NCBI GenBank assembly: GCA_043823065.1
Contig: JBDRBB010000006.1
Location: 79,094-143,093 of the forward strand
Direction: 5' to 3'
Source: Pseudomonadota bacterium
GTDB taxonomy: Bacteria; UBA10199; 2-02-FULL-44-16; DYJF01
DNA: 64,000 nucleotides
Part shown: piece after piece, positions 1-64,000 of the stretch
Layout: each line of letters starts with the position of its first letter
Position numbering within the stretch: the stretch's first letter is position 1
Made by a program: the position numbers and the translations under genes
The notes under the pieces: model-generated
Told to the model about the DNA's origin: nothing
The model's input: the letters and a program-made list of their open reading frames with translations, nothing else
Databases searched by the model: none

Positions 1-954
1 AAGATCCACCAAAAATAAATGGGTATCTGTGCCACCGGTAACAATTCTAAAACCTTTAGCACTTAAGGTTTTGGCAAGGGTTCTACTATTTTTCACAATT
101 TGCTGGCAATAATTTTTATATTCTGGCTGCAGATCTTCTAAAAAAGCCACAGCTTTGGCAGCAATAACATGCATTAGCGGACCACCTTGAATGCCAGGAA
201 AAATAGTTTTGTTTATTTTTTTGGCAAAATCATTTTGGCACATAATCATGCCGCCCCGTGGACCTCTTAAGGTTTTGTGAGTAGTTGTGGTCACAAACTG
301 GCAATAAGGAATAGGACTAGAATGCAAACCTGTAGCAACCAAACCCGCAGGATGGGCAATGTCTGCTAAAACATAAGCGCCAATTTCATCTGCAATTTCT
401 CTGAATTTTTTAAAATCAATATCCCGGGAATAAGCAGAAGCGCCACAAACAATCATCTTGGGCTTGTGTTCTAAAGCTATGGCGCGAACATTTTCATAAT
501 CAATTAATTCAGTTTCTGGATCTACTCCATAATGGATAACCTTAAAAAATTTTCCAGAAAAACTAACTGGCGAGCCATGAGACAGGTGACCGCCATGAGA
601 AAGATCCATGCCCATGATGGTATCGCCTGGTTCTAATACGGAAAAATAAACAGCCATATTAGCTTGGGAACCAGAATGAGGCTGAACATTTGCAGCATCA
701 CATCCAAAAAGTTGTTTGGCGCGTTCAATGGCTAAATCTTCTGCTTCATCAACAAACTCACAACCACCATAATAACGCTTATGCGGATAACCTTCAGCAT
801 ATTTATTGGTCAATACACTGCCTACTGTTTCCAAAACTCTTTTAGACACAAAATTTTCAGAAGCAATTAGTTCTAATTTATATTCTTGGCGATCTATTTC
901 ATTTTGAATAGCCTGATATATTTGGGGATCAAATTGTTCTAGGTTTTTTTCCAT
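1..954 (-). CDS. glyA: Serine hydroxymethyltransferase, N-terminal part (3' end runs off the window start)
   Basis: Reverse-strand translation from the ATG at 954 reads [35 protein letters not shown]... with typical SHMT motifs ([26 protein letters not shown]). A GGAGG ribosome-binding site precedes the ATG. Confidence 0.9.
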
Positions 955-966
955 TTTGCCTCCACA

Positions 967-1401
967 CTATGACTGGCTATCTATCTTTTCCACCCTCTGT
1001 TTATGTCTGCCTCCGCCGAACGGAGAACCTAAAAAAACATTGGTAAGTTTCTTAATAGTTTCCAAATCAGTAAGCCTGGCCCCAAAACAAGCCACATTAG
1101 CGTCATTATGTTCACGCGCTAAAACAGCTTCATTTTCATTGCGCAGCACAACAGCACGCACGCCTTTCAAGCGATTAGCTACCATGCACATGCCTGCACC
1201 ACTACCACAAATTAAAACTCCCCAATCCACCAAACCTTGGGAAACCAAGCGTGCAGCCTTAAATCCAAAATCAGGATAATCAGAACGATCTTCTGTGGGA
1301 GTACCACAATCTGTTATCTGATAACCTTTTTCTTTTAAATATTGTTTGAGTGTTTCTTTAACTTGAAAACCAGCGTGGTCAGAGGCGAGGGCAATTTTCA
1401 T
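967..1401 (-). CDS. rpiB: Ribose-5-phosphate isomerase B (RpiB/LacAB family)
   Basis: 144-aa ORF MKIALASDHAGFQVKE...LICGSGAGMCMVANR...FGGGRH, which is collinear with RpiB. Confidence 0.85.
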   Translation of the reverse strand: MKIALASDHAGFQVKETLKQYLKEKGYQITDCGTPTEDRSDYPDFGFKAARLVSQGLVDWGVLICGSGAGMCMVANRLKGVRAVVLRNENEAVLAREHNDANVACFGARLTDLETIKKLTNVFLGSPFGGGRHKQRVEKIDSQS

Positions 1402-1410
1402 GAGTATATT

Positions 1411-1653
1411 TTATCCTAGTTTTGATTTTAGGAAATCTACTATGTCTTGCACCACCAAAAATTTTTGAGCCTGATCTTCTGAAATTTCAACATCAAAGCT
1501 CTCTTCTAAAGCTAAAACAAGCTCAATTATATCTAGGGAATCAGCTCCTAAATCACCCTTAAGCGTAGCCTCTAGTTGAATTTCTTCATCAGCTAGTCCT
1601 AACTGATCTGCGATAATTTCGCACACTTGGCGATCAATGGATTCAGCACTCAT
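1411..1653 (-). CDS. Acyl carrier protein
   Basis: Internal Met start MSAESIDRQV... and an 80-aa product carrying the phosphopantetheine-site motif DLGADSLD. The longer ORF (to 1761) is probably an artefactual 5' extension. Confidence 0.7.
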   Translation of the reverse strand: MSAESIDRQVCEIIADQLGLADEEIQLEATLKGDLGADSLDIIELVLALEESFDVEISEDQAQKFLVVQDIVDFLKSKLG

Positions 1654-1879
1654 GTTCTGGGCTGTGCCCCCTATACTGTCTTGATAATTTCTTGCCCCTT
1701 GTAAAATCCACAATGAATACAAACCCGGTGTGGTAACTTGGGTTGTTTGCACTGAGGGCAAGTTGACAGATCTACATGATCTAGCTTCATGTGATTAGCA
1801 CGCCTTTTGTCTCTTCTGCTTCTTGATGTTCTTCTCTTTGGGACTGGCACGGGTCAACCTCTCTTTTATAAATGTTGCC

Positions 1880-1913
1880 TTTAAAAGTGGGCCCTTACTA
1901 CAATCTAAGGGCC
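1880..1913 (-). terminator. Rho-independent terminator-like hairpin downstream of the MetH activation-domain gene
   Basis: GGGCCCTTA...TAAGGGCC stem with a flanking A/T run. Confidence 0.4.
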
Positions 1914-1938
1914 TGTTTTGTCAATAAAAATACCTGAC

Positions 1939-2730
1939 TTAGGGTCTAAAGAACTTGGCCTGAGGCGAAATGGAAATTAAGGCTGAAGTGGAATATTCAG
2001 GAATTAATTGCATGGTTTCACTTAATTTTACCCCTATTTTAACTCCTTTTAACAGATTATAAAGCTTTTTTTGACCAAAAAGGTCAGGCAAAGCAGGATA
2101 GCCAAAGCTAAAACGCTCGCCTTGATCCATGGATAAACCCAATTCTTGTCTGATGTTTTGGTGACTATATTGAGCCAAGGCTTCTGTAGCTTCTGCGGCA
2201 AATCCTTTTAAGTAGAAGAGATCACTATAGTTTTTAATGGCAAAAAGTTTTTCTCCATATTTTATAACATCATTGCCTAAAGTCACTAATTGCAGAGCAA
2301 CAAATCCAGATTCAAAAAAATCAGCAACACATAAGTTAGGAGTTTGGCGTTGGCGAGGAAAATCGAATTTATGCGGTTTTTCTTGATCATCATAAATAAA
2401 TAGGAGATTTCCTTCTTTTTTAGACTTAAAATAGCCATAAACTATCTTGGCTTGATTAAAAATATGCTTAGTTTGAATCAAAAAAACGATTTTTTCAAAA
2501 ATTGGCTCAATTTTTTGCTGCTTTAATTCTTGCCACTGTTCTGAACTTTGACCCTGGCGAAACTCCCAACGAGCAGCAAAAAGTACTTCCTTATTGATTA
2601 GGCTGATGACCTCAGCAAGATTAATCTCTGAAATAATTTTGGTTCCGAAAAATGGAGGGAGTTTTTGCACAACATATCTGGACCATTGACCATGGACTAT
2701 AGACCATTGACCTTTCAATCGAAAATACAA
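1939..2730 (-). CDS. Methionine synthase activation (AdoMet-binding/reactivation) domain protein, encoded separately from the MetH core
   Basis: ORF immediately downstream of the metH core. Its length and position match the MetH C-terminal activation domain. The first ~20 codons (MYFRLKGQWSIVHGQWS) are a translation of a palindromic repeat, so the true start is probably an alternative codon near 2666. Confidence 0.55.
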   Translation of the reverse strand: MYFRLKGQWSIVHGQWSRYVVQKLPPFFGTKIISEINLAEVISLINKEVLFAARWEFRQGQSSEQWQELKQQKIEPIFEKIVFLIQTKHIFNQAKIVYGYFKSKKEGNLLFIYDDQEKPHKFDFPRQRQTPNLCVADFFESGFVALQLVTLGNDVIKYGEKLFAIKNYSDLFYLKGFAAEATEALAQYSHQNIRQELGLSMDQGERFSFGYPALPDLFGQKKLYNLLKGVKIGVKLSETMQLIPEYSTSALISISPQAKFFRP

Positions 2731-2768
2731 AGGTCAATTGTCAATGGTCAATTGTCAATAGTCCTCCT
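2683..2768. repeat. Palindromic cluster of CCATTGACC / GGTCAATGG motifs at the metH core / activation-domain junction
   Basis: gaccattgaccatgg...gaccattgacc...ggtcaattgtcaatggtcaattgtcaata. The same motif recurs at 23846-23870. Confidence 0.7.
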
Positions 2769-5295
2769 AGGTTTCTTGAGCTAAAATTCTTTCCATGGCC
2801 TTTAGTCCAGCAAAAACATCTGCACAATAATACACTTTTCCATTATAAACTTTTTGCAAAAGCATTTCAGTAGTTTGTCTGGTCAAAGCAGCTCCTCCCA
2901 CCAAAACTGGCAAATTATAACCTTGGTTTCTCATAACCTCTAAATCTTCTTGCATAGCTTGCACTGAGCTGACCAACAGTCCGGACAAACCAATTGCATC
3001 TGCCTGATATTTCTGAACAGCTTCCAAAATAGCATTAACTGGTTGACGAATACCCAAGTTAATTACTTCATAACCATTATTAGAAAAAATAATATCCACC
3101 AAATTTTTACCAATATCATGCACATCTCCGCGCACTGTAGCTAAGACAATTTTACCTTTAGTTGATACTTGATCTTGTTCAAGCTGAGGGGTTAAAATAT
3201 CAATGGCCGCTCGCATAACCTCTGCAGCTTGCAAAACAAAAGGCAACGGCATTTGCCCCTTAGCCATCAGCTCTCCAACTTGTTTCATGGCCGGCAAAAG
3301 CACTTCATTGATCACGCTAGCAGCAGATTGCTGCTTGGTTAACTCTGTTAAGTGTGGCTCAAGATCTGTCTTATCCCCTTGCTTGATTTTTTCTTGTAAT
3401 ATTTCAATGGGAGATAATTTTTCACGCTGGATTTTGGTTTGGTTTTGATCTGGATTATCCTTTTTATCATAAAACAAAACCAAATTAGTAAGAGGATCTC
3501 CTTGGCTGGCATCATTGTTCAAAAGGTTCTCTGCTAACCGTTTCTCCTGAGCAGAAATTTGTTCTAAAGAAATGATGCGCAAAGGATTAATAATAGCTGC
3601 ATCTAGACCAGCCTGCGTGGTCTGATGCAAAAAACAACTATTAATTATTTTTCGTGCCACCAAAGGAAGACCATAAGAAATATTACTAACTCCCAAAAGA
3701 ATATTTACTTGAGGAATTTCTTTTTTAAGTTTTGTAATAGCAGCTATAGTTTGCAAACTAGCATCTAAGAGCGTTTTGTCGCCACTAGCAACAGTAAAAG
3801 TTAATAAATCAAACAACAAATCTGCAGTTGTTAAGTTGTAAGATAAAGCCAAGTCATGAAGCTTCTTAGCAATAGCTACTTTTTTTTCTGCAGTCTTGGC
3901 CATACCTTGTTCATCTATGGTTAGGCAAACCACTGCAGCACCATATTTACAAGCTAACTCTAAAATGCGCCTCGCTTTAATCCCCCCATCTTCCAAATTA
4001 ATGGAATTAATCAAACATCTACCTGGAGCTAAAGCAAGAGCTGCCTCAATTACTTCAGGCTTTAAGGAATCTATCATCAAAGGTGCATCAACGGTCTTAA
4101 CTAATCGTGAAACCAATTCTTGCATATCCTTAATTTCATCTCTCTGAGCAGTAGCCACACAAATATCTAAAGCATGAGCACCCAAAGCAGCCTTCTTGGC
4201 AACTTGCACCATGCCATCATAATTATCTTGAAGTAATAAATCGCGAAAATTTTTAGAACCATTAACATTGGTTTGTTCGGCAATGATAAAGGGGCGTGGT
4301 TCCTGTTCTAATGATACAGCGGAAAATAAACTGGAAGCATATGAGCGTATAGCGTACGGCGCACGGCGTACGGCGTCTTGTTTCTGAATATTTTGTAATG
4401 CTTTAATATACTCTGGATTTGTTCCACAGCAACCGCCAATTAAACTTATCCCAGTTTCGCTCATTAACTTGCCAACCTGAGCGGCAAATTCTTCTGGCCC
4501 TAAGCTATAAGCAAGTTTTCCATCTATAGTTTCTGGTAAACCAGCATTTGGCTTGCATAAAAGCGGGCCTGACCAAACTTGAGCTAGAGCACGCAAATGT
4601 TCGCTCATTTGGGCTGGCCCAGTGGCGCAATTAAGGCCAAAAGCTGCTGGTTTAAATGGAGCTAGACTGGCATAGGCAGCTATGATATCCGTACCCAAAA
4701 GCATTTTACCATTGGCCTCGACCGTAAATGAAACCAACAAAGGAACTTGCTTGGCTTTTTGCAGCATTGCTTTCTGGCAAGCTGCAGCTGCGGCCTTAGC
4801 CTGCAAAGGGTCTTGGCTGGTAGTAATAATTAAAGCATCTACTTCCTGATCTAAAAAAATATTAACTTGTTGCAGATAAGCTTCAAAGAGCTCAGCAAAA
4901 CTGATCTGGCCCAATGTTGGCAATTTGGATGTTGGGCCCAACTCACCTACAACAAATCTTGGTTTTTGAGCTGTATAAAATTTAGCCACAGCTGCTTTGG
5001 CAATTCTGACTGCAGCCAAATTTATCTCTGCTGCTTTGGCAGCTATATTGTGATCGCTTAAAGTAATTAAAGAAGCGCCAAAGGTATTGGTTAAAATTAA
5101 ATCTGCACCTGCTTTCAAATAAGCACAATGAATCTCTTCTATAATCTTGGGATTGGTTAAATTTAAGACTTCACTGCAAACTGGCAAACCCTGATAAGCT
5201 TCAGGCCCTAGATTAGCAGCTTGAATCATGGTACCCATACCACCATCCAAAAGCAAAGTTTGCTTAGCAATTAATGTAAGAATCTGATCTATCAT
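2767..5295 (-). CDS. metH: Cobalamin-dependent methionine synthase core (homocysteine-binding, pterin-binding, B12-cap and B12-binding domains; no activation domain)
   Basis: Begins MIDQILTLIAKQTLLLDGGMGTMIQ (Hcy S-methyltransferase domain). GIRQPVN...DVHDIGKNLV is the B12-binding DxHxxG motif. The ORF ends right after the B12 domain. Confidence 0.9.
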   Translation of the reverse strand: MIDQILTLIAKQTLLLDGGMGTMIQAANLGPEAYQGLPVCSEVLNLTNPKIIEEIHCAYLKAGADLILTNTFGASLITLSDHNIAAKAAEINLAAVRIAKAAVAKFYTAQKPRFVVGELGPTSKLPTLGQISFAELFEAYLQQVNIFLDQEVDALIITTSQDPLQAKAAAAACQKAMLQKAKQVPLLVSFTVEANGKMLLGTDIIAAYASLAPFKPAAFGLNCATGPAQMSEHLRALAQVWSGPLLCKPNAGLPETIDGKLAYSLGPEEFAAQVGKLMSETGISLIGGCCGTNPEYIKALQNIQKQDAVRRAPYAIRSYASSLFSAVSLEQEPRPFIIAEQTNVNGSKNFRDLLLQDNYDGMVQVAKKAALGAHALDICVATAQRDEIKDMQELVSRLVKTVDAPLMIDSLKPEVIEAALALAPGRCLINSINLEDGGIKARRILELACKYGAAVVCLTIDEQGMAKTAEKKVAIAKKLHDLALSYNLTTADLLFDLLTFTVASGDKTLLDASLQTIAAITKLKKEIPQVNILLGVSNISYGLPLVARKIINSCFLHQTTQAGLDAAIINPLRIISLEQISAQEKRLAENLLNNDASQGDPLTNLVLFYDKKDNPDQNQTKIQREKLSPIEILQEKIKQGDKTDLEPHLTELTKQQSAASVINEVLLPAMKQVGELMAKGQMPLPFVLQAAEVMRAAIDILTPQLEQDQVSTKGKIVLATVRGDVHDIGKNLVDIIFSNNGYEVINLGIRQPVNAILEAVQKYQADAIGLSGLLVSSVQAMQEDLEVMRNQGYNLPVLVGGAALTRQTTEMLLQKVYNGKVYYCADVFAGLKAMERILAQET

Positions 5296-5323
5296 AAGAA
5301 TGATAGATGTAACATTAAAACTA

Positions 5324-6301
5324 CTATTGGTGCAAGGTCTTACGAGCAATAAAATAAAGTAAGAAAAATGGGGGCAGGCCTAAAACTAAAGGCCAGGGAA
5401 AGTGTTGGGTTGGATTAATTAAGCTACAACCACCGCTGCCTTGTTCAGCCTCATAATCAATGCCGCCGGAAAAAACCGGGTTGCCAGCTATCGAAGTATT
5501 GATATCACAAGCATCGCCAATATTATCTTGATCGCTATCAATTTGCTCGAAATTTGGAATAAACTGACAGTTGTCACAAACATCGCCAAATTCATCCAGA
5601 TCCATATCTTCCTGATTGGGGTTAGGATTAACTGGGCAGTTATCAGCGCCGTCTACAATACCATCACCGTCAAAATCATTAGCACAAGCATCGCCTACTC
5701 CATCATGGTCAGTATCAAATTGATCTGGATTGGCAACTAAGCGACAATTATCACAGGCATCTCCTAGACCATCAAAGTCTTCATCAATCTGGGGCGTATT
5801 ATAAACATCAATACAATTATCAACGCGATTTACCTCGTTATCATCAGCTCGGTCATAAAACCCGTCATGATCGCGATCGGTGCAGGCTTCGCCAACTTCA
5901 TCTTCATCATCCGCACGGTCATATTGGTCAGCATTAGCTACGCTTGGACAATTATCTTGTGCGTCAATTACACCATCTCCATCAATATCATCGCAATCAT
6001 CACCTTCACCATCTTGATCCATATCTGCTTGAAAACCAGCTACATCTAAATCACAATAATCTGCCAGGCCATCAGCATTATTATCAATGGTGCAATCGCC
6101 GTTTTTCACAAAAGGGCAGTTATCTGATCTGTCTGCAATATTATCACAATCCAAATCAAAATATTCCACACCGCCGATTGCAATGGTACAATCTTCATCT
6201 GGATCAGCCAAAACTTGGGTGGAAAAAAACAAAACAGACAGGATTGTAAGCCAGGCCAAGAGTTTTCTCATATGTGGATTTCCTAGCATACCTTTTGGCA
6301 A
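5324..6301 (-). CDS. Secreted thrombospondin type-3 repeat protein with a C-terminal Cys-containing sorting-signal-like tail
   Basis: Signal peptide [22 protein letters not shown]. At least 10 repeats of the DNCPxVxNxDQxDxDxDGxGDACD type. C-terminus [33 protein letters not shown]. Confidence 0.8.
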
Positions 6302-6314
6302 AAAGGGAATAAAA

Positions 6315-7256
6315 TTATTTTCTTCTTCTAAAACTAATTAAAGCTAATCCCATTAAAGCCAGCATGGCCAAGCCAAACCAGCTAGTAGGACTATTTCCAA
6401 GAACCATTAAACTACAGCTTTCACCACTTTGGTTATAATAACTACTATTCAAAAGATCTTGGTTTTGGTTTTGAGACTGATTAATATTTTCACAAGCCGG
6501 CCCACTACATCTGGCATCACAAGCATCGCCAAAACCATCACCATCTGTATCTAATTGGTCTTCATTAGCCCGGCGCCAGCAATTATCATCATCATCAATT
6601 ATTCCATCTTTATCAAAATCTGATTCACAGACATCACCTATTCCATCACCATCTTTATCTAATTGATCTGGATTAGAAACGTATTTGCAATTATCACAAG
6701 CATCACCGATACCATCTTCATCGCTATCTTGCTGGCGAGAATTGTAAATTGATGGGCAATTATCAACTGCATCATCAGCACCGTCCATATCAGCATCGGT
6801 GCAAGCATCACCATCTCCATCACTATTGAAATCTGCTTGTTCGGGATTATAATCTTCAGGACAATTATCTACAGCATTAGCAATTTCATCGCCGTCAGCA
6901 TCATCGTCGCACAAATCGCCGATTCCATCAGCATCTGTATCTTTTTGATCTCGATTGGCAAGCAGGGGACAATTGTCTATTTCATCTAAAATACCGTCAC
7001 GATCATCATCATTATCGCAAACATCACCTTGACCGTCATGATCAGTGTCTAATTGATCTGCATTGGCAACGGTCTGACAATTATCCTCGCCATTAACAAT
7101 GCCATCACAATCTAAATCTAGGGTTCGGTTCATACAAGGAAGAACAACTCTGATATCAGCAATATCCGAGATGGTTGGTGGAGCAGCAAACAAGTTAGAA
7201 ACCAAAACTATGGGTAAAATAATTAGCACCAGAAATACAAATATAAGTTTTTTCAT
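6315..7256 (-). CDS. Secreted thrombospondin type-3 repeat protein, paralog of the neighbouring gene
   Basis: Signal peptide [24 protein letters not shown]. Repeated DNCPxxxNxDQxDxDxDGxGDxCD units. C-terminus [36 protein letters not shown]. Confidence 0.8.
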
Positions 7257-7418
7257 GAAAAATCTCCTAAGTAGATTTTTCTCCCCCTGATTTAATTTCT
7301 ATTAATATTATCGGTAGGAATTGAAAAAAGTTGCTAAAAAAAGTGGTAAAACCACTTTTTTTAGCAATCCTGAGTGCGTAAGCACGAAGGATCTCCTTGG
7401 TACCCACAACATCTTAAT

Positions 7419-10400
7419 TTAATTAGCTTTATTAAGCTCAAAAGTTCGCTTTTCGCCACCAAAGTGCAACATTTGAGTGAGCCAAGCCTGCAAATCAATG
7501 GTTATAGCATCTAGATTGGAATTAAACCTAAGCTGTAATCCGTTTTCAGTAAAACTAATCTTCTGTAAACCAAAGAAATCAAACTGCTCAGCTTCAGGGG
7601 AAAATAACTCAATATCTTTAGGAATAGTAATCTTAAACGCCTTTTCTGGATCAGAAAACATATTTAAGGCAATTTGAGCCTTTTCATATAGCGAAGAAAT
7701 AATAGCTGGGCTAGGTACTGTAGTAGTGTTGGTTCCAGGAATTGGAGATATCACTAATCTAGTACGATTGCCTAACGGTCGAATTTTTAGTTGAAATTCC
7801 TCAGAAGTATCAACTTCAGCAGCTAGTAAAATTGCTAATTCAAAACTGGCAATTTGACCTTGCCAAGGATCTGCTACATCTGGTCGCAAGGAATGAATCA
7901 CAGGCTTACCTTCTTCATCCAATAAAATTGGTAGATTTCCAAATTGATCTGGCTGCTGATCTTCAGCAACTTCTAGAGCATAAAAAGAAACGCGCAAACC
8001 ACCTATTTGAAAATCTAAAAGATTGTCGCTTAGGCTAGCGCTGGAAGACTCTTCTTCACTGGAAATAAGCGGAGGGATTTCTTCTGGAGTAACTAAAGCA
8101 AGATGTGGAGCCAAAACCCGGCTACCCTGGATACGCATCAACACTGGTTGGTTGGGAGGAAAATATCCATAGGTAGTTAAAGACGCGCCCAACAGATCTG
8201 AAACTGTTGGTCGAATTAAACATAAAGAAGAAGTTTCCAAATCTTCGTGGACGACATCGCATTCTTCCACAAAATCAAAACCAAGTTGTTTAAAGAAAGG
8301 TTCGGAAAGTTTAATGTCAACCAGACCTGTATATTCATCGGAACCTTCAACGCCTATTGCGCTAGCTATAAAAAGCAGGTGATTGATGGCATCGGCAGTT
8401 AGGGCCAGCCGCAGAGTTTTGTCATGAAGTTCTACAGATTCAAAGACCCGGTCCTTTGTTGCTGAAATAACACCCACACTTGGAATTTGCAGCTCAATTG
8501 GCAAATCAGCAAAAACTTCTTGGTCACCAACTATTAAGCCAGCATCAAAAAGCATTCCATTGCTATTTAACAAGAGACCAATTCCTGACTCATTAGCTAA
8601 ATTAACTCCTAAAGGAATATTATAATTACCTAAAATATCGCCACCTGAAAATGAAAGTTTATGTTTAAAACCATTTTTCGCAAATTGAGTTAAAAACTTA
8701 GAACCAGTGCAATACAAGGTGGAGTTAATCGCATCTAAAACTGCCTCGCTAATTAAACCTGTTTGATTATCCAGCTCATTAAAGGAATGACAGAGATCTT
8801 GGACTTCTTCTGAAACATCAAACCCAGCGGTATCGCATTTTACAAAAAATCCATAATTGGTGGCATTACCCACAAAATTCTGAGGGATCAAAGAAGCTGG
8901 AGTGCCTTTGCAATATTTTTCTTTTTTAAAATCGCAATCAGTGTAATTACTACTTAATAGAATCAGGCCCTGTTCTTGGTTTACTTGTAACTTTACGTTA
9001 ATAGAAGCTTCTCTGAATGAGATCCTAAGGGGAATTGGTCCTAGAACTGTTTTTCCTTCAGCATCTTGTTTAATTAGCCCAATGACAAATGACAAATTCT
9101 CAAAAGATAGAACAAGATCTAAAGCATCTTTGGCAAAAGAAACTTGTTCAATACTTGCTGAACCCACTCCAGGCTCACCTAAAAGAGTAAAAGTAAAATC
9201 TTGAAAAGTTGATTTACCACCGCATTGAGGGATGCTCACCGCAACTTCTTCTGGAGATTCATTAGCCTCTTCTGGCGTGCTTGATTTTTTACCTAAATCA
9301 TCTGTTAACTTACCAATAAAAACTTGAAACTCGTCTGAACTTAAATAATTAGAGAGAAAGGGGGCTAAAATATTTTTTATAGTTTTAGAAGCTAAAATTA
9401 ATTGTAAACCTGAAGCAGAAATCAAACCATCTTTGATCTCATTATTGCTATTAAACGGTGATTTAACCTTACCCCAACCAAAAACCCAGGCTTGAGAAAA
9501 ATTATTTTCCTTATAATCAACAGTGACAATATTTATTCCCTGCTGGGGAGCTAATTCAGTCTCATACAACCCAGTTGAGTTGAGACAAATCTCTTGCAGT
9601 TGATTTCTATTAAAAGCAACCTCAACACATGCTTCATTTGGAATACCATTCACTCTAAACTGAAAAGGTATAATCTCTGGATAATCTTCTTGAGTATAAA
9701 TTGGAAGTGACTCAGCTGGACTAATAATATCTAAACCTGGCGTTGCTCCTGAGCCTTGAAACTTAATCCTTGATAATGTTGGACATGCACCTTGAGCTAT
9801 AGCTGGATTGCAGGCAGTAATAGTTAATTCATTGTTGCCAGCAATAACTGGCACACCTATTTCAAAATTTCCCTGACCTCCTTGCTCCACCCTGCTTTGA
9901 CAAGAAATACTGCTGACGTTGCCATTTGTATCTCTCATATTGTTTTCCACAGTAACCGTAACAGCATGAGTTGAGGCACCAATAAAATCGCAATTTTGGC
10001 AATCTTTCAAAAGGGAAACTGCCACGTTAACATGAGAGCTATCAATCAATTCTTGATTTCTTAGATCAGGCTCAAAAGAAACTTGATCTGCATCCATGGT
10101 AAACGCTTTGACCTTACTAGTCTTTCCAGAAACAGTTTCAGAACTGCCGGAAAAACGACTGGCGCTAACTGAAATAGTATAAGGACCAAATTTAGCCAAA
10201 GGCAGACGTGCTGCGAAATAACCTTCTTCACTTAGACAAAAAGGTTTATTTTCTAAATTACTTTCCCAGCAATTTGCAGCGCTCCAATCACTAGTATCGA
10301 TATTTTGCGTCTCTTTAGTATATTCATTTTGTACAGCAATGCTGATGCTGGCAGGAGTTGCCTCAGCCCTGTTTAAAGTTCCCTTAATAATTATAAAATC

Positions 10401-10706
10401 TTCTTTTACTCCTGGCTCAGGAGTATTCAGACATAGAAACCCAGCATCTGGTTTACAAATGATGGCGGAAGGTTGTCTGGGAACAAGGCATTTTCCAGAC
10501 TCACCCACAACAGTAGATAAAACTTCTACCTCATCAGATTCATCAGTATCTTCAGGATTATCAGGTTCAACCGGTTGTGGATCTTCTTTTGTTGAAGCTA
10601 CGCTTCTTGCTTGCCACCAATTTGTTACATCATCTAACAACCCAGCTTGGGCTTGAGGAATAATTAGAACAAGGCTTAAAATAAGGAATAAATAGATTTT
10701 TTTCAT
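7419..10706 (-). CDS. Large secreted protein of unknown function (1095 aa from the internal Met)
   Basis: Start at MKKIYLFLILSLVLIIPQAQA (signal peptide, AGGAAA ribosome-binding site). No recognisable catalytic motif. Confidence 0.6.
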   Translation of the reverse strand: MKKIYLFLILSLVLIIPQAQAGLLDDVTNWWQARSVASTKEDPQPVEPDNPEDTDESDEVEVLSTVVGESGKCLVPRQPSAIICKPDAGFLCLNTPEPGVKEDFIIIKGTLNRAEATPASISIAVQNEYTKETQNIDTSDWSAANCWESNLENKPFCLSEEGYFAARLPLAKFGPYTISVSASRFSGSSETVSGKTSKVKAFTMDADQVSFEPDLRNQELIDSSHVNVAVSLLKDCQNCDFIGASTHAVTVTVENNMRDTNGNVSSISCQSRVEQGGQGNFEIGVPVIAGNNELTITACNPAIAQGACPTLSRIKFQGSGATPGLDIISPAESLPIYTQEDYPEIIPFQFRVNGIPNEACVEVAFNRNQLQEICLNSTGLYETELAPQQGINIVTVDYKENNFSQAWVFGWGKVKSPFNSNNEIKDGLISASGLQLILASKTIKNILAPFLSNYLSSDEFQVFIGKLTDDLGKKSSTPEEANESPEEVAVSIPQCGGKSTFQDFTFTLLGEPGVGSASIEQVSFAKDALDLVLSFENLSFVIGLIKQDAEGKTVLGPIPLRISFREASINVKLQVNQEQGLILLSSNYTDCDFKKEKYCKGTPASLIPQNFVGNATNYGFFVKCDTAGFDVSEEVQDLCHSFNELDNQTGLISEAVLDAINSTLYCTGSKFLTQFAKNGFKHKLSFSGGDILGNYNIPLGVNLANESGIGLLLNSNGMLFDAGLIVGDQEVFADLPIELQIPSVGVISATKDRVFESVELHDKTLRLALTADAINHLLFIASAIGVEGSDEYTGLVDIKLSEPFFKQLGFDFVEECDVVHEDLETSSLCLIRPTVSDLLGASLTTYGYFPPNQPVLMRIQGSRVLAPHLALVTPEEIPPLISSEEESSSASLSDNLLDFQIGGLRVSFYALEVAEDQQPDQFGNLPILLDEEGKPVIHSLRPDVADPWQGQIASFELAILLAAEVDTSEEFQLKIRPLGNRTRLVISPIPGTNTTTVPSPAIISSLYEKAQIALNMFSDPEKAFKITIPKDIELFSPEAEQFDFFGLQKISFTENGLQLRFNSNLDAITIDLQAWLTQMLHFGGEKRTFELNKAN

Positions 10707-10907
10707 AAGTATTTCCTTTTCGCCTAAAAAACAAAAAAGTTGCGTAAAAAAACAGACATCCTGCACCTTATACCTTATACCCCACATGAAAAGCCGCGTT
10801 ATGTCATATTTTGCTGCATATGGCTGTCACGCTGCACCTTGTGGTTAATAATGAAAAACATATTTTATAGGCAACTTTTTCTTAGAAATGACGATAAGAG
10901 AATACTA

Positions 10908-13900
10908 ATGAATATTAAGCTTATAAAATATATTTTTATACTCCTGCTGGTTATATTGTCTTTTAACGCTTGCAGCGGCGAAGATTACACACCAGTTTAC
11001 TTCCCTCCCCAACAAGATTTACCAGAACAAGATCAGGTAATTAATGAAGGGGTTGGTGTTGATTGTTCAATATCATTTACTTCTCAGCTTTGCATAAAAA
11101 TTGCTGGAGCAGTTGAAGCTGGCTTGGACCCAGAAGATCCACTTTGTGCAGAGATTGATCCTTTCCCAATCCATATTTCTGGAACTGAAGTAAGCATGAT
11201 TGGTTCTGAGTTTCCAGACACCACCGTTAATATTGAGGGGTTACCTGAAATCACCCTAAATGGCAAAGGCAATACCACTGGTGATTCCAACATAGGCCAA
11301 GGAGAAATTGACAGTTCTGGCAACATTACGATTGAAGGATTTAAATTCTATATTGAAGCCTTAGGTTTTGTTGGTGAAGTTCCAGATATCACCTTAACCA
11401 CAGCATCCAGCCCAGAGCTTCCAGACTTACCTGCTGAACAAGGAAGTCCTCCTGATGTAAGCGGAGCCATGACCTTAGTTGGAGGTACCATTGTGGGTCA
11501 TCTTTTTGATGGAGCAGAAGCCTTAGAAGGAGCTTCTCTGCAAGTTAGATTTCATGGGGCAATTTCACCTACTTTAGACGAATGTAGCCAAGATTCAGGG
11601 CCAGCAAGTATTGAAATCAAAAAAATATTTGTGGATCAAGAAGGCAAGCGTTCTGAAATTCCTCTGCCCGAGGGCAAGAGATTGGAAATTTCTTCAGGAA
11701 CTTTTATTGCTCAAGATAAATATGATATTGGGCCTCATTTTGAGACTACTGCAAAATTTTCCATTCAAAATATTAGTTCTAAATCAATAGCCATTCAGGT
11801 TCCATCTAAAGTAGGTCCTTTTATAATAACTTCTTATGATAATTTAGCTACTAATCTGTCGCCCCAGCAAATAATAAATATAACTATTACTTTTCGTCCT
11901 AATTATTCAGAACAAGATGACCTTGAACCTGGGGAAGTTATCTATCCACTTATAATTGGCACTGAATCTTTTAAATTGATTGGGGTTGCTCTAGATAAAG
12001 ATGGTTTGGCTACAATCTCGCGCATTACTGAAGACGGAGAGCTGAGTGCCCCAGATATTGATGAATTAGAATTAGGTAATTTGGAGTTGCCTGCCAATTC
12101 GGAAAAAGCTTACTTTAAATGTGAAACCATAGAATGTGGTGAAGCAAGCTCTTGGGCCAATTGTACACCCTGTGCTGAAGATAATTATTCTGGCTGTGAA
12201 CTATTGCCCATAACAACTACTGGCAAACCATATGGCGAAGTTAATGAATCCTGCGAATTAATTGAAAAGGACGCCACACCCCAGATGGCTATTGATCTAC
12301 GAACATCTTCGGAAGTGCGCGCCAACAAAGAAATTATTGTAATCCAAAATCACGGCGCCCTTGATTTAACCGTACAACAAGTTACTTTATCAGAAGCACC
12401 AAATTCTCAATCTATAAACCAATTTTCAATCCAACAAAATGCTTTTTATTTAGCTGAAAACTTTGCTGACGTTGTTGATACTGACCCAGTTTCTTTTCCA
12501 ATCACTCTTCCACCCTATCAGCCAGGTTTTCAAGAATTATCGCTTTTTATTGTTGTTACGTATTCGCCAACAGATTTAATTGGTTATGATGGCGTACGCG
12601 CCGGCATTGGCAGCGCAGCTCTTGATAAAGCATTTTTAAAAGTAACGACCAGTTCGCAAGACTTAAAAATCGAGGTTAAAGGTAAAACCGCAATTAAAGA
12701 AATTCCTGCTTTAGAACTTTATTTTAAAACCTCCACAGGACCAAAACAAATTGCTAATGGAGAAACATTTTCGTTTAAAGATGTTACTGCAGAAACCATT
12801 GATAACGCAGTTCCTTTATTCCTAAAACTTTCAGACACTGAATCACGCGGTATGCGCGTTGTTTCCATAAGAATTGAAGGTGAAGACGCCCAATTTTTTG
12901 AATGGTTGGATACTGCGGAAAAAATTAATGCAATCAGTCCTCCTACTGGGCAGGGTAAGCGCTGTTCTATTCCAATCATTGATCCAACAACAGGCAACAT
13001 GACCAGAGAAATTTTTGATTTAAATCCTGTTTCACTTGGTTCCAGAGGTTTTGATTTGCAGCCTGGAGTTCATACTTTAGAAACCATGCCTTTGTTTGGC
13101 TGTGTAAATTATCACGCCAATCCTATTGACAAGACTTTTTTTGAAGCTGATTTGGTGGTTACTGCCCAAAAACTTGATGTCACGGGTAATCCAGAGCGCA
13201 ATCCTGATGGCACCTATTTGGAATCTGAACTCAAAGTTAAATTAGCAGCAGCTGTTAACCCCATTACCGGCCAAGTAGTATTACGCATTACCCAAACCAG
13301 CGCCACAATCTTAAATCCTCAAATGCCTGGAATTTCGGCAATTGCTGCTCAAGAGGAAAACTTGGCTCGCGGATTTGAAAATGAAGACGTGGTATTTTTT
13401 GCTTCTTTAATCTTGGATCCATTTGATGAAGAAACCATCTATGACTCTACCGGCCAGAAAATTATTTCCACACCAAATGATAATGTCACTGCTGTGCTTA
13501 AAGCAATTCACGGTCATCCTGTTAATCAGACTTATAATGATCCCTTGCTATTTGATTATGTCACTTTGATCCACGACAATACTCTTGAAGAAGGCATGCG
13601 CGGTATATTTGATGGATATCCTGAAGATAGTTTACCTGAAAATCTTAGAATCGGTGGCTGGCGAATTTTTACTTCTACTTTCTCTTATCCAGGGCCAGTG
13701 CCTCCAGAGGGTGTTCCCGTTCCACAAAAAGTTTCTGATTGCGAGGTAATCAATCCTTGCAGCGAAGAAGGATTTAGAAAATTTACTGACGATGGAGTAG
13801 GACCTGACCATAAAGGCGCTTGCGCTTTCTTTTACGCTTCAGGCGGTCGCTATGACAGCCCAGCTTTTCACCCCCAAGGCACACCTTTATTAAATGATGC

Positions 13901-14648
13901 TGAAGGCGAGTATAAACATCCTTGTGATGCAGTGGGTGTAAAACAAAATTTAATAGATCTAAACACCGGGCACTATAGTCTTGATGGCGCCCTCACTCTG
14001 GAAGAAATTGGGTTTAGATTTTTTGGCCCAACCATTTATCATCAGCCTTACAATATAATTCGCCGCGGAACTAGACCCTTAGATGCAATTTTCCATGTAG
14101 GATTTACTACAGAGACTTTAAAACCTTTATCTCCAGAAGATGAAGCTACCGGAGCTTATAATGTTCTGCCAGATGAAAGAATAGATTTTGCCAATCAAGG
14201 ATACATGATCAATTTAACTGATCCCAGGCCTATGCCACCAGCGCTCTGCCCAGGCAGCACTCAGAACAGGGAAATCGCTGGCAAGACTTATAGCACCTGG
14301 AAATATCTAGCGCCATTTCTGTCTCAAGACCCTGAGGGAAAAATTCCTGCTGGTTGCCCAGAACCTGATAACGATTTTGAAGAAAAAAATACTATGGCCT
14401 ACTTACATGGCCGCAGAGTTAATCATGAAACAGGAAATGCCAGTTTTGTAGCTGCTGCCAACTTTGGACCTGATGAAGAACTTACCTTTGCTTTCAAAGA
14501 TCACATGATCTTTATTGTTTTGAATGGTTGGCTTTGTGACCCAAAAGCAGTTGATGATCCTTTGCAAGGGCAAAACTGCTTTAATGCACAGTTTAACGAA
14601 CGCGATGCAAGAAGCCAGGTTTCCATTATGGATGAGGAGATTGAATAA
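10908..14648 (+). CDS. Large (1246 aa) putative lipoprotein or secreted protein, function unknown
   Basis: Internal start MNIKLIKYIFILLLVILSFNACSGEDY (hydrophobic leader then Cys). The upstream 56 codons of the tracked ORF look non-native. Divergent from the 1095-aa secreted protein. Confidence 0.6.
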   Translation: MNIKLIKYIFILLLVILSFNACSGEDYTPVYFPPQQDLPEQDQVINEGVGVDCSISFTSQLCIKIAGAVEAGLDPEDPLCAEIDPFPIHISGTEVSMIGSEFPDTTVNIEGLPEITLNGKGNTTGDSNIGQGEIDSSGNITIEGFKFYIEALGFVGEVPDITLTTASSPELPDLPAEQGSPPDVSGAMTLVGGTIVGHLFDGAEALEGASLQVRFHGAISPTLDECSQDSGPASIEIKKIFVDQEGKRSEIPLPEGKRLEISSGTFIAQDKYDIGPHFETTAKFSIQNISSKSIAIQVPSKVGPFIITSYDNLATNLSPQQIINITITFRPNYSEQDDLEPGEVIYPLIIGTESFKLIGVALDKDGLATISRITEDGELSAPDIDELELGNLELPANSEKAYFKCETIECGEASSWANCTPCAEDNYSGCELLPITTTGKPYGEVNESCELIEKDATPQMAIDLRTSSEVRANKEIIVIQNHGALDLTVQQVTLSEAPNSQSINQFSIQQNAFYLAENFADVVDTDPVSFPITLPPYQPGFQELSLFIVVTYSPTDLIGYDGVRAGIGSAALDKAFLKVTTSSQDLKIEVKGKTAIKEIPALELYFKTSTGPKQIANGETFSFKDVTAETIDNAVPLFLKLSDTESRGMRVVSIRIEGEDAQFFEWLDTAEKINAISPPTGQGKRCSIPIIDPTTGNMTREIFDLNPVSLGSRGFDLQPGVHTLETMPLFGCVNYHANPIDKTFFEADLVVTAQKLDVTGNPERNPDGTYLESELKVKLAAAVNPITGQVVLRITQTSATILNPQMPGISAIAAQEENLARGFENEDVVFFASLILDPFDEETIYDSTGQKIISTPNDNVTAVLKAIHGHPVNQTYNDPLLFDYVTLIHDNTLEEGMRGIFDGYPEDSLPENLRIGGWRIFTSTFSYPGPVPPEGVPVPQKVSDCEVINPCSEEGFRKFTDDGVGPDHKGACAFFYASGGRYDSPAFHPQGTPLLNDAEGEYKHPCDAVGVKQNLIDLNTGHYSLDGALTLEEIGFRFFGPTIYHQPYNIIRRGTRPLDAIFHVGFTTETLKPLSPEDEATGAYNVLPDERIDFANQGYMINLTDPRPMPPALCPGSTQNREIAGKTYSTWKYLAPFLSQDPEGKIPAGCPEPDNDFEEKNTMAYLHGRRVNHETGNASFVAAANFGPDEELTFAFKDHMIFIVLNGWLCDPKAVDDPLQGQNCFNAQFNERDARSQVSIMDEEIE

Positions 14649-16175
14649 ATGGGAAATTGGGGATTTAATATTGATGGCGGCTTAAATCTTAGGGTCCCCA
14701 CTTCTTTAACACCAAGTGGTGTTGGCTACCACTTTGATCTAGGTGCAATTTATAATTCTACTCGGGAAAACACCTATGATCTTACCTTAGAAATTGATGG
14801 CGGCAGCCAAGAAAGAGATATTGCCAGCTGGGATTATGCCCAAGAAATCAGCACTTGGAACGTAAGCCTTGGTTTAGGCAGACAAGAGAGGCTTGGCAGT
14901 CGTAGTCCAAGCTGGGGACATGGCTATTTAATTCAAAGAAACTCTATTGGTTTAGGTGGCTTAAGACACGGCCTAGATGGCCAAGAAGATCAAGGCCTGT
15001 ATTTTCGCGCCCAATCCACCACAGGCATAGGCTGGAATTTTCATCTCTCTCAAAGTGTAGGTTTAGCCATTGAAGGCGGGCTGCAAATTGGCACCAATGC
15101 TGGAGCTGAAGGAGAAGCTTTAAGCGGAATTGAAGTAGCAATTTTGCTTTCAGCCAGACTTGTTTTTGGTCAAAGCATGAGTGAAGCAGGACAGGCTGAT
15201 GGATTTGAAAATACTTATCATCTTTTAAGTCGTTTACTAGCTATTGCCAGCTCTATTGGCATGGAATTGGCGGTCAATAGACATGCGCAAAGATTTAGCG
15301 ATTTAGGCATTGAAGTTGGAGGAGAAGCAGGACCATCCAGCACAGATGACATTCCTTTCTTGCTCCTAGCCACAAGTGCTTTAGGCAGCAGTGGCCGAGG
15401 CAGTAATTATAGATTTTTTCGCAATTCCCAAGGATGGTGGCGCGTAGTTGATCCTTTAATTGATGTCTTGCAGGGCGGCATTATGTTTGCAGTTGGTGAA
15501 AGCAATGGCAGCCGGGCTTCAGCCACTGCTAGTTTTTTAAGCGCCTTACGCATGGGAGTTAGTTTACTTTTTAGAGATAATGAACGCGGTTCAACCTTAC
15601 TTTGTCATATCATCTATATGCTAACCGCAGGAGTAGCTGCTGCTCTGGCTGAAGACAATGATGCTGGTGAAATTGTGCGTGATGGCGCAGCTTCTGCAAC
15701 CACGGCTATCACTTTATCTACCCCCCACGATGGTGAAACCACTGATATCAATTATGCTGCGGTTTATGAAGGTGGTGGCGATCAAGATGGCAGTTGGCTT
15801 GGCCAGGCTACCATAACTTATAGATATGAAGATTGGTCCTGGTTAATCACTCAGCTATATCTACGCTCTCCTTGGTTTGTACCTGGCGGAAATCATAGCA
15901 CACCTTCTTCCATAGGCACTGGCCTTGGTTTTGATTATTCTGGTAGATTATTTCAAGTCAACATTTTAGCAGAAGTAGGAACTGCTTATAGCGGCCTAGG
16001 TGGAGCAGCAGGTAGAATTGGCGCTAATGCTCAGGTTGGCATGCGCATTCCCATTGGCAGTCGTTTTATCTTAAATTTAGGGCTAACAGGAAGTGCTTAT
16101 ACCCTAGTCCCAAATTCTGGATTCAGATATGGCATAGGTTTTTATTTAGGTGGCGGACTTAGACCACGTCCTTAA
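14649..16175 (+). CDS. Gly-rich, beta-strand-rich protein of unknown function, translationally abutting the upstream lipoprotein gene
   Basis: Its ATG immediately follows the TAA of the upstream gene. The C-terminal third has alternating hydrophobic patterns (RFILNLGLTGSAYTLVPNSGFRYGIGFYLGG). No N-terminal signal peptide is seen. Confidence 0.45.
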   Translation: MGNWGFNIDGGLNLRVPTSLTPSGVGYHFDLGAIYNSTRENTYDLTLEIDGGSQERDIASWDYAQEISTWNVSLGLGRQERLGSRSPSWGHGYLIQRNSIGLGGLRHGLDGQEDQGLYFRAQSTTGIGWNFHLSQSVGLAIEGGLQIGTNAGAEGEALSGIEVAILLSARLVFGQSMSEAGQADGFENTYHLLSRLLAIASSIGMELAVNRHAQRFSDLGIEVGGEAGPSSTDDIPFLLLATSALGSSGRGSNYRFFRNSQGWWRVVDPLIDVLQGGIMFAVGESNGSRASATASFLSALRMGVSLLFRDNERGSTLLCHIIYMLTAGVAAALAEDNDAGEIVRDGAASATTAITLSTPHDGETTDINYAAVYEGGGDQDGSWLGQATITYRYEDWSWLITQLYLRSPWFVPGGNHSTPSSIGTGLGFDYSGRLFQVNILAEVGTAYSGLGGAAGRIGANAQVGMRIPIGSRFILNLGLTGSAYTLVPNSGFRYGIGFYLGGGLRPRP

Positions 16176-16708
16176 GAATATAATTTATGTGCTTCCAAAT
16201 AGTTTTTAACTTCTTGGGCAACTAATTCATCAACAGGCTCGTTCTTAGCTATTTTTCCCCGAATCTCAGTTGAACTAACATCTGGAATCATGGAACCTTT
16301 GCCGCGCGGAATGGAAATAATCGGAACCAATTTTTTGATCTCTTCAAATTCATGCCAGTCTTTAGTTTCTTGGTGAATATCTCCGCCAGTTACTAAAGAA
16401 AACGTGTAATCAGGAAATTTTTGCTGCAAGTGACGAATGGTACGAATGGTATGCGATGTTCCGCCCAGTTCCTGTTCAATAGTGGAGACCATTAATTTTT
16501 CCCCAAATTTGGCAAAAGCTATCTGGCACATTTGATAACGGTCTGGAAAAGGGGCCAGCTCTTTGCCAAATGGATGTTCAAAGCAAGGCACAATCCAAAC
16601 CTGATCAATTTGCTCATTTTGCAACAGCCATTCACAAATAACTAGGTGACCAATATGCGGTGGATTAAAAGATCCGCCAAAGAGGGCAATCTTTGTTTTA
16701 GCACTCAT
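16172..16708 (-). CDS. nadD: Nicotinate-nucleotide adenylyltransferase
   Basis: MSAKTKIALFGGSFNPPHIGHL... (HxGH motif). The tracked N-terminal extension (SLRAKRSNPEDTLGIASSLKAPRND) is a translation of an intergenic repeat. Confidence 0.85.
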   Translation of the reverse strand: MSAKTKIALFGGSFNPPHIGHLVICEWLLQNEQIDQVWIVPCFEHPFGKELAPFPDRYQMCQIAFAKFGEKLMVSTIEQELGGTSHTIRTIRHLQQKFPDYTFSLVTGGDIHQETKDWHEFEEIKKLVPIISIPRGKGSMIPDVSSTEIRGKIAKNEPVDELVAQEVKNYLEAHKLYS

Positions 16709-16717
16709 AATACTGCT

Positions 16718-16793
16718 GTCATTGCGAGGAGCTTTAAGCGACGAAGCAATCCCAAGGGTATCCTCTGGATTGCTTCGCTTCGCTCGCAATGAC
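16718..16793. repeat. Intergenic inverted-repeat element (GTCATTGCGAGG ... CCTCGCAATGAC family)
   Basis: gtcattgcgaggagctttaagcgacgaagcaatcc...ggattgcttcgcttcgctcgcaatgac. It forms a long hairpin. Confidence 0.8.
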
Positions 16794-16845
16794 ACCCCTA
16801 CATTCTGCTTGCAGACTTATAAACAACAATTTATAAGAAATTCAT

Positions 16846-17721
16846 ATGAAATTCAATCATGTAGTTGTTGTTTACAAAGGTATTACCAAATTACGCAGCG
16901 CTACAGACGAACAGGGTTTAGTACGTCTTAAAAAAGATTCTCCCAAACTTTATAAAGAAAGCCTGGCTCAGCAAGATAAACATCTAGGCGCCATCAATCA
17001 AACTATTGCTGTCTTAGAAAAATTCGAAATTGATTATGAAGTAATTCATCGGGAAAACTTAGAACAACATCTTAAAAAACTTAGCCGCAAAACAGATTTA
17101 ATTATTGCTATAGGTGGTGATGGTACTGTTTTGGCTGCTGCCCATGTAGCTGATAGCATTCCCATCCTGGCTATTAACTCTCTGCCCAAAACTTCGCGTG
17201 GTTACTTTTGTGTTACTACTGCCCAAGATTTTGAAAACCTGTTTCTAAAAATCATTAAGGGAAAGAAAAAAACAAAATCTTTGCCTTTGCTCAAAATCAC
17301 TATCAATGACCAGGAAGTGCCTACCAAGGCCTTAAATGATATTTTATTTACCAGTGAATCGCCTGCGGAAACAGTGCAATATACCTTGCAGGTTGGTAAA
17401 AACAAAGAGCGGCAAAGAGGCTCTGGCATTTGGCTTGCTGCTGGGCCTGGTTCTACTGCTGGCATTAAGTCTGCTGGAGGCAAAGTTCAAAACATTACTT
17501 CAGAAAAGATTCAATTTTTAGCGCGCGAGCTATGCGAGACCCCAGAGCTTTCTTACAAACTACGCCAAGGTTTTATAGCCAAGAATCAAGTTCTAAAAAT
17601 CATTTCTGAATCTGATTTAGGCAGAATCTATATTGACGGCAAAAGCGCCACCCACCATCTTTCCCGCGGCGCTACCCTTAGCATCGAAATCGCCAAGCAA
17701 AAGCTACAAATTTATCTTTAA
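16846..17721 (+). CDS. nadK: NAD+ kinase
   Basis: GGDGTVL motif and overall NadK collinearity. Divergent from nadD. Confidence 0.8.
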   Translation: MKFNHVVVVYKGITKLRSATDEQGLVRLKKDSPKLYKESLAQQDKHLGAINQTIAVLEKFEIDYEVIHRENLEQHLKKLSRKTDLIIAIGGDGTVLAAAHVADSIPILAINSLPKTSRGYFCVTTAQDFENLFLKIIKGKKKTKSLPLLKITINDQEVPTKALNDILFTSESPAETVQYTLQVGKNKERQRGSGIWLAAGPGSTAGIKSAGGKVQNITSEKIQFLARELCETPELSYKLRQGFIAKNQVLKIISESDLGRIYIDGKSATHHLSRGATLSIEIAKQKLQIYL

Positions 17722-17730
17722 TATCAAATT

Positions 17731-17804
17731 GTCATTGCGAACGATGTGAAGCAATCCCGTTAGCTTATGTTGTCATTGCGAACGAAGTGAAGCAATCCCG
17801 TTAG
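17731..17804. repeat. Two tandem 33-bp copies of GTCATTGCGAACGA(T/A)GTGAAGCAATCCCGTTAG
   Basis: Direct tandem copy separated by 8 bp. Same repeat family as 16718-16793. Confidence 0.8.
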
Positions 17805-18094
17805 AACCAGTCCTTGCTTAAATCTATCCACTCCTTATTTTCTCTTTCAATAAGCTCAATTTTTCTTTTTCTTGAACCAGCTTTAATCTGTTTTTCACGC
17901 AATATTGCGAATTCTACATCATTACTGGTTTCAAAATATAAAAGTTTATCTATATTGTAGTTAGACGTGAAACCCAAAATCAACTTATTCTTATGTTCAT
18001 ATACTCTACCTTCTAAATCACTTGTTACACCAGTATAGAGGACCGTATTTCTTTGATTAGTCATTATGTAAATGTAGTAGGTTTTGCTGGACAT
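17801..18094 (-). CDS. GIY-YIG nuclease superfamily protein (small stand-alone Uri domain)
   Basis: YYIYIMTNQRNTVLYTGVTSDLEGRVYEHK... Flanked on both sides by copies of the GTCATTGCGA repeat. Confidence 0.8.
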   Translation of the reverse strand: MSSKTYYIYIMTNQRNTVLYTGVTSDLEGRVYEHKNKLILGFTSNYNIDKLLYFETSNDVEFAILREKQIKAGSRKRKIELIERENKEWIDLSKDWF

Positions 18095-18106
18095 TCATGC
18101 CTCACC

Positions 18107-18142
18107 GGGATTGCTTCGTAGCTTACGCTCCTCGCAATGACA
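18107..18142. repeat. Inverted-repeat element copy (GGATTGCTTCG ... CTCGCAATGAC)
   Basis: gggattgcttcgtagcttacgctcctcgcaatgac. Overlaps the 3' end of rmuC. Confidence 0.7.
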
Positions 18143-19241
18143 CACTTGTTTCCTCTGGTGATGCATCTAATTCTGCGGTTACTGGTTGGTCTAACGTTGT
18201 CATGCGGTCATCGAGGCGGCCCAGGCGCTTGTCTGCGCTATCATAGGCTGATGAGGCATTGGAGATATGTTTGCCGATTTTAGAAAAATCATCTTTGAAC
18301 CGGCCAAAATCGTTCTTGATTCTGCCCATTTCTTTGATGATCTCCGCCACAAATTTTTCTACGCGCATCCCCTTCAAACCAAGCAGGATGGTGTTTAGAT
18401 AGGCATAAAAAGTATTAGGTGATACAGGGATAACTTTCTTTTTCATGGCATAAGCAAGTGGCGCATCGGTTTCACCCAGGGTTTCATTGCGGGTAATGAT
18501 ATCATAATAAATATTTTCCGCAGGAATATACATTAAGGCAAAATCAAAAGTGCCCTCGCCTTGGCGGATATATTTGGCAGATTCATTCACTCGCCTTTTC
18601 ACGCTTTCCACAAAACCCCGACGATTGATCTTTCTTTGCTCATCTGTATCTGCGCTTAATGAACGTTGAAAATCCTCCAAGGGAAATTTGGAATCAATGG
18701 GCACCAGGCCGTGCGCGGTCTTGATTACTGCATCAACGCGTTCACCGTCTTTGAAGCTGTATTGCAGCTCATAGGAATCTTGCGGAAGCATTTGTCCCAA
18801 AAGATCAGCTAGAAAAATTTCACCCAAACCACCCCGCATTTTTGGCGCGCGCAAAATATCTTGCAGGCTGGAAATATCTTTACCAACTTCTAAAACGCGC
18901 AATGTTGCTTCTTCAACTTTCAGCATGCGTTCACCTAAAACATTTACTGTGCGCGTGGCATTATCCAGACGTTCGCCCACTGTTTTGCTAACAGTATCTA
19001 GACGCTCGCCAACAGTCTTGTGCGTAATCTGCATCTGCTGAGCATTATTTTTCAGATGTTCATCAAGACGATTTTGCGTATTTTCAAAACTGGAACGAAG
19101 TACATCTTGAAGGGCAATCAACTGTTGCTGGATGTTCGCTGTAGTCTGGTCTTCACTTTTTTTGCGGAAGATTAGATAGGCTAGAGCAAATGCTCCAATG
19201 CCAACTATAATTGTGATTATAATAATGATGGGGGAATCCAT
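18123..19241 (-). CDS. rmuC: DNA recombination protein RmuC family
   Basis: N-terminal TM helix, long coiled-coil, C-terminal RmuC-type nuclease region (FALMYIPAENIYYD...PNTFYAYL). Confidence 0.75.
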   Translation of the reverse strand: MDSPIIIIITIIVGIGAFALAYLIFRKKSEDQTTANIQQQLIALQDVLRSSFENTQNRLDEHLKNNAQQMQITHKTVGERLDTVSKTVGERLDNATRTVNVLGERMLKVEEATLRVLEVGKDISSLQDILRAPKMRGGLGEIFLADLLGQMLPQDSYELQYSFKDGERVDAVIKTAHGLVPIDSKFPLEDFQRSLSADTDEQRKINRRGFVESVKRRVNESAKYIRQGEGTFDFALMYIPAENIYYDIITRNETLGETDAPLAYAMKKKVIPVSPNTFYAYLNTILLGLKGMRVEKFVAEIIKEMGRIKNDFGRFKDDFSKIGKHISNASSAYDSADKRLGRLDDRMTTLDQPVTAELDASPEETSVSLRGA

Positions 19242-19288
19242 GAAACATGGTCTAAGCTAAAATTGAGTGGGAAGCAAGTGGTAATTAA

Positions 19289-22285
19289 CTATCTAGCCTG
19301 TTGAGCGGCGCGTTGAAAAGCTTGAGCTATAATAAGCGGGGCTCCTCGCCCTGAATGAGGATCTATTATTTCTCCGCCAACTTCAACAACTATAGGATGT
19401 GGAAATGCAGCTAAAGCTTCTACAAACTCTGCTGCCAATGGAGCTCCACGACCTCTTTCTCTATTCAATCTTCCTGTAACTCTTAATTCCTGAAGAGCTG
19501 GCAACATACTAGTTATTCTTTGTAAAGCTCCTGTAGTTCTGGGATCGCTTCTTGGATTACAACGAATTATTAATCGATCTCCATCTTGTACAAACTCAAT
19601 ACCTGGAGTTCCTCTAAAAATTTCTTGGGAGACAAATCTCTCAAGTGCTGTAAAATCCATAGCAGGGGCACCATCTGCAGTGGGTGTTTGTCCAGCAACC
19701 TCACGCACCCAACCCAAAACTCTATTTACTCTATCATCTAAAGATGCTCGGTCATCGCCCCTTATGACAAGGGTTTGATCAGCATGACCTGGCCACACAA
19801 AATGGATCTCAGAACCTCTTTCTAAACTCGGCAATAAATCACGAAGTTGTCTGCCAAAAGTATCTTCATCCCATAAAATTCTTCCTGCTTCATCTCTGGG
19901 TATTCTAACTTCATGATGTCCAGATTCAACACCTCTATATGCTGCGCCAAAAATATGACTTAACCACTGATCTGCACTGGCTCCCCGAGTTGGAGCAGCA
20001 TCTACTCGTCTACCTAAATCACCATCATCTGGATTTGGTTGGCCTCCGGAGGGTCGGCCAACTGTTACTTGAGGAATCCCTGGGTTTGGTCTAGAACTAG
20101 GCTGAACATCACGTGGGGGTCTTGGTGTTACATCTGGATGATGAGATCCAACTCTGGCTGGACGAGCTGGAGCGTGATCTCTACCATCGGCAATTCCAGA
20201 GCCACTATCACCCCTGCCCCTTCCTGCCGCATGAACTCTGGCCTGGCGCAAAGCTTCATCAGCTTCAGCTTGATCAACTCTTCCGCCTCTTAGCACATCA
20301 CCTGCAGCGCCATCACCACCAACACCTCTAGCTAAAACTCCATGACCTGCTCTAGCTAGGGCAGCTCTCAAATCTCTATTGGAAGCATCTTCGTCATCAT
20401 CATCAACAGCTTGATCAAGGGCAGCAACTATTCCTGAACTTCTTGCCTCTTCGCGTCTGGCTTCTCTAACATCTGCTTCTACATTTTCAATAATTGCTGA
20501 TAAGCCACCTGAAACTGGGGCGCCGTTTAAAGTATACGCTGTGTCTGCTGGAAGCCTACTAAGTTGCGGCCTAGCAGCCCTAAGTGCAGCTAAAGCAAGA
20601 ACTGGATTATCACCAGAAGTAGTAATAGCTACAGTGCTATGTTCGCTATCTGCAGCGCCATGCTCAGCTCTGATAGTTACACCTGATCCTCTTATAGATG
20701 CTATAGCGCTGTTGGCTGCGCTAACGCGGCTATCAACTGTGCGTATTCTAGCTGATCTGGCTGCTTGAGCTGCTTCTCTTGCTTGACGAGCTTCTGCAGC
20801 TGCTCCGGCAGATGCTGCTTCTCGTTCTGCTCTTTGTAAGCGAGTAACCAAAGCTCCGACATTTTCCATTACTTCTGTACCATAACGCAACTGTGTATCT
20901 GGCAACTCAGCAATTGCTGATTGGTTTGCCTGAACAGCTCTTAATACATCTGCAGGATTGCTATCTGTTCTAAAGGTGAGAGAGCTATGCTCTGGAGTAT
21001 GAGAAGCCCTAACATGTCTAGGACCTATCGCACTAGCAACTCTGCCAACCCTAGCTTGCCTTTGTCTGATTGCTTGTTGTCTAGCTTGTTCTGCTTCTCT
21101 TACTTGGCGAGCTTCTTCTGCAGCTCTAGCTGCGGCTGTTTCTCGTTCTGCAACTGCTCTGCGGGCTGCTTCAACCCTTGTCCTTCTTTGTTCTGCTGCT
21201 CTAGCTTCTGTTGCTTCTCTTTCTTCTCTTAATCTTCTTGCTTCTGCAGTTCTAGCTTCTTCACGCTCTCTTGTTGCATCTTGCTGATCTAAGCTGGCAA
21301 CTCTTCTATCAACTATACCTCTAACCGTTTGTAAACGTGCAGCAGCGTCACCAGTAAGCAAACTTCTTTCAAACCTAGCATTAGCTCCAAGTTGCACTAG
21401 AGCTTCTCCAAATTGTTCTGAAAATTCTCCGCCTGGTGATAACAATCTCTGCAAGACTCTTGGTTCTGAACAAGTAATTCTATTATCGTCAGTTACGCTT
21501 ATACCACTAGTTGTTAATCCATTTAAATATGTTCTAGCCTGGGCACTATGATCAACCAAAGGTTCAGAACGTGGTGGTGTTGGTGGTACTGGTGGAGAAG
21601 TAACTGGACGCGCTGGTGATGGCGTCACTGGAGGCGGTGCAGGTGGAGATCGCACTGGAACTGGAGGTGGAGGAGGAGGTTCAACTGGCTCTGGTGCTGG
21701 AGGTGGAGGTGGTGCAGGCTCAACTGGAGGAGCTGGTTCTGCTGGTTCTGGCGTAGCTGCATCATCTGTAGTATCTGCAACCACCTCAGGTTCTTCATCT
21801 GGTTCAACATCATCACTATCAACAACTACATCTGCTTCTTCAGGAGTTGCAGTATCTTCTTCAGCGCCAGCAGCTCTATCACTTCTAGAAGGAGCTGACT
21901 CTTCATTATCATCTATATTAATATCAATCACTCCGCCACTTGGAGCTGGGCCAACATCTCTGCGCGTAACAAAAAATGAACGATTGGCTCCCATTTGCGC
22001 AGGTGTGGCTATTTGATTGCCAGCCATAAACCTGTTTAAGCCCAAAGAGCCATAATTCATGCTTCTGGCAATTAAGCCCTGCATATAACTAAAAGCAGGA
22101 TTAACAGCTGAAAATGAAGTGCCTAGACCGCCAATCATAGCAGCGCCATGGTGAGCAACCGAGCCACTTGTTAAATTGAGCGGACTGCCCACATAAGCCA
22201 TGGTGCTAACTAAGGCTGATAAATTGTTAGTTCCTAAATTGACCACTAAAGCCCCCAATTTGCCCAAAAAATCGTAGGATTTCAC
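19289..22285 (-). CDS. 998-aa low-complexity acidic protein. It has a Gly/Ser-rich N-terminal module, a Pro-rich linker, a long charged ER/K-type helix and a C-terminal folded domain. Paralog of the 575-aa and 500-aa proteins downstream
   Basis: N-terminal NLSALVSTMAYVGSP... resembles the 575-aa protein N-terminus (NSAINSMLTYVSLPP...). PAPPPPPAPEPVEPPPPPPVP linker. REREEARTAEARRLREEREATEARAAEQRR helix. C-terminal PGIEFVQDGDRLIIR resembles the SGIEVVIIRGNGSERILR module of the 500-aa protein. AGA/GCT codon usage is host-like. Confidence 0.6.
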   Translation of the reverse strand: MKSYDFLGKLGALVVNLGTNNLSALVSTMAYVGSPLNLTSGSVAHHGAAMIGGLGTSFSAVNPAFSYMQGLIARSMNYGSLGLNRFMAGNQIATPAQMGANRSFFVTRRDVGPAPSGGVIDINIDDNEESAPSRSDRAAGAEEDTATPEEADVVVDSDDVEPDEEPEVVADTTDDAATPEPAEPAPPVEPAPPPPPAPEPVEPPPPPPVPVRSPPAPPPVTPSPARPVTSPPVPPTPPRSEPLVDHSAQARTYLNGLTTSGISVTDDNRITCSEPRVLQRLLSPGGEFSEQFGEALVQLGANARFERSLLTGDAAARLQTVRGIVDRRVASLDQQDATREREEARTAEARRLREEREATEARAAEQRRTRVEAARRAVAERETAAARAAEEARQVREAEQARQQAIRQRQARVGRVASAIGPRHVRASHTPEHSSLTFRTDSNPADVLRAVQANQSAIAELPDTQLRYGTEVMENVGALVTRLQRAEREAASAGAAAEARQAREAAQAARSARIRTVDSRVSAANSAIASIRGSGVTIRAEHGAADSEHSTVAITTSGDNPVLALAALRAARPQLSRLPADTAYTLNGAPVSGGLSAIIENVEADVREARREEARSSGIVAALDQAVDDDDEDASNRDLRAALARAGHGVLARGVGGDGAAGDVLRGGRVDQAEADEALRQARVHAAGRGRGDSGSGIADGRDHAPARPARVGSHHPDVTPRPPRDVQPSSRPNPGIPQVTVGRPSGGQPNPDDGDLGRRVDAAPTRGASADQWLSHIFGAAYRGVESGHHEVRIPRDEAGRILWDEDTFGRQLRDLLPSLERGSEIHFVWPGHADQTLVIRGDDRASLDDRVNRVLGWVREVAGQTPTADGAPAMDFTALERFVSQEIFRGTPGIEFVQDGDRLIIRCNPRSDPRTTGALQRITSMLPALQELRVTGRLNRERGRGAPLAAEFVEALAAFPHPIVVEVGGEIIDPHSGRGAPLIIAQAFQRAAQQAR

Positions 22286-22566
22286 ACCCCAGGCACATTG
22301 CTTAGGTTTATAACCATTTGATATTACTAGCCTTTAATTAGGCTGAATTATCAAAACTCTTAAGCTTAAGGTATTGCAATTGGTGGGCCAAATTGAGGTA
22401 TTTGGTATAGGGCTTTGGGTATAGAAATCCCTTTTGGGGACGTTACCCCAATCGTTAACTTATTGATATTTTTGGTAAATAACTGGCGAGTTTTAAAAAT
22501 TAAAAACCACTGGCTCAAAAATCTCAAGTTGTCTTTTATTTAACAATGATTTTAGGTAGTTATGGA

Positions 22567-22582
22567 TGGGGGAAACGTCCCC
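22567..22582. repeat. GGGGGAAACGTCCCC hairpin, copy 1, upstream of the DUF4143 ATPase gene
   Basis: Near-identical copy at 23985-23999 (aatgggggaaaacgtcccc). A related hairpin tggggacgttacccca lies at 22433-22455. Confidence 0.7.
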
Positions 22583-22629
22583 TAGCTATGCTGATTTTTG
22601 ACTTTACTTTCGGCAAATTTGCGGCATAA

Positions 22630-23787
22630 TTGCCATATATGTACACAAGAATTCTAAAAAAACCTAAAAATTCAATTTTGCTCTTTGGCCCCAGAGGGAC
22701 AGGTAAATCAACCTGGCTTAAACAATGCTATCCAGATACTCCAAACTATGATCTGTTAAATACCCAAGAAGCCCTTCGTCTTAGCAAAAACCCTTCACTA
22801 ATCTATAACGAACTTGAAACATACCCACCTGGCACTTGGGTTGTACTGGATGAAGTACAAAAAGTACCAGCTTTGTTAGATGAAGTACATCGCCTAATTG
22901 AAAATAAAAAACTAAATTTTGTACTATCAGGCTCTAGTGCCCGCAAACTAAAAAAAGGCGGGGCCAATCTTTTGGCAGGCAGGGCTCAAATGCAACATAT
23001 GTTTCCGTTTGTTTCCAAAGAAGTGGATTTCAAAATAAAAACACCAGAAGTCTTTCGATTTGGAATGTTGCCTATGGCCTATTTAAGCCAAGAGCCAATT
23101 CCATATTTAAGAACTTATGTTGAAGCTTATTTGGCTGAAGAAATTAAGGGCGAGGCTCTAACCAGAAATATTGGAGGATTTGCCCGATTTTTAGAAATTG
23201 CAGCTAGACAAAATGGTCAAATCACCAATGTCTCCAACATTGCCAGGGATGCCCAAGTTGCCAGGCAGACTGTCCAAGGATATTTTGATATATTAGTAGA
23301 TACTTTGTTAGGTTATTGGCTGCAACCCTGGAAATTAAAACGAGCAACAAAACAAGTTGCTCATCCTAAATTTTACTTCTTTGATGCTGGCGTAGCTAGG
23401 GCTTTATCAAACAGACTTCCTTACCCTTTAACCAATGAAGAACTGGGGCCTTTGTTTGAGACATTTATTATTGGAGAAATTCAGGCCTACTTAGCTTATA
23501 CTGAATTAAACTATCCCCTATATTTCTGGAGTAGCCATGACAATGTTGAAGTTGATTTATTATTGGAAACTAAAAAAGGTTTTTTAGCTTTGGAATTTAA
23601 ATCTGCCACAAATTGGAACAAGAGCTTTAATAAAGGGCTAACCCGCATTAGCTCTGAACTTGAAGCAAACAAGGTTCGCTGTATTGGGGTTTATAATGGA
23701 GAAAGGCCAGCTAAGTTTGACTCTATTGAAGTTTTGCCACTTCTAACCTTTTTAGAAAAACTTTGGGCAGGAGATTTGATTGCTTAA
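22630..23787 (+). CDS. AAA+ ATPase of the DUF4143 / COG1373 family
   Basis: Walker A LLFGPRGTGKST, Walker B VVLDEVQ, C-terminal DUF4143-like region. Second paralog at 43434-44651. Confidence 0.75.
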   Translation: MPYMYTRILKKPKNSILLFGPRGTGKSTWLKQCYPDTPNYDLLNTQEALRLSKNPSLIYNELETYPPGTWVVLDEVQKVPALLDEVHRLIENKKLNFVLSGSSARKLKKGGANLLAGRAQMQHMFPFVSKEVDFKIKTPEVFRFGMLPMAYLSQEPIPYLRTYVEAYLAEEIKGEALTRNIGGFARFLEIAARQNGQITNVSNIARDAQVARQTVQGYFDILVDTLLGYWLQPWKLKRATKQVAHPKFYFFDAGVARALSNRLPYPLTNEELGPLFETFIIGEIQAYLAYTELNYPLYFWSSHDNVEVDLLLETKKGFLALEFKSATNWNKSFNKGLTRISSELEANKVRCIGVYNGERPAKFDSIEVLPLLTFLEKLWAGDLIA

Positions 23788-23816
23788 AAAAAACCGCCTG
23801 GAGAGAGGCGGTTCTA
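23784..23816. terminator. Hairpin plus A/T tract (CTTAAAAAAAACCGCCTGGAGAGAGGCGGTTCT), copy 1 of a 30-bp direct repeat
   Basis: Stem CCGCCT/AGGCGG. Near-identical copy at 24793-24825. Confidence 0.55.
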
Positions 23817-23845
23817 TATTGTGGCTTGTGGGGACCTTATAAAGC

Positions 23846-23917
23846 GACCATTGACTATTGACCATGGACCAAAAAACAAGGGGTGTGATTGCGAGGAGCG
23901 TTAGCGACGAAGCAATC
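23846..23917. repeat. Compound small repeats: CCATTGAC palindromes plus GTGATTGCGAGGAGCGTTAGCGACGAAGCAATC
   Basis: gaccattgactattgaccatggacc, then the inverted-repeat family member. Confidence 0.7.
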
Positions 23918-23984
23918 TCGGAAGAGTCGGTATTGTGTATTATTGACACCTAATGGGTGACCCCGGTTTTGTTTGTTAGGAATG

Positions 23985-23999
23985 GGGGAAAACGTCCCC
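23985..23999. repeat. GGGGGAAAACGTCCCC hairpin, copy 2, downstream of the DUF4143 ATPase gene
   Basis: Direct repeat of 22567-22582. Confidence 0.7.
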
Positions 24000-24032
24000 A
24001 AGTATTATTGTCCCCTAGCTTTTATTAGGTCT

Positions 24033-24353
24033 TTACGCAGCAATGGCTTCTTTTCGAACTCTGCTAAACAAAGGTGAAAGATTATCTTTTTGAAATGTAT
24101 ATGGATCAGTAAGGACAATCTGAAGGCGAGGATCAATCTGATAGGCAATTACAACAACTTGTTTTTCATATTTTTCTTTATTTTTTTTAAATACTCTTGC
24201 TACTAAACAAATGTCAATATCGCTATCAGGTCTAGCGTCACCTCTAGCATATGATCCAAATAGATATATTTTTACTTTAGGAAAAGCTTGCTTTTCTAAT
24301 TCAGCTTGAAATTTTGAAATTATTTTTCCAATAGATTTTGCAACCATAGCCAA
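24033..24353 (-). CDS. Nucleotidyltransferase (MNT/MntA-type antitoxin-like) of a HEPN/MNT pair
   Basis: LFGSYARGDARPDSDIDICLV (GSx10DxD minimal nucleotidyltransferase motif). Overlaps the upstream HEPN gene by 34 bp. Confidence 0.75.
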   Translation of the reverse strand: MAMVAKSIGKIISKFQAELEKQAFPKVKIYLFGSYARGDARPDSDIDICLVARVFKKNKEKYEKQVVVIAYQIDPRLQIVLTDPYTFQKDNLSPLFSRVRKEAIAA

Positions 24354-24721
24354 AGCTCCTTGCTTTGCTCTAAATATTTTTTAGCATAATTTTTATTAAC
24401 TTTTTTATAAAAACTTTTCAAATCTTCTGGATATCTAATTTCTAAATTAAATTTATTTATTTGGTCAAACAACTCGATCTGAGCTTTGGTTAACTCCAAA
24501 TTTGCCTTGCCAGCTAAATACAATAAATTATGCGTAAATGGAGGATGCTCTTTAGCAACCTTTGCCACCAAAGCTTTTAATAGTTTTTCCAACATCAAAT
24601 GACAAAGAAATAAACAATAATCATACTTACCGGTTCTATATAAAGACAAGGATACTTCTCTATCATGCTTTGCTGCTTCAAACCAATATTTGATTACTTT
24701 GGATATATCCTTATTAGTCAT
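24320..24721 (-). CDS. HEPN domain protein (HepT-type toxin-like) of a HEPN/MNT pair
   Basis: 134 aa from the internal Met MTNKDISKVIKYWFEAAKHD... The tracked 5' extension translates the terminator repeat. Confidence 0.65.
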   Translation of the reverse strand: MTNKDISKVIKYWFEAAKHDREVSLSLYRTGKYDYCLFLCHLMLEKLLKALVAKVAKEHPPFTHNLLYLAGKANLELTKAQIELFDQINKFNLEIRYPEDLKSFYKKVNKNYAKKYLEQSKELWLWLQNLLEK

Positions 24722-24792
24722 AAATTTAGAATATACTTTGTGCACATTTTTTTCAACTAATAATACCGATCCCTTCGCGGGGGTGGGATTGG

Positions 24793-24825
24793 TTAAAAAA
24801 AACCGCGTGGAGAGAGGCGGTTTTG
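24793..24825. terminator. Hairpin plus T tract (GTTAAAAAAAACCGCGTGGAGAGAGGCGGTTTT), copy 2. Probable terminator of the minus-strand 500-aa gene
   Basis: Direct repeat of 23784-23816. A run of eight T's follows the stem on the minus strand. Confidence 0.55.
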
Positions 24826-24858
24826 AACACACATATTATATATACTGAACAATGATTA

Positions 24859-26361
24859 TCATTCAGGGTGAGTTAAGCTAAAATTACCTAAACTAGGACC
24901 ACTTCCGTCTCCACCAAATATATTGCCACCCATTTCCAAAGTGGCACCTCCAGGAGGAATACTACCCTGGCTTGGCAAATACCTTGAATCCAAGGTCAAG
25001 GTGTTATCACCACCTGCTTCCTCTTCATCTGGCGGCTGTAAAAAATCAACAAAATCTTCATAAGTATATCTAACTGGAGTCTGATCAGCATCTTCATTTA
25101 TTTCAACTGGTTCAGAGCTTCTTTCTTCAATAGGTTCATCTTCTGGCTCCGCTGAAGAAGGTTCAACACTTCCTTCGCGCAAAACTCTTGCTGAACCATC
25201 TCCTCTAATTATTACAACTTCTATTCCTGAAGGCATGTTATCTACAGCTGTTCTTATAGCTTGGCGACGACTAGTTGCCTCATCTCCATCTCCACCAAAT
25301 TCTCTATCAAAAATACGGCGCTGACGATTTTGAAAATCAATAACCAGCCGAGCAGGTTGATCTTCCCCTTGTAATTCAACTCTGAACTGCGCTAAAGGTT
25401 CTGCTTCATTATTAAGTCTAAAACTATTCATTAAAGGTTCTAATCTACCATCCATTAAATTACAAGATGATTGACACTCTTCATCAGCTTCCCTTAAAAT
25501 TCTTTCTGAACCATTTCCTCTAATTATTACAACTTCTATTCCTGAAGGCATGGCATCTACAGCTGTTCTAATATCAGCTCGACGCCTGATTGCTTGTTCT
25601 CCCTCACCACCAAATTCCCTATCAAAGATTTGTCGCTGTGATCTAGAAAAATCAATAATCAAGCGCGTAGGCTGATCTGCTCCTTGTGACTCAAGCCTAA
25701 ATTCAGCTAGAGGGTTTTCTTGACCTTCAACTCTAAAATTTGCTGCTAATGCCTGAAATGCATCTAATCCACCAGTTGTCCTCTGCTCATGGTTAGAAAC
25801 TTCTGGTGCTGAGGAAGCAAACACCTCCAAAGCCAAACCAACAGGGTCATCAATTGGCACTGCATTATGGCTCGCTGCACGGCTAAGCGCCTCGGCATAT
25901 ATACCAAAGCTTTCATCATTACCTTCAAGAATCGCTCTTGCTTCAGCAGTAAAAAGTGAAGGACTATATTCAAATAAAGACATTATTGCATGGCATTGTT
26001 CTAGAACTTCAAGATTAGCATAAGCATCTAATTCAGATTCCTCTAAAATATTATTCTCATTTGAATCACAACTCCAAATATCTGTGCCTAATTGAATAAT
26101 ATCTGCTTGAGTTATTCTGCGAAAGACAATGAGTTCGCCTTGTCCATTGGGGACCTCAATTTCACCTCCAGTAAATAAGTCACCATTGGCAGTTAAAACG
26201 CATTGATTATCTGAATCTAGCAAACAAAATTCACCACTATCACCTGGTTCAATTTGGTCAGTATCAGAATTTTCAATTAATTCTATATTACCTATCCTAG
26301 TTTGCGTTTCATCATCTAGAATAAATAAGCCTTCTTCACTTTGTTGAATAATCAATCCCAT
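24859..26361 (-). CDS. 500-aa acidic protein with an internal tandem duplication of a ~80-aa module, function unknown
   Basis: PLAEFRLESQGADQPTRLIIDFSRSQRQIFDREFGGEGEQAIRRRADIRTAVDAMPSGIEVVIIRGNGSERILRE is duplicated as PLAQFRVELQGEDQPARLVIDFQNRQRRIFDREFGGDGDEATSRRQAIRTAVDNMPSGIEVVIIRGDGSARVLRE. No signal peptide or TM. Confidence 0.65.
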   Translation of the reverse strand: MGLIIQQSEEGLFILDDETQTRIGNIELIENSDTDQIEPGDSGEFCLLDSDNQCVLTANGDLFTGGEIEVPNGQGELIVFRRITQADIIQLGTDIWSCDSNENNILEESELDAYANLEVLEQCHAIMSLFEYSPSLFTAEARAILEGNDESFGIYAEALSRAASHNAVPIDDPVGLALEVFASSAPEVSNHEQRTTGGLDAFQALAANFRVEGQENPLAEFRLESQGADQPTRLIIDFSRSQRQIFDREFGGEGEQAIRRRADIRTAVDAMPSGIEVVIIRGNGSERILREADEECQSSCNLMDGRLEPLMNSFRLNNEAEPLAQFRVELQGEDQPARLVIDFQNRQRRIFDREFGGDGDEATSRRQAIRTAVDNMPSGIEVVIIRGDGSARVLREGSVEPSSAEPEDEPIEERSSEPVEINEDADQTPVRYTYEDFVDFLQPPDEEEAGGDNTLTLDSRYLPSQGSIPPGGATLEMGGNIFGGDGSGPSLGNFSLTHPE

Positions 26362-26395
26362 AATTCCTCTTTGATTCTCTTAATAAAATGATTGA

Positions 26396-28123
26396 TTAAA
26401 TTTGAGTAGCAGCGTCATTATCTAATCTTCTTGCAGAGCTACTTGGCCTTCTTGTACGCGCTGCTCTTTGTAAAATTCCCTGAATTGTTTCAGTACGCTG
26501 ATCTTCTTCAATTTCTCTTAAGTTTTGTTCGCCAAGTAACAACTGTGTTCCTTCTGGCAATCTATTCATAATCTCAATTAATCGAGCTACTTGTGCTTCT
26601 TCATATTGATATCCGCGCTCAAAGCTAAGTTGGATATTGCCATCTTCAGTTCTAGTAATAGTTGCATTTTCTCCAAATACTTCTCTTAGCCCAGTAATTG
26701 CTTGATCAATTGCATCTGGTGCTTCAGGAGCTGGCAAGCCATCTGTTCTGCGTTGATGCAAGCGGTCGATCATTTGGCCCATATATTCTTGAGGAGACAT
26801 TTCTGGATTAGCTAAGCGAAATTCTTCTACGCTGCCACCTGGCCAAGATAGTCGTCCGCTAGTTTCATGGAAAGTTGCTCCATCAATCAATTGGGGCTCT
26901 TGTCTGGCTTCTACTTCTGAACCTTCTTCTCCACCTTCTTCAGCTTCAACATTTCTTAATGCATAAGCTCGGCCATCTTGGATTAAAATTGTTTGTCCTC
27001 CTGTATAATCGTCTGAGCGCTCTCCTTGGCCTGGTGCTGCAACTTGATATACTTGATACTCATCGCCTCCATAAGATTGGTTTTCACCAGTTGGTCTGAG
27101 CATTACATAATCTGCAGGAGCAGCTCTCTGGATATATAGCTGGTTACTGCCACGTCGTCCCGTACCTGCTACAAAAGGAACTTGTCTATACCCACCATCT
27201 TGTTCCAGATAATAATTTTCACCTACTTGATAAATGTTTGTACCTTCAGGAATACTTAATTCTTCAGTATCTCCACCTGTAACATTAAAGACTCGGGCAT
27301 CTTGCCTTTGACCGTCAATCTCTATACTACTATTTTGCTCTCTTGGTTCAACTGTAACATGCGTGCCTCTTGCTGTTGGAGGTCTAGAAAATGGACTGCG
27401 GCCTTCTAATAAACCGCTTCCATAACGCACAAATTCTAAAGCTTCTTCATCATCCATTGGTTCATCGCCAAAACTTCTGGCGATCCAAGCTCCATATTGT
27501 TCTGCCCAATCCTCAGAATCTCTCGCAGGTAGGCCTCTCATTATTTCATCAAATCTAGTGCGATCACCATCTGCTTCGTCTTCAACTCTATCAATAATTC
27601 TTCCAGCTTCCTCTGGAGTATAACCTCGTTCATCTAAATTCTGTACAAGCCGTCTGCGTTGATCAGGTTCTAAAGTGAAATCATCCTCTGATGAATCATC
27701 CACATCTCTATCTCCATCAACATCTGAATCTCCCCAATCGCCACTGCTACTAGGAGCAGGAGGTGGGGGAGCAGACATATATTGCTGGCCTGCTGGCATT
27801 ACTCCGCCAAAACCTGGAGCGCCTGCTTGGCCTGGGGCGGCAATTCCACCAGCAGCAGTGATAGCCCTGGTATATCCTTCCAAAGCATTTTCGCCCAGCC
27901 AACCAGCGCCTTGGTGCATACCTCGCGTAGATTCAAAATTTGCAACTCGATTAAAAACATTCATCATAGCGCCATAACTGGAATCAAAAGAATCAACACC
28001 AGCTGAGCCTCCGCTATATAAACTCAAGCCTTGGCCAATTGAGCTGCCATAACTATGAGCTGGCGGCAAACTGACATAAGTTAACATGCTGTTAATTGCT
28101 GAATTAAGCACTGACCCCTCCAT
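26396..28123 (-). CDS. 575-aa acidic low-complexity protein with a Gly/Ser-rich N-terminal module (paralogous to the 998-aa protein N-terminus) and a Pro-rich linker
   Basis: N-terminal MEGSVLNSAINSMLTYVSLPPAHSYGSSIGQG..., PPPPAPSSSGDWGDSDVDGDRDVDD. The operon is contiguous with flanking genes (20-bp overlap with the 385-aa gene). Confidence 0.65.
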   Translation of the reverse strand: MEGSVLNSAINSMLTYVSLPPAHSYGSSIGQGLSLYSGGSAGVDSFDSSYGAMMNVFNRVANFESTRGMHQGAGWLGENALEGYTRAITAAGGIAAPGQAGAPGFGGVMPAGQQYMSAPPPPAPSSSGDWGDSDVDGDRDVDDSSEDDFTLEPDQRRRLVQNLDERGYTPEEAGRIIDRVEDEADGDRTRFDEIMRGLPARDSEDWAEQYGAWIARSFGDEPMDDEEALEFVRYGSGLLEGRSPFSRPPTARGTHVTVEPREQNSSIEIDGQRQDARVFNVTGGDTEELSIPEGTNIYQVGENYYLEQDGGYRQVPFVAGTGRRGSNQLYIQRAAPADYVMLRPTGENQSYGGDEYQVYQVAAPGQGERSDDYTGGQTILIQDGRAYALRNVEAEEGGEEGSEVEARQEPQLIDGATFHETSGRLSWPGGSVEEFRLANPEMSPQEYMGQMIDRLHQRRTDGLPAPEAPDAIDQAITGLREVFGENATITRTEDGNIQLSFERGYQYEEAQVARLIEIMNRLPEGTQLLLGEQNLREIEEDQRTETIQGILQRAARTRRPSSSARRLDNDAATQI

Positions 28124-29261
28124 TCACGTCTCTAATAAAATCTGCGGCGCGCAGTAAACCTTTGGCCTCACCCACAATTCTTTCTGACAAAGGCAAGGTT
28201 TCGCGAATGCGATCACCTAGGCGATCATTTAGCTCGCGAATTTCCTGCAGGCGATGCTCTACGCGTTGAATGACGTGTTGTTCTAAGATATTTCTTTTAG
28301 CCAGAACTGTTTCCAGGCCTGGATTTGGTTCATTAAAAATAATTAAGGATTCATCTTCTTGCGGAATGTCGCGCACAAAAACTGGTCTGGCCAAAGCTGC
28401 ATCTGAACCACCTTCTTCGCTAGTATCTCCACCTGCATCTGCGCCAACTCCGCCATCTAAAACTCGGCCTAAATTTCCACCTGCTTCAGACTGATAAACA
28501 GCACCGCCCCGACTGGTTCTAGATGATCTGGAACTGCTGCGATCTGAGCCATCTTTCTCTGAATCTTGGCCTCGTCTTACATCTCTTGGTTCAGCGCTTT
28601 CGCCGCGCACTTGTGGTTGCGGCTGCACAAAACGAGAGGCAAATTCTGCTGCTCTGCTAGCATCTGGCTGCCTGGCTTCCTGAGGTAATCTAGGCTGCTC
28701 AGCAGATCTGGGCTGAGGTGTTGCTGGCCTATTTACTTGAGGTTGAGGTCTAGCTTGTGGCGCTCCTTGATTTGGAACTGGATTTGGATTTTGAGGCTGC
28801 ACAAAGTTTGGAGCTTGTTGCTGTTGATTGGGCAGCGTAGAATTATTGCCTGGTTGTATATCTGGCCGGGCCACAACTGCTTGTGGAGTGGCAGCCTGCT
28901 GGGCTGGTTGAAGAGCTCTGCCTCTAGCTGCTAACTGATTCAAACCTCTGGCTTGAGATTGCGCCTGACGCACTGCTTGTTCATTTCGTTTAGCTGCTTC
29001 TTGCTCAACCTCTGGTCGCGAGGCTTGCGTTTGGCGTTCTGGTTGTCTGGATTCAGGAGTGCGGCGCGCACTAATATCTGCAGCTCTGGCACGCTGGGCA
29101 GCACGTTCAGTTCTCTCTGCCCTGGAAAGATTAGTTACCATTTCCTTGGCCACAGTCCTTCTTTGTTCTATATGCTGATCATGGCGTTCTTCGCGGGCAC
29201 GTTCCAGACCTTGTTTTTCTTGCCAACCTTCAGCAAAATGATTTGAACCAACTTTAGACAT
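28104..29261 (-). CDS. 385-aa Gln/Arg/Pro-rich low-complexity protein, first gene of the three-gene minus-strand operon
   Basis: QPQNPNPVPNQGAPQARPQPQVNRPATPQPR region. C-terminal predicted folded segment LIIFNEPNPGLETVLAKRNILEQHV. No signal peptide or TM. Confidence 0.6.
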   Translation of the reverse strand: MSKVGSNHFAEGWQEKQGLERAREERHDQHIEQRRTVAKEMVTNLSRAERTERAAQRARAADISARRTPESRQPERQTQASRPEVEQEAAKRNEQAVRQAQSQARGLNQLAARGRALQPAQQAATPQAVVARPDIQPGNNSTLPNQQQQAPNFVQPQNPNPVPNQGAPQARPQPQVNRPATPQPRSAEQPRLPQEARQPDASRAAEFASRFVQPQPQVRGESAEPRDVRRGQDSEKDGSDRSSSRSSRTSRGGAVYQSEAGGNLGRVLDGGVGADAGGDTSEEGGSDAALARPVFVRDIPQEDESLIIFNEPNPGLETVLAKRNILEQHVIQRVEHRLQEIRELNDRLGDRIRETLPLSERIVGEAKGLLRAADFIRDVNGGVSA

Positions 29262-29289
29262 CTGGGAACTCTCCTCCCCGTTTATTAAT

Positions 29290-29317
29290 AACGTACAGCG
29301 TACAGCGCACAGCGTCT
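29290..29317. repeat. Tandem heptamer repeat (TACAGCG)n-like
   Basis: aacgtacagcgtacagcgcacagcgtct. A similar array lies inside the metH coding sequence at 4344-4378. Confidence 0.6.
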
Positions 29318-29755
29318 AATATTGCGTAACATATTAATATTACAAGACTTATTCATAGGTTAAGCCTCAAATAAGCCATTGTTTCGTCAATATATAATGC
29401 AAGCGAGAGGCCAAAATTAGAAATAAGGAGTCAGAAGACAGGAGTCATAATAAAAAACCTTAAAAGCAAGTAATAACAACTAGTTATACAGCGGAAAAAT
29501 CAGACGGAGCAAATTATCTTCATAAAAATAGCAAATAAGTCAAAATTTAGGGCTGAAATTGAGGAATGTAGTCTCCATCAATTAGCAGCTTAGATATGAT
29601 AGCCGCTTCCCTTATAATTTTTGCATAGAAGCAATAACAAGTAACTTGTTTCAGACTGCAAATAAAAAACCTGGATCGCCACGTCGCCCTCTGGGCTCCT
29701 CGCGATGACGCTCTCAGACCATTTCGATTTTCAACATTTAGAAAACTGAACTGAG

Positions 29756-29890
29756 TGCAACTAAGTGTTGCTTTGCGGCGTGCGAGCGAGCCATGACAGC
29801 AGCCTATATATTATGGCGAGCGAAGGACGCTTTCAAAATTTCTGGCGCGTGAGGAAATTTTGGATTTAGCAAAGCAATACTTAGTTGCAC
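29756..29890. promoter_or_regulatory. Long inverted repeat (22-bp arms, ~91-bp spacer) in the divergent intergenic region upstream of the ParA-like gene
   Basis: gtgcaactaagtgttgctttgc (29756-29777) pairs with gcaaagcaatacttagttgcac (29869-29890) with one mismatch. It could be an operator pair or a structured RNA. Confidence 0.45.
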
Positions 29891-30005
29891 GCAGTGTTTT
29901 CTCTCTTTACGCACTTTAAAAAAAATGATATTTTCAGTTTGCCTCTGGGACGAGACAATCATAAAAATTATTAGATCTTTAACAAATCCAAGTGGGAGGG
30001 GAGTC

Positions 30006-30968
30006 ATGACAGAGCATTATCAGACAGAAAATGAAAATCTATTTCTTGATCCAGAAGAGGTTGCAGAATTTGAAGATTGGGATAGCAAAGAAGAAGAGGC
30101 AACAGATGCAACTTCAACAGCAGTTGATGTAAAACCAGCCAAGAGCCAGGTGATTTGTGTAGCCAGCGGCAAAGGCGGTACTGGCAAGACCATGGTGGCA
30201 GCTAATTTGGCAGTCTCCCTGGCTAGAGAAGGGTTAAAAGTTCTTTTAATTGACGCTGATTTCAGTTTAGCCAATTCCCATCTTATTCTGGGTTTAGAAC
30301 CTGAATACGATGTATCTTCTGTTTTCACAGGTGAAAAAACAGTTTCAGAAATTATCATTCCTGGTCCGGGTGGATTAAGACTGGTTCCTGGTGGATCAGG
30401 TTTTAGTGAACTGGCCATGTTGGGCGATGAGAAATTTTTACAACTCATCCAAGGCTTAAAAGATTTGGAAGAAGAATCTGATATAATTTTAGTAGATCTG
30501 CCAGCTGGCATTAATCCTCAAGTCATGTGTCTTTTAAATGCTGCTCATGAAATCATTGTGGTCACCACTCCAGAAGTTACTTCTTTGGTAGATGCTTATG
30601 CGTTGATTAAGTCCTTAACCAGAATGACCGACAAAGTATCTCCTCAAATCATAATTAATCGCGCCAAAGATAAAGCCAGGGCCATGGTGGCTTTTCAAAA
30701 GATTTTTAGCGTAACCAACAAACACTTAAACGGCAAAGTATCTCCAAAATTATTAGGCTGGGTACCGCAGAATTGGTATGTACTGAATTCAGTGGCAGCC
30801 AGAAAACCATTGGTACTGCGTCATCCCCAGTGTTTTGCCACAGCCTGCATGGAAATGATTGCCGCCAAAGTCTTAAGACGGCATGTTAAGTGGCTAGATC
30901 AACAAGCAGAAAGTTTAATTTATCCATCATACTTTGGGAAACTAGAAGAAATTGTCTATGGACGCTAA
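30006..30968 (+). CDS. ParA/MinD-family P-loop ATPase (deviant Walker A) with an acidic N-terminal extension
   Basis: VICVASGKGGTGKTMVAANLA (KGGxGKT), LLIDADF, ILVDLPAG Walker B-like. Start MTEHYQTENENLFLDPEEVAEFEDWDSKEEE preceded by a GGGAGGGGA ribosome-binding site. Divergent from the 385/575/500-aa operon. Confidence 0.8.
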   Translation: MTEHYQTENENLFLDPEEVAEFEDWDSKEEEATDATSTAVDVKPAKSQVICVASGKGGTGKTMVAANLAVSLAREGLKVLLIDADFSLANSHLILGLEPEYDVSSVFTGEKTVSEIIIPGPGGLRLVPGGSGFSELAMLGDEKFLQLIQGLKDLEEESDIILVDLPAGINPQVMCLLNAAHEIIVVTTPEVTSLVDAYALIKSLTRMTDKVSPQIIINRAKDKARAMVAFQKIFSVTNKHLNGKVSPKLLGWVPQNWYVLNSVAARKPLVLRHPQCFATACMEMIAAKVLRRHVKWLDQQAESLIYPSYFGKLEEIVYGR

Positions 30969-31626
30969 TTACAAGGCGGGTAGACAACTGAATAAGTTTA
31001 TTAACAGACCTCAGCGGCGGAACATTTTCAATGCTCCGCTTACGGAGATTATTCATCTTCTCAAACAGAACCCCAAGGTAATTGATCCGGAAATACACCC
31101 CATTGATGCTGATCTATTCATACCCAATATAGGTGAAATAGATATAGTAGGAGTTGACGCAAATCATTTAGTTATGGTCAGTACTTTTATCGATATCAGG
31201 GAAGATCACCTGCGCAAAGCTGCTAACATTAATCAATGGGTGTTTGAAAACTTAAGCGTGTTAAAACAGACTTATGCTACCAAAGGATTGTCTCATAATT
31301 TTACGCCGCGTATCATCTTGCTTTGCGCTAGAGTACATCCCAGCGCTAATCCTTTATTGCCTTTTATCTCAGATCTTCCGTTAGAAGTTTTCCGCTATCA
31401 ATATTTTAAGAATGAAACAAACCGTTATTTAGAACTGACCAAGGTAGAGCCAAATCAAAATAGAATAAAAACTGCCAGCTCTCCTTTATTTACTAAGCTA
31501 CCCACCAGAAAAGATGTTGAGCTCACTGCTGAAGAACTAGGCGCCTTTTATGAAGCTGCAGCTGAGCTGGAAGGTGAGGCAGAAGCTGCCCCGGCACTTG
31601 ATTTTGATGGTCCGTATTTTAATTAA
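30952..31626 (+). CDS. 224-aa hypothetical protein, translationally coupled to the ParA-like gene (17-nt overlap)
   Basis: Segment DADLFIPNIGEIDIVGVDANHLVMVSTFIDIRED weakly resembles a PD-(D/E)xK / DUF91-like core strand. Acidic C-terminal tail AAAELEGEAEAAPALDFDGPYFN. Confidence 0.45.
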   Translation: MSMDANYKAGRQLNKFINRPQRRNIFNAPLTEIIHLLKQNPKVIDPEIHPIDADLFIPNIGEIDIVGVDANHLVMVSTFIDIREDHLRKAANINQWVFENLSVLKQTYATKGLSHNFTPRIILLCARVHPSANPLLPFISDLPLEVFRYQYFKNETNRYLELTKVEPNQNRIKTASSPLFTKLPTRKDVELTAEELGAFYEAAAELEGEAEAAPALDFDGPYFN

Positions 31627-31628
31627 AC

Positions 31629-32372
31629 TCACTTTTCTAAAAACGGTTTAAACAAATCAATGGGTATTGGAAACAAAGTAGTTGTGTTATTTTCACTAGC
31701 TACTTCCCTTAAGGTTTGCAAATAGCGCATTTGCAAGGCCATGGGATGGCCACCCATCAGCTTGGCTGCTTCCACCAATTTTTCCGCAGCTTGAAATTCA
31801 CCCAAAGCATTGATTATCTTGGCCCGTCGTTCGCGCTCTGCTTCAGCTTGCCTAGCCATGGCCCTTTTTAGTTCCTCAGTGATATCCACATGCTTTACTT
31901 CCACATTAGCAACTTTAATACCCCAGGGATCTGTTTGTTTATCCAAGATTTCCTGAATCTGCTCATTAATTTCTTCTCGTTTAGACAAGAGCTCATCAAG
32001 CTCTCTTTGACCAATTACGCTTCTTAAAGTTGTTTGCGCCATTTGGCTAGTGGCAAAACCATAGTCTTGCACCTCAATCACTGCTTTGTTTGCCTCTAAA
32101 ACTCTAAAATAGACAACAGCATTAACCTGCACTGAAACATTGTCTTTGGTTATAATATCTTGCGGTGGCACATCCAGGGCAAGTAAACGCAAACTCACAC
32201 GCACCATGCGGTCAATGGGTTTAAACACAAAAATAATACCTGGCCCTTTTGGTTCTGGCAAAACCCGACCTAAGCGAAAAATTACGCCACGCTCATATTC
32301 ATTTAAAATTTTGATGCAAGATAAAAGATACAAAACCAAAAAAGTGATTATAACTATCCAAGGTAATGGCAT
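31629..32372 (-). CDS. SPFH / band-7 (stomatin/prohibitin-like) family membrane protein
   Basis: N-terminal [13 protein letters not shown]...[33 protein letters not shown] (band 7 signature), C-terminal coiled-coil. Confidence 0.8.
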
Positions 32373-32373
32373 A

Positions 32374-33123
32374 TCAACCTCCTCTTAAAGTTTTCTTTAT
32401 CGCAAATAGATTTGTATCCCATCCCAAACTTGAAATAGCCTCAGTTAAAGGAATTTCTTTGGGGCAAACTTTTGCACAATTGCCACTATTGTTACAATCA
32501 GCAATTCCACTCACTCCCATTAGTGATTCTAAACGCTGGGGAGTATTTATTTTTCCCAAAGGATGCAAATTAAGCAAATAGACCTGGCCCAAGGCGTGTG
32601 CACCCAAATAATCTGATCTAAAATTATATTGGGGGCAAGCTTCCAGGCAAGCCCCGCACATAATGCATCTAGAAAAAATATAGGCATGCTGCTGCTTGGC
32701 AAAAGACATCTGGGGCGCTTCGCCTAAATCATAATAACCATCAAGAACCACCCACGCGCTAATCTTTTTTAAGGCCGCAAATATTTTGCTGCGATCAACA
32801 TGCAAATCCCTAACTGTTGGAAATTTACTTAAGGGTTCTAGCACAATGGGCTGATCCAGTTTATCTATTAAGCTCGAACAAGCCTGCCTAACTTTGCCGT
32901 TAATAATCATGGTGCATGAACCACAAACTTCTTCTAGACAAGAGCATTCCCAAACCACTGGCTTGGTGGCAATACCTTCAGCTGTTACTGGATTTAAGCG
33001 AATGGCCTGCAAGGCCATAACCACATTTTGGCGCGGCTGATAAGGGACCAGAAACTCTTCCCAATACGGCAAGTCTTCTGGGCTATCTTGGCGTCTAATT
33101 TTTAAGTGTACTTGTTTCATCAA
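32374..33123 (-). CDS. sdhB: Succinate dehydrogenase / fumarate reductase iron-sulfur subunit
   Basis: 2Fe-2S Cys cluster [11 protein letters not shown], then CIMCGAC...CP and CAKVCP 4Fe-4S/3Fe-4S motifs. Confidence 0.85.
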
Positions 33124-34856
33124 TATTTTCTTTCAATCAGTTGAACATCTGAAATTTCCACTTTTTCACTATAATCAAATTCCGGACCCTTGGTTGTATA
33201 TTTGGCCTTGGTTATTTTTAACCAATTTTTATCATCGCGCTCTGGAAATTCTGGTCTATAATGCGCCCCTCTGCTTTCTTGGCGATTTTGCGCAGCACGT
33301 ACAATCAAACGAGCCAACTCCAATTGGTTATATAGTTTGCGCATGAAAAAAAGCTCTTCATTGTTCCAGAAACCTTGATCCAAAATAAAACTTTTACCAA
33401 ATCGTTCTTCCAGTTCGGTAATTTTGTCATCTGCTTTTTCCAGACCAGCATTATCTCTCACAATAAAAACATGTCTAGCCAAGGTTCTGGCTAATTCCTG
33501 TTTGATCTGATGGGGATTTTCCGAACCAGACATAGCCATAATTTGTTTATTGATATCTTCCTGTTTAGTGCGTTCTGCTTCTAAAATTGAAACTGAAATA
33601 AGCTCGGCATTTTTTTCTAACCCTTCAGCATAGGCTAATGCCGCTTGGCTAGCCACTTGACCACCATAAATAACTGAAATCAAAGCGTTGCCACCTAAAC
33701 AATTGGCGCCATGATATTGATAATTGCATTCACCTGCAGCAAATAAACCAGCAATATTGGTGCGCTGCTCGAAATCTACCCAAAGCCCACCCATAGTATA
33801 ATGAACTGCTGGATAAATTCTCATGGGAACTTTTCTGGGATCTTCTCCTACAAATTTTTGATATGTATCTACTACTGCCATTAAATTTTGCTTGATAATT
33901 TTGGGATTGAGCTGGGTTAAATCTAGATAAACCACATTTTCACCATCAACACCCAATTTCATTTCATGAATAACTTTGAAAATGGCACGAGCAGCAATAT
34001 CTCTGGGGACCAAATTCCCCAATTCCGGATACCATTCTTCTAAAAAATACCAGGGCTTACCATCTTTAAAAGTCCAGACTCGTCCACCTTCGCTACGCGC
34101 GCCTTCAGAAATTACACGCATCTTGTCTTGACCAGGAATGGTTGTAGGATGAAACTGAATAAACTCAGGATTGGCAAATATTGCTCCCTGACGATAGGCT
34201 TGGGTGCTTGCCGCGCCAGTGCAATGAAGGGAAGTTGTGGCATATTGAAAAATTTCGCCAAAACCACCAGTGCACATAATTACAGCATCTGAAGCGAACA
34301 CCACTACTTCTAAAGAATTTCTATCAATGGCCACAATGCCTCGGCAAATTCCTGAATCATCTCTAACCAAAGAAGCAAATTCCCAGTTTTCAAATTTAGT
34401 AACTTTCCCCTCAACTTCAAATTTACGCAATTGGTCATCCAAAGCATACAAGATTTGCTGACCGGTTGTGGAACCAGCAAAACAGGCCCGTTTCTTTTTC
34501 ACGCCAGCCAGCTGACGTTGATCTATTAATCCTTCTGAGGTACGGTTAAACATCACTCCCATTCTAGCCAACAAGCGCACAATTCCTGGAGCAGCTCTGC
34601 ACATTTTTTGAATTGGAACTTGATGGGCTAAAAAATCTCCACCTAAAATAGTATCATAAATATGCTGTTCTATAGAATCTTGCTGGCCCTTGGTATTAAG
34701 CACAGCATTAATACCGCCTGCCGCACAAACCGATGGAGAGCGCCGAAAATGTTGAGCTGAAAAAATGGCAACCTCTGCCCCAGCTTCTAAAGCTTTTAGA
34801 GCTGCCATCTGGCCTGCCAATCCGCCGCCAACTATGATTAGTTTTGGTTTAGTCAT
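33120..34856 (-). CDS. sdhA: Succinate dehydrogenase / fumarate reductase flavoprotein subunit
   Basis: FAD-binding N-terminus IIVGGGLAGQMAAL. SdhA/FrdA collinear (RSHTVAAEGGINA-like SAQHFRRSPSVCAAGGINAV, HYTMGG). Confidence 0.9.
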   Translation of the reverse strand: MTKPKLIIVGGGLAGQMAALKALEAGAEVAIFSAQHFRRSPSVCAAGGINAVLNTKGQQDSIEQHIYDTILGGDFLAHQVPIQKMCRAAPGIVRLLARMGVMFNRTSEGLIDQRQLAGVKKKRACFAGSTTGQQILYALDDQLRKFEVEGKVTKFENWEFASLVRDDSGICRGIVAIDRNSLEVVVFASDAVIMCTGGFGEIFQYATTSLHCTGAASTQAYRQGAIFANPEFIQFHPTTIPGQDKMRVISEGARSEGGRVWTFKDGKPWYFLEEWYPELGNLVPRDIAARAIFKVIHEMKLGVDGENVVYLDLTQLNPKIIKQNLMAVVDTYQKFVGEDPRKVPMRIYPAVHYTMGGLWVDFEQRTNIAGLFAAGECNYQYHGANCLGGNALISVIYGGQVASQAALAYAEGLEKNAELISVSILEAERTKQEDINKQIMAMSGSENPHQIKQELARTLARHVFIVRDNAGLEKADDKITELEERFGKSFILDQGFWNNEELFFMRKLYNQLELARLIVRAAQNRQESRGAHYRPEFPERDDKNWLKITKAKYTTKGPEFDYSEKVEISDVQLIERKY

Positions 34857-34889
34857 TTTATCGTCTGTCGTCTTTCGTACGTCATTAAT

Positions 34890-35411
34890 TTATAATATTA
34901 TTAACGACCAAAATGTTAAACAAAGCATAATTGCCCAAGATATAATGGTCATTCCCTTTTGGGAAGCATTACTCACAGTTATTCCCCAAGAGGCTAAAGC
35001 ATTGGTCAGACCATTGGCAAAATGAATTGCTACACTCACCATACCAATTACATAAAAAATCTTGGCCCCTAAAGAGCTAAAATATTGTCCCAAGTTGGCA
35101 TAATCATGACGGCCAATATTCCACAGATAATAAGTAATAAATATAAAAGAAAAAAAAGTGGTGATGATTTGTAAAAAATATAGCCAATTTTGATAATAGG
35201 GATAAGCTATAATATTTACGGAACATTTATAAATAAATAAGAGGCTCAAAAGAAAATAGATAAAAAGCGCGACTTCCAGGGCAATTAATTCAAAGGTCCA
35301 AACTTTTGGAAAAAGATGGGAGGAACTTAAAAAGAAATGCAGGCCAAGAAAATAGCCATAAACCAAAATATTTAAGATGGAATGAAAGCGACGTAATAGA
35401 AAATAGTCCAT
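34890..35411 (-). CDS. sdhC: Succinate dehydrogenase / fumarate reductase cytochrome b membrane subunit (probable)
   Basis: Five-TM hydrophobic protein with conserved His residues, located upstream of sdhA and sdhB in one operon. Confidence 0.6.
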   Translation of the reverse strand: MDYFLLRRFHSILNILVYGYFLGLHFFLSSSHLFPKVWTFELIALEVALFIYFLLSLLFIYKCSVNIIAYPYYQNWLYFLQIITTFFSFIFITYYLWNIGRHDYANLGQYFSSLGAKIFYVIGMVSVAIHFANGLTNALASWGITVSNASQKGMTIISWAIMLCLTFWSLIIL

Positions 35412-35507
35412 TAATCTCCCCTATTAACGCGAACATAACTAAATCAGAGCTAAGAAGCAAGACCTTTACCTGCACCCAGGTTATTGTTATAATACAGTCA
35501 ATTTTTT

Positions 35508-36572
35508 ATGAAAAAAATATTAATTATACTAATTGCGGTCTTGCTGGTTGGATTTAGCATTAAGACCTATTTTGGTTTTAAGGCTGCCAACCAGTTTTTT
35601 AAGGAAAAAAAAGAGAATTTTTTTGGTCTGAAATTTAAGGTAGATAAAATTCGCTTGGATTGGCTACGCACCCGCATTGTTCTCCTTAATGTTAATATTC
35701 ATCCTGCTGGCAATAAATCCAGTTATCCGCTTGCTTCAGCTAAAAAAGTGATTTTTGATCTTTCTCCCTTTAAACTTATTCATAAGCAATTTTATGTCAC
35801 TAAAATAATTTTTGAAAAACCAAAATCTTCTTATATAGAATATTCTGCGCAAAAAGCTAACTGGGACGCCTTAAATTTAAGCGAGTTGGATGAAAACAGT
35901 TCAAGCAAAGGCAGTGATTGGCAAATTATAATCGACAAAATTGTAATTAAAGACGGCAATTTCAAATATCGCAGCCTTGTTGATCGTAGTCGCTTAGAAC
36001 TTAATCAGGTGGAAGCAACTATAACTAATATAGTTTCTGAACCTAATCCCCAAAAATTGCCTAGTAAGATTTCTTTTAAGTCGCAAGTGGGACGAACCAA
36101 AGGCGAACTAAATATTAGTGGCCGAGCAAATTTTTTAGCCGAAGGCATTAATTTTAAGCTAAAAGCCAGGCTTTCAGAAATGCCAGTTACTTATTTTTAT
36201 CCGTTTTATGCCGGGCAAATTCCATTTACGATTCAGAGAGGAAAAATATCTGGTAGCAGTGATGCTACTTCTGTGAAAAGTAATTTTATCTCCTATAATA
36301 ATATTGTGCTCAAAGATTTAAAAACTGGTGGGCTTAAAGGAAAGCTGGTTAATGCTTTGGTGCTAAAAAATAATAACCGTTTGAAAATAAAAGCTAGCGC
36401 CAAAGGCAATTTAGAAGAAGGCAATATCACCATTGGTTCAGCCACAACCAGAGCCATCTCAGATCAAATTTTGGCTCAAGCCATGAAGCAAACCGCTATT
36501 GGCAAGACTGGTACCAAGGTTAAGGAAACAGGCAAAAACATTAAACGTAAAATCACCAACATCTTTCGCTAG
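35508..36572 (+). CDS. N-terminally membrane-anchored beta-rich protein (possibly DUF748/AsmA-like), function unknown
   Basis: MKKILIILIAVLLVGF TM anchor, Lys-rich beta-strand-like repeats. Confidence 0.4.
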   Translation: MKKILIILIAVLLVGFSIKTYFGFKAANQFFKEKKENFFGLKFKVDKIRLDWLRTRIVLLNVNIHPAGNKSSYPLASAKKVIFDLSPFKLIHKQFYVTKIIFEKPKSSYIEYSAQKANWDALNLSELDENSSSKGSDWQIIIDKIVIKDGNFKYRSLVDRSRLELNQVEATITNIVSEPNPQKLPSKISFKSQVGRTKGELNISGRANFLAEGINFKLKARLSEMPVTYFYPFYAGQIPFTIQRGKISGSSDATSVKSNFISYNNIVLKDLKTGGLKGKLVNALVLKNNNRLKIKASAKGNLEEGNITIGSATTRAISDQILAQAMKQTAIGKTGTKVKETGKNIKRKITNIFR

Positions 36573-36633
36573 GGACAGGTTTTTGAGTTGACAATCAGGG
36601 CCTAAAAGTGTTCTAAATCGCAGACTTAAATCT

Positions 36634-36705
36634 GGGCGATTAGCTCAGCGGGAGAGCGCTTGCTTTACACGCAAGATGTCACAGGTTCAATCCCTGTATC
36701 GCCCA
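36634..36705 (+). tRNA. tRNA-Val (anticodon TAC)
   Basis: GGGCGATTAGCTCAGCGGGAGAGCG...CTTGC-TTTACAC-GCAAG anticodon arm, T-arm GGTTCAATCC, acceptor GGGCGAT/ATCGCCC. CCA not encoded. Confidence 0.9.
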
Positions 36706-36750
36706 CATAAAACAGTTTAAAGTTGAAAGATTAAAGTTTTTTGTATAAGT

Positions 36751-36840
36751 TGTCGTTCCTGGTAAGCTTGTCATTCCCGCGAAAGCGGGAATCTACAGTG
36801 TTTAAATGGTCTGGATCCCTGCTTTCGCAGGGATGACAAC
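36751..36840. repeat. Inverted-repeat element between the tRNA genes (GTCATTCCCGCGAAAGCGGGAATC ... GATCCCTGCTTTCGCAGGGATGAC)
   Basis: Variant of the GTCATT...AATGAC family. Related copies at 49162-49269. Confidence 0.75.
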
Positions 36841-36856
36841 ATAAGGTGCTGTAAGC

Positions 36857-36930
36857 GGGGACGTAGATCAATTGGTTAGATCGCCGCCCTGTCACGGCGG
36901 AGGTTGCGAGTTCGAGCCTCGTCGTCCCCG
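36857..36930 (+). tRNA. tRNA-Asp (anticodon GTC)
   Basis: GGGGACGTAGATCAATTGGTTAGATCGCCGCCCTGTCACGGCGGAGGTTGCGAGTTCGAGCCTCGTCGTCCCCG. Anticodon loop CTGTCAC. Confidence 0.9.
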
Positions 36931-36949
36931 CTCACAGCATTTAACCTTT

Positions 36950-36977
36950 AAGGTCGCAATTTGCGACCTTTTTTTAT
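36950..36977. terminator. Bidirectional Rho-independent terminator (AAGGTCGCAATTTGCGACCTTTTTTT)
   Basis: 8-bp GC-containing stem, T tract on plus and A tract on minus. Lies between tRNA-Asp and the convergent 210-aa gene. Confidence 0.6.
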
Positions 36978-37606
36978 TCCAATTGCTGGGAAAACCAGCC
37001 GCCAGTGAGGGCATCTAAATTAGCGGTTTCTTGCTCAAAAGTGATTTGTTTTAAAAAGAGTTGATGTTTAAGTTTAGGGTTGTTTTTTTGCTGTTGGTTG
37101 GCTTGGCTTAAAATTGCTATTTCACCCAGAAGTTTTTTTCTTTCATAATAATGTTTATTTACAATTTCCAAGAGCAGATTGCGTTCGCGCATAATTTTCA
37201 AAGCCTGTTGGGAAACAGCCAAAGAATCTCGGCTAAATAGTAATTCATTGAGCGACCACACAGCCCGCACACCAAAACTCTGATATAAATCTGAGCCTTC
37301 GCTGTAGCCACTTTCTTCAGGACCGACCACAATGCCGCTTGAGCCAACATAGACATTATCATCTATATTTACATCTACCAAATTTTTGACCCGATGGGAA
37401 TAATCTGCCTGAAACCTGGGTAGCAAGGCTGAAATCCTGGCTCGTTTCTTCCACTTCTGAGGTTCTTGATTGTCAAAGCCAGCATAGTTAAGCGCCTGCT
37501 GCTGCACCTGCCCAATTGGCGGAGCTTCAGCAAAATCTGGCTGGGCTGAGATTAAACCCAAAATAGCAAAAATGATCATAAGCATATTGCTCCAAATACA
37601 TAGCAA
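36974..37606 (-). CDS. Secreted hypothetical protein (signal peptide)
   Basis: MLMIIFAILGLISAQPDFAEAPP signal peptide. Downstream partner of the 635-aa gene. Confidence 0.5.
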   Translation of the reverse strand: MLCIWSNMLMIIFAILGLISAQPDFAEAPPIGQVQQQALNYAGFDNQEPQKWKKRARISALLPRFQADYSHRVKNLVDVNIDDNVYVGSSGIVVGPEESGYSEGSDLYQSFGVRAVWSLNELLFSRDSLAVSQQALKIMRERNLLLEIVNKHYYERKKLLGEIAILSQANQQQKNNPKLKHQLFLKQITFEQETANLDALTGGWFSQQLE

Positions 37607-37706
37607 GGCTTATGCCATTTATCAGATCTATATTTTTTAAGGAGTTATAAATTTAGGAAATTTTTTGCTGCTCAATTTTGGGACACAACTGACGAAAATA
37701 AAGCAA

Positions 37707-39614
37707 TTAGGCATCTTCAATTTCTTGGTGGGCTAATTCTAAATCATTTTCTAAAAACTCTGCCATATTTTGCATCTCTAACAAAGCAGTTTCAATATCT
37801 TCCGGGGTTAATTCATTGTTGTCTGTAAATTGTTGCACAAGATAGGTAACCCCTTCTCGAAAATCTTCATCATTTTCCATGAGATAAGCAAAATAACCAA
37901 TACCAGCTGCTGCAGCGCCAACACCCACTGCTGCAAAAGCAGCAATCGCGCCCAATACAACCAACACCGGCGCTGCAGCTTCAGCACTTAAGGCGCCGCC
38001 TATTGCCATTACCGCAGACCTGGCCACGCCACTAATTCCAGCTTGCACTAAACGCTGACCAGCGCGAATGGCCAAGTGTTCAAGCATGATATAAATAGTA
38101 GCGCTGGTAATATTAAACATGGAACGATCTGCTCCAGATTGGGGGACATTAATACCCAACCTAGACAACCCAGCTTCCACTGGATCAGCAACCATGGGAA
38201 TACCAACCGCAGCCATACCAAGACGAACCAATGAAATAAAAGAAGCCCTGGGCACTGGCATACCAGCACGCGTATAACTGCTAACCATGGTGGCAAATAA
38301 ACCAGCAGTAATTGAAGTATGCACAGTATCTTGCCCAGCCTCTGGCATTTCTTCGCCAGTCACGCCGCGATAACTTGCATTGGCAGCTAAGGGACCAAGT
38401 TCTGGCAAGGCCAATAAGCCATAGGTGCCTGCCACGCGGCCACCATTGTTTAAAAAACCAGTCACCCGTCCTAACACTGGTGGTAGTGTTTCAACATATC
38501 TAACATTTGTATTTAAAATACGTGGCCTACCGGTATCAAAAACCCGTTCCAATCTATTTCTTATGTCCTCTAGAGCACGCGTATGGCGACGAATTCTGCG
38601 TTGTTCCCCTTGATGTAACTCTGGAGGTTCAGGGCTTTCGTCTAATAGTTCCACTCTCCTGTTTATTCCATCATCACCATTAGATCTTTGCATCCTGCTT
38701 CTGGCTGTCAAAAATTCTCCTAACATGTCAGACGTGATTTCAAATTGTTGTGTTTCAATGGAATTTATCCTGCCAAATCTGGCCAGATTTTCATTATAGA
38801 TTCTTATTGCTGATCTTAAGGCTTGATCGCCATTAGAACCTTGGCAATAAATATCAAGTTGTCTGGAAACCTCTCTGGCTGCAAATTGAATATTGCTAAA
38901 ACTCAAAACCAACTCCGTATTTCGCGTTAAAACATCAAAATTGATATTTTTTAATGCCCGATCAATAGCTCGCGGCTGGACAAGACGATGAAACAAATCT
39001 CCAATTTGCCTTGGGTGACTTGATCTGTTGCTTATAGCATTTCTTATAGCATCTGCAGTTTGCATTCTCCCATTACTAGCTTCAGATAAATCATTGACAT
39101 ACCTATCTCTGGTTATTTCATGCAGGTTTGACCTTCTGTTTCTTCTAGTATTTATTGGAGTTAAAAAATCAGCTACATCTCTTAAATCACTTAATACCTG
39201 TTCATGCTGTCTTAAAGACCGCATAAAATTAACCCTATTTCCATTATTATCTGGATGGCGCAAATAGTTCTGCCACGCCTGATTCAACTCCTGTCTGGAT
39301 TGCTCATAATAATTACGAAAATCAGCATTAGTAATGCCATTACTTGCTATATCAGCTTCTCTATGAGCACGAATAATTCCTATTAGTTGATACATATTTA
39401 GGGCATCAAGACGTTGATTTTCATTTTCCTGATTAGGATTGGCAAAAAGATTTAAGGGATTTCTGGCAGGCACTAAAACATATTCAGATTGATTTTCATC
39501 TGTGGATTCTGGCTGGGGATTAACCCAAGGCAAAGGAGAAAATAAGATGCGCGCAAATTCTTGCGGATCTCTGGTGGTTGCTAAAACTCTTAATTGATTT
39601 AAAAAATCACCCAT
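37707..39614 (-). CDS. 635-aa hypothetical protein with a large Arg-rich soluble N-domain and a C-terminal Ala/Gly-rich TM segment
   Basis: AAAPVLVVLGAIAAFAAVGVGAAAAGIGYFAYL hydrophobic helix near the C-terminus. No recognisable catalytic motif. Confidence 0.5.
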   Translation of the reverse strand: MGDFLNQLRVLATTRDPQEFARILFSPLPWVNPQPESTDENQSEYVLVPARNPLNLFANPNQENENQRLDALNMYQLIGIIRAHREADIASNGITNADFRNYYEQSRQELNQAWQNYLRHPDNNGNRVNFMRSLRQHEQVLSDLRDVADFLTPINTRRNRRSNLHEITRDRYVNDLSEASNGRMQTADAIRNAISNRSSHPRQIGDLFHRLVQPRAIDRALKNINFDVLTRNTELVLSFSNIQFAAREVSRQLDIYCQGSNGDQALRSAIRIYNENLARFGRINSIETQQFEITSDMLGEFLTARSRMQRSNGDDGINRRVELLDESPEPPELHQGEQRRIRRHTRALEDIRNRLERVFDTGRPRILNTNVRYVETLPPVLGRVTGFLNNGGRVAGTYGLLALPELGPLAANASYRGVTGEEMPEAGQDTVHTSITAGLFATMVSSYTRAGMPVPRASFISLVRLGMAAVGIPMVADPVEAGLSRLGINVPQSGADRSMFNITSATIYIMLEHLAIRAGQRLVQAGISGVARSAVMAIGGALSAEAAAPVLVVLGAIAAFAAVGVGAAAAGIGYFAYLMENDEDFREGVTYLVQQFTDNNELTPEDIETALLEMQNMAEFLENDLELAHQEIEDA

Positions 39615-39710
39615 ATTCTCCCAACCTCACAAAATAACTAATGTCTTATAATGTTATTTTCGGTTATTTTTGGGAAAAGTTGCGCAAAAAAACCTATGGG
39701 AATAATTTAT

Positions 39711-39760
39711 AATTATATCAAAGAGTTATAACCAGGGGTCAATGCCTAAAATATCTGACT
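39711..39760. repeat. 50-bp direct repeat, copy 1 (AATTATATCAAAGAGTTATAACCAGGGGTCAATGCCTAAAATATCTGACT)
   Basis: About 90% identical copy at 44811-44860. Brackets a ~5.1-kb accessory segment. Confidence 0.75.
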
Positions 39761-39820
39761 GTAAAAAAACGGAGCAAATTTGCTCTGTCTGACAAAATGT
39801 TCTTCCTTCTATGGCAACAA

Positions 39821-41158
39821 TTAAAACTGATTTAACCATTCCTTGCGCATGGCGCGAGACATTTTGCTGATGCTGGCCTTGTCCTTAGATTTTCTGGAAA
39901 TCCGGTTGTAGTGGATATTCATATAGGAGTACTTAAAAATATTGCGTAGGTTCGCTGGCAATCTCTTGAATATATTGCGCACGCTATAGAAATAACAAGT
40001 GCTCCAGTAGCCACCCGCTATAAGTTCTTCCGGTGTGAGATTCATTAATTTGAAGTTTATGTGATGGGCATTATATTTCTCCCAGTCATGGTGAAGTATC
40101 CGCCCCTCTTTTTCCAGGCGAGCAAAAAGAGCTGAACCTGGATACGGCGTGAGATTGGGAAAATTGCCTATAGCAACCTTATTCTTCAGTAAGAACTCAA
40201 CGGTCTTTTCAAAACAATATTTATCGTCGTGATCGAATCCAAAGATGATGGATGTGTTAACAATAATACCATGATCCCGGATAATTTTTATTTTCTCAGA
40301 GATCTTCTTGAGATTCGCTGAACCTAATTTTCCGGGCGTATTCACCTTGGTCACCGATTCAATGCCTATAAAAAGCCCCTGACAGCCGGATCGCTTAGCC
40401 AACTTTAAAAGCTTCAAATCCTTCACCGACAGCTCCAGAGACGCCTGACCCACCCAGGCCTTCTTTAACGGAATCAAACTTTCAAACAGCGGATAGGCAT
40501 GCTCATGATTACCCATGATATTGTCATCGATAATAAAGATAAACTTTTGTTTAAGGCCAGCGATTTCATTTACAACATTTTCAATCGGCCTCGTCCGATA
40601 ATGGTTGCCAAAAAGATTGGTCACAGAACAGAAATCACAGTTGTACGGACAACCCCTCGAGGTCTGAACAATCGCATGCGAGAGGGTTGTTTTTCTCTTA
40701 TAGAGAAGGTCGTGGCGAAAAGGAGGAACTTCTTTCATATCGACGAGCTTGTCGGCCTTATATATCTTTTTTAACTCTCCCCCTTCTGAATCCTCAACAA
40801 TCTGTCTCCAGATTAAATCGCCTTCGCCAATCACCGTGGCATCAAAATGTCCGTAAGTATCTTCCGGCCTTACTGTGGCATGGATGCCACCAATTACCGT
40901 CGGAACATTTCGCTCCCGGTAATATTTTGCAATTTCTATTGACCTCTTTACCTGACAGGTCATGGCTGAAAAGCCGACCAGATCGACACCATCGCGATAG
41001 GCATTCTCCATATTTTGCTCATTTACAAGGAGCACATCGTATGTAGATGGGGTATAGGCAGCGAGAAGGCCAAGCGCGGCACAAGGCGTCGTCTTTCCCT
41101 TATGACCCTTCGTATAATCCTGCGCCGGCGAAATTAGAAGAACCCTCTTTTTTTTCAT
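39821..41158 (-). CDS. B12-binding domain radical SAM protein
   Basis: N-terminal cobalamin-binding-like domain (LLISPAQD..., MTCQVKRSIEIAKYYRE), then the radical SAM motif SRGCPYNCDFCS. Confidence 0.75.
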   Translation of the reverse strand: MKKKRVLLISPAQDYTKGHKGKTTPCAALGLLAAYTPSTYDVLLVNEQNMENAYRDGVDLVGFSAMTCQVKRSIEIAKYYRERNVPTVIGGIHATVRPEDTYGHFDATVIGEGDLIWRQIVEDSEGGELKKIYKADKLVDMKEVPPFRHDLLYKRKTTLSHAIVQTSRGCPYNCDFCSVTNLFGNHYRTRPIENVVNEIAGLKQKFIFIIDDNIMGNHEHAYPLFESLIPLKKAWVGQASLELSVKDLKLLKLAKRSGCQGLFIGIESVTKVNTPGKLGSANLKKISEKIKIIRDHGIIVNTSIIFGFDHDDKYCFEKTVEFLLKNKVAIGNFPNLTPYPGSALFARLEKEGRILHHDWEKYNAHHINFKLMNLTPEELIAGGYWSTCYFYSVRNIFKRLPANLRNIFKYSYMNIHYNRISRKSKDKASISKMSRAMRKEWLNQF

Positions 41159-41286
41159 CTGACCTCTCGTAGCTTCTGAATGACTGATAACTAAACAGTT
41201 TAGAAAGTTGTATAAGTGGTGAAATCGTGTTCTGTCAATAGCATTTAGTGGTTAAGATGCAGGATTATGCTTGTCATGATTGGTTT

Positions 41287-41325
41287 GGGGGTCAAGTATT
41301 TACTCTTCACTCTTGCATAGATGCG
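41287..41325. repeat. Solo copy of the IS terminal inverted repeat (GGGGTCAAGTATTTACTCTTCACTCTTGCATAGATGCG)
   Basis: Identical to the left end of the IS at 42391-42430. Confidence 0.75.
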
Positions 41326-41399
41326 GGTCCGATCAAGGTAAATAGGTTACAAAAAGTACAAAGCACATAGGTAACACATGATAAGATGGCATAGATAAG

Positions 41400-41640
41400 G
41401 AGGTTTCTATGCCATGGGAGGAACGAAATATCATGAGTGAACGTATGAGCTTTATTAGTCGTTTAGAAACAGGAGAACGAATGACTGACCTATGTCGAGA
41501 GTATGGAATATCTCTGGAATACTAAAGGAGTGGGAAGCAGGCTTAAGTGTTGGCGAAGTAAGCCGCAAATATGGAGTTACGGACAAGAGTCTTTACAGAT
41601 GGCGACTTACAATATCTCTCGTCCGTCTGGTTTTTTTTGT
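41400..41640 (+). pseudogene. Fragments of IS481-like and IS3-OrfA-like transposase N-termini (HTH regions), disrupted by stops
   Basis: MPWEERNIMSERMSFISRLETGERMTDLCREYGIS* then ILKEWEAGLSVGEVSRKYGVTDKSLYRWR. No intact ORF. Confidence 0.55.
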
Positions 41641-41658
41641 TTTTTTCTTGTTCTTATA

Positions 41659-42051
41659 CTATAACCTTCTTGCTTTAATAGATAGATTTTTTGGATTAAA
41701 GGTAAACTCAAATAGATTAAGAAGATTCATGCCAATCAGACCATCTATTTGATATTTGGGAGGCAAATCTAGGGCTGCAATTTCTATATTTTCAATTCTT
41801 TCATTAAATACTTCAATACAAGGGATTACAAGTCTATAACCTTCCTCTCTTCCTATAACAGAGTCAGTTGAAAAAAGTTTTGTAGCATCCTTAGCGCTAA
41901 AACCTAGCGCATCAACTCTGGCCGTTCTAACAATAGTCATTGCTGCGCCAGTATCTACAATAAACCGACCCGTAAAAGATCTGGCCTTACCAAAAATTTT
42001 AGCTGAAATAAAAGGAACTCCTTTGATAAGCTCATATACTACATCTGCCAT
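41659..42051 (-). CDS. Retropepsin-like (clan AA) aspartic protease
   Basis: FIVDTGAAMTIV (DTGA active-site motif), ~130 aa. Overlaps the upstream 82-aa gene by 13 nt. Confidence 0.7.
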   Translation of the reverse strand: MADVVYELIKGVPFISAKIFGKARSFTGRFIVDTGAAMTIVRTARVDALGFSAKDATKLFSTDSVIGREEGYRLVIPCIEVFNERIENIEIAALDLPPKYQIDGLIGMNLLNLFEFTFNPKNLSIKARRL

Positions 42052-42287
42052 AACACAGGTCCTATAGGATTTTCTGGAAGAACATCTCCTGTAAAACGAA
42101 TATCAAAATCATTTTCAGGGATAGCTTTTAAGCTAGCCGTAAATTCTGATTCATCAGAGGAGTGGGCAACAACATCGCCTATGATTTCACCAAAAGGAGC
42201 TTCTGATTCTTTTCTGTAATGCGCAATAGCCACCCACTCATTAGGAAAACTTTTTTTAATCTCTTTCCACGTCATTTTGTTTCCCAT
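42039..42287 (-). CDS. 82-aa hypothetical protein, co-transcribed partner of the aspartic protease
   Basis: MGNKMTWKEIKKSFPNEWVAIAHYRKE... 13-nt overlap suggests translational coupling. Confidence 0.5.
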   Translation of the reverse strand: MGNKMTWKEIKKSFPNEWVAIAHYRKESEAPFGEIIGDVVAHSSDESEFTASLKAIPENDFDIRFTGDVLPENPIGPVLWQM

Positions 42288-42390
42288 AATAAACCTCCTA
42301 TTTCTTGGGATATATAAACATATTGCTCACAAAAAAACAATTGGAGATATTTAAGCGAGATGGTGTTTGCCGACAATTTGGGTTTGTTTG

Positions 42391-43410
42391 GGGGTCAAGT
42401 ATTTACTCTTCACTCTTGCATAGATGCGTGAATATATTCACTTGCCTCTGGTTTTGTTTTTACTTCAGCACTCATGATTCTAGATATCCGTGCTGGTTTT
42501 AGATTAAATATCTTTGAGAGTTCATCGTAAGTAAGTTTTAGATACTGCCTGTAGTAATATATTGCCATTGCCCTATTTTGCCGACCAACTAAACTGTTAG
42601 CCTGGGTCAAAGCATTCCAACTTGTATCAAAAGCTTCACATAAGACCTTTTTTAGCTTTTTTGCTGACACTTTTTTTATATTACAATCTCGATATTCCAG
42701 CTTTTCTTTATCTATATCTTTAACAAAATTCCATTTAATCCATTCTTCAAAATTATCGCTACTCAATACTGATGGCCAACTAAATCCATCTAGCCTTTTT
42801 TCAAGTCCTTCTGGAACCTCATTCATCACAAATTCATGTAATCTCAATCTTGATCTATTTTTTCTTTTGCCAAAATAGGAAAGAATATAGTTGGTAGTTA
42901 ACCATTTCCTGTCATCACTTCCTAGATAATCTCTATGCGAACTCCATTTGTACTTTTCTGGAAATTCAACTAGGCCTGCTTTTATTGGATTTCGATGAAT
43001 ATAACGAATTAACTCAACAAGATATGCATCTTCTTCCACTAGTATAGCTTTATATCGTCCTCGAAATATATGACCATCACGCTGATGTTGACGATTAAAA
43101 CGCTGGGTATAAACCCCATTAATATGCCTCATTGCCCTGGAAAGATTAGCAAGAGGTGTTTCAATAAGCATATGATAGTGATTGGGAAGTAGAGCTAAAG
43201 CATGTACTTTCAGCTCCCAAAGTTTGATTGACTCAACTAGAACATTAATAAAAGTTTCATAATCCTTAGGTTGCGTAAAAATATTCTGGCGAGCATTTCC
43301 ACGGTTCATTACATGATAAAATGCACCTTCATACTCTATTCTTAGTGGACGAGACATATGTCTTGTTTAGATCAATAAATAACAAAAGTAAAGAGTAAAT
43401 ACTTGACCCC
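42391..43410 (-). mobile_element. Insertion sequence (~1020 bp) with 23-bp imperfect terminal inverted repeats, encoding a Y1 (IS200-like HuH) transposase fused to a DnaA-C-like HTH domain
   Basis: Left end GGGGTCAAGTATTTACTCTTCAC. Right end GTAAAGAGTAAATACTTGACCCC (reverse complement, one mismatch). A partial copy lies at 47386-47526 and solo terminal inverted repeats at 41287 and 44875. Confidence 0.75.
42410..43357 (-). CDS. Transposase: IS200-like Y1 HuH domain plus C-terminal DnaA domain-IV-like HTH
   Basis: IEYEGAFYHVMNRGN...LLPNHYHMLIETP (HuH motif), catalytic Tyr region, C-terminal AMAIYYYRQYLKLTYDELSKIFNLKPARISRI. Confidence 0.75.
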   Translation of the reverse strand: MSRPLRIEYEGAFYHVMNRGNARQNIFTQPKDYETFINVLVESIKLWELKVHALALLPNHYHMLIETPLANLSRAMRHINGVYTQRFNRQHQRDGHIFRGRYKAILVEEDAYLVELIRYIHRNPIKAGLVEFPEKYKWSSHRDYLGSDDRKWLTTNYILSYFGKRKNRSRLRLHEFVMNEVPEGLEKRLDGFSWPSVLSSDNFEEWIKWNFVKDIDKEKLEYRDCNIKKVSAKKLKKVLCEAFDTSWNALTQANSLVGRQNRAMAIYYYRQYLKLTYDELSKIFNLKPARISRIMSAEVKTKPEASEYIHASMQE

Positions 43411-43433
43411 TATTTTTTCCCCTATTTTTCTAT

Positions 43434-44651
43434 TTAAGGTAGAAGAGTTAGAATTTGATCAGCACTTATAATATATCCCTTCTTATTTTTATTTAGGTCA
43501 AATAATTTGTGTATGCCACTTTTGGAAACTAATTGTAGCGTAATTTCTGGAGCTAAAAGTGAAGAGAAATATTTTAAACTTGGAGCAGGGAGAACGTCAT
43601 TTAATTTACATTCAACCATCAGCCATGGCTTTTTATCTTTTACCATCAAAAAATCTACCTCTTTCTTCTCTTTATCTCTAAGGTAATAAAGATCAAATGT
43701 GCCTATTCCAGAGTCTGTCCAAAAATGAGCAGCTTTCAATAGATGGCTTGCTACAAGATTTTCAAATTTCACTGCTTCATCTTTTATTTCTGACCAATCC
43801 CACAAATATATTTTTGGTTGTTTCTTCAGAGAACGCGCGATTTTTTTATTAAATGGCGGTATCACATAAATATAAAATAGTTGTGATAACCAGTTTATCC
43901 ATCTTTTTGTTGTTGGGTGGCTTACTTCCAAATCCTCTGCTAAACTCTGTATTGAGAATGGCGAGCCTATCCGTTCTGGTATTAATGCTGCTGCTGTTTC
44001 TATTAAAGATAATTCATGAGTTTTTGTTAAATCAATAAGGTCTTCTCTGATCACCCTATCTCTTCTCATACGTTGCCACGCATTTAGAAAGTTTTGATCT
44101 TTTTTAAGAAATGCATCTGGGAAACCACCATATTTCATCAGATCTTGGTATATTAATTGGTTTGCAGTTATTACTTCTTCAAGACATTGTTTTAATTTTT
44201 CTGGCTCTGTATCTGAATTACATAATTCTCCTAAAGAAAAAGGATGCAACCTAAACAAAAAATATCTTCCCAGCAAACTATCTCCACCTTTTCTAAAAAT
44301 ATCTAGTCGTGCGCTACCAGTTACCAAAATGTTGCAAAATTCTTTTCTGGTATCGTACAATCCTTTTAAGTATGATTTCCAGCGAGGGGCTTTGTGTAGC
44401 TCATCAAATACGATAAGTTTTTTTTCACCAATAGTTTCTGGAATAAATGCCTTAGGGTCTTTTATCCATTTTCGCCTAAACTCTACATCATCCCAATTAT
44501 AGTAACTGCCATTTTTATCCTCTGCTAGCAGTTGTTCTGAAAGGGTGGTTTTTCCGACCTGTCTTGGCCCTGTTATAAAAGCCATCTTTCCATTTTTGAA
44601 TGAAAGTTCTTTGATGATTTTTTTATATGCAACCCTTTCCATATTGACCAT
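43434..44651 (-). CDS. AAA+ ATPase of the DUF4143 / COG1373 family (second paralog)
   Basis: MAFITGPRQVGKTTL Walker A, LIVFDELH Walker B. Confidence 0.75.
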   Translation of the reverse strand: MVNMERVAYKKIIKELSFKNGKMAFITGPRQVGKTTLSEQLLAEDKNGSYYNWDDVEFRRKWIKDPKAFIPETIGEKKLIVFDELHKAPRWKSYLKGLYDTRKEFCNILVTGSARLDIFRKGGDSLLGRYFLFRLHPFSLGELCNSDTEPEKLKQCLEEVITANQLIYQDLMKYGGFPDAFLKKDQNFLNAWQRMRRDRVIREDLIDLTKTHELSLIETAAALIPERIGSPFSIQSLAEDLEVSHPTTKRWINWLSQLFYIYVIPPFNKKIARSLKKQPKIYLWDWSEIKDEAVKFENLVASHLLKAAHFWTDSGIGTFDLYYLRDKEKKEVDFLMVKDKKPWLMVECKLNDVLPAPSLKYFSSLLAPEITLQLVSKSGIHKLFDLNKNKKGYIISADQILTLLP

Positions 44652-44810
44652 TTTAACGCTACAATTAATTTAGTCAAGACCAAATTAACGTTTAACATTA
44701 AAAAGGTTGTTTAATTTACTTAGGTCTCTATACAACTAAAATAACAACTTGTTATTATTATGATTTTAAGTTGGAAACTTTTGCTCCGTCTGACATTTTC
44801 TGACATTTTT

Positions 44811-44860
44811 CATTATATCAAAGAGTTATAATCAGGGGTTAATGCCTAAAATGCCTGATT
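44811..44860. repeat. 50-bp direct repeat, copy 2
   Basis: cattatatcaaagagttataatcaggggttaatgcctaaaatgcctgatt. Confidence 0.75.
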
Positions 44861-44874
44861 CCAGTAAATAACAA

Positions 44875-44897
44875 AAGTGAAGAGTAAATATTTGACC
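44875..44897. repeat. Solo IS terminal inverted repeat in reverse orientation (GTGAAGAGTAAATATTTGACCCC)
   Basis: Exact reverse complement of the IS left-end terminal inverted repeat. Confidence 0.7.
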
Positions 44898-45119
44898 CCT
44901 TATTTATAAGTTATAAGTTAAGTGGCGAAGCAGCCCTTTGTCAATGATGCGTAGTGCTTAAAGGAGATTTTTCAGACGGAGCAAAACGCTTGCTATTCAA
45001 TAACAACTAGCAATTCTTCCTTGATGCGTTGATTAACAGGACGTATATTTTCGAGCATCACAATTATAATGCCGTCCGACTTATTGAGTTCGTGAACGGT
45101 TTCTAAAACAAGGGAAAAA

Positions 45120-46574
45120 ATGTTTTACGCGATTTACTTTCTTATCAGTCTTGCGCTCTTTTTTTTGTATAACCATACTCAAGACGTTTCCATACTGATT
45201 CATTTTATACTGGGCCCCTTTATTTATGGTGTCAGCAAATTCAAGATCAATTTCTTTTTGCTCTACTCTTTGCTCCTTTCCGCTCTGGTCTTTATTCCTT
45301 GGCACATAAAAAGCAAACGCACGATCGTGTTTCTTCAAAGAACGAATTTCATCGCGATCTTCACAGCGCTTCTGGCGAATTTTTCCGGTTTTGTTTTTTT
45401 CATCCATCGTTTTTCATTGCCCGTTGATAAATTCGTTTATCATTTCAAGGGAACATATCACTCCATAAATTACTTTGCCCACATTCATACCGGCAAAGCC
45501 GCATTAAATCTTGTATTAAATGTTTTGGGACTGGGATCGCTCAACGAAATATGCGACACTGGAATTGTTTTTGCGGATCATATTGACCCGAAGATCTCTT
45601 TGTTATTGATCTTTTCAGTCGTCCTGACTTTTTTATCTTTTACATTTCTGCTCAAACCGACACTGGAAAAATGGGAATCCGGCAAACGCTATTTCGTTTT
45701 TATTATTTATGTTTTTGCAGGCGCACACATATTGAAATGTCTGGTGGATGGAGGTCTGTTTTCCTATGATCTTCTTCCCTCCCTGATCGCCATTCATCTA
45801 CTTTATAATTCAGGGGAACCCCGCCCTCTTGTTGAATGCTATCGAACATACAAAACATTCTACTATTTCATAACATTCCTTTTTCTGACTATTTGCGCCT
45901 ATATTTCGCGCTTAGAATTCCTTCAAACCCTGATAGGATTGGCTTTCATTTCCTCAACATATTTTTTACTCTTTTTACCGTTCATTCCAAACAAAATAAG
46001 ATCATTACGATTCATTTTAATTACCATTTTATGTTCACTTGTAATATTGTTCTATTGGTCAACGCACGGATTGAAGAGAATTGAGGAAATATTCTCTATC
46101 CCCGAAAACATACACAAGGTTATCAAATTTGATTATCCTGCGCAGGGAAAAAATCCTCACATTTCTGACTTAACGCTTGAAACACAAGGCGTTGATTTCG
46201 CCAACATTTATCGTAAATCCTGCGACAACCCTTTGCGCAACAGGAACACCGCTATTTTTATTAATGATGAAAAAAAATATACCGGCGCCATTTTCGTTTT
46301 GAAAATATTTGGCAGAAGTAAAAAGATCCGACTAAAGTCAAACTCATTTATGCATATTGATGAAATGTCCCGCTACTACGGTTACAAAGAAGGTGCTTAT
46401 CAGATGAAGGTCACTTTTAATCCTGAATTTTTCCCATCGTTGTGGAGCAAGAATCTGTCAATGCTTTTGCAAAACAATCGTTATTTTATGCTGTTCTATT
46501 TGAACCATTATTTCTTGAACAACGGCATCACGGAATATGCGATCATCCCGTTCTACTATTTTATGGCTCCGTGA
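45120..46574 (+). CDS. Polytopic integral membrane protein (at least 9 TM) with a C-terminal soluble domain, function unknown. Very AT-rich gene
   Basis: Consecutive hydrophobic helices through ~residue 310. Local AT content is well above the window average. Confidence 0.5.
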   Translation: MFYAIYFLISLALFFLYNHTQDVSILIHFILGPFIYGVSKFKINFFLLYSLLLSALVFIPWHIKSKRTIVFLQRTNFIAIFTALLANFSGFVFFIHRFSLPVDKFVYHFKGTYHSINYFAHIHTGKAALNLVLNVLGLGSLNEICDTGIVFADHIDPKISLLLIFSVVLTFLSFTFLLKPTLEKWESGKRYFVFIIYVFAGAHILKCLVDGGLFSYDLLPSLIAIHLLYNSGEPRPLVECYRTYKTFYYFITFLFLTICAYISRLEFLQTLIGLAFISSTYFLLFLPFIPNKIRSLRFILITILCSLVILFYWSTHGLKRIEEIFSIPENIHKVIKFDYPAQGKNPHISDLTLETQGVDFANIYRKSCDNPLRNRNTAIFINDEKKYTGAIFVLKIFGRSKKIRLKSNSFMHIDEMSRYYGYKEGAYQMKVTFNPEFFPSLWSKNLSMLLQNNRYFMLFYLNHYFLNNGITEYAIIPFYYFMAP

Positions 46575-46995
46575 ATTCCTTTGAAACTCCTCCGTTCGCG
46601 TCTATGCGGTAAGTTGCGGTGAACCCGCTCTTGAAATTAAGCAAAATAGAACCGTCATCTTGGTAAAGATTCGCGCTGGGATCCACAAGCCTATTGCGAA
46701 GCGTGCTGTCAATTCTAAGCATATTGCGACCGTTTGCGCCGCCCTGAAAATTAACAAATGTCCAGAAACTATTGACCCGTCTCGAGTAATCCTCCGTTTC
46801 AATGATCAATCTATTAAAATACAGATCTTGAGCTTCCTGCAAAGCGCCGCCTATCGCATTAGCAACCGACAGCTCCGCATCATGCCTATAGCTGTAAAAC
46901 TTAGGCAAAGCGATCACTGACAGCACGCCAAGTATCGCGATGACCAGTATCAACTCAACCAGCGTGAAAGCCTTGTTGTATAATCGCTTAACCAT
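46561..46995 (-). CDS. Prepilin-type N-terminal cleavage/methylation domain protein (pilin/pseudopilin-like)
   Basis: MVKRLYNKAFTLVELILVIAILGVLSVIALP class-III signal (Ala rather than Gly at -1). Confidence 0.6.
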   Translation of the reverse strand: MVKRLYNKAFTLVELILVIAILGVLSVIALPKFYSYRHDAELSVANAIGGALQEAQDLYFNRLIIETEDYSRRVNSFWTFVNFQGGANGRNMLRIDSTLRNRLVDPSANLYQDDGSILLNFKSGFTATYRIDANGGVSKEFTEP

Positions 46996-47028
46996 TTTTG
47001 TTATGCCTCAGTTATATGGTAGTGACTT

Positions 47029-47120
47029 TGTCATTGCGATCCCGCCAAGGAGGGAGTGGCAATCTCGTTTTTACATAAACTACAGATTGCCGCGTCGCCT
47101 GCAGCTCCTCGCAATGACGG
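47029..47120. repeat. Inverted-repeat element (GTCATTGCGATCCC...GGCAATCTCG ... CCTCGCAATGACGG)
   Basis: Same family as 16718-16793. Confidence 0.7.
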
Positions 47121-47385
47121 ATAAATGTGACAGCGTCGGTTGTTCCCACCATATAACTGACGCATTACCCATTTTTACCGATTCCTTTTGCCACAATCAA
47201 ACGACCGGTGCAATAGATGTAAAAAACTTGACTCCTGACTCACGTTTGTAATGATGCGGCAAAGAGACCCAAGTGATAAAAAGATATATTCGTTTTTTTT
47301 TTGCTGTCAAGCCCCTATATTTTAGGACTAAAAAGAGGCGGCTAATTGTGAGTTGCCGTCTGTCAAAATCGCGTGGCTAGGGCTA

Positions 47386-47526
47386 GGGGTCAAGTATTTA
47401 CTCTTCACTCTTGCATAGATGCGTGAATATATTCACTTGCCTCTGGTTTTGTTTTTACTTCAGCACTCATGATTCTAGATATCCGTGCTGGTTTTAGATT
47501 AAATATCTTTGAGAGTTCATCGTAAA
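47386..47526 (-). mobile_element. Truncated copy (~141 bp, left end only) of the IS at 42391-43410, abutting the 3' end of purH
   Basis: Identical to 42391-42530 including the terminal inverted repeat and the last 37 codons of the transposase (ELSKIFNLKPARISRIMSAEVKTKPEASEYIHASMQE). The tracked 73-aa ORF is a chimeric remnant. Confidence 0.8.
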
Positions 47527-47573
47527 AACTAAGGAAAAACTCGAATTGAACACACTTAACGAAAATAAAGCAA

Positions 47574-49145
47574 TCAATGCCGAAAATGCCTGACACCTGT
47601 GAAAACCATAGCCATGTTGTGTTCATTGGCTGCTAAAATTGCTTCATCATCTTTAATAGAACCGCCTGGTTGAATTACTGCAGTTGCACCTGCTTTGGCT
47701 GCTTCATCTATACCGTCGCGGAAAGGGAAAAAGGCATCTGAGGCTATCACACTTCCTTTTAAAGAACTTTGCGCTTTCATTACCGCAATCTTGGAAGAAT
47801 CCACCCTGCTCATCTGACCTGCGCCAATGCCAATGGTGCGGTCTTTAGCAGCATAAACAATAGCATTAGATTTAACATGCTTACAAATACGCCAGGCGAA
47901 ATCTAGAGCCTGCCATTCTTCTTCTGTTGGCGCGCGTTTGGTCACCACTTTGGCTTGCCTGACTTTTTCTAAGCTTAAATCTCTATCCTGAATTAACACT
48001 CCGCCCACTACTTTGCGGATGCCAATGCCAGTTGCAGTATAATTAGTGGTTAGTTGAGGAATTTCTAACAAACGAATATTTTTCTTTTTCATTAAAATCT
48101 CTTTTGCCGCCGCTGAAAATTTGGGCGCAGCAATTACTTCAAAAAAGATTTCTGACAAAGCCTGGGCGGTTTTTGAATCAACTTCCTTATTAAAACTTAC
48201 AATTCCGCCAAAGGCAGAAGTGGGATCACAAGCCAAGGCCTTGGTAAACGCCTCTTGCAAAGACTTGTCTGAAGTAGCAGCTCCGCAAGGGTTGCTATGT
48301 TTGACCACTACTGCGGCAAATGGCTGATCCCTAAATTCAGCCACCATTTCAATGGCTGCATCTGCATCCATAATATTATTATAGGAAAGTTCCTTGCCGT
48401 GAAGTTGTGTGGCATTAGTTAGCGCTGGTTCATTAACTGGAGTTGTGCTCTTATAAAAGGCTGCTTTTTGATGGGGGTTTTCGCCGTAACGTAAATCCTG
48501 CACCTTCTCAAAAGTAAAACCAATAACATCAGGATGTTCCTGCTGTTTCAAATCAGCATCATACTTACTTAAATAAGAAATAATAGCTGCATCATATTTT
48601 GCTGTTTGGGCAAAAACTTTTTTAGCTAAAGAAAATTTGGTTTGTTTGCTCAATTTTCCCTGATTGGTTTTAAGTTCACTTAAGATCTTGGCATAATCTC
48701 TTGGATCACAAACCACAGCCACGTCTTGATAGTTCTTAGCTGCAGCACGCAGCATGGTCGGGCCACCAATATCAATATTTTCAATAGCTTGTTCAAAGCT
48801 GCAATCTGGCTTGGCCACTGTGGCTTCAAAAGGATAAAGGTTCACCACAGCCAGATCTATATTATGGATATTGTTTTCTGCCATTTGTTTTTGATGCTGA
48901 GTATTGCCGCGCATTGCCAAAAGACCGCCGTGAATTTTAGGATGCAAAGTTTTTAACCGACCATCTAAAATTTCTGGGGAACCTGTATAATCTGAAATTT
49001 CAATCACTGGAATTTTTGCCTCTTGCAAGGCCTTAGCTGTGCCGCCAGTAGATAAAATTTCAATCCCCAACTCAGCCAAACCTTTGGCAAATTCAACTAT
49101 ACCGCTCTTATCTGAAACACTTATAAGTGCACGTTCTACTTTCAT
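47574..49145 (-). CDS. purH: Bifunctional AICAR transformylase / IMP cyclohydrolase
   Basis: MKVERALISVSDKSGIVEFAKGL...STGGTAK (MGS-like IMPCH domain), C-terminal AICARFT domain collinear with PurH. Confidence 0.9.
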   Translation of the reverse strand: MKVERALISVSDKSGIVEFAKGLAELGIEILSTGGTAKALQEAKIPVIEISDYTGSPEILDGRLKTLHPKIHGGLLAMRGNTQHQKQMAENNIHNIDLAVVNLYPFEATVAKPDCSFEQAIENIDIGGPTMLRAAAKNYQDVAVVCDPRDYAKILSELKTNQGKLSKQTKFSLAKKVFAQTAKYDAAIISYLSKYDADLKQQEHPDVIGFTFEKVQDLRYGENPHQKAAFYKSTTPVNEPALTNATQLHGKELSYNNIMDADAAIEMVAEFRDQPFAAVVVKHSNPCGAATSDKSLQEAFTKALACDPTSAFGGIVSFNKEVDSKTAQALSEIFFEVIAAPKFSAAAKEILMKKKNIRLLEIPQLTTNYTATGIGIRKVVGGVLIQDRDLSLEKVRQAKVVTKRAPTEEEWQALDFAWRICKHVKSNAIVYAAKDRTIGIGAGQMSRVDSSKIAVMKAQSSLKGSVIASDAFFPFRDGIDEAAKAGATAVIQPGGSIKDDEAILAANEHNMAMVFTGVRHFRH

Positions 49146-49161
49146 GTTATTCTCCCTATTT

Positions 49162-49269
49162 TGTCATCCTGAGAAATATGTCATACCCGCGAAAACGGGG
49201 ATCCAATCTGTTATAATAAGCTAGATTCCCGCCTTCGCGGGAATGACAAGCTTCGCGGGAATGACAAAC
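49162..49269. repeat. Compound inverted-repeat element (GTCATCCTGAG...GTCATACCCGCGAAAACGGGGATCC ... GATTCCCGCCTTCGCGGGAATGACA x2)
   Basis: GTCATTCCCGCGAA / TTCGCGGGAATGAC family. Lies between purH and mlaD. Confidence 0.75.
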
Positions 49270-50630
49270 TAATTCGACAAGGCGCTGGCTGTGCCGCCAA
49301 TTTGAAACAAACTCTTGATATCTTCATCCACTAATCTAAAACCTGCGCCTACAAAATAGTCCACAGGTTGATTGGGATTAATAATATCGTCAGCGCCGCC
49401 TAACAGATAAAAGTTTTTGGTAACATTAACTCCGCCATATAATTTGATATGGGGTTTTTCACCATAGCGGGTAGTGAAATCATAGGCTTCAGCATGGGCA
49501 GAAGCTGGGCCCAAAAAATAATCAGCTCCCAAGCCACCAGTTGATTCAATAATTCCACCCCGGATTTGAAAATCATAAAACTTTTTGGCTAGCTGGGCGG
49601 AAATGCGCACCGCATTGCGGTCAATAGTTGCTGTATGGGTTTGCACCGTAGTAGTAGCATTGTTAACTGTAACCTCTGTGGTTTTTTCCACATGACTGGG
49701 ATTGGGGTTGGGATCTGCCACCACATCTAACAAAAAAGCCTTGTCTGGCGAAGGCCGCAAAGCCAGCGAAACATAGTGTTTAAAATCTTCAGTTTTGGCC
49801 ATGTATTCAGCATGATAACCAATTTCTGTTTCCAATTTTCGCATGCCACCCAAGGTATCATTTAAGCTATCTATTGCTTCATTTAGTTTTTCCACTGTTT
49901 CTTCATCATTAACCAATTTACCAATTGTGCCTTCGCCACGATCAATCTTGCCCGTAATGGAAGCAACATGCTCCATGGAAGATTCAACTTCTTCGCGACT
50001 CCTTCTTAGGGCTTCAGTAAATTCAGCTAGATTTACAGAAATACGATTAATATTTTCCTGATTGTGAATAGTTAAAGTTTTAATAGTTTCTGTAAACTCA
50101 TCTAGATTATTAATGATGCGATTAATGGGAGCTGTGCCTTCCTGATTGACCATGGTTTTTAAGGAAGAAGTAATGGCCTTAATGTCATTGGCAATCTCGT
50201 TAAATTGCGCCATGAGCTGATTAAGATCGCCGGAAGCGCCAGTGTCAGCAATTTCCTGGCCTTTGCCCAAAGTTGGCACATTAAAACTGCCAGGAATTAA
50301 CTCCACATAAGTTTCACCTAAAAAGCCCCGACTGCGCAGCACTGCCTTGCTATCTTCTGGAAGTTTCACCTTGCGGTTAAGCAACAAGGTTACCTTAGCC
50401 TGTCGTGAATCAAAAAGCTCCAAATCTTTGACCACACCCACCTGCACTCCGGCTAGTTCCACCGGAGCCTTAATTTTCAAACCAGTGGCATTTTCAAAAA
50501 TAGCTTCTAGTTCATAGCCCCGACCAGCTGTGACTGCCCTCTCGCTGACTTTAATCGTAATCAGGCCGGCCAGAGCAATCATAATTGCGGCAAACAAACC
50601 AACTTTCATTTCCAAGGAAAGTCGCTTCAC
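49269..50630 (-). CDS. mlaD: MCE/MlaD-family outer-membrane lipid asymmetry protein with a long C-terminal extension
   Basis: N-terminal TM plus MCE domain (KAPVELAGVQVGVVKDLEL). Operon with mlaF and mlaE. Confidence 0.75.
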   Translation of the reverse strand: MKRLSLEMKVGLFAAIMIALAGLITIKVSERAVTAGRGYELEAIFENATGLKIKAPVELAGVQVGVVKDLELFDSRQAKVTLLLNRKVKLPEDSKAVLRSRGFLGETYVELIPGSFNVPTLGKGQEIADTGASGDLNQLMAQFNEIANDIKAITSSLKTMVNQEGTAPINRIINNLDEFTETIKTLTIHNQENINRISVNLAEFTEALRRSREEVESSMEHVASITGKIDRGEGTIGKLVNDEETVEKLNEAIDSLNDTLGGMRKLETEIGYHAEYMAKTEDFKHYVSLALRPSPDKAFLLDVVADPNPNPSHVEKTTEVTVNNATTTVQTHTATIDRNAVRISAQLAKKFYDFQIRGGIIESTGGLGADYFLGPASAHAEAYDFTTRYGEKPHIKLYGGVNVTKNFYLLGGADDIINPNQPVDYFVGAGFRLVDEDIKSLFQIGGTASALSN

Positions 50631-51358
50631 GAATTTTCTCCTCTTAAAAATTTATGTACAGCTGGATTTTGAGATTTACGAATGACTTCTGGACTGCCTT
50701 GCTCAATAATTTTGCCCCCCATAATCATAGCAATTTGATCTGCCACCCGAAACGTGGATTCAATATCATGACTTATCACCACTGAGGTGATATTTAAGGT
50801 TTGTTGCATGGACAAGATAAGATTGTCAATAGATCCAGTCATAATTGGGTCTAACCCAGTGGTTGGCTCATCATATAAAATTATTTCTGGCTCCAAAACA
50901 ATGGCTCTAGCCAAACCAGCTCTCTTTTTCATACCACCTGAAAGTTCATCAGGCATTTTATCACCCACATCGGTTAAGCCAACTAATCTTAATTTTTCTT
51001 TAACAATTTTTTCAACTTGTTGCGAAGTTTTATCTGGAGCATGCTCGCGCAAAGGAAACGCCACATTGTCAAAAACTGAAAGAGAATCAAAAAGCGCGGC
51101 ACTTTGAAACAGCATACCAAAGCGTCTTCTAACTTTATTGATTTGCACACGATCTAAGGTGTTAATATCCTGACCATCTACTACAACCCTACCAGAATCA
51201 GGCTTTAAAAGCCCAATTATGTGGCGCAAAAGCACTGTCTTGCCGCATCCTGAAGGACCAATAATAACTGTGATCTGGCCTTTGGGAATTTTTAAATTCA
51301 CGCCGCGCAAGACTTCGTGCTGATTAAAGGATTTATGTAAATTAATAATTTCAATCAT
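50627..51358 (-). CDS. mlaF: ABC transporter ATP-binding protein (MlaF-like)
   Basis: Walker A GPSGCGKT, signature LSGGMKKR, Walker B ILYDEP. Confidence 0.85.
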   Translation of the reverse strand: MIEIINLHKSFNQHEVLRGVNLKIPKGQITVIIGPSGCGKTVLLRHIIGLLKPDSGRVVVDGQDINTLDRVQINKVRRRFGMLFQSAALFDSLSVFDNVAFPLREHAPDKTSQQVEKIVKEKLRLVGLTDVGDKMPDELSGGMKKRAGLARAIVLEPEIILYDEPTTGLDPIMTGSIDNLILSMQQTLNITSVVISHDIESTFRVADQIAMIMGGKIIEQGSPEVIRKSQNPAVHKFLRGENS

Positions 51359-52161
51359 TTTAACAAATACTCAACAATCCAACTGGTTAAGAAATAATCA
51401 ATAACCAAAACAGTAACCGAGGAGAGCACCACAGCTCTGGTGGTGCGCCTACCAACTCCTTGGGCTCCACCTCTGGTCTTAAACCCTTGATAACAACTTA
51501 TGGCAGCAATACAGAAACCAAAAACTGCTGCCTTGATTAGGCCGCTAAAAAAATCATCGCCGTCTAAATAGTAATAAAGCTTAGAAAGCAGCAAACCTTC
51601 ACTAATTCCCAAAATATAGACACCAACTAAATAAGAACCAAACATGCCCACAAAATTATAGAGCACGGTCAACATGGGAACCATGATTACTGCTGACCAA
51701 ACCCTGGGCACTGCCAAATATTGAATAGGATCCACGGCCATGGTTTCCAAGGCATCGATTTGCTCGGAAACTTTCATGCTGCCAATTTCTGCAGCCATGG
51801 AAGAACAAGCGCGGGCTGTAACCATCAGCGCGGTAAAAACCGGCGCAATCTCTCTGGCCAAAGAAAGACCCACAGTTGCGCCAACCATGCTTTCCATATT
51901 AAACAAGGCGTAAACCTTGCCAACTTGTAAAGCAAAAACCGCCCCGGAAAAAAAAGCGGTTAAGACAATAATGCCTGTGGATTTTACACCCACAAATTCC
52001 ATTTGCTCAAACAGCTGGGTTAAGCGAAAAGGTTTGCGAAAAGTCCATCTAATAATCTCTCTGACAAAAACACACCACTCGCCTAAACAGCGCATAGAGC
52101 TCAGGATGTGAGCACCAAGGGGAGTTAAGACAGGACTTATAACATTAATAATGCGTTCCAT
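51355..52161 (-). CDS. mlaE: ABC transporter permease (MlaE-like)
   Basis: Multi-TM permease collinear with MlaE. Overlapping stop/start with mlaF. Confidence 0.8.
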   Translation of the reverse strand: MERIINVISPVLTPLGAHILSSMRCLGEWCVFVREIIRWTFRKPFRLTQLFEQMEFVGVKSTGIIVLTAFFSGAVFALQVGKVYALFNMESMVGATVGLSLAREIAPVFTALMVTARACSSMAAEIGSMKVSEQIDALETMAVDPIQYLAVPRVWSAVIMVPMLTVLYNFVGMFGSYLVGVYILGISEGLLLSKLYYYLDGDDFFSGLIKAAVFGFCIAAISCYQGFKTRGGAQGVGRRTTRAVVLSSVTVLVIDYFLTSWIVEYLLK

Positions 52162-53300
52162 TATTTATATATCCTCGGTATTCTCCTGGAGATACCGCAT
52201 AAAATTTCATAGGAGATGCTATCTATCCAGCTAGCCATTTCATCAGCGGTAATTTGCTCGTTACCTTGTGAGCCTAAAATAACTACGTCATCGCCCACAC
52301 TGATCTCTGGCAGATTAGTAACATCAACCATAATCATATCCATGGTAACGCGACCCACAACCGGCGCCCGCTTGCCTCTTACCAGAACATAAGCTTTATC
52401 TGTAAAATTAAACCTATAACCATCTGCGTAACCAATGGGCACTGCACCCAAACGCGAATCTTTCGCGGTCTTAAACGTGCAACCATAACTTACCGCAGTT
52501 CCTTGGGGCACACGCTTAAGCAAGGCAATTTTACTTTGCACGCCCATTACTGGCTTAAGCTTAATTTCTGGCGGTAGTTTTAGGCCATCAGCATAACCAT
52601 ATAGCGCTATGCCAGGCCGCACCCAAATTTTAGCTGCCTTAAATTTTGCCAAAGATCTCTGGGCAATAATTGCTGCACTATTGCTAAAATGCCAGACAGG
52701 AATTTCTCCCAGCTTTTTTTCAATTTCTTGTTTGGCCCTTAAAAAAACTTCTAACTGAAAAGTAGTATAATCTTTATCTTCAGCTGCAGCTAAATGGGTC
52801 ATCACCCCTTCAACTCTGATCGATTTTGATTTAGCCAAACCTTCCAGCAAGGGAGACAAAAATTCCGGACGAACCCCTAAACGGCTCATACCTGTATCCA
52901 CTTTCAAATGCACGCTTAATTGACGGCCATATTTTTGCGCTGCCAGCTCCAAACAATCTAACACATCTTTACTATGCACCACAGGAATTAGATTAGACTC
53001 CACCATGCCATCTGTTGCAGGCCCACCCATACCCATAAGACCGCCCATGACCAAAATTGGGGCCTCAATTTTAGCCTGACGCAACTCAATGCCTTCTTCC
53101 ACAGTAGCCACGCCTAATACATCAATTTGATTTTCAATTAATTTTTGCGAAACTTGCACAGCGCCATGGCCATAAGCATCTGCTTTGACCATACCCAAAA
53201 TGCCAACAGCTGGAGGAACCAAACTCTTTAAAGTTTGAAAATTATATTCCAAGGCCTGCAGGTCTATGGTAGCTATTGTTGGTCTATAAACAGTTTTCAT
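52161..53300 (-). CDS. alr: Alanine racemase
   Basis: PLP-Lys motif VKADAYGHG. Overall Alr length and collinearity. Confidence 0.85.
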   Translation of the reverse strand: MKTVYRPTIATIDLQALEYNFQTLKSLVPPAVGILGMVKADAYGHGAVQVSQKLIENQIDVLGVATVEEGIELRQAKIEAPILVMGGLMGMGGPATDGMVESNLIPVVHSKDVLDCLELAAQKYGRQLSVHLKVDTGMSRLGVRPEFLSPLLEGLAKSKSIRVEGVMTHLAAAEDKDYTTFQLEVFLRAKQEIEKKLGEIPVWHFSNSAAIIAQRSLAKFKAAKIWVRPGIALYGYADGLKLPPEIKLKPVMGVQSKIALLKRVPQGTAVSYGCTFKTAKDSRLGAVPIGYADGYRFNFTDKAYVLVRGKRAPVVGRVTMDMIMVDVTNLPEISVGDDVVILGSQGNEQITADEMASWIDSISYEILCGISRRIPRIYK

Positions 53301-53326
53301 AAAAAGAGTGGTTACCTAGCACAGGG

Positions 53327-54142
53327 TTGCTTGTCAAAAGTTTAATTTATCTGTATAGCATATATAATATGAATATCACTTGTCAGTATATTGGCCATGC
53401 CACAACCCTAATTAAAATTGGGCAGACCTGTTTTTTAACTGATCCAAATTTTTCCAATCGCGTGTTATTTTTCAAGAGGCAGGTTAAACTTACACCTGCC
53501 CCAAATGAACTACCCAAAATTGATACTATTTTAATCAGTCATGTGCATTTTGATCATTTGGATTTTAATAGTTATAAATATATTTCGGTCAATGTACCAA
53601 TTATCGTACCTGAATCATGCTACAAACTCCTGGCCAAATATTTACCCAATCCTGTAACTGAGCTGGGCCTTTTTGCCACCCACAATTTGCGCGATGGCAG
53701 CAAAATAACTGCAGTAACCGCTAGGCATAGAGGTGGCCGGCTTTCTCATTTGCGCTACACTACAACTAATAGTTATTTAATTCAAAAAGATGGGTGCACG
53801 GTCTTTTTTTGCGGAGATTCTGGCTATGGTCCTCATTTTAAAGAAATAGCCAATCTAGCCAAAATAGATTTGGCCCTGCTGCCTATTGCCAATTATGAAC
53901 CCCAATGGTTTATGAAAACCAGACATATGAAGCCAGGTGAGGCAGTGCAGGCTTTTGAAGATTTAAAAGCCAAATGGATGATTCCCATTCATTGGGGCAC
54001 ATTCAAATTATCTGCAGAACCCCTGAACCAGCCCTTAAAACTCTTGGATAAAATTATAGCGGAACGTCCCAGTCTTAAAGATAAGATTCACATTCTACCG
54101 CATGGTCAAGAAATAACTTTGCGCCCAAAACCCACCTCTTGA
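53327..54142 (+). CDS. MBL-fold metallo-hydrolase
   Basis: HxHxDH motif ISHVHFDHLD. The probable true start is the internal MNITCQ at 53369. Confidence 0.7.
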   Translation: MLVKSLIYLYSIYNMNITCQYIGHATTLIKIGQTCFLTDPNFSNRVLFFKRQVKLTPAPNELPKIDTILISHVHFDHLDFNSYKYISVNVPIIVPESCYKLLAKYLPNPVTELGLFATHNLRDGSKITAVTARHRGGRLSHLRYTTTNSYLIQKDGCTVFFCGDSGYGPHFKEIANLAKIDLALLPIANYEPQWFMKTRHMKPGEAVQAFEDLKAKWMIPIHWGTFKLSAEPLNQPLKLLDKIIAERPSLKDKIHILPHGQEITLRPKPTS

Positions 54143-54173
54143 CCGCCTGCCTTAAATATGTTCATCTCGGCCA

Positions 54174-54662
54174 ATGTCAAAAATAGCAGTTTGCCCAGGA
54201 AGTTTTGATCCTATCACCTTAGGCCATCTTAATGTTATTGAAAGATGTCTTAAGATTTTTGATAAAATCATAGTTGCTGTGGCTATAAACACAAGCAAGC
54301 AGGCCATATTTACCCCTGAAGAACGCGTCATGCAGCTTAAAGAAATATTTAAAGATTACAACAACGTAGAGGTTGATTCTTTTCAAGGACTTTTGGTAAA
54401 TTATGTAAAGGATAAACAAATAAAAACAGTTATTCGCGGTATTAGAAATATGAGTGATTATGAATATGAATCGCAATTGTCCTTGGCTAATCGCACCTTA
54501 GATCCAAGCTTGGAATTTATTTATATGTTAACTGAGGGTAAATATGCCCATTTAAGTTCTTCTTTTGTTAAAGAAATTATCAAATTTGGCGGATCAGGCT
54601 GCGGAATGATTCATCCGATAGTGGAAAAAAAGTTGCGCGAAAAATTATCCCCCAAGATTTAA
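54174..54662 (+). CDS. coaD: Phosphopantetheine adenylyltransferase
   Basis: MSKIAVCPGSFDPITLGHLNVIER (HxGH nucleotidyltransferase motif), 162 aa. Confidence 0.9.
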   Translation: MSKIAVCPGSFDPITLGHLNVIERCLKIFDKIIVAVAINTSKQAIFTPEERVMQLKEIFKDYNNVEVDSFQGLLVNYVKDKQIKTVIRGIRNMSDYEYESQLSLANRTLDPSLEFIYMLTEGKYAHLSSSFVKEIIKFGGSGCGMIHPIVEKKLREKLSPKI

Positions 54663-54676
54663 ACCGGAGGAAAGTT

Positions 54677-56065
54677 ATGGATTGCTGGAAAACAGTTGAA
54701 GCTCTAGAAAATGCTGGCCAACTAACCTTTGAAATCAAGAACAAAAAACTAAAAATTATTGATGAAGCCCGTTTTAGAAACGACACTGTTCAAAAATTAA
54801 TTTGGAACGCAACCTTTGCAGAAGATGAAAGTGTCAAAAAACTTGCCCAATGGGTTATTTGGGAGGCTTCCTTACAATTAGATGCTATTTCTTCTTCAAT
54901 TCAGGATTTTTATTTAGCCAGAGCAAAAGATAAATGGCAAAATCTTACTGTACCAGCAATTAATCTGCGCGGTTTAACCTATGATATTGCTTGCACTATT
55001 TTTAAGGTCTTAAATCGCCTAAACGCCCAAGCCTGTATTTTTGAAATTGCCAAAACAGAAATGGAATATACCAAACAGCCTCCTGCTGAATATGCTAGCT
55101 GCATTTTAGCAGCAGCTATGCATGAGTACTATAGAGGTCCAATTTTTCTGCAAGGCGATCATTTTCAAATAAATGCCAAGAATTTTGCCAAGGATCGTAA
55201 AAAAGAATTGGATAATTTAAAACATCTCATTACAGAATCTGTAGAAGCTGGCTTTTTCAATTTTGATCTTGATACTTCTACTTTGGTTGATTTAAGCCAG
55301 GCCGAGATTTGCGATCAACAGCAACCCAATTTCACCAATGCCGCAGAACTGGCTAAATTTATTCGAGCCAATGAACCAAAAGGCGTTACCATAGCTATTG
55401 GCGGTGAAATTGGTGAAAATGGCGAAGCAAACAGCACTGAAGAAGAACTCAGTTGTTTTGTGGAAGGCTTTAACAGCGCCCTGAATTTAGATACGAATAT
55501 AAAACCAGTTGGTTTGTCTAAAATATCGGTTCAAACCGGGGCCATCCATGGTGGGGTAGTTTTGGCCAATGGTTCTATTGCCAAAGTAAAACTTGATTTT
55601 GAAACTTTGGAGAAGTTGGGAAAACTAGCCAGAGAACAGTTTGACCTGGGCGGAGTTGTCCAACACGGGGCTTCAACTTTGACGGAAAACGCTTTTGATA
55701 ATTTTCCCAAACGAGAAACATTAGAAGTGCATCTAGCCACAGCTTTTCAAAATATTATTTATGAAACCACTGCCTTCCCCAAGATCTTGCGGGAAAATAT
55801 CTACAAGTGGCTAAAACAAAATTGCGCTCAGGAAGCGCCTGAAGGCTTAACAGACGAGCAATTCTATTATAGAACCAGAAAAAAAGGTTTTGGACCATTC
55901 AAAAAGGAATTATGGTCTTTATCTGATAATACTAAAACAGCTTTAATGAGTGAATTGGCCAGAACATTTGATATGATGTTTAGAAAACTGGGGGTTGAAA
56001 ACAGTAAAGAATTAGTTGAGAAACTTGTCAAACCTGTCCCGGTACATCATGAATATCCTTTATGA
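54677..56065 (+). CDS. GatZ/KbaZ-family (tagatose-bisphosphate aldolase-like, class II aldolase superfamily) protein
   Basis: IFLQGDHFQINAK...AGFFNFDLDTS...IAIGGEIGENGEANS aligns with GatZ ILGGDHLGPN...AGFSKIHLDAS...VIGTEVPVPGGEAS. Confidence 0.55.
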   Translation: MDCWKTVEALENAGQLTFEIKNKKLKIIDEARFRNDTVQKLIWNATFAEDESVKKLAQWVIWEASLQLDAISSSIQDFYLARAKDKWQNLTVPAINLRGLTYDIACTIFKVLNRLNAQACIFEIAKTEMEYTKQPPAEYASCILAAAMHEYYRGPIFLQGDHFQINAKNFAKDRKKELDNLKHLITESVEAGFFNFDLDTSTLVDLSQAEICDQQQPNFTNAAELAKFIRANEPKGVTIAIGGEIGENGEANSTEEELSCFVEGFNSALNLDTNIKPVGLSKISVQTGAIHGGVVLANGSIAKVKLDFETLEKLGKLAREQFDLGGVVQHGASTLTENAFDNFPKRETLEVHLATAFQNIIYETTAFPKILRENIYKWLKQNCAQEAPEGLTDEQFYYRTRKKGFGPFKKELWSLSDNTKTALMSELARTFDMMFRKLGVENSKELVEKLVKPVPVHHEYPL

Positions 56066-57531
56066 AAAACAACGGGGTTGCTGTATTAACCATTTGTTTC
56101 TTTTTATTTTGTCTTTTTCCCTCATTTGCCTCTAGCGCAGATACACTCTTGCTTTCTGCCCAAAAGGTTCAAGACTTAGCCTTAGAACAAAATTACTCGG
56201 TTCAGGTGGCTAAGCTGCAAAAAGAAATTGCCAAGCAAGCCATTCCCCAAGCTAAAGGCGTGTATGACACTAACCTGGGTCTAGACGCTAACCATAATAT
56301 TAATGATACAACAAAAACTTCAGCAATCTTTGGCGGACGTATTGACACCACAACTGCAGGAATTTCTGCTACTAAAAAATTTGCCACAGGCACAGAAGCT
56401 GGCCTGGGTTTCTCAAACGTTAGAACCAAATATCATAACAATTTAGTTATTAACGGCAACCCCATCTATCCCCCCAATGCACTCTATGAACCGATTTTAT
56501 CATTTTCCCTTAACCAGCCTTTAATGAAAAACGTGGCTGGTTTTATAGATCGCAAAACTGTGCAAGCAGCTGAAATTGGCTCTTTGGCTTCTGAATTAAC
56601 CATTAGCAGGGAAATTCAAACTATTGTTTATAATGCCTTAGCCAATTATTGGAACTGGGTCTTAATTCGTCATCATATACAGGTTTTAGAAAAATCCGTA
56701 CTTTTTGCAGAAAATTTTTTAAAAACAACTCTCTCAGAATATAATCTAGGCACTAAAGAGGAAACAGATGTTTTAGCAGCCAAAGCCAATGTTCTGGTGC
56801 GCAAAGATCAACTTTTGATGTCCAAAGAATTGGAGCGCACTTGGCAAGAAAGTTTACGCGTGAATTTGGGAATTGGCCCGGAGATAACATTAAATAATCA
56901 AGAAAAACTGCCTCCTTTTTTTGAACTTAAGCAAACCTTAGCTCAGGCAATAAATACTGCTTATGAAAAACGCCGCGACTATCTGGCCAGCAAGCAGGAA
57001 TTGGAATTAAGAAACGTTAATCTGGCTATTGCCAAAAATACCAGATGGCCAACTTTAGATATTTATGGTTCTTTAGACTTAAACGATATTCAAACCAGTT
57101 ATGCAGAGGCGTTAAGCAACCTGGATAATCCAAATCTTACTGTGGGTTTGCAATTTTCTGTACCTTTGGAAAATCGGGTAGCCCGAGCCAATAAACGCAT
57201 TGCTGATTTTGAAAAAACTCAAGCTTTGGTAGCTTTGAAGGATTTACAAAACCGGATTGCCAACAATGTTTCCAGAACCTATCAGGAAGTTCTAAGTCGC
57301 AGAACCATTATTAACCAGTCTCAGGAAGCCTTGAAACTTCAAGTAAAAAAATTAGAACAAGAAATGGAAAAATATTCTTTCGGCAGATCTTCTTCTGATC
57401 TAGTAATTAGATATCAAGATGATGTGATCAATTCGGAAAGGGCTAATGTTGATGCTTGGGTAGAATACCAAAGTGCTGTGTTAAACTTACAACTAGCCAT
57501 GGGAACTTTAGTGTATGCGCCGCATATTTGA
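56062..57531 (+). CDS. TolC-family outer membrane efflux protein
   Basis: Signal peptide, two repeated OEP helical/beta units, 489 aa. Confidence 0.75.
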   Translation: MKNNGVAVLTICFFLFCLFPSFASSADTLLLSAQKVQDLALEQNYSVQVAKLQKEIAKQAIPQAKGVYDTNLGLDANHNINDTTKTSAIFGGRIDTTTAGISATKKFATGTEAGLGFSNVRTKYHNNLVINGNPIYPPNALYEPILSFSLNQPLMKNVAGFIDRKTVQAAEIGSLASELTISREIQTIVYNALANYWNWVLIRHHIQVLEKSVLFAENFLKTTLSEYNLGTKEETDVLAAKANVLVRKDQLLMSKELERTWQESLRVNLGIGPEITLNNQEKLPPFFELKQTLAQAINTAYEKRRDYLASKQELELRNVNLAIAKNTRWPTLDIYGSLDLNDIQTSYAEALSNLDNPNLTVGLQFSVPLENRVARANKRIADFEKTQALVALKDLQNRIANNVSRTYQEVLSRRTIINQSQEALKLQVKKLEQEMEKYSFGRSSSDLVIRYQDDVINSERANVDAWVEYQSAVLNLQLAMGTLVYAPHI

Positions 57532-60500
57532 ATTTTCAGTTAAACAACCTTTGTTCGTAAATTTACTCACCCTAATTGTGATCGTAGCTGGAGTGATGGC
57601 TTTGTTTCGTCTTAATCGTGAAGTATTCCCCAATATTAATCTTGATTTAGTGGTGATTAACACAGCTTATCCAGGAGCAACTCCAAGCGAAATTGAGAAA
57701 AGCATCACCATTCCCATTGAAAAAGAACTGAAAAAAGTTAGTGATTTAAAAGAAATCACCTCTGTTTCTTTAGAAGGATCTTCCGTGATTGTGGTGGAAA
57801 TCGAACCTGACGCGCCTAATAAAAACACCGTGGTAAACGATATCCAGCGCGCTGCAGACCGGGCTGAAGATTTGCCTGCAGATTTAAAAGATCCTCCTTT
57901 GGTGGAAGAAATCCAAACCAGAAACCAGCCAATTGTTACCTTGTCCATGTCTAGCCAAACCCTTCCTGAACAGGAAATGGTTAAATATGCCCAAGCCCTG
58001 GAAACCAAGCTGTTAGACCAACCCATGGTTGCCTCTGTGGAGCGCTATGGCTGGCGAGACAAGGAAATTTGGCTAGAAGTAGATCCGGAAAAAGCTGCAA
58101 AATACTATCTATCGTTGGCGCAAATCATAAATGTTATTAAGGAACGAAATGTTAATGTTTCTGGCGGAAGCATTGTTAGCAATGGCTCAGAACAGTTAGT
58201 GCGCACTTCTGGTGAATTTGATAAATCTGAAGACATAAAAAAAATAGTGCTGCGCGCTAATGAACAAGGTAACTGGGTGCAGGTTTCAGATATCGCAACT
58301 ATCAAAGATACATTTGAGCGAGAAAAACTCATAACCCGCACTAATGGCCAACCTTCTATCAATCTAATTGTAGTGAAAAAAGAACATGGCGATGCTATTC
58401 AAATGGTCAAAGATGTTAAACAGTTGGCCCTAGATTTTTCCGCCAGCATTGCCGGACTGGATATAACTTTGGTAGATGACCTTTCCTTTTATATCAAGCG
58501 CCGCTTAAACGTGCTTATTTCCAACGGCTGGGTTGGTATAATTTTAGTCATCATATCTTTATTCTTTTTCCTTTCCTCCAGAATCGCCTTAGTCACAGCC
58601 GTGGGCATTCCCATAGCTTTCTTAACCACTTTTGTGGCAATGTATATTGGGGGCATGACCATTAATTTAATTACCATGGTTGGGCTAATCATTGTGCTAG
58701 GTATGTTAGTGGATGACGCCATTGTGGTTGCTGAAAACGTTTTTCGTTTATATGAAAGTGGCCTGCCCCCAGCTAAAGCCGCGGTGCAAGGCGCACTTGA
58801 AGTTTGGAAACCTGTTACGACTTCTGTTTTTACCACTATTGCCGCGTTTGCCCCTTTGATGTTTATGAGCGGCATTTTGGGCAAGTTTGTCATGTATGTG
58901 CCAATTGTTGTCATTATTGCTTTACTGGCTTCTTTGTTTGAAGCCTTTGTGATTTTACCTTCTCATTTAGCTGAAATGGAAAGAATCCCAAGTATTCCAT
59001 TTTTTTCCAGATTCAAGAAACGCAGAAATTCAATAGAAGGCCGCATAGATTCCATTGCAGAGTTAAATGGTCGAATTTTAGGTTGGCTGCTAAAACGTCG
59101 CTATAAAGTTGCTGGCATTACCTTGGCCATATTTGGTATTACTCTGCTTCTAACATTAAAAGTGGTACCTTTTATCTTGTTCCCCTCACGAGGCATTGAC
59201 GCTTTCTTCATTAGAGCCAAAGCGCCTTTAGGAACTTCTCTGCAAAAAACTTCCGACCTGGTAAAGGTCTTGGAGGAAAAATTTAAGACAGCAATGCCTG
59301 AGGGTGAAATGAATGATTTTGTAACTTATATTGGTGTGCAGCAGCAAGAACCCAATGACCCTGGAGCCAAACATGGCGACCATTTTGCCCAGATCAGCGT
59401 CTATCTTAAGCCCCATGTAGATCGAAACTATGATGCCGTTGAATTAATTGAGATCTTAAAAGAAAAAAATGTCAGCCAGGTAAATGGGTTTGAGGAAATA
59501 ACCTTTGAAAAAGTTCAACCAGGTCCACCTGTTGGCAAAGCAGTGGAAGTACATGTGCGCGGCGATGATTTTAAGATTCTGGAAAAGTTGGCAGAACAAA
59601 TTAAAGAATATCTAAATACCTTACCAGGAGTTAGTGAAATTAAAGACAGCTATGAACCTGGCAAAGATGAATTGCAAATTATTGTTGATGAACAAGCTAC
59701 CTCCAGAGCTGGATTAACTATTGCTGATGTGGCTCAGGCAGTACGAGCTTCCATAGATGGAGCAATTGCCACCACTATTCGCAAAAGTGATGAGGAAATT
59801 GATGTCAGAATTTTATATCCAGATAAATTACGTTATGAAACCAATGTGTTGGAGAAAATCTTAATTCCCAATCCAAATCTCAGATTAATTCCTTTAACTG
59901 CCATTGCTAAATTCAAGAAAACACCTGGCGTATTGGGAATTCATCACAGGGATCGGTTGCGCAGTATTACAGTTTCAGCTGATGTGGATCAGGAACAAGC
60001 CACCTCTATTTCAGTGATGAAAGCTGTTGAAAAGAAATTTAAGAATATCAGCACCAACCATCCTGGTTATGTCCTGACTTTTGGCGGAGAATGGGAAAAA
60101 ACCATGCAATCGTTGCGTGACTTTGGTTATGCTTTGGTTGTGGCATGCTTGATCATCTTTTTACTCCTAACCTTTGAGTTTCAATCAGTAATTCAGCCAA
60201 TTTTAATTATGTTTGCTATTCCTTACGGATTAGTTGGCGTATCTTGGGCTTTTTTGGCCCATTTTGAGCCGGCCAGTTTTCTGGCTATTTTTGGGGTGGT
60301 GGGTTTATCTGGAGTGGTGGTCAACTCTTCCATTGTTTTGATTGATTTCATTAATAAGCAACGGGCAGAAGGTTTAAATATAGATGAAGCTATTATTAAG
60401 GGCACCCATATCCGGCTAAGACCAATCTTTTTAACCACTGCCACAACTGTACTTGGCGTTTTGCCAGTTGCCTATGGAATAATGGGTTCTGATCCTTTCT

Positions 60501-60670
60501 TAAAACCCATGGCTTTAGCCATTGGCTGGGGCTTGCCAGTAGCTGCTATTGGTACCTTAACTGTAACACCTTGTTTTTACCGAATTGTAGAAGACCTACG
60601 AAAAGCACTTAGCTGTCTTAAATGCTGGAAAAATAACAATAATCACAACGGGTTACAATCCCCCAGTTAG
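57515..60670 (+). CDS. RND-family efflux transporter permease (AcrB/HAE1-like)
   Basis: IFEFSVKQPLFVNLLTLIVIVAGVMALFRL N-terminus, 12-TM architecture with two large periplasmic loops, 1051 aa. No membrane-fusion (adaptor) gene between it and the TolC gene. Confidence 0.85.
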   Translation: MRRIFEFSVKQPLFVNLLTLIVIVAGVMALFRLNREVFPNINLDLVVINTAYPGATPSEIEKSITIPIEKELKKVSDLKEITSVSLEGSSVIVVEIEPDAPNKNTVVNDIQRAADRAEDLPADLKDPPLVEEIQTRNQPIVTLSMSSQTLPEQEMVKYAQALETKLLDQPMVASVERYGWRDKEIWLEVDPEKAAKYYLSLAQIINVIKERNVNVSGGSIVSNGSEQLVRTSGEFDKSEDIKKIVLRANEQGNWVQVSDIATIKDTFEREKLITRTNGQPSINLIVVKKEHGDAIQMVKDVKQLALDFSASIAGLDITLVDDLSFYIKRRLNVLISNGWVGIILVIISLFFFLSSRIALVTAVGIPIAFLTTFVAMYIGGMTINLITMVGLIIVLGMLVDDAIVVAENVFRLYESGLPPAKAAVQGALEVWKPVTTSVFTTIAAFAPLMFMSGILGKFVMYVPIVVIIALLASLFEAFVILPSHLAEMERIPSIPFFSRFKKRRNSIEGRIDSIAELNGRILGWLLKRRYKVAGITLAIFGITLLLTLKVVPFILFPSRGIDAFFIRAKAPLGTSLQKTSDLVKVLEEKFKTAMPEGEMNDFVTYIGVQQQEPNDPGAKHGDHFAQISVYLKPHVDRNYDAVELIEILKEKNVSQVNGFEEITFEKVQPGPPVGKAVEVHVRGDDFKILEKLAEQIKEYLNTLPGVSEIKDSYEPGKDELQIIVDEQATSRAGLTIADVAQAVRASIDGAIATTIRKSDEEIDVRILYPDKLRYETNVLEKILIPNPNLRLIPLTAIAKFKKTPGVLGIHHRDRLRSITVSADVDQEQATSISVMKAVEKKFKNISTNHPGYVLTFGGEWEKTMQSLRDFGYALVVACLIIFLLLTFEFQSVIQPILIMFAIPYGLVGVSWAFLAHFEPASFLAIFGVVGLSGVVVNSSIVLIDFINKQRAEGLNIDEAIIKGTHIRLRPIFLTTATTVLGVLPVAYGIMGSDPFLKPMALAIGWGLPVAAIGTLTVTPCFYRIVEDLRKALSCLKCWKNNNNHNGLQSPS

Positions 60671-60800
60671 AGATTGAACACCCCTATTTTAGTCAGACGG
60701 AGCAAAATTTTAAAAAAAACATTGAATGTTATCAGACAGTTATGTTAAGGGGTTTTGGCCTGAATCTTGCTATTATACGACATGATTAAAGGGGGTAATC

Positions 60801-61412
60801 ATGAAATATTTTGAACAAGTAAAAAGCAAATTTATTGATTTAGATGAGGTAACTGAAAAAGTGCATATAATAGATGATCAAATAGCAGCCAATTTTAAGA
60901 AAAGGTCTAAAATTATCATTTTTAGTTTCACTCTGGTTTTATACTTTTTGTTAGCTCCTCGTCTTTTTGGACAAATTGAACCAAAAGAGATTGAAGATCA
61001 AAGATTTTATAATTATCGAGGGTTAATTATAGAAGTAGCCAAAGAATTTGAAATATCACCTGCTTTGGTAGCAGCTACCATTAAGAGTGAGTCAAATTTC
61101 AGACCTTATGTGGTTTCCTCAGCTGGAGCCAAAGGCTTAATGCAACTCATGCCTTCTACTGCACGTTTGCTTAAGGTAAAAAATATCCAGGATCCTGAAG
61201 ATAATATTCGCGGTGGAACAAAATATCTTAAACAACTTATCCAGGAATTTAACGGTAATGTAAGATTAGCTATTGCTGCTTATAATGCTGGGCCAGGTGC
61301 GGTTAGAAAACACGGGGAAGTACCACCTTATAAAGAAACCCAGCGTTATGTGGTAAAAGTTCTAAAATATACCAAAGAATTTAAAGAACATTTTATCAAT
61401 TCTGAAGCTTAA
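60801..61412 (+). CDS. Lytic transglycosylase (SLT domain) protein
   Basis: AATIKSESNFRPYVVSSAGAKGLMQLMPSTA...AIAAYNAGPGAV (catalytic ES motif). Confidence 0.8.
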   Translation: MKYFEQVKSKFIDLDEVTEKVHIIDDQIAANFKKRSKIIIFSFTLVLYFLLAPRLFGQIEPKEIEDQRFYNYRGLIIEVAKEFEISPALVAATIKSESNFRPYVVSSAGAKGLMQLMPSTARLLKVKNIQDPEDNIRGGTKYLKQLIQEFNGNVRLAIAAYNAGPGAVRKHGEVPPYKETQRYVVKVLKYTKEFKEHFINSEA

Positions 61413-61413
61413 T

Positions 61414-61446
61414 AAAAAAGCCTCTGTCAATGACAGAGGCTTTTTG
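61414..61446. terminator. Bidirectional Rho-independent terminator (AAAAAAGCCTCTGTCAATGACAGAGGCTTTTTG)
   Basis: 9-bp stem, 3-nt loop, A tract upstream and T tract downstream. Convergent genes on both sides. Confidence 0.7.
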
Positions 61447-61462
61447 TATTAAACTTGCTAAG

Positions 61463-61771
61463 TTACCTACGCCACATCATAGAACTAGTCCAAACTATAT
61501 TACGATCATTACCTGTGCAGGCACATTCACCAGTTCCATAATCATAGGTATAGGAATCATAATTTTGACAACTATTACTGCATACTAAATCTCCCCACAC
61601 ACTACCTTCATTTTCAGCATTTCCACCATGCCACCATTCGCTTAACCACGATACTAATGGCTCTAAAACATCTGAGGTGTCTTGGCACTGTAAATATTCA
61701 CCATGATAGATATTTCGGTAACAATCTGAGTTGGTAGTCATAGTGTAAACTGTTTCTCCTGCTGCTTTCAT
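61463..61771 (-). CDS. Cys-rich (7 Cys) 102-aa hypothetical protein
   Basis: DCYRN...CQD...CSNSCQNYD...GECACTG. No signal peptide. Last gene of the minus-strand HipBST-containing unit. Confidence 0.45.
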   Translation of the reverse strand: MKAAGETVYTMTTNSDCYRNIYHGEYLQCQDTSDVLEPLVSWLSEWWHGGNAENEGSVWGDLVCSNSCQNYDSYTYDYGTGECACTGNDRNIVWTSSMMWRR

Positions 61772-61904
61772 ATTATTCTCCTTTAAGATATGGCTTCTAT
61801 TGAGTTATAGAATTATAAACTATACAAAATAGCTGCCTAGTTAGTTAAAAATTTTTATTTAATTGTCGTGAATTCTATTTTTGAATTCTAAATTAGGGGC
61901 GCCA

Positions 61905-62018
61905 TTAGGCGCAAATAAATATGAGGCCTCTAAGGAGGAGGCTAATAAAGATGGGGGTAATGCTTGAGGTACTTACTTTTCCTGCTGCCGAGTGTGTTCC
62001 TGGATCATAGTTCTTCAT
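61905..62018 (-). CDS. Unannotated 37-aa peptide gene (MKNYDPGTHSAAGKVSTSSITPIFISLLLRGLIFICA) with a strong ribosome-binding site
   Basis: AAGGAG 9 nt upstream of the ATG at 62018. TAA at 61905-61907 embedded in a GGCGCC...GGCGC hairpin. Hydrophobic C-terminal half. Confidence 0.5.
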   Translation of the reverse strand: MKNYDPGTHSAAGKVSTSSITPIFISLLLRGLIFICA

Positions 62019-62183
62019 CGTTCTAATTCTCCTTTCTTAAGCAACCTAGCACCATTACTAGGTTTGCCATTGATTAATGTTTTCACCGTTATCAAAAAAA
62101 ACTTAAAAATGTCAAGAAAATCTTTTCAATACCATTTACAATTGGACTGCCTGCAATACCAATGATTTTCATAAAAAAACTCC

Positions 62184-63122
62184 TTATTTATTCTGTTCAA
62201 ACAAAACTTTTTGTCGCTTAGCTAAAACAGACAAATATTTTGTCTTCATTGCTGGGGAAAGATAACTACTTTCTATCAACTTGTTCCACTTAGGAATGAC
62301 CTTTTCAATTTGTTTCATAATTTCAAAGATAATCTCTTCGTTTAATTCAAGTCTTTGCCTAGCATAATATATTAAGAAATCATCTCTGGTTAAGTTAGTT
62401 TTTTTACCATGCAAAGGCAGAGCAAGTTCTTCGCGTGGATTGGCTAAAGCTATTGTTGAATTAACAAAATCATATGCTGGCGCTAGTTTACTAACTTCAT
62501 CAATTGTAATTAAAGAAAAATTTTTCAAATGCATATCTTCATTGCCAATCAGATAATTAAAAATAGTTCTCTTAAATAATTCGGCAAATTCAATCCTTGG
62601 AAATGAACAATATCTTTTAATAAGCTCAGCAACTTTTTCCATAGAACTATTATATTTTGTTTCTCGCAACTCTCCTGCTAGCTGCGCAAAGTCCTCAACC
62701 GCAACTTTTCCCTTTCTACCCTTTCTGTCAAAGCGACGAATAAAATAGGTAAAACTACCATCTTTTGAATAAACAAGCCCATGAACTGGAGTTTCAATAT
62801 CAATCATTTCAGCAAGTGACATGGTCAAAGATTCATTTTCCGGAACCTCTGGAAAATCGCACTGGGGTTTAAGTATATATTGGCCATTTCTATCTACTAT
62901 TTCAAATCTACCTTCTTTGATTTTTAACACAGCACTGAGTTTTGGTTGTAAGCCTTGAATTGACATCTTACCTGCACGCGCCCCAGCTTCTATTCGTTGT
63001 TCCTGAGCAGTTAGCGGAAGCTCTTTCAAATTATCAAGATTACGCGCCAACAAATGTAGTCCTCGCTTGGAATATCTAACATTATTCTCAATTGGCTCCA
63101 TGGTTATTGGGCAGCGTTTCAT
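62184..63122 (-). CDS. HipT-like toxin kinase (HipA C-terminal Ser/Thr kinase domain only)
   Basis: GNEDMHLKNFSLI (HipA catalytic motif), 312 aa. Lacks the HipA N-subdomain, which is encoded by the upstream gene. Confidence 0.75.
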   Translation of the reverse strand: MKRCPITMEPIENNVRYSKRGLHLLARNLDNLKELPLTAQEQRIEAGARAGKMSIQGLQPKLSAVLKIKEGRFEIVDRNGQYILKPQCDFPEVPENESLTMSLAEMIDIETPVHGLVYSKDGSFTYFIRRFDRKGRKGKVAVEDFAQLAGELRETKYNSSMEKVAELIKRYCSFPRIEFAELFKRTIFNYLIGNEDMHLKNFSLITIDEVSKLAPAYDFVNSTIALANPREELALPLHGKKTNLTRDDFLIYYARQRLELNEEIIFEIMKQIEKVIPKWNKLIESSYLSPAMKTKYLSVLAKRQKVLFEQNK

Positions 63123-63427
63123 TCGATCTCCTTAACTGTTACTGCACCAACTAAATCAGCGCCAACTGTTACCATCTGAGTAAAATAATCATACCTATCT
63201 ATTTTGTAATTCTTTAACAAAGCTTCCAGCTCAAAACCCTCTGGCAGCAACCCATCAAAAAAAGGAGGAAATTTATTAAACTCATATACATTTTTATCTT
63301 TGGGCATAGTTAAAGAAATTGGCTCTCCCTGATAGTCTTGGTCATAACTAAAACTAAACGTGGCATCATCTTTTTCCACCAAGATACCAGCTTGTTCCCC
63401 ATTAACAAAAACTAGAGCCTTTTTCAT
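63119..63427 (-). CDS. HipS-like protein (stand-alone HipA N-terminal subdomain)
   Basis: LVFVNGEQAGILVEKDDATFSFSYD...FPPFFDGLLPEG (HipA_N motif), 102 aa. Overlapping stop/start with the kinase gene. Confidence 0.7.
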   Translation of the reverse strand: MKKALVFVNGEQAGILVEKDDATFSFSYDQDYQGEPISLTMPKDKNVYEFNKFPPFFDGLLPEGFELEALLKNYKIDRYDYFTQMVTVGADLVGAVTVKEIE

Positions 63428-63705
63428 TATTCACTCCTTTTTGATTCTTGATTATTAATGAGAGGACTAACCAATTTTATTTCTATGTTTAAAATTTTAA
63501 AAACTTTTTGCAGGGTATTCAAGCGAACAGTTGTTTTACCATTTTCAATATCAAAGATAACGGTCTTACCTACTTCAGCAAGCTTAGCTAGTTCTTTTTG
63601 GGATAAGCCGCTTTTTCGGCGATGATATTTAACTGTCTCAGCTATATTTGTATTCATGTTTATTAATCCATAATTACCGCTATAACGGTAAAATTTAGCA
63701 TTCAA
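63427..63705 (-). CDS. HipB-like XRE-family HTH transcriptional regulator
   Basis: GLSQKELAKLAEVGKTVIFDIENGK HTH. The probable true start is the internal MNTNIAETVKY at 63657. Confidence 0.7.
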   Translation of the reverse strand: MNAKFYRYSGNYGLINMNTNIAETVKYHRRKSGLSQKELAKLAEVGKTVIFDIENGKTTVRLNTLQKVFKILNIEIKLVSPLINNQESKRSE

Positions 63706-63899
63706 TTATTATTTTAAGCTATTTTTAGCGAATATACAATCTTTTTTACTGCTATAACAGTATTTTATGCTTAAAATTATTTATTTATCATTAATTTTCG
63801 ATAAAAAACTACATTTTTACCGCTATAGCAGTATTTTTTATAAACATATCATGATAGAATTATTAGCAACCTTTGCCAAAAATTGCCGATAATCTAAAT

Positions 63900-64000
63900 A
63901 TGGGAGACGGACAAGTTACCAGATTTGCCTTAATTATTAATGGCGACACTGAAGATAGGCATAGAGAAAATGTTGATCTAGCTATTAATGTCTTAAATTC
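63900..64000 (+). CDS. 5' end of an ORF (MGDGQVTRFALIINGDTEDRHRENVDLAINVLN...), possibly a clan-CD (caspase-fold) peptidase-like N-terminus
   Basis: Open to the window end. Weak resemblance to the legumain/clostripain N-terminal pattern. Weak ribosome-binding site. Confidence 0.2.
   Translation, partial: MGDGQVTRFALIINGDTEDRHRENVDLAINVLN

Follow-up and report, generated by a model that had tools for sequence, protein, structure and literature searches.

Some modules that carry no recombinase of their own are bounded by recombination sites, as are the pdif modules of Acinetobacter plasmids, the IMEX at dif, and CIMEs, which derive from integrative elements. Two-gene modules consisting of a HEPN protein and a minimal nucleotidyltransferase (MNT) were predicted to be mobile by Makarova et al. 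in 2009, and syntenic loci show their compact insertion and deletion (PMC2701414). Members of this group, the HepT-MntA type VII toxin-antitoxin systems, have been described in Shewanella (SO_3166/3165), Aphanizomenon and Legionella (PMC7641770, PMC11586414). The PDC-S01 ATPases are reported to rank fourth in frequency among the defence candidates of prokaryotes and to be unvalidated (PMC12988326); the DUF4143 domain has been placed in the PD-(D/E)XK superfamily (PMC3424549). Finally, SPRITE of S. pneumoniae, REP/BIME and the Correia elements are terminator-like or palindromic dispersed repeats (PMC3184786).

The window, by which we mean the whole stretch of 64,000 nucleotides (64 kb) that was analysed, contains both a HEPN/MNT module and a PDC-S01-type ATPase. 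The original prediction described a 2.6-kb block lying between a 998-aa gene and a 500/575/385 operon, and assigned to it a DUF4143 ATPase gene and a HEPN/MNT pair. The block, 22286-24858, was confirmed by the limits of the flanking open reading frames, and its gene content by Pfam matches and reading frames. The features are as follows.

19289-22285, minus strand: 998-aa open reading frame, the start of which is one limit of the block
22436-22582: inverted hairpin pair, h1 (GGGGACGTTACCCC) at 22436-22449 and h2 (GGGGGAAACGTCCCC) at 22568-22582
22603-22638, plus strand: predicted promoter/operator of the DUF4143 gene (promoter scan; ungapped alignment of six loci)
22639-23787, plus strand: ATPase of 382 aa, AAA_14 plus DUF4143 (PD-(D/E)XK-type; Pfam 2.5e-33 and 1.1e-21)
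23778-23813: T1, copy 1 of a 36-nt repeat, comprising the last 10 nt of the DUF4143 reading frame including the stop, an A-tract and a hairpin
23846-23871, plus strand: tandem heptamers GACCATT/GACTATT/GACCATG, a motif also found at 2681-2756
23883-23921, plus strand: solo hairpin GTCATTGCGAGG...GAAGCAATC, dispersed and REP-like, with 8 family matches in the window
23984-23999, plus strand: h3, the third hairpin of this family, 34 nt beyond the stop of MNT
24033-24347, minus strand: MNT, minimal nucleotidyltransferase, 104 aa (PF01909 9e-14; PDC-S09 8e-15)
24320-24721, minus strand: HEPN protein (PF05168 type), 133 aa, first of the pair (Pfam 3e-17)
24728-24756, minus strand: promoter-like site of HEPN-MNT (promoter scan; TTGAAA, 17 nt, TATTCT)
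24787-24822: T2, second copy of the 36-nt repeat, which follows the stop of the 500-aa gene by 36 nt
24859-26361, minus strand: 500-aa open reading frame, the stop of which is the other limit of the block

The genes on either side had been taken for a split cluster of paralogs, a description that is not supported, as the flanking proteins lack detectable similarity to each other. BLASTP, phmmer --max and a profile of the internal repeat of the 500-aa protein all failed to relate the 998-aa protein significantly to the 500-, 575- and 385-aa proteins. The 500-aa protein, in which this internal repeat was seen, is an orphan, the sole match among 5.8 billion proteins being itself. At the loci of the nearest RmuC relatives, synteny stops at RmuC and is kept only on the NAD-kinase side, and the nearest relative (72%) has an SNF2 helicase in place of the 998-aa gene. 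Only two tRNAs reached the gathering score in Rfam; matches to CbSR1, Phe leader and Hrs13 in the block were far under threshold and were taken as noise.

The DUF4143 ATPase matches the PADLOC candidate defence gene PDC-S01 over its full length (E 1e-56) and has the domain order of this group, an AAA_14 P-loop ATPase at the N-terminus and DUF4143 at the C-terminus. The alignment shows an invariant Walker A motif, GPRGTGKS, and there are thousands of homologues, the best non-self match being 72%. The protein is not distinguishable from the PDC-S01 (COG1373) family and, judged by these matches, the gene is a candidate defence gene. What is extra here is a conserved palindromic promoter region that moves with the gene, together with a tight single-gene insert. 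The predicted promoter (-35 TTTACT, -10 CATAAT), whose -10 ends 8 nt before the ATG, overlaps the palindrome GGCAAATT..AATTGCC, and five homologous loci of other genomes have preserved the element, with compensatory changes; the conserved unit there begins ~40 nt upstream of the ATG. The native C-terminus is ...LWAGDLIA, the (L)IA-stop being conserved in the family.

The HEPN and MNT genes are adjacent in one operon, which is the HepT-MntA architecture, and the last 28 nt of the HEPN gene overlap the start of MNT. From their domains they probably form a toxin-antitoxin-like pair, in which the nucleotidyltransferase would neutralise the HEPN protein. The pair resembles HepT-MntA in its small HEPN protein and minimal nucleotidyltransferase, in the overlapping reading frames, in the GS...DxD signature (GSxxxG...DxD in the MNT of the window), and in a patchy, context-independent distribution with compact insertion in otherwise unrelated loci. 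It differs in the gene order, HEPN then MNT, and in the type of HEPN protein (PF05168/COG2250), which lacks the Rx4-6H RNase motif, no arginine in the 133 residues having a histidine at +5 to +7. The residues that are invariant in 18 HEPN homologues are H41, E45, K46, T63, H64, R96 and Y97. Against the NCBIfam MntA equivalog NF047752, MNT scored 38 bits, where the cutoff is 60, and its similarity to the solved MntA 5yep was marginal (E 8e-4); for the HEPN protein no such similarity was found. The -10 of the promoter-like site ends 6 nt before the ATG, and the promoter geometry is conserved in six homologous loci.

A HEPN gene followed by MNT with the same 28-nt overlap was found in six other, unrelated contexts. 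Across hosts, the HEPN proteins are 66-75% and the DUF4143 proteins 63-72% identical, whereas the housekeeping proteins are only 24-33% identical to those of the window. Both modules are compact mobile units, found in a different context each time. The block is supported as accessory DNA made up of two independent horizontally mobile modules, one after another.

The HEPN/MNT pair had been reported to be flanked by a 30-bp element. The copies at 23784 and 24793 are as described, but the true length of the repeat is 36 nt, GATTG[C/G]TTAAAAAAAACCGC[C/G]TGGAGAGAGGCGGTT, with 34/36 positions identical between T1 and T2 and sharp boundaries beyond which the flanks are unrelated. Even at 3 mismatches, the 30-bp element had 2 matches in 64 kb, and 0 in 100 shuffles. 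No exact copy of the 36-nt element was found in the GTDB representative genomes (596 Gb), and it was absent from viral contigs, plasmids and phages. On the minus strand, T1 folds into a hairpin of -14.9 kcal/mol followed by U8 (z = -5.0), and T2 into a hairpin of -9.3 kcal/mol, also with U8. T1 is predicted to act in both directions, ending the convergent transcripts of DUF4143 and HEPN-MNT, and the minus strand of T2 to be the terminator of the 385/575/500 operon. The original prediction had conceded that ubiquitous terminators would undo its case; within the window they are not the explanation, because the other terminators differ in sequence, their stems being unrelated.

The first 10 nt of the repeat correspond to the native 3' end of the DUF4143 gene, its final codons with the stop. 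T2 carries GATTGGTTAA, and a 9/10 match beyond the hairpin has a chance probability of ~3e-5 by our own calculation. T2 therefore holds a relic of the DUF4143 3' end, which implies that the DUF4143 gene was there first and that the ~1.0-kb HEPN-MNT cassette came later, at its terminator.

Thus, with a probability of about 0.6, and as judged from one genome, the HEPN/MNT pair is a later cassette that was inserted at the DUF4143 terminator and duplicated it. Insertion is the best explanation because 1) the repeat holds the DUF4143 3' end, 2) the GC content of the cassette is 30%, compared with ~40% for the window, and 3) the cassette has its own promoter-like site. In such a history, the DUF4143 (PDC-S01-type) gene would have been resident first, convergent with the 385/575/500 operon, and the two would have had one bidirectional intrinsic terminator in common. 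A cassette of ~1.0 kb (23814-24786), consisting of promoter, HEPN gene, overlapping MNT gene and a repeat-rich tail, would later have been inserted directly beside that terminator, leaving a 36-bp duplication composed of the terminator and the 10 nt with which the DUF4143 reading frame ends. T2 would now end the upstream operon and shield the cassette from read-through, while T1 would end both the cassette and DUF4143. Of the serial insertion of small cassettes by a terminator that was originally proposed, the HEPN/MNT insertion with its duplicated terminator is retained; the hairpin pair and the nesting, discussed below, are not.

Long flanking direct repeats were found in 3/13 module loci, and in 9/3000 random intervals (~0.3%). 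They measure 57 nt (55/57) at the locus designated L085 and 72 nt (86%) at L002, and the repeats at the three loci are mutually unrelated in sequence; 4/6 complete HEPN-MNT loci and 5/7 DUF4143 loci have no significant flanking repeat. The L002 repeat is a gene 3' end in which 7/10 differences between the copies are synonymous. It follows that they diverged while they were coding sequence, a pattern that fits a carried homologous copy better than a newly duplicated target. At L085 the repeat also has a third copy, as well as an outer repeat pair, and so behaves as a local repeat family, not as a scar. Further loci were sought for statistics, and yielded 1 DUF4143 locus in viral contigs and 2 distant matches in plasmids; contigs looked up beyond these were short ones only. 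Homology between the tail of the window cassette and that of L091, which has the closest MNT, was rejected as not significant (71/1000 shuffles reach the score). A 12-14-nt TTGGGGACGTT motif also occurs in a palindromic element of L085, a marginal similarity (~1/500 shuffles). A parallel with ccdO157, supposed to lie between folA and apaH and to have duplicated a 77-bp target, was dropped, as ccdB of E. coli Sakai overlaps apaH and the duplication is absent.

It could be argued that T1 and T2 are dispersed terminator-like repeats of the SPRITE, REP or Correia type that settled independently, in which case the bracketing would be coincidental. The genome is rich in small repeats, with at least four families in the window; GIY-YIG (17801-18094) and a second DUF4143 (43434-44651) are also bracketed by repeats; both copies of T are exactly where terminators are needed; and the third copy of the L085 repeat shows such a family at another module locus. 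Like SPRITE, REP and Correia, T is present as repeated copies in intergenic DNA beside variable genes. However, there are only two copies, mutually adjacent and 1 kb apart, in the 64 kb to which this count applies, even at 3 mismatches, and the repeat takes in 10 nt of the adjoining reading frame, which are conserved DUF4143 coding sequence. The unrelated terminators elsewhere in the window and the absence of exact matches to T from the 596 Gb of representative genomes also count against this explanation, which we regard as improbable. Nor is the arrangement likely to be an artefact of assembly, although the source is a metagenome-assembled genome, in which a contig may join strain variants or unrelated regions at a common repeat. 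The two copies differ at 2 positions, the longest exact run of 15 nt is shorter than assembly k-mers, the genes are intact on both sides and the terminators are functionally placed, so that an artefact is extremely unlikely.

If the cassette was inserted at the terminator, the mechanism that we favour, tentatively and at rather less than even odds, is recombination at the terminator by a single crossover with a circular cassette on which a matching copy was present. This event would have been either driven by the short homology or catalysed by a trans-acting recombinase. A circle with the same DUF4143 end and terminator presupposes a donor that was already so arranged. Duplication of the target by a staggered cut is less likely than recombination, and on the whole doubtful. 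The repeat, at 36 nt with 2 mismatches, does not have the features of a target-site duplication of the transposon type; there are no inverted repeats at the ends of the insert (23814..., ...24786) and no transposase within it, and the only transposase found in the window is Y1/IS200-like and tied to a different repeat family. A length of 36 bp is small for homologous recombination and large for a target duplication by any known transposase. Among the window ORFs of at least 120 aa there is neither an integrase nor a Xer gene.

A related proposal, to which we would give little credence, is that T is the core site of a trans-acting tyrosine recombinase and that the cassette is excisable and non-autonomous, as are Xer-dependent IMEX/pdif modules or CIMEs. 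The repeat can be written as AAAACCGCC-TGGAGAGA-GGCGGTT(TT), that is, inverted arms around the asymmetric 8-bp spacer TGGAGAGA, and the sites are direct on both sides of a 1-kb module that has no recombinase of its own. The gene 3' end and synonymous divergence seen at L002 are those expected of attL/attR at gene ends. pdif modules often carry toxin-antitoxin genes, and the cassette is like pdif, IMEX and CIME modules in being a ~1-kb unit, there often a toxin-antitoxin pair, without a recombinase and with dyad-symmetric boundary sites of ~30 bp. However, the same geometry is that of a plain intrinsic terminator, pdif sites flank their modules in inverted and not direct orientation, and T includes target-gene sequence and has no Xer/dif-like sequence. 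No recombinase gene that might act as a partner was found among the window ORFs scanned, and one recombinase cannot explain all three loci because the repeats there are unrelated in sequence. Integron cassettes are also small toxin-antitoxin or defence cassettes separated by imperfect palindromes, but the window cassette, unlike these, has its own promoter-like site and the genes are in mixed orientation. The features of attC are absent from T, in which RYYYAAC/GTTRRRY boxes occur on neither strand, and no intI or integrase domain was found among the window ORFs scanned. The integron attC and dif-like readings of T were rejected on sequence features.

The DUF4143 gene had likewise been considered to be bracketed, by a hairpin, GGGGGAAA(A)CGTCCCC. 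Direct copies do lie at 22568-22582 and 23984-23999, with similarity that extends over ~36-40 nt at ~80% (0/1000 shuffles reach this), but the bracket is compromised by a third copy, which forms an inverted pair upstream, and by the lack of the hairpin at homologous loci. The GGGGGAAACGTCCCC (GGGG) hairpin has three copies in the window, where 0.01 are expected, the third being inverted at 22436-22449. The inverted pair spans 147 nt, with 47-nt arms that are 74% complementary (0/1000 shuffles reach the arm similarity), and folds as a long hairpin (z = -3.9). It is MITE/REPIN-like and lies in the intergenic region from which the 998-aa gene and DUF4143 diverge; the inverted pair (22436/22568) and the singlet (23984) constitute a REP/REPIN-like set in the window. 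The GGGG hairpin is not shown to be an insertion scar, because it is absent from five other DUF4143 loci. Moreover, the hairpin and terminator pairs interleave (22568 < 23778 < 23984 < 24787) and therefore cannot both be scars of simple serial insertions, so that the block, while accessory and composed of independent mobile modules, is not nested. The other repeats reported in the block, the GTCATTGCGAGG-type hairpin and (GACCATT)n, are present, both with further copies in the window, and the GTCATTGCGAGG family was found in 15/85 unrelated loci. We take the GGGG hairpins, the GTCATTGCGAGG hairpin and the heptamers to be small repeats dispersed in the accessory intergenic DNA of this genome rather than insertion scars, and the two hairpin families fit the SPRITE/REP/Correia class better than T does.

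The hairpins also raise the question of whether the genes that they flank are cargo of non-autonomous IS200/IS605-type (PATE-like) elements mobilised in trans by a Y1 (HUH) transposase. The two ends of such elements have similar hairpins, directly oriented. A Y1_Tnp gene is present at 42410-43357, this gene and the second DUF4143 paralog are each bracketed by one repeat family, and direct hairpin repeats flank both modules of the block. However, the Y1-associated repeat (GGGGTCAAGTATTTACTC...) shows no relation to either T or the GGGG hairpin, the T and hairpin pairs interleave, and there is no common cleavage-site or guide motif. Furthermore, both T hairpins would be inside the element, the end of which would have to match the conserved final codons of DUF4143 by coincidence. 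Such an origin is very unlikely.

A more general, and clearly speculative, proposal is that compact modules such as the PDC-S01 ATPase and HEPN-MNT spread by an unrecognised route that targets gene 3' ends or terminators. Such a route would leave locus-specific duplications of 36-72 bp with no recombinase in the insert, and could use host recombination functions or the product of the AAA+/PD-(D/E)XK ATPase gene itself. The inserts are tight around the genes, which is compatible with a route of this kind, as are the flanking repeats at 3/13 module loci and the synonymous divergence of the gene end at L002.

The two modules are common, horizontally moving stress or defence units in a poorly sampled bacterium, and their presence is ordinary genome plasticity. 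The analysis provides a cleaner annotation, in which orphan genes flank two well-known modules, a PDC-S01-type ATPase and a HEPN/MNT pair of the COG2250 type, and the relative order of arrival can be read from the 36-bp duplication. The case illustrates that a toxin-antitoxin cassette which has just been acquired can be protected from read-through by a duplicated terminator, and this may plausibly explain the tolerance of insertions at such sites. Of wider interest is only that long flanking repeats, different at each locus, recur around such very common modules in unrelated genomes; if this held in general, it would bear on how defence and toxin-antitoxin genes that lack a recombinase move between genomes.

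Two minus-strand ORFs enclose the block at 22286-24858: one of 998 aa, whose start faces the block, and one of 500 aa, whose stop does and which is the last gene of the 385/575/500 operon. The features of the block are:

22436, inverted: h1, a copy of the hairpin GGGGGAAA(A)CGTCCCC (GGGG hairpin)
22568, direct: h2, GGGG hairpin
22639-23787, plus strand: AAA_14+DUF4143 ATPase gene
23778-23813, direct repeat: T1, GATTG[C/G]TTAAAAAAAACCGC[C/G]TGGAGAGAGGCGGTT
23984, direct: h3, GGGG hairpin
24033-24347, minus strand: MNT nucleotidyltransferase gene
24320-24721, minus strand: HEPN gene
24787-24822, direct repeat: T2, GATTG[C/G]TTAAAAAAAACCGC[C/G]TGGAGAGAGGCGGTT

The block had been thought to split a paralog cluster. 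However, no similarity of the 998-aa protein to the 500-, 575- and 385-aa proteins was detected by BLASTP, phmmer --max or a profile built on the internal 105-aa tandem repeat of the 500-aa protein, and none of the four had a match in Pfam, NCBIfam or PADLOC. The block thus splits adjacent orphan genes rather than demonstrable paralogs. The sole match of the 500-aa protein (ABH859_02375, from a MAG labelled 'Pseudomonadota bacterium') among 5.8 billion proteins was itself; the closest RmuC relative came from a Pseudobdellovibrionaceae MAG (72% identity). The four large ORFs (19289-22285 and 24859-29261) are marked by extended low-complexity stretches rich in Pro/Ala/Arg/Glu and by internal tandem duplications (25173-25323 and 25488-25638, 82%; 20763 and 21084, 81%). 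The GC content reaches 47-52% in parts of these ORFs, the window having 39.9%.

All of the repeats named in the original prediction were found in the sequence, subject to corrections. The element flanking the HEPN/MNT pair, given as 30 bp, was present in both copies and is a 36-nt direct repeat, T, with 34 of 36 positions identical, sharp edges and unrelated flanks. At three or fewer mismatches, T occurred twice in the 64 kb and never in shuffles. The longest stretch that matches exactly between the copies is 15 nt, which makes an assembly artefact improbable. Read on the minus strand, each copy is a canonical intrinsic terminator in which U8 follows a hairpin. The folds are -14.9 kcal/mol (z = -5.0) for T1 and -9.3 kcal/mol for T2, whose weaker value is due to one of the two differences, by which the closing pair is opened. 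T2 starts 36 nt past the stop of the 500-aa gene. T1 is 219 nt past the end of the MNT gene; DUF4143, convergent with that gene, has its stop codon within T1. The other terminator-like hairpins in the window have stems unrelated to T, so T is not the standard terminator of this genome.

The left 10 nt of T1, G ATT GCT TAA, are the final codons of the DUF4143 gene (...GDLIA*), and alignment with 14 homologues showed that this C-terminus, ...LWxG(D/E)(I/L)I plus or minus one residue, is native to the family. The left end of T2, GATTGGTTAA, has no ORF attached. With a calculated probability of about 3e-5 for a chance 9/10 match beyond the hairpin, T2 was probably derived from a sequence that contained the DUF4143 3' end, which would fix the order of events: DUF4143 and its terminator were present when the duplication arose. 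At 24765-24792, CCGATCCC...GGGATTGG, as read from the sequence, could pair as an 8-bp hairpin adjoining T2, using the GATTGG relic.

The segment between the T copies, 23814-24786, consists of a promoter-like site (TTGAAA, 17 nt, TATTCT) whose -10 ends 6 nt 5' of the HEPN ATG, the HEPN and MNT ORFs, overlapping by 28 nt, and a 219-nt tail. The coding part has about 30% GC vs about 40% in the surroundings. The tail is a patchwork of this genome's small repeats, including heptamers (GACCATT/GACCATG/GACTATA, in short tandem arrays at two distant intergenic sites, 23846-23871 and 2681-2756), a hairpin GTCATTGCGAGG...GAAGCAATC with seven other family matches in the window, and the third GGGG hairpin.

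All functional statements on this pair are drawn from homology. In type VII systems that have been characterised, AMPylation by the MNT protein neutralises the HEPN RNase (PMC7641770, PMC11586414). The present pair is only a distant relative: the HEPN gene comes first, the HEPN protein is of the PF05168/COG2250 type and, unlike type VII toxins, lacks the Rx4-6H motif, and the MNT protein (PDC-S09 in PADLOC) falls under the MntA model cutoff and matches solved MntA marginally. On these grounds we class the pair broadly as a HEPN/MNT module and do not count it as a HepT-MntA member. The invariant HEPN residues are H41, E45, K46, T63, H64, R96 and Y97, and the protein had no relative among solved structures.

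The ATPase was assigned by PADLOC to PDC-S01 (1e-56), an ATPase fused to a PD-(D/E)XK domain that is very common and unvalidated (PMC12988326; PMC3424549). The DNA that travels with the gene is conserved at all five close homologous loci from about 40 nt 5' of the ATG, with nothing in common further upstream. It is made up of a -35/-10 promoter and an overlapping palindrome that shows compensatory changes, the arms co-varying as GGCA..TGCC vs ATCA..TGAT. Six unrelated contexts have this element, of about 36 nt, directly 5' of the ATG of a 382-aa DUF4143 ATPase gene, five of them in loci fetched from other genomes and metagenomes (L numbers):

Window, 22603-22638
L001, 142-181
L002, 5649-5688
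L086, 1526-1565
L088, 2961-3000
L090, 2961-3000

The -10 ends 8 nt 5' of the ATG, suggestive of an mRNA with little or no leader, and the element is a candidate autoregulatory operator travelling with the gene.

The DUF4143 gene had also been described as bracketed by a hairpin pair. The two direct copies are present, but a third, inverted copy (h1) makes the count three. h2 and h3 have about 36-40 nt in common (about 80% identity), whereas h1 and h2 make up an inverted repeat whose arms are 47 nt long. Each of these similarities exceeded 1000 shuffles; the 147-nt h1/h2 unit has a long-hairpin fold (z = -3.9). We do not take h2/h3 for an insertion scar of DUF4143, on three grounds. First, the order h2 < T1 < h3 < T2 is interleaved rather than nested; with the T pair as the mark of the HEPN-MNT insertion, h3 is part of the insert. 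Second, conservation at the homologous loci starts about 40 nt 5' of the ATG, and no GGGG hairpin was found in those loci or elsewhere in the 1.3 Mb of fetched loci. Third, the family, which consists of an inverted pair and a lone copy, resembles a REP/REPIN- or MITE-like repeat.

Both modules occur elsewhere. HEPN homologues (66-75% identical) were always followed by an MNT gene with the same 28-nt overlap, in six other contexts, with neighbours that include a MazG-like gene, MlaE, CDP-alcohol phosphatidyltransferase, NAGPA and prolyl isomerase. DUF4143 homologues (63-72% identical) lie tightly between unrelated housekeeping genes at five loci. Housekeeping proteins on the homologue contigs are only 24-33% identical to those of the window, and the GC content of the hosts is 45-58%. 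Makarova et al. (PMC2701414) had noted earlier that HEPN-MNT modules are gained and lost compactly in syntenic loci.

No relative carrying the flanking orphan genes was found in the databases, and thus there was no empty site for comparison; flanking repeats were therefore sought around the same modules elsewhere. Strong repeats were found at 3 of 13 module loci, and their sequences are mutually unrelated:

Window: score 62
L085: 57 nt, 55/57, score 104
L002: 72 nt, 86%, score 94

When 3000 intervals of gene size were drawn at random from the same DNA, 9 reached a score of 50. In L002, a contig from a JGI metagenome, the 72-nt direct repeat (5556-5627 and 6868-6939) brackets a DUF4143 gene that has 70% identity to that of the window. 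The repeat corresponds to the 3' end of a sigma-54 regulator/kinase gene lying upstream; the downstream copy stays in frame to a stop codon. Seven of the ten differences are synonymous third-position changes (p = 0.02), and this bias and the open frame argue that the copies diverged as coding sequence. Such a pattern would be expected if the incoming DNA brought its own homologous target copy, by an att-type or short-homology single crossover, rather than from a fresh staggered-cut duplication. In L085, the homologous HEPN-MNT pair has direct repeats nested around it, two inner copies of 57 nt and two outer hairpin copies of 42 nt (95%). The 57-mer occurs a third time (70%) upstream of a neighbouring DUF4143-like gene that has 44% identity to the second paralog of the window. 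The outer pair and third copy indicate a local repeat family, so the picture across loci is heterogeneous. The L085 elements, including the palindrome described next, are at 609-832, 2631-2672, 2857-2913, 3699-3755, 3773-3814 and 6158-6214. A 224-nt nested palindrome 2.2 kb upstream holds TTTGGGGACGTTT, the core of the window's GGGG hairpin, a marginally significant similarity.

For the window, we favour, with a tentative probability of about 40%, insertion of the HEPN-MNT cassette by recombination at T itself over target-site duplication, which we consider rather unlikely. T is compatible with a recombinase core site in that its dyad arms surround an asymmetric 8-bp spacer, but this geometry is equally compatible with a plain terminator, and neither an integrase nor a Xer gene was found among the window's ORFs of at least 120 aa.

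Small repeats commonly bracket genes within the window. A 97-aa GIY-YIG nuclease gene (17801-18094, minus strand) between the NAD kinase and RmuC genes is flanked by GTCATTGCGA...GAAGCAATC hairpins in inverted orientation (region 17729-18143), two tandem copies at 17731-17804 and one at 18105-18143 that provides the last codons of RmuC. Relatives such as L008 have an NAD kinase-RmuC gap of about 70 bp and lack the GIY-YIG gene, which resembles a small selfish element linked to the hairpin family. Eight GTCATTGCGAGG...CGAAGCAATC hairpins are dispersed in the window (16718, 16768, 17731, 17772, 18105, 23883, 47031 and 47085). The family had no match in Rfam and occurs in 15 of 85 unrelated loci (L005, L006, L008, L034, L053 and L083 among them) from Nitrospirota, Elusimicrobia, 'Deltaproteobacteria' and other MAGs, and so is a cross-phylum REP-like motif. 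A second accessory islet, 41280-47525, contains:

42410-43357, minus strand: Y1/IS200-like transposase gene, 315 aa
43434-44651, minus strand: second AAA_14-DUF4143 ATPase gene, adjoining the transposase gene, product 21% identical to the first

The islet also holds a 484-aa orphan, a prepilin-type protein and five interspersed copies of the GGGGTCAAGTATTTACTCTTCACTCTTG repeat. It is delimited by two identical 140-nt direct copies (42391-42530 = 47386-47525) of a sequence containing the transposase gene 3' end. The second ATPase is bracketed by 44-nt direct copies (43373 and 44862, 89% identical) of a family other than GTCATTGCGA. A HipA-like kinase gene (62184-63122; PF07804, 1.9e-45) is another toxin-type accessory gene.

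Overall, serial acquisition and duplication of a terminator at the HEPN/MNT insertion held up, while nesting, the hairpin bracket and paralogy did not. The components are of kinds already known, and the event amounts to ordinary genome plasticity; the mildly interesting point is that long, locus-specific repeats recur around these recombinase-less modules.

Follow-up and report, generated by a model that had tools for sequence, protein, structure and literature searches.

In the 64-kb stretch of DNA analyzed here (the window), an ATPase gene is followed directly by a smaller gene, that of the partner, and the two are transcribed divergently from three genes on the opposite strand (Table 1). 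The deviant Walker A ATPase described in the initial annotation was confirmed, as ORF 29925/30006-30968 on the forward strand encodes both SGKGGTGKT and LLIDADF, read directly from the sequence. The start of this gene is most likely the ATG at 30006: a Shine-Dalgarno sequence (GGGAGGGGAG) is found just 5' of it, the NCBI call of 320 aa (P0003) agrees with it, and in a sister genome stop codons interrupt the extension upstream of it. For the partner the NCBI call is the ATG at 30958 (222 aa), which gives an overlap with the ATPase gene of 11 nt, and the 17-nt overlap proposed in the initial annotation holds from the TTG at 30952.

Table 1. Coordinates of the features at the ATPase-partner locus (positions within the window).
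Feature	Position	Strand	Evidence or remark
Three-gene operon (385, 575 and 500 aa), judged outside the module	24859..29261	-	Adjoins the pair only here and in the sister MAG
Operon genes	28104-29261, 26396-28123, 24859-26361	-	Tightly packed; first two overlap by 20 nt
Divergent spacer, 744 bp, with strongly folding inverted repeat at 29750-29895	29262..30005	.	
MinD/FlhG-type ATPase, 320 aa	30006..30968	+	Pfam AAA_31, ParA and CbiA matches
Acidic disordered N-terminal extension, about 46 aa, without DQAxxLR	30006..30143	+	Charge count, pLDDT
Deviant Walker A, GKGGTGKT	30168..30191	+	Direct reading; invariant in alignment A4
Conserved short C-terminal helix YFGKLEEIVY, candidate membrane-targeting	30930..30959	+	AF2 helix, residues 309-318
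Overlap of ATPase stop and partner ATG, 11 nt, translational coupling	30958..30968	+	Recurs in L001, L003, L005, L089
Partner protein, 222 aa (224 aa from TTG 30952)	30958..31626	+	Homologue just 3' of ATPase in 12 lineages
Catalytically dead NucS_C-type PD-(D/E)XK domain	31039..31446	+	
Conserved C-terminal peptide of partner, ELTAEELGAFYE	31519..31554	+	Family consensus [LI][ST]x[DE]E[ILV]xxF[FY]
Extreme C-terminal FxGPYF(N/T/S) motif, stop codon included	31603..31626	+	Kept within close family

The ATPase belongs to the FleN/FlhG-MinD branch, apart from the nucleoid-binding ParA branch of PomZ and McdA. Its top matches among PDB sequences were FleN (144 bits) and FlhG (121 bits), with just 60 bits for Soj, and the comparison of folds with Foldseek retrieved FleN with an E value of 1.7e-24 and 35% identity, FlhG with TM-scores of up to 0.92, and McdA at 19% identity (E 6.7e-11). 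The NCBIfam MinD models scored 152 bits (minD_arch) and 124 bits (minD_bact), both under their cut-offs. Membership of the division MinD proteins was rejected on these grounds (124 bits vs. the equivalog cut-off of 212.9, and neither minC nor minE in the window), as was membership of the partition ParA proteins, ParABS or type Ib, given the 57.8 bits against the ParA_partition model (cut-off 180), the low Soj score and the lack of repeat arrays. Residues K56, K61, D83, D85 and D164 showed no variation across 25 relatives (alignment A4), and from this invariance of its catalytic residues the enzyme is predicted to be active. A profile scan of the genome contigs with the ATPase alignment retrieved, among the matches listed, mostly distant MinD-like genes.

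Both ends of the protein deserve comment. The acidic N-terminal extension noticed in the initial annotation is real: counted from the ATG at 30006, its ~46 residues include 15 D/E vs. 3 K/R, the 48 residues before the Walker A strand have a net charge of -12, and residues 1-39, with pLDDT below 50, are predicted to be disordered. The hallmarks of FlhG are an N-terminal DQAxxLR helix, which activates FlhF, and a C-terminal membrane-targeting sequence (PMC12826062). DQAxxLR was found neither in the window ATPase nor in 116 of the 120 family matches, and the four carriers are the weakest of these matches, all of them true FlhG proteins. At the C-terminus, the helix at residues 309-318 is confident in the AF2 model, and the Foldseek alignment with FlhG (4rz2) runs over 274 columns and extends to this end. 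A strict S[YFA]FxxL C-terminus was present in 69/120 family matches, and 25 other C-termini among those listed had related forms, e.g., SFxxxLxxxVF. In the window lineage the helix contains two Glu, unusual for one that targets a membrane, and in hydrophobic moment it does not stand out (rank 67 of 310 sequence windows).

The partner had been described as a protein of unknown fold. It gave no family match in Pfam, NCBIfam or PADLOC, but the fold can be assigned: the protein has the C-terminal PD-(D/E)XK fold of NucS, a link that came from the fold search alone, the profile of the partner family giving no significant match to PDB sequences. In distant relatives of the partner, which match Pfam NucS_C, E-x-K is still present. 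Every close member has kept the catalytic D and has the E and the K substituted (VMVSTFI). The partner is an inactivated nuclease fold of the NucS type, and Pfam gave no NucS_N match that would correspond to the N-terminal DNA-binding domain of NucS. About 25-30 disordered residues stand ahead of the NucS-like domain, and this N-terminus is basic in most members (net charge -3 to +8, with start codons uncertain). The domain itself has a pI of 4.8-5.8, and this mild acidity speaks against simple binding to DNA.

The family is small, with just 33 representatives at E<=1e-3 in a search of 1.8 billion proteins. The motif of the C-terminal peptide was found in 19 of them and in 10/11 of the partners at the loci, a strong enrichment over its background of 0.088 per 1000 aa. 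Its form LTxEE[IL]xxF[FY] is loosely PIP-like ([IL]xxF[FY]), a sliding-clamp-binding peptide being a C-terminal feature of NucS/EndoMS. The peptide also resembles the EIDAL motif of FliM/FliY that is bound by FlhG; since it is short and acidic and similar sequences of the LTEEQIAEF type are also found in unrelated proteins, this likeness is a lead and not a test. In FliM the EIDAL motif is both necessary and sufficient for the binding of FlhG (bioRxiv 10.1101/2022.04.21.489128).

A homologue of the partner was found directly 3' of the ATPase in 12/12 lineages examined (the window, L001, L003, L004, L005, L087, L089, L090, L091, L092, L096 and L097), with ATPases that in the relatives are from 46% to 90% identical to that of the window. 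L005 has the partner homologue twice downstream of the ATPase, a tandem duplication. A related arrangement appears in the Planctomycetota (L075, L021 and L024), where the ATPases are 32-35% identical to the window ATPase and a NucS_C-like protein of 335-365 aa is encoded directly upstream; these proteins share the C-terminal motif of the partner and end in VSQEEFDAF, LTREEYSAL or VTADEYEAFF. Scanning metagenomes with the partner contributed just two loci, with the ATPase upstream in both. The adjacency in 12 lineages, together with the Planctomycetota arrangement, indicates a conserved two-gene module present across many uncultured bacteria, and the ATPase and the partner are a cognate pair, as the initial annotation had supposed. 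We found no description of such a module in the literature on NucS with ParA/MinD proteins, restriction-endonuclease-like partners or orphan FlhG. A PilZ fusion protein (P0135) was also recorded, on a contig that has no sequence upstream.

The surroundings of the pair are in agreement with its proposed position outside the Min, Par and flagellar FlhF/FlhG systems. None of the window ORFs of at least 150 aa scanned with Pfam was a min, par or flagellar gene, as already remarked in the initial annotation; six large ORFs of the window were without any Pfam match. No flhF or other flagellar gene was detected in the 64-kb window or in the called flanks of ten look-up lineages, and minC and minE were not found in the window or at any locus examined.

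We propose, with a probability of about 0.6, that an active FleN/FlhG-like ATPase and its translationally coupled partner make up a self-contained ParA/MinD-family module of two genes, and that the neighboring operon does not belong to it. This reading is built on the conservation of the pair, the two folds, the loss of catalytic residues, the conserved motif and the absence of operon synteny. ATP would lead the ATPase to dimerize and to bind a surface, most likely the membrane, to which its C-terminal helix would attach it as happens with MinD and FlhG, and the disordered acidic N-tail would stand in the place of the FlhF-activating helix of FlhG. The partner, with its short N-terminus, dead NucS-type PD-(D/E)XK domain and acidic tail carrying the conserved peptide, would dock on the ATPase and reset it, through the EIDAL-like C-terminal peptide, the basic N-terminus or both. 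Its dead nuclease domain may, as an adaptor, connect the module to some cargo or target. In ParA/MinD systems the partner of the ATPase usually works via a basic, disordered N-terminus (10.1101/2022.06.09.495121). The ATPase is of a known ParA/MinD kind and the class of the partner is new. Much more tentatively, the pairs, those of Planctomycetota included, could represent a new multi-phylum ParA/MinD class in which an FlhG-derived ATPase, uncoupled from flagella, uses EIDAL-type docking to control a dead-NucS adaptor and positions or gates an unrecognised cell structure.

A different function for the same pair would be a regulatory one of the FleN-FleQ type, with a dead nuclease fold that serves the partner for binding to DNA or to a regulator, and an ATPase that is an ATP-dependent anti-activator and not a positioning motor. 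FleN is the nearest solved relative of the ATPase, DNA binding is common among PD-(D/E)XK folds, and FlrA/FleQ is sequestered by FlhG-ATP dimers (PMC11407121). However, domain and tail of the partner are acidic, it contains no helix-turn-helix or AAA+ domain, and the spacer has no operator-like repeats, which makes this possibility unlikely.

The initial annotation had considered that the ATPase and a 224-aa adaptor position the disordered products of the divergent operon, in the way of PomZ with PomXY or of McdA with McdB and carboxysomes. The three genes are indeed packed as an operon across the 744-bp spacer, the charge-hydropathy plot places all their products on the disordered side, and none of them has a transmembrane-grade hydrophobic segment. 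The description of these proteins as acidic is correct only for those of 575 aa (pI 4.4) and 500 aa (pI 4.1), the 385-aa protein being basic (pI 9.5) and R/A/Q/P-rich, and that of low complexity fits the 500-aa protein only in part, which contains two 98-aa repeats 60% identical to each other. The three proteins and another of 998 aa gave no match in Pfam, NCBIfam or PADLOC, and BLASTP detected no paralogy among the four. The divergent arrangement also occurs in one sister MAG, where contig L095 carries homologues of 401, 648 and 638 aa followed by the ATPase gene up to codon 28; this contig overlaps by 30 nt with contig L001. Since the two genomes are very close (ATPases 90% identical), inheritance is the simplest explanation of the order they have in common. 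In other relatives the pair has different upstream neighbors: seven lineages with readable upstream sequence (ATPases 59-79% identical) have a UDG gene upstream, sometimes followed by a radical-SAM gene, and the contexts of L091 and L092 (46-47%) are unrelated. No homologues of the operon proteins were detected by tblastn in the 10-kb flanks of the other relatives, and the 575-aa protein had just two homologues in a search of 5.8 billion proteins. Besides, the operon adjoins a toxin-antitoxin and transposase insertion hot spot, and its disordered proteins seem to have been inserted locally. The operon is judged to be a lineage-specific neighbor, not cargo; with an ATPase that is also off the nucleoid-binding ParA branch, there is little chance that the PomXYZ/McdAB-like model applies.

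The chance is slimmer still that the pair is a module for DNA repair, defence or partition, either an ATPase with a nuclease or a type Ib ParA with a centromere-binding protein. The descent of the partner from the mismatch endonuclease NucS and the UDG gene directly upstream in several relatives would fit with such a module. Against this family of explanations, the catalytic E and K are gone throughout the close family, the N-terminal DNA-binding domain of NucS is missing, and the locus is chromosomal, amid housekeeping genes. Defence was dropped because of the dead catalytic residues and because PADLOC gave no meaningful match to any of its models. The spacer contains an inverted repeat with arms of 27 nt, 93% complementary (RNA fold z -7.5), and had no Rfam match; a centromere or iteron reading of it was also dropped, because it has no iteron-like or centromere-like array and only short repeats in two copies. 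That the ATPase is an ordinary flagellar FlhG or division MinD, with its true partners elsewhere and an incidental gene downstream, is highly improbable in spite of the JGI label "FlhG" on many family members and of a fold and top matches shared with FleN/FlhG and MinD, given the missing DQAxxLR, the MinD equivalog cut-offs that were not reached, the lack of flhF, fli, minC and minE in the window or any locus examined, and a downstream gene conserved and translationally coupled in 12 lineages.

The spatial organization of bacterial cells depends mainly on ParA/MinD ATPases, many of which are orphans for want of a known partner. A conserved partner is now assigned to one orphan clade, and it is a recycled, inactivated mismatch-endonuclease fold. 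The adjacent disordered proteins are no longer tempting as cargo, and two peptides, the basic N-terminus of the partner and its EIDAL-like C-terminal motif, can be offered for tests of whether they bind and stimulate the ATPase. Should the proposed docking prove true, the interaction logic of FlhG would be reused outside flagella.

The known systems share different parts of this pattern. FleN/FlhG are the nearest to the window ATPase by sequence and fold, and have in common with it a DADxGLAN-type switch region and the short C-terminal helix; the resemblance would extend to the partner through the FliM/FliY-like peptide. However, the window ATPase has an acidic disordered N-tail instead of the DQAxxLR enhancer helix, is not accompanied by flhF or flagellar neighbors, and has a dedicated coupled partner of nuclease-derived fold. 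To our knowledge, no such partner is known for FlhG or FleN. McdAB and PomXYZ also combine a ParA/MinD-family ATPase with a non-canonical partner, but McdA and PomZ are nucleoid-binding proteins of the ParA branch whose partners, disordered or coiled-coil, are conserved along with the ATPase, as are the cargo genes, while the disordered proteins of the window are not. Like MinD with MinE/MinC, the pair joins a deviant Walker A ATPase that has a C-terminal helix to a small partner encoded directly 3' in the same operon; it differs in the scores under the MinD cut-offs, the lack of minC and minE, and a partner whose fold is unrelated to MinE. Compared to NucS/EndoMS, the partner has the catalytic E-x-K replaced by S-T-F or similar residues, an acidic domain without the N-terminal DNA-binding one, and a gene that is always paired with that of a MinD-type ATPase.

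We have found a homologue of the partner gene immediately 3' of the ATPase gene in 12 lineages with a flank available beside the ATPase (the window and the relatives' loci L001, L003, L004, L005, L087, L089, L090, L091, L092, L096 and L097). Over these lineages the ATPases are from 90% down to 46% identical, and at the low-identity end the genomic contexts are unrelated. The one exception was locus L093, where the ATPase is 43% identical and the downstream 146-aa protein was not recognised by the partner profile. Since the homologue lies immediately downstream in all other cases, ATPase and partner gene form one unit, and the linkage of the two genes claimed in the initial annotation holds. 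L005 has a tandem duplication of the whole pair: the second copy consists of an ATPase of 318 aa and a partner paralogue of 181 aa, with an ORF of 205 aa behind it. Behind the L091 pair come another ParA-like gene (274 aa) and an ORF of 85 aa. At three loci from Planctomycetota (L075, L021 and L024) a longer NucS_C-like protein, with the C-terminus VSQEEFDAF, LTREEYSAL or VTADEYEAFF, is encoded directly upstream of an ATPase 32–35% identical to that of the window.

The reading frames and other features are collected in the table. The ATPase most likely starts at the ATG at 30006, giving 320 aa, because a Shine-Dalgarno sequence (GGGAGGGGAG) lies just 5' of it, the NCBI annotation also has 320 aa (P0003) and stop codons break the longer frame in the sister genome. 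For the partner the most likely start is the ATG at 30958; its product then has 222 aa, the length of NCBI protein P0001, and the genes do overlap, though by 11 nt and not by the 17 first described. The same overlap, with the ATG in the stop region, was found in L001, L003, L005 and L089. The partner gene converges on a Band_7/slipin gene, their 3' ends being separated by 2 nt. This arrangement is kept in L001, L003, L004, L005, L087 and L090, where NfeD usually comes next; sdhB and sdhA take that place in the window and L001.

Coordinates of the features in the window and in related loci
Feature	Location	Strand	Remark
ATPase ORF	29925-30968	+	most likely start ATG 30006
Partner ORF	30952-31626	+	overlaps ATPase ORF
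385-aa ORF	28104-29261	-	tightly packed with the other two (-) ORFs
575-aa ORF	26396-28123	-	middle of three packed ORFs
500-aa ORF	24859-26361	-	third of three packed ORFs
Band_7/slipin gene	31629-32372	-	
Inverted repeat	29750-29895		110-260 nt 5' of ATPase start codon
Sister-MAG palindromic repeat	L095 reverse complement 400-542; L001 2519-2662		both orientations
Insertion hot spot	22630-24832; L095 6122-7832		between 998-aa gene and operon
Large ORFs without Pfam match	7419-16175, 19289-22285, 37707-39614, 45120-46574		
Two thrombospondin type-3 repeat proteins	5324-7256		
Omnitrophica-labelled fragments	KJ957_08530, KJ957_08535		2.9-kb contig; match window 26396-29261
Duplicated pair	L005 10001-13918		
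Pair plus ParA-like gene	L091 8001-10760		
Uracil-DNA glycosylase family gene	L004 8347-9123; L089 2523-3176; L090 1-243		directly upstream, same strand as module
PilZ fusion P0135	L094 140-1045		

The ATPase carries the motifs GKGGTGKT and LLIDADF and should be an active enzyme, since the catalytic-site residues K56, K61, D83, D85 and D164 are invariant in an alignment of 25 relatives. Among NCBIfam models it scored best with those of MinD, yet below both cut-offs (minD_arch 152 bits against 201.75, minD_bact 124 against 212.9), and ParA_partition was far off (57.8 against 180). By sequence its nearest solved relatives were FleN (144 bits) and FlhG (121), followed by archaeal MinD (118), bacterial MinD (65–93) and Soj (60). 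Fold comparison with an AlphaFold model (pLDDT 84.6) gave the same order, with FleN first (E 1.7e-24, 35% identity) and a TM-score to FlhG of up to 0.92 over 274 columns. In this model residues 1–39 are disordered and the C-terminus is a confident short helix, YFGKLEEIVY (residues 309–318), whose pattern (SYFxxLExxVY or SFxxxLxRxVF) is found throughout the family. The N-terminal extension is strongly acidic, as noted initially (its first 46 residues contain 15 D/E and 3 K/R). The defining features of FlhG are a DQAxxLR helix at the N-terminus, which activates FlhF, and a membrane-targeting helix at the C-terminus (PMC12826062). DQAxxLR was absent from the window ATPase and from those of the three Planctomycetota loci. 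Of the 120 best family matches 116 also lacked it; the four carriers were the weakest of the 120 and all genuine FlhG. No flagellar, min or par family was matched (Pfam) among window ORFs of at least 150 aa, six large ones being matchless, in agreement with the initial reading, nor were such genes present in the called flanks of ten looked-up lineages. Thus the ATPase has a FleN/FlhG-like ancestry but is outside the flagellar FlhG family as defined.

The partner, initially given as of unknown fold, had no Pfam, NCBIfam or PADLOC family match and is rare (of 1.84 billion representatives scanned in full with HMMER, 33 reached E<=1e-3 and 11 reached E<=1e-10), but its distant homologues link it to NucS_C. 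In the family alignment NucS_C is matched by 8 of the 34 members and PDDEXK_4 by three, and there is one PilZ-domain fusion. P0135, a distant member from a contig lacking upstream sequence, fuses a PilZ domain to a NucS_C-like domain, which hints that this domain can come under c-di-GMP control. Distant relatives retain G-x-ID...(V/I)ELK, whereas the close family has GEIDIVGVDANHLVMVSTFI instead: the Asp is kept, every close member has other residues in place of the catalytic Glu and Lys, and the NucS N-terminal domain is absent. The nuclease-like domain is mildly acidic (pI 4.8–5.8). The N-terminal 25 residues or so are disordered, and basic in the window (+4) and in most, though not all, relatives. 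The strongly acidic tail bears two motifs, [LI][ST]x[DE]E[ILV]xxF[FY] (ELTAEELGAFYE in the window) and a conserved terminal FxGPYF. The first was found in 10 of the 11 partners encoded at the loci and in 19 of the 33 representatives, over a background of 0.088 per 1000 residues. Orphan ATPases of the ParA/MinD family are common; this pair is a two-gene system of that type with a new partner class, and we found no description of the pairing in the searchable literature.

The evidence places the divergent operon, proposed initially as the disordered cargo of a PomXYZ- or McdAB-like system, outside this module. In the seven other lineages whose upstream sequence could be read (ATPase 59–79% identical) a uracil-DNA glycosylase gene lies upstream, sometimes followed by a radical-SAM gene; in L091 and L092 (46–47%) the pair sits in unrelated contexts, and tblastn searches of the 10-kb flanks with the 385-, 575-, 500- and 998-aa proteins gave no homologue. 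Conserved synteny, whose absence was among the grounds for refutation named initially, is thus lacking for the operon but present for the 224-aa gene. A glycosylase beside a NucS-derived protein is curious and may be only inherited gene order. A search of 5.8 billion clusters detected only two homologues of the 575-aa protein, a 97% identical fragment and P0156 of the sister MAG. The contig with P0156 encodes 401-, 648- and 638-aa homologues of the operon proteins in the same order and, at its reverse-complement start, the first 28 ATPase codons with a 30-nt overlap with the start of L001; the divergent arrangement is therefore also present in the sister genome. As the two ATPases are 90% identical, shared ancestry explains this common order. 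All three products lack transmembrane segments, as described, and a charge-hydropathy plot places them among disordered proteins. They are not uniformly acidic (the 385-aa protein has pI 9.5), nor is the 500-aa protein simply low-complexity, as judged from its two 98-aa repeats, 60% identical (residues 202–299 and 307–404); its N-terminal third looks ordered.

GC at 18–30 kb, including the operon, is 0.43–0.48, above the flanks, and large ORFs without Pfam match are unusually dense (1122, 1302, 508, 998, 635 and 484 aa). The 998-aa protein has a homologue on the sister contig L095. Beside the operon is an insertion hot spot, occupied in the window by genes for a DUF4143/AAA_14 ATPase and by a HEPN/nucleotidyltransferase pair; in the sister MAG its content is a DUF4258/MqsA pair and an IS200-type Y1 transposase. 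The inverted repeat in the divergent spacer (27 nt, 93% complementary, 92-nt spacer) is single-copy in the window, has no Rfam match and folds as RNA at -77 kcal/mol (z -7.5). At the equivalent place the sister MAG has a different palindromic repeat of about 140 nt, with a second copy between Band_7 and sdhB. The spacer repeat may represent either a leader structure or an element of the MITE type. The host MAG is labelled 'Pseudomonadota bacterium' at NCBI, and fragments 90–97% identical to the 385- and 575-aa proteins occur in a MAG labelled 'Candidatus Omnitrophica'; with such conflicting names, at least one of the two labels or binnings is doubtful.

In this family the ATP-bound dimers attach either to the membrane, by an amphipathic helix at the C-terminus, or to DNA, by a basic surface, and a partner stimulates hydrolysis and release, usually via a basic disordered N-terminus (PMC11407121; 10.1101/2022.06.09.495121). 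Here the ATPase would switch back and forth from monomer to ATP-bound dimer, the latter being attached to a surface that is probably the membrane. Docking of the partner would occur through its tail, its basic N-terminus may stimulate hydrolysis, and its dead nuclease domain would link the system to a target. As caveats, the tail motif is short, the ATPase helix contains acidic residues and the nuclease-like domain is itself acidic. Docking is proposed because, besides the rules of the ATPase family, the tail variants (LSREEIDAF, ITQEEIDDF and LSGKEIDEF) closely resemble the N-terminal EIDAL motif of FliM/FliY, which FlhG binds and which is necessary and sufficient for that interaction (10.1101/2022.04.21.489128).
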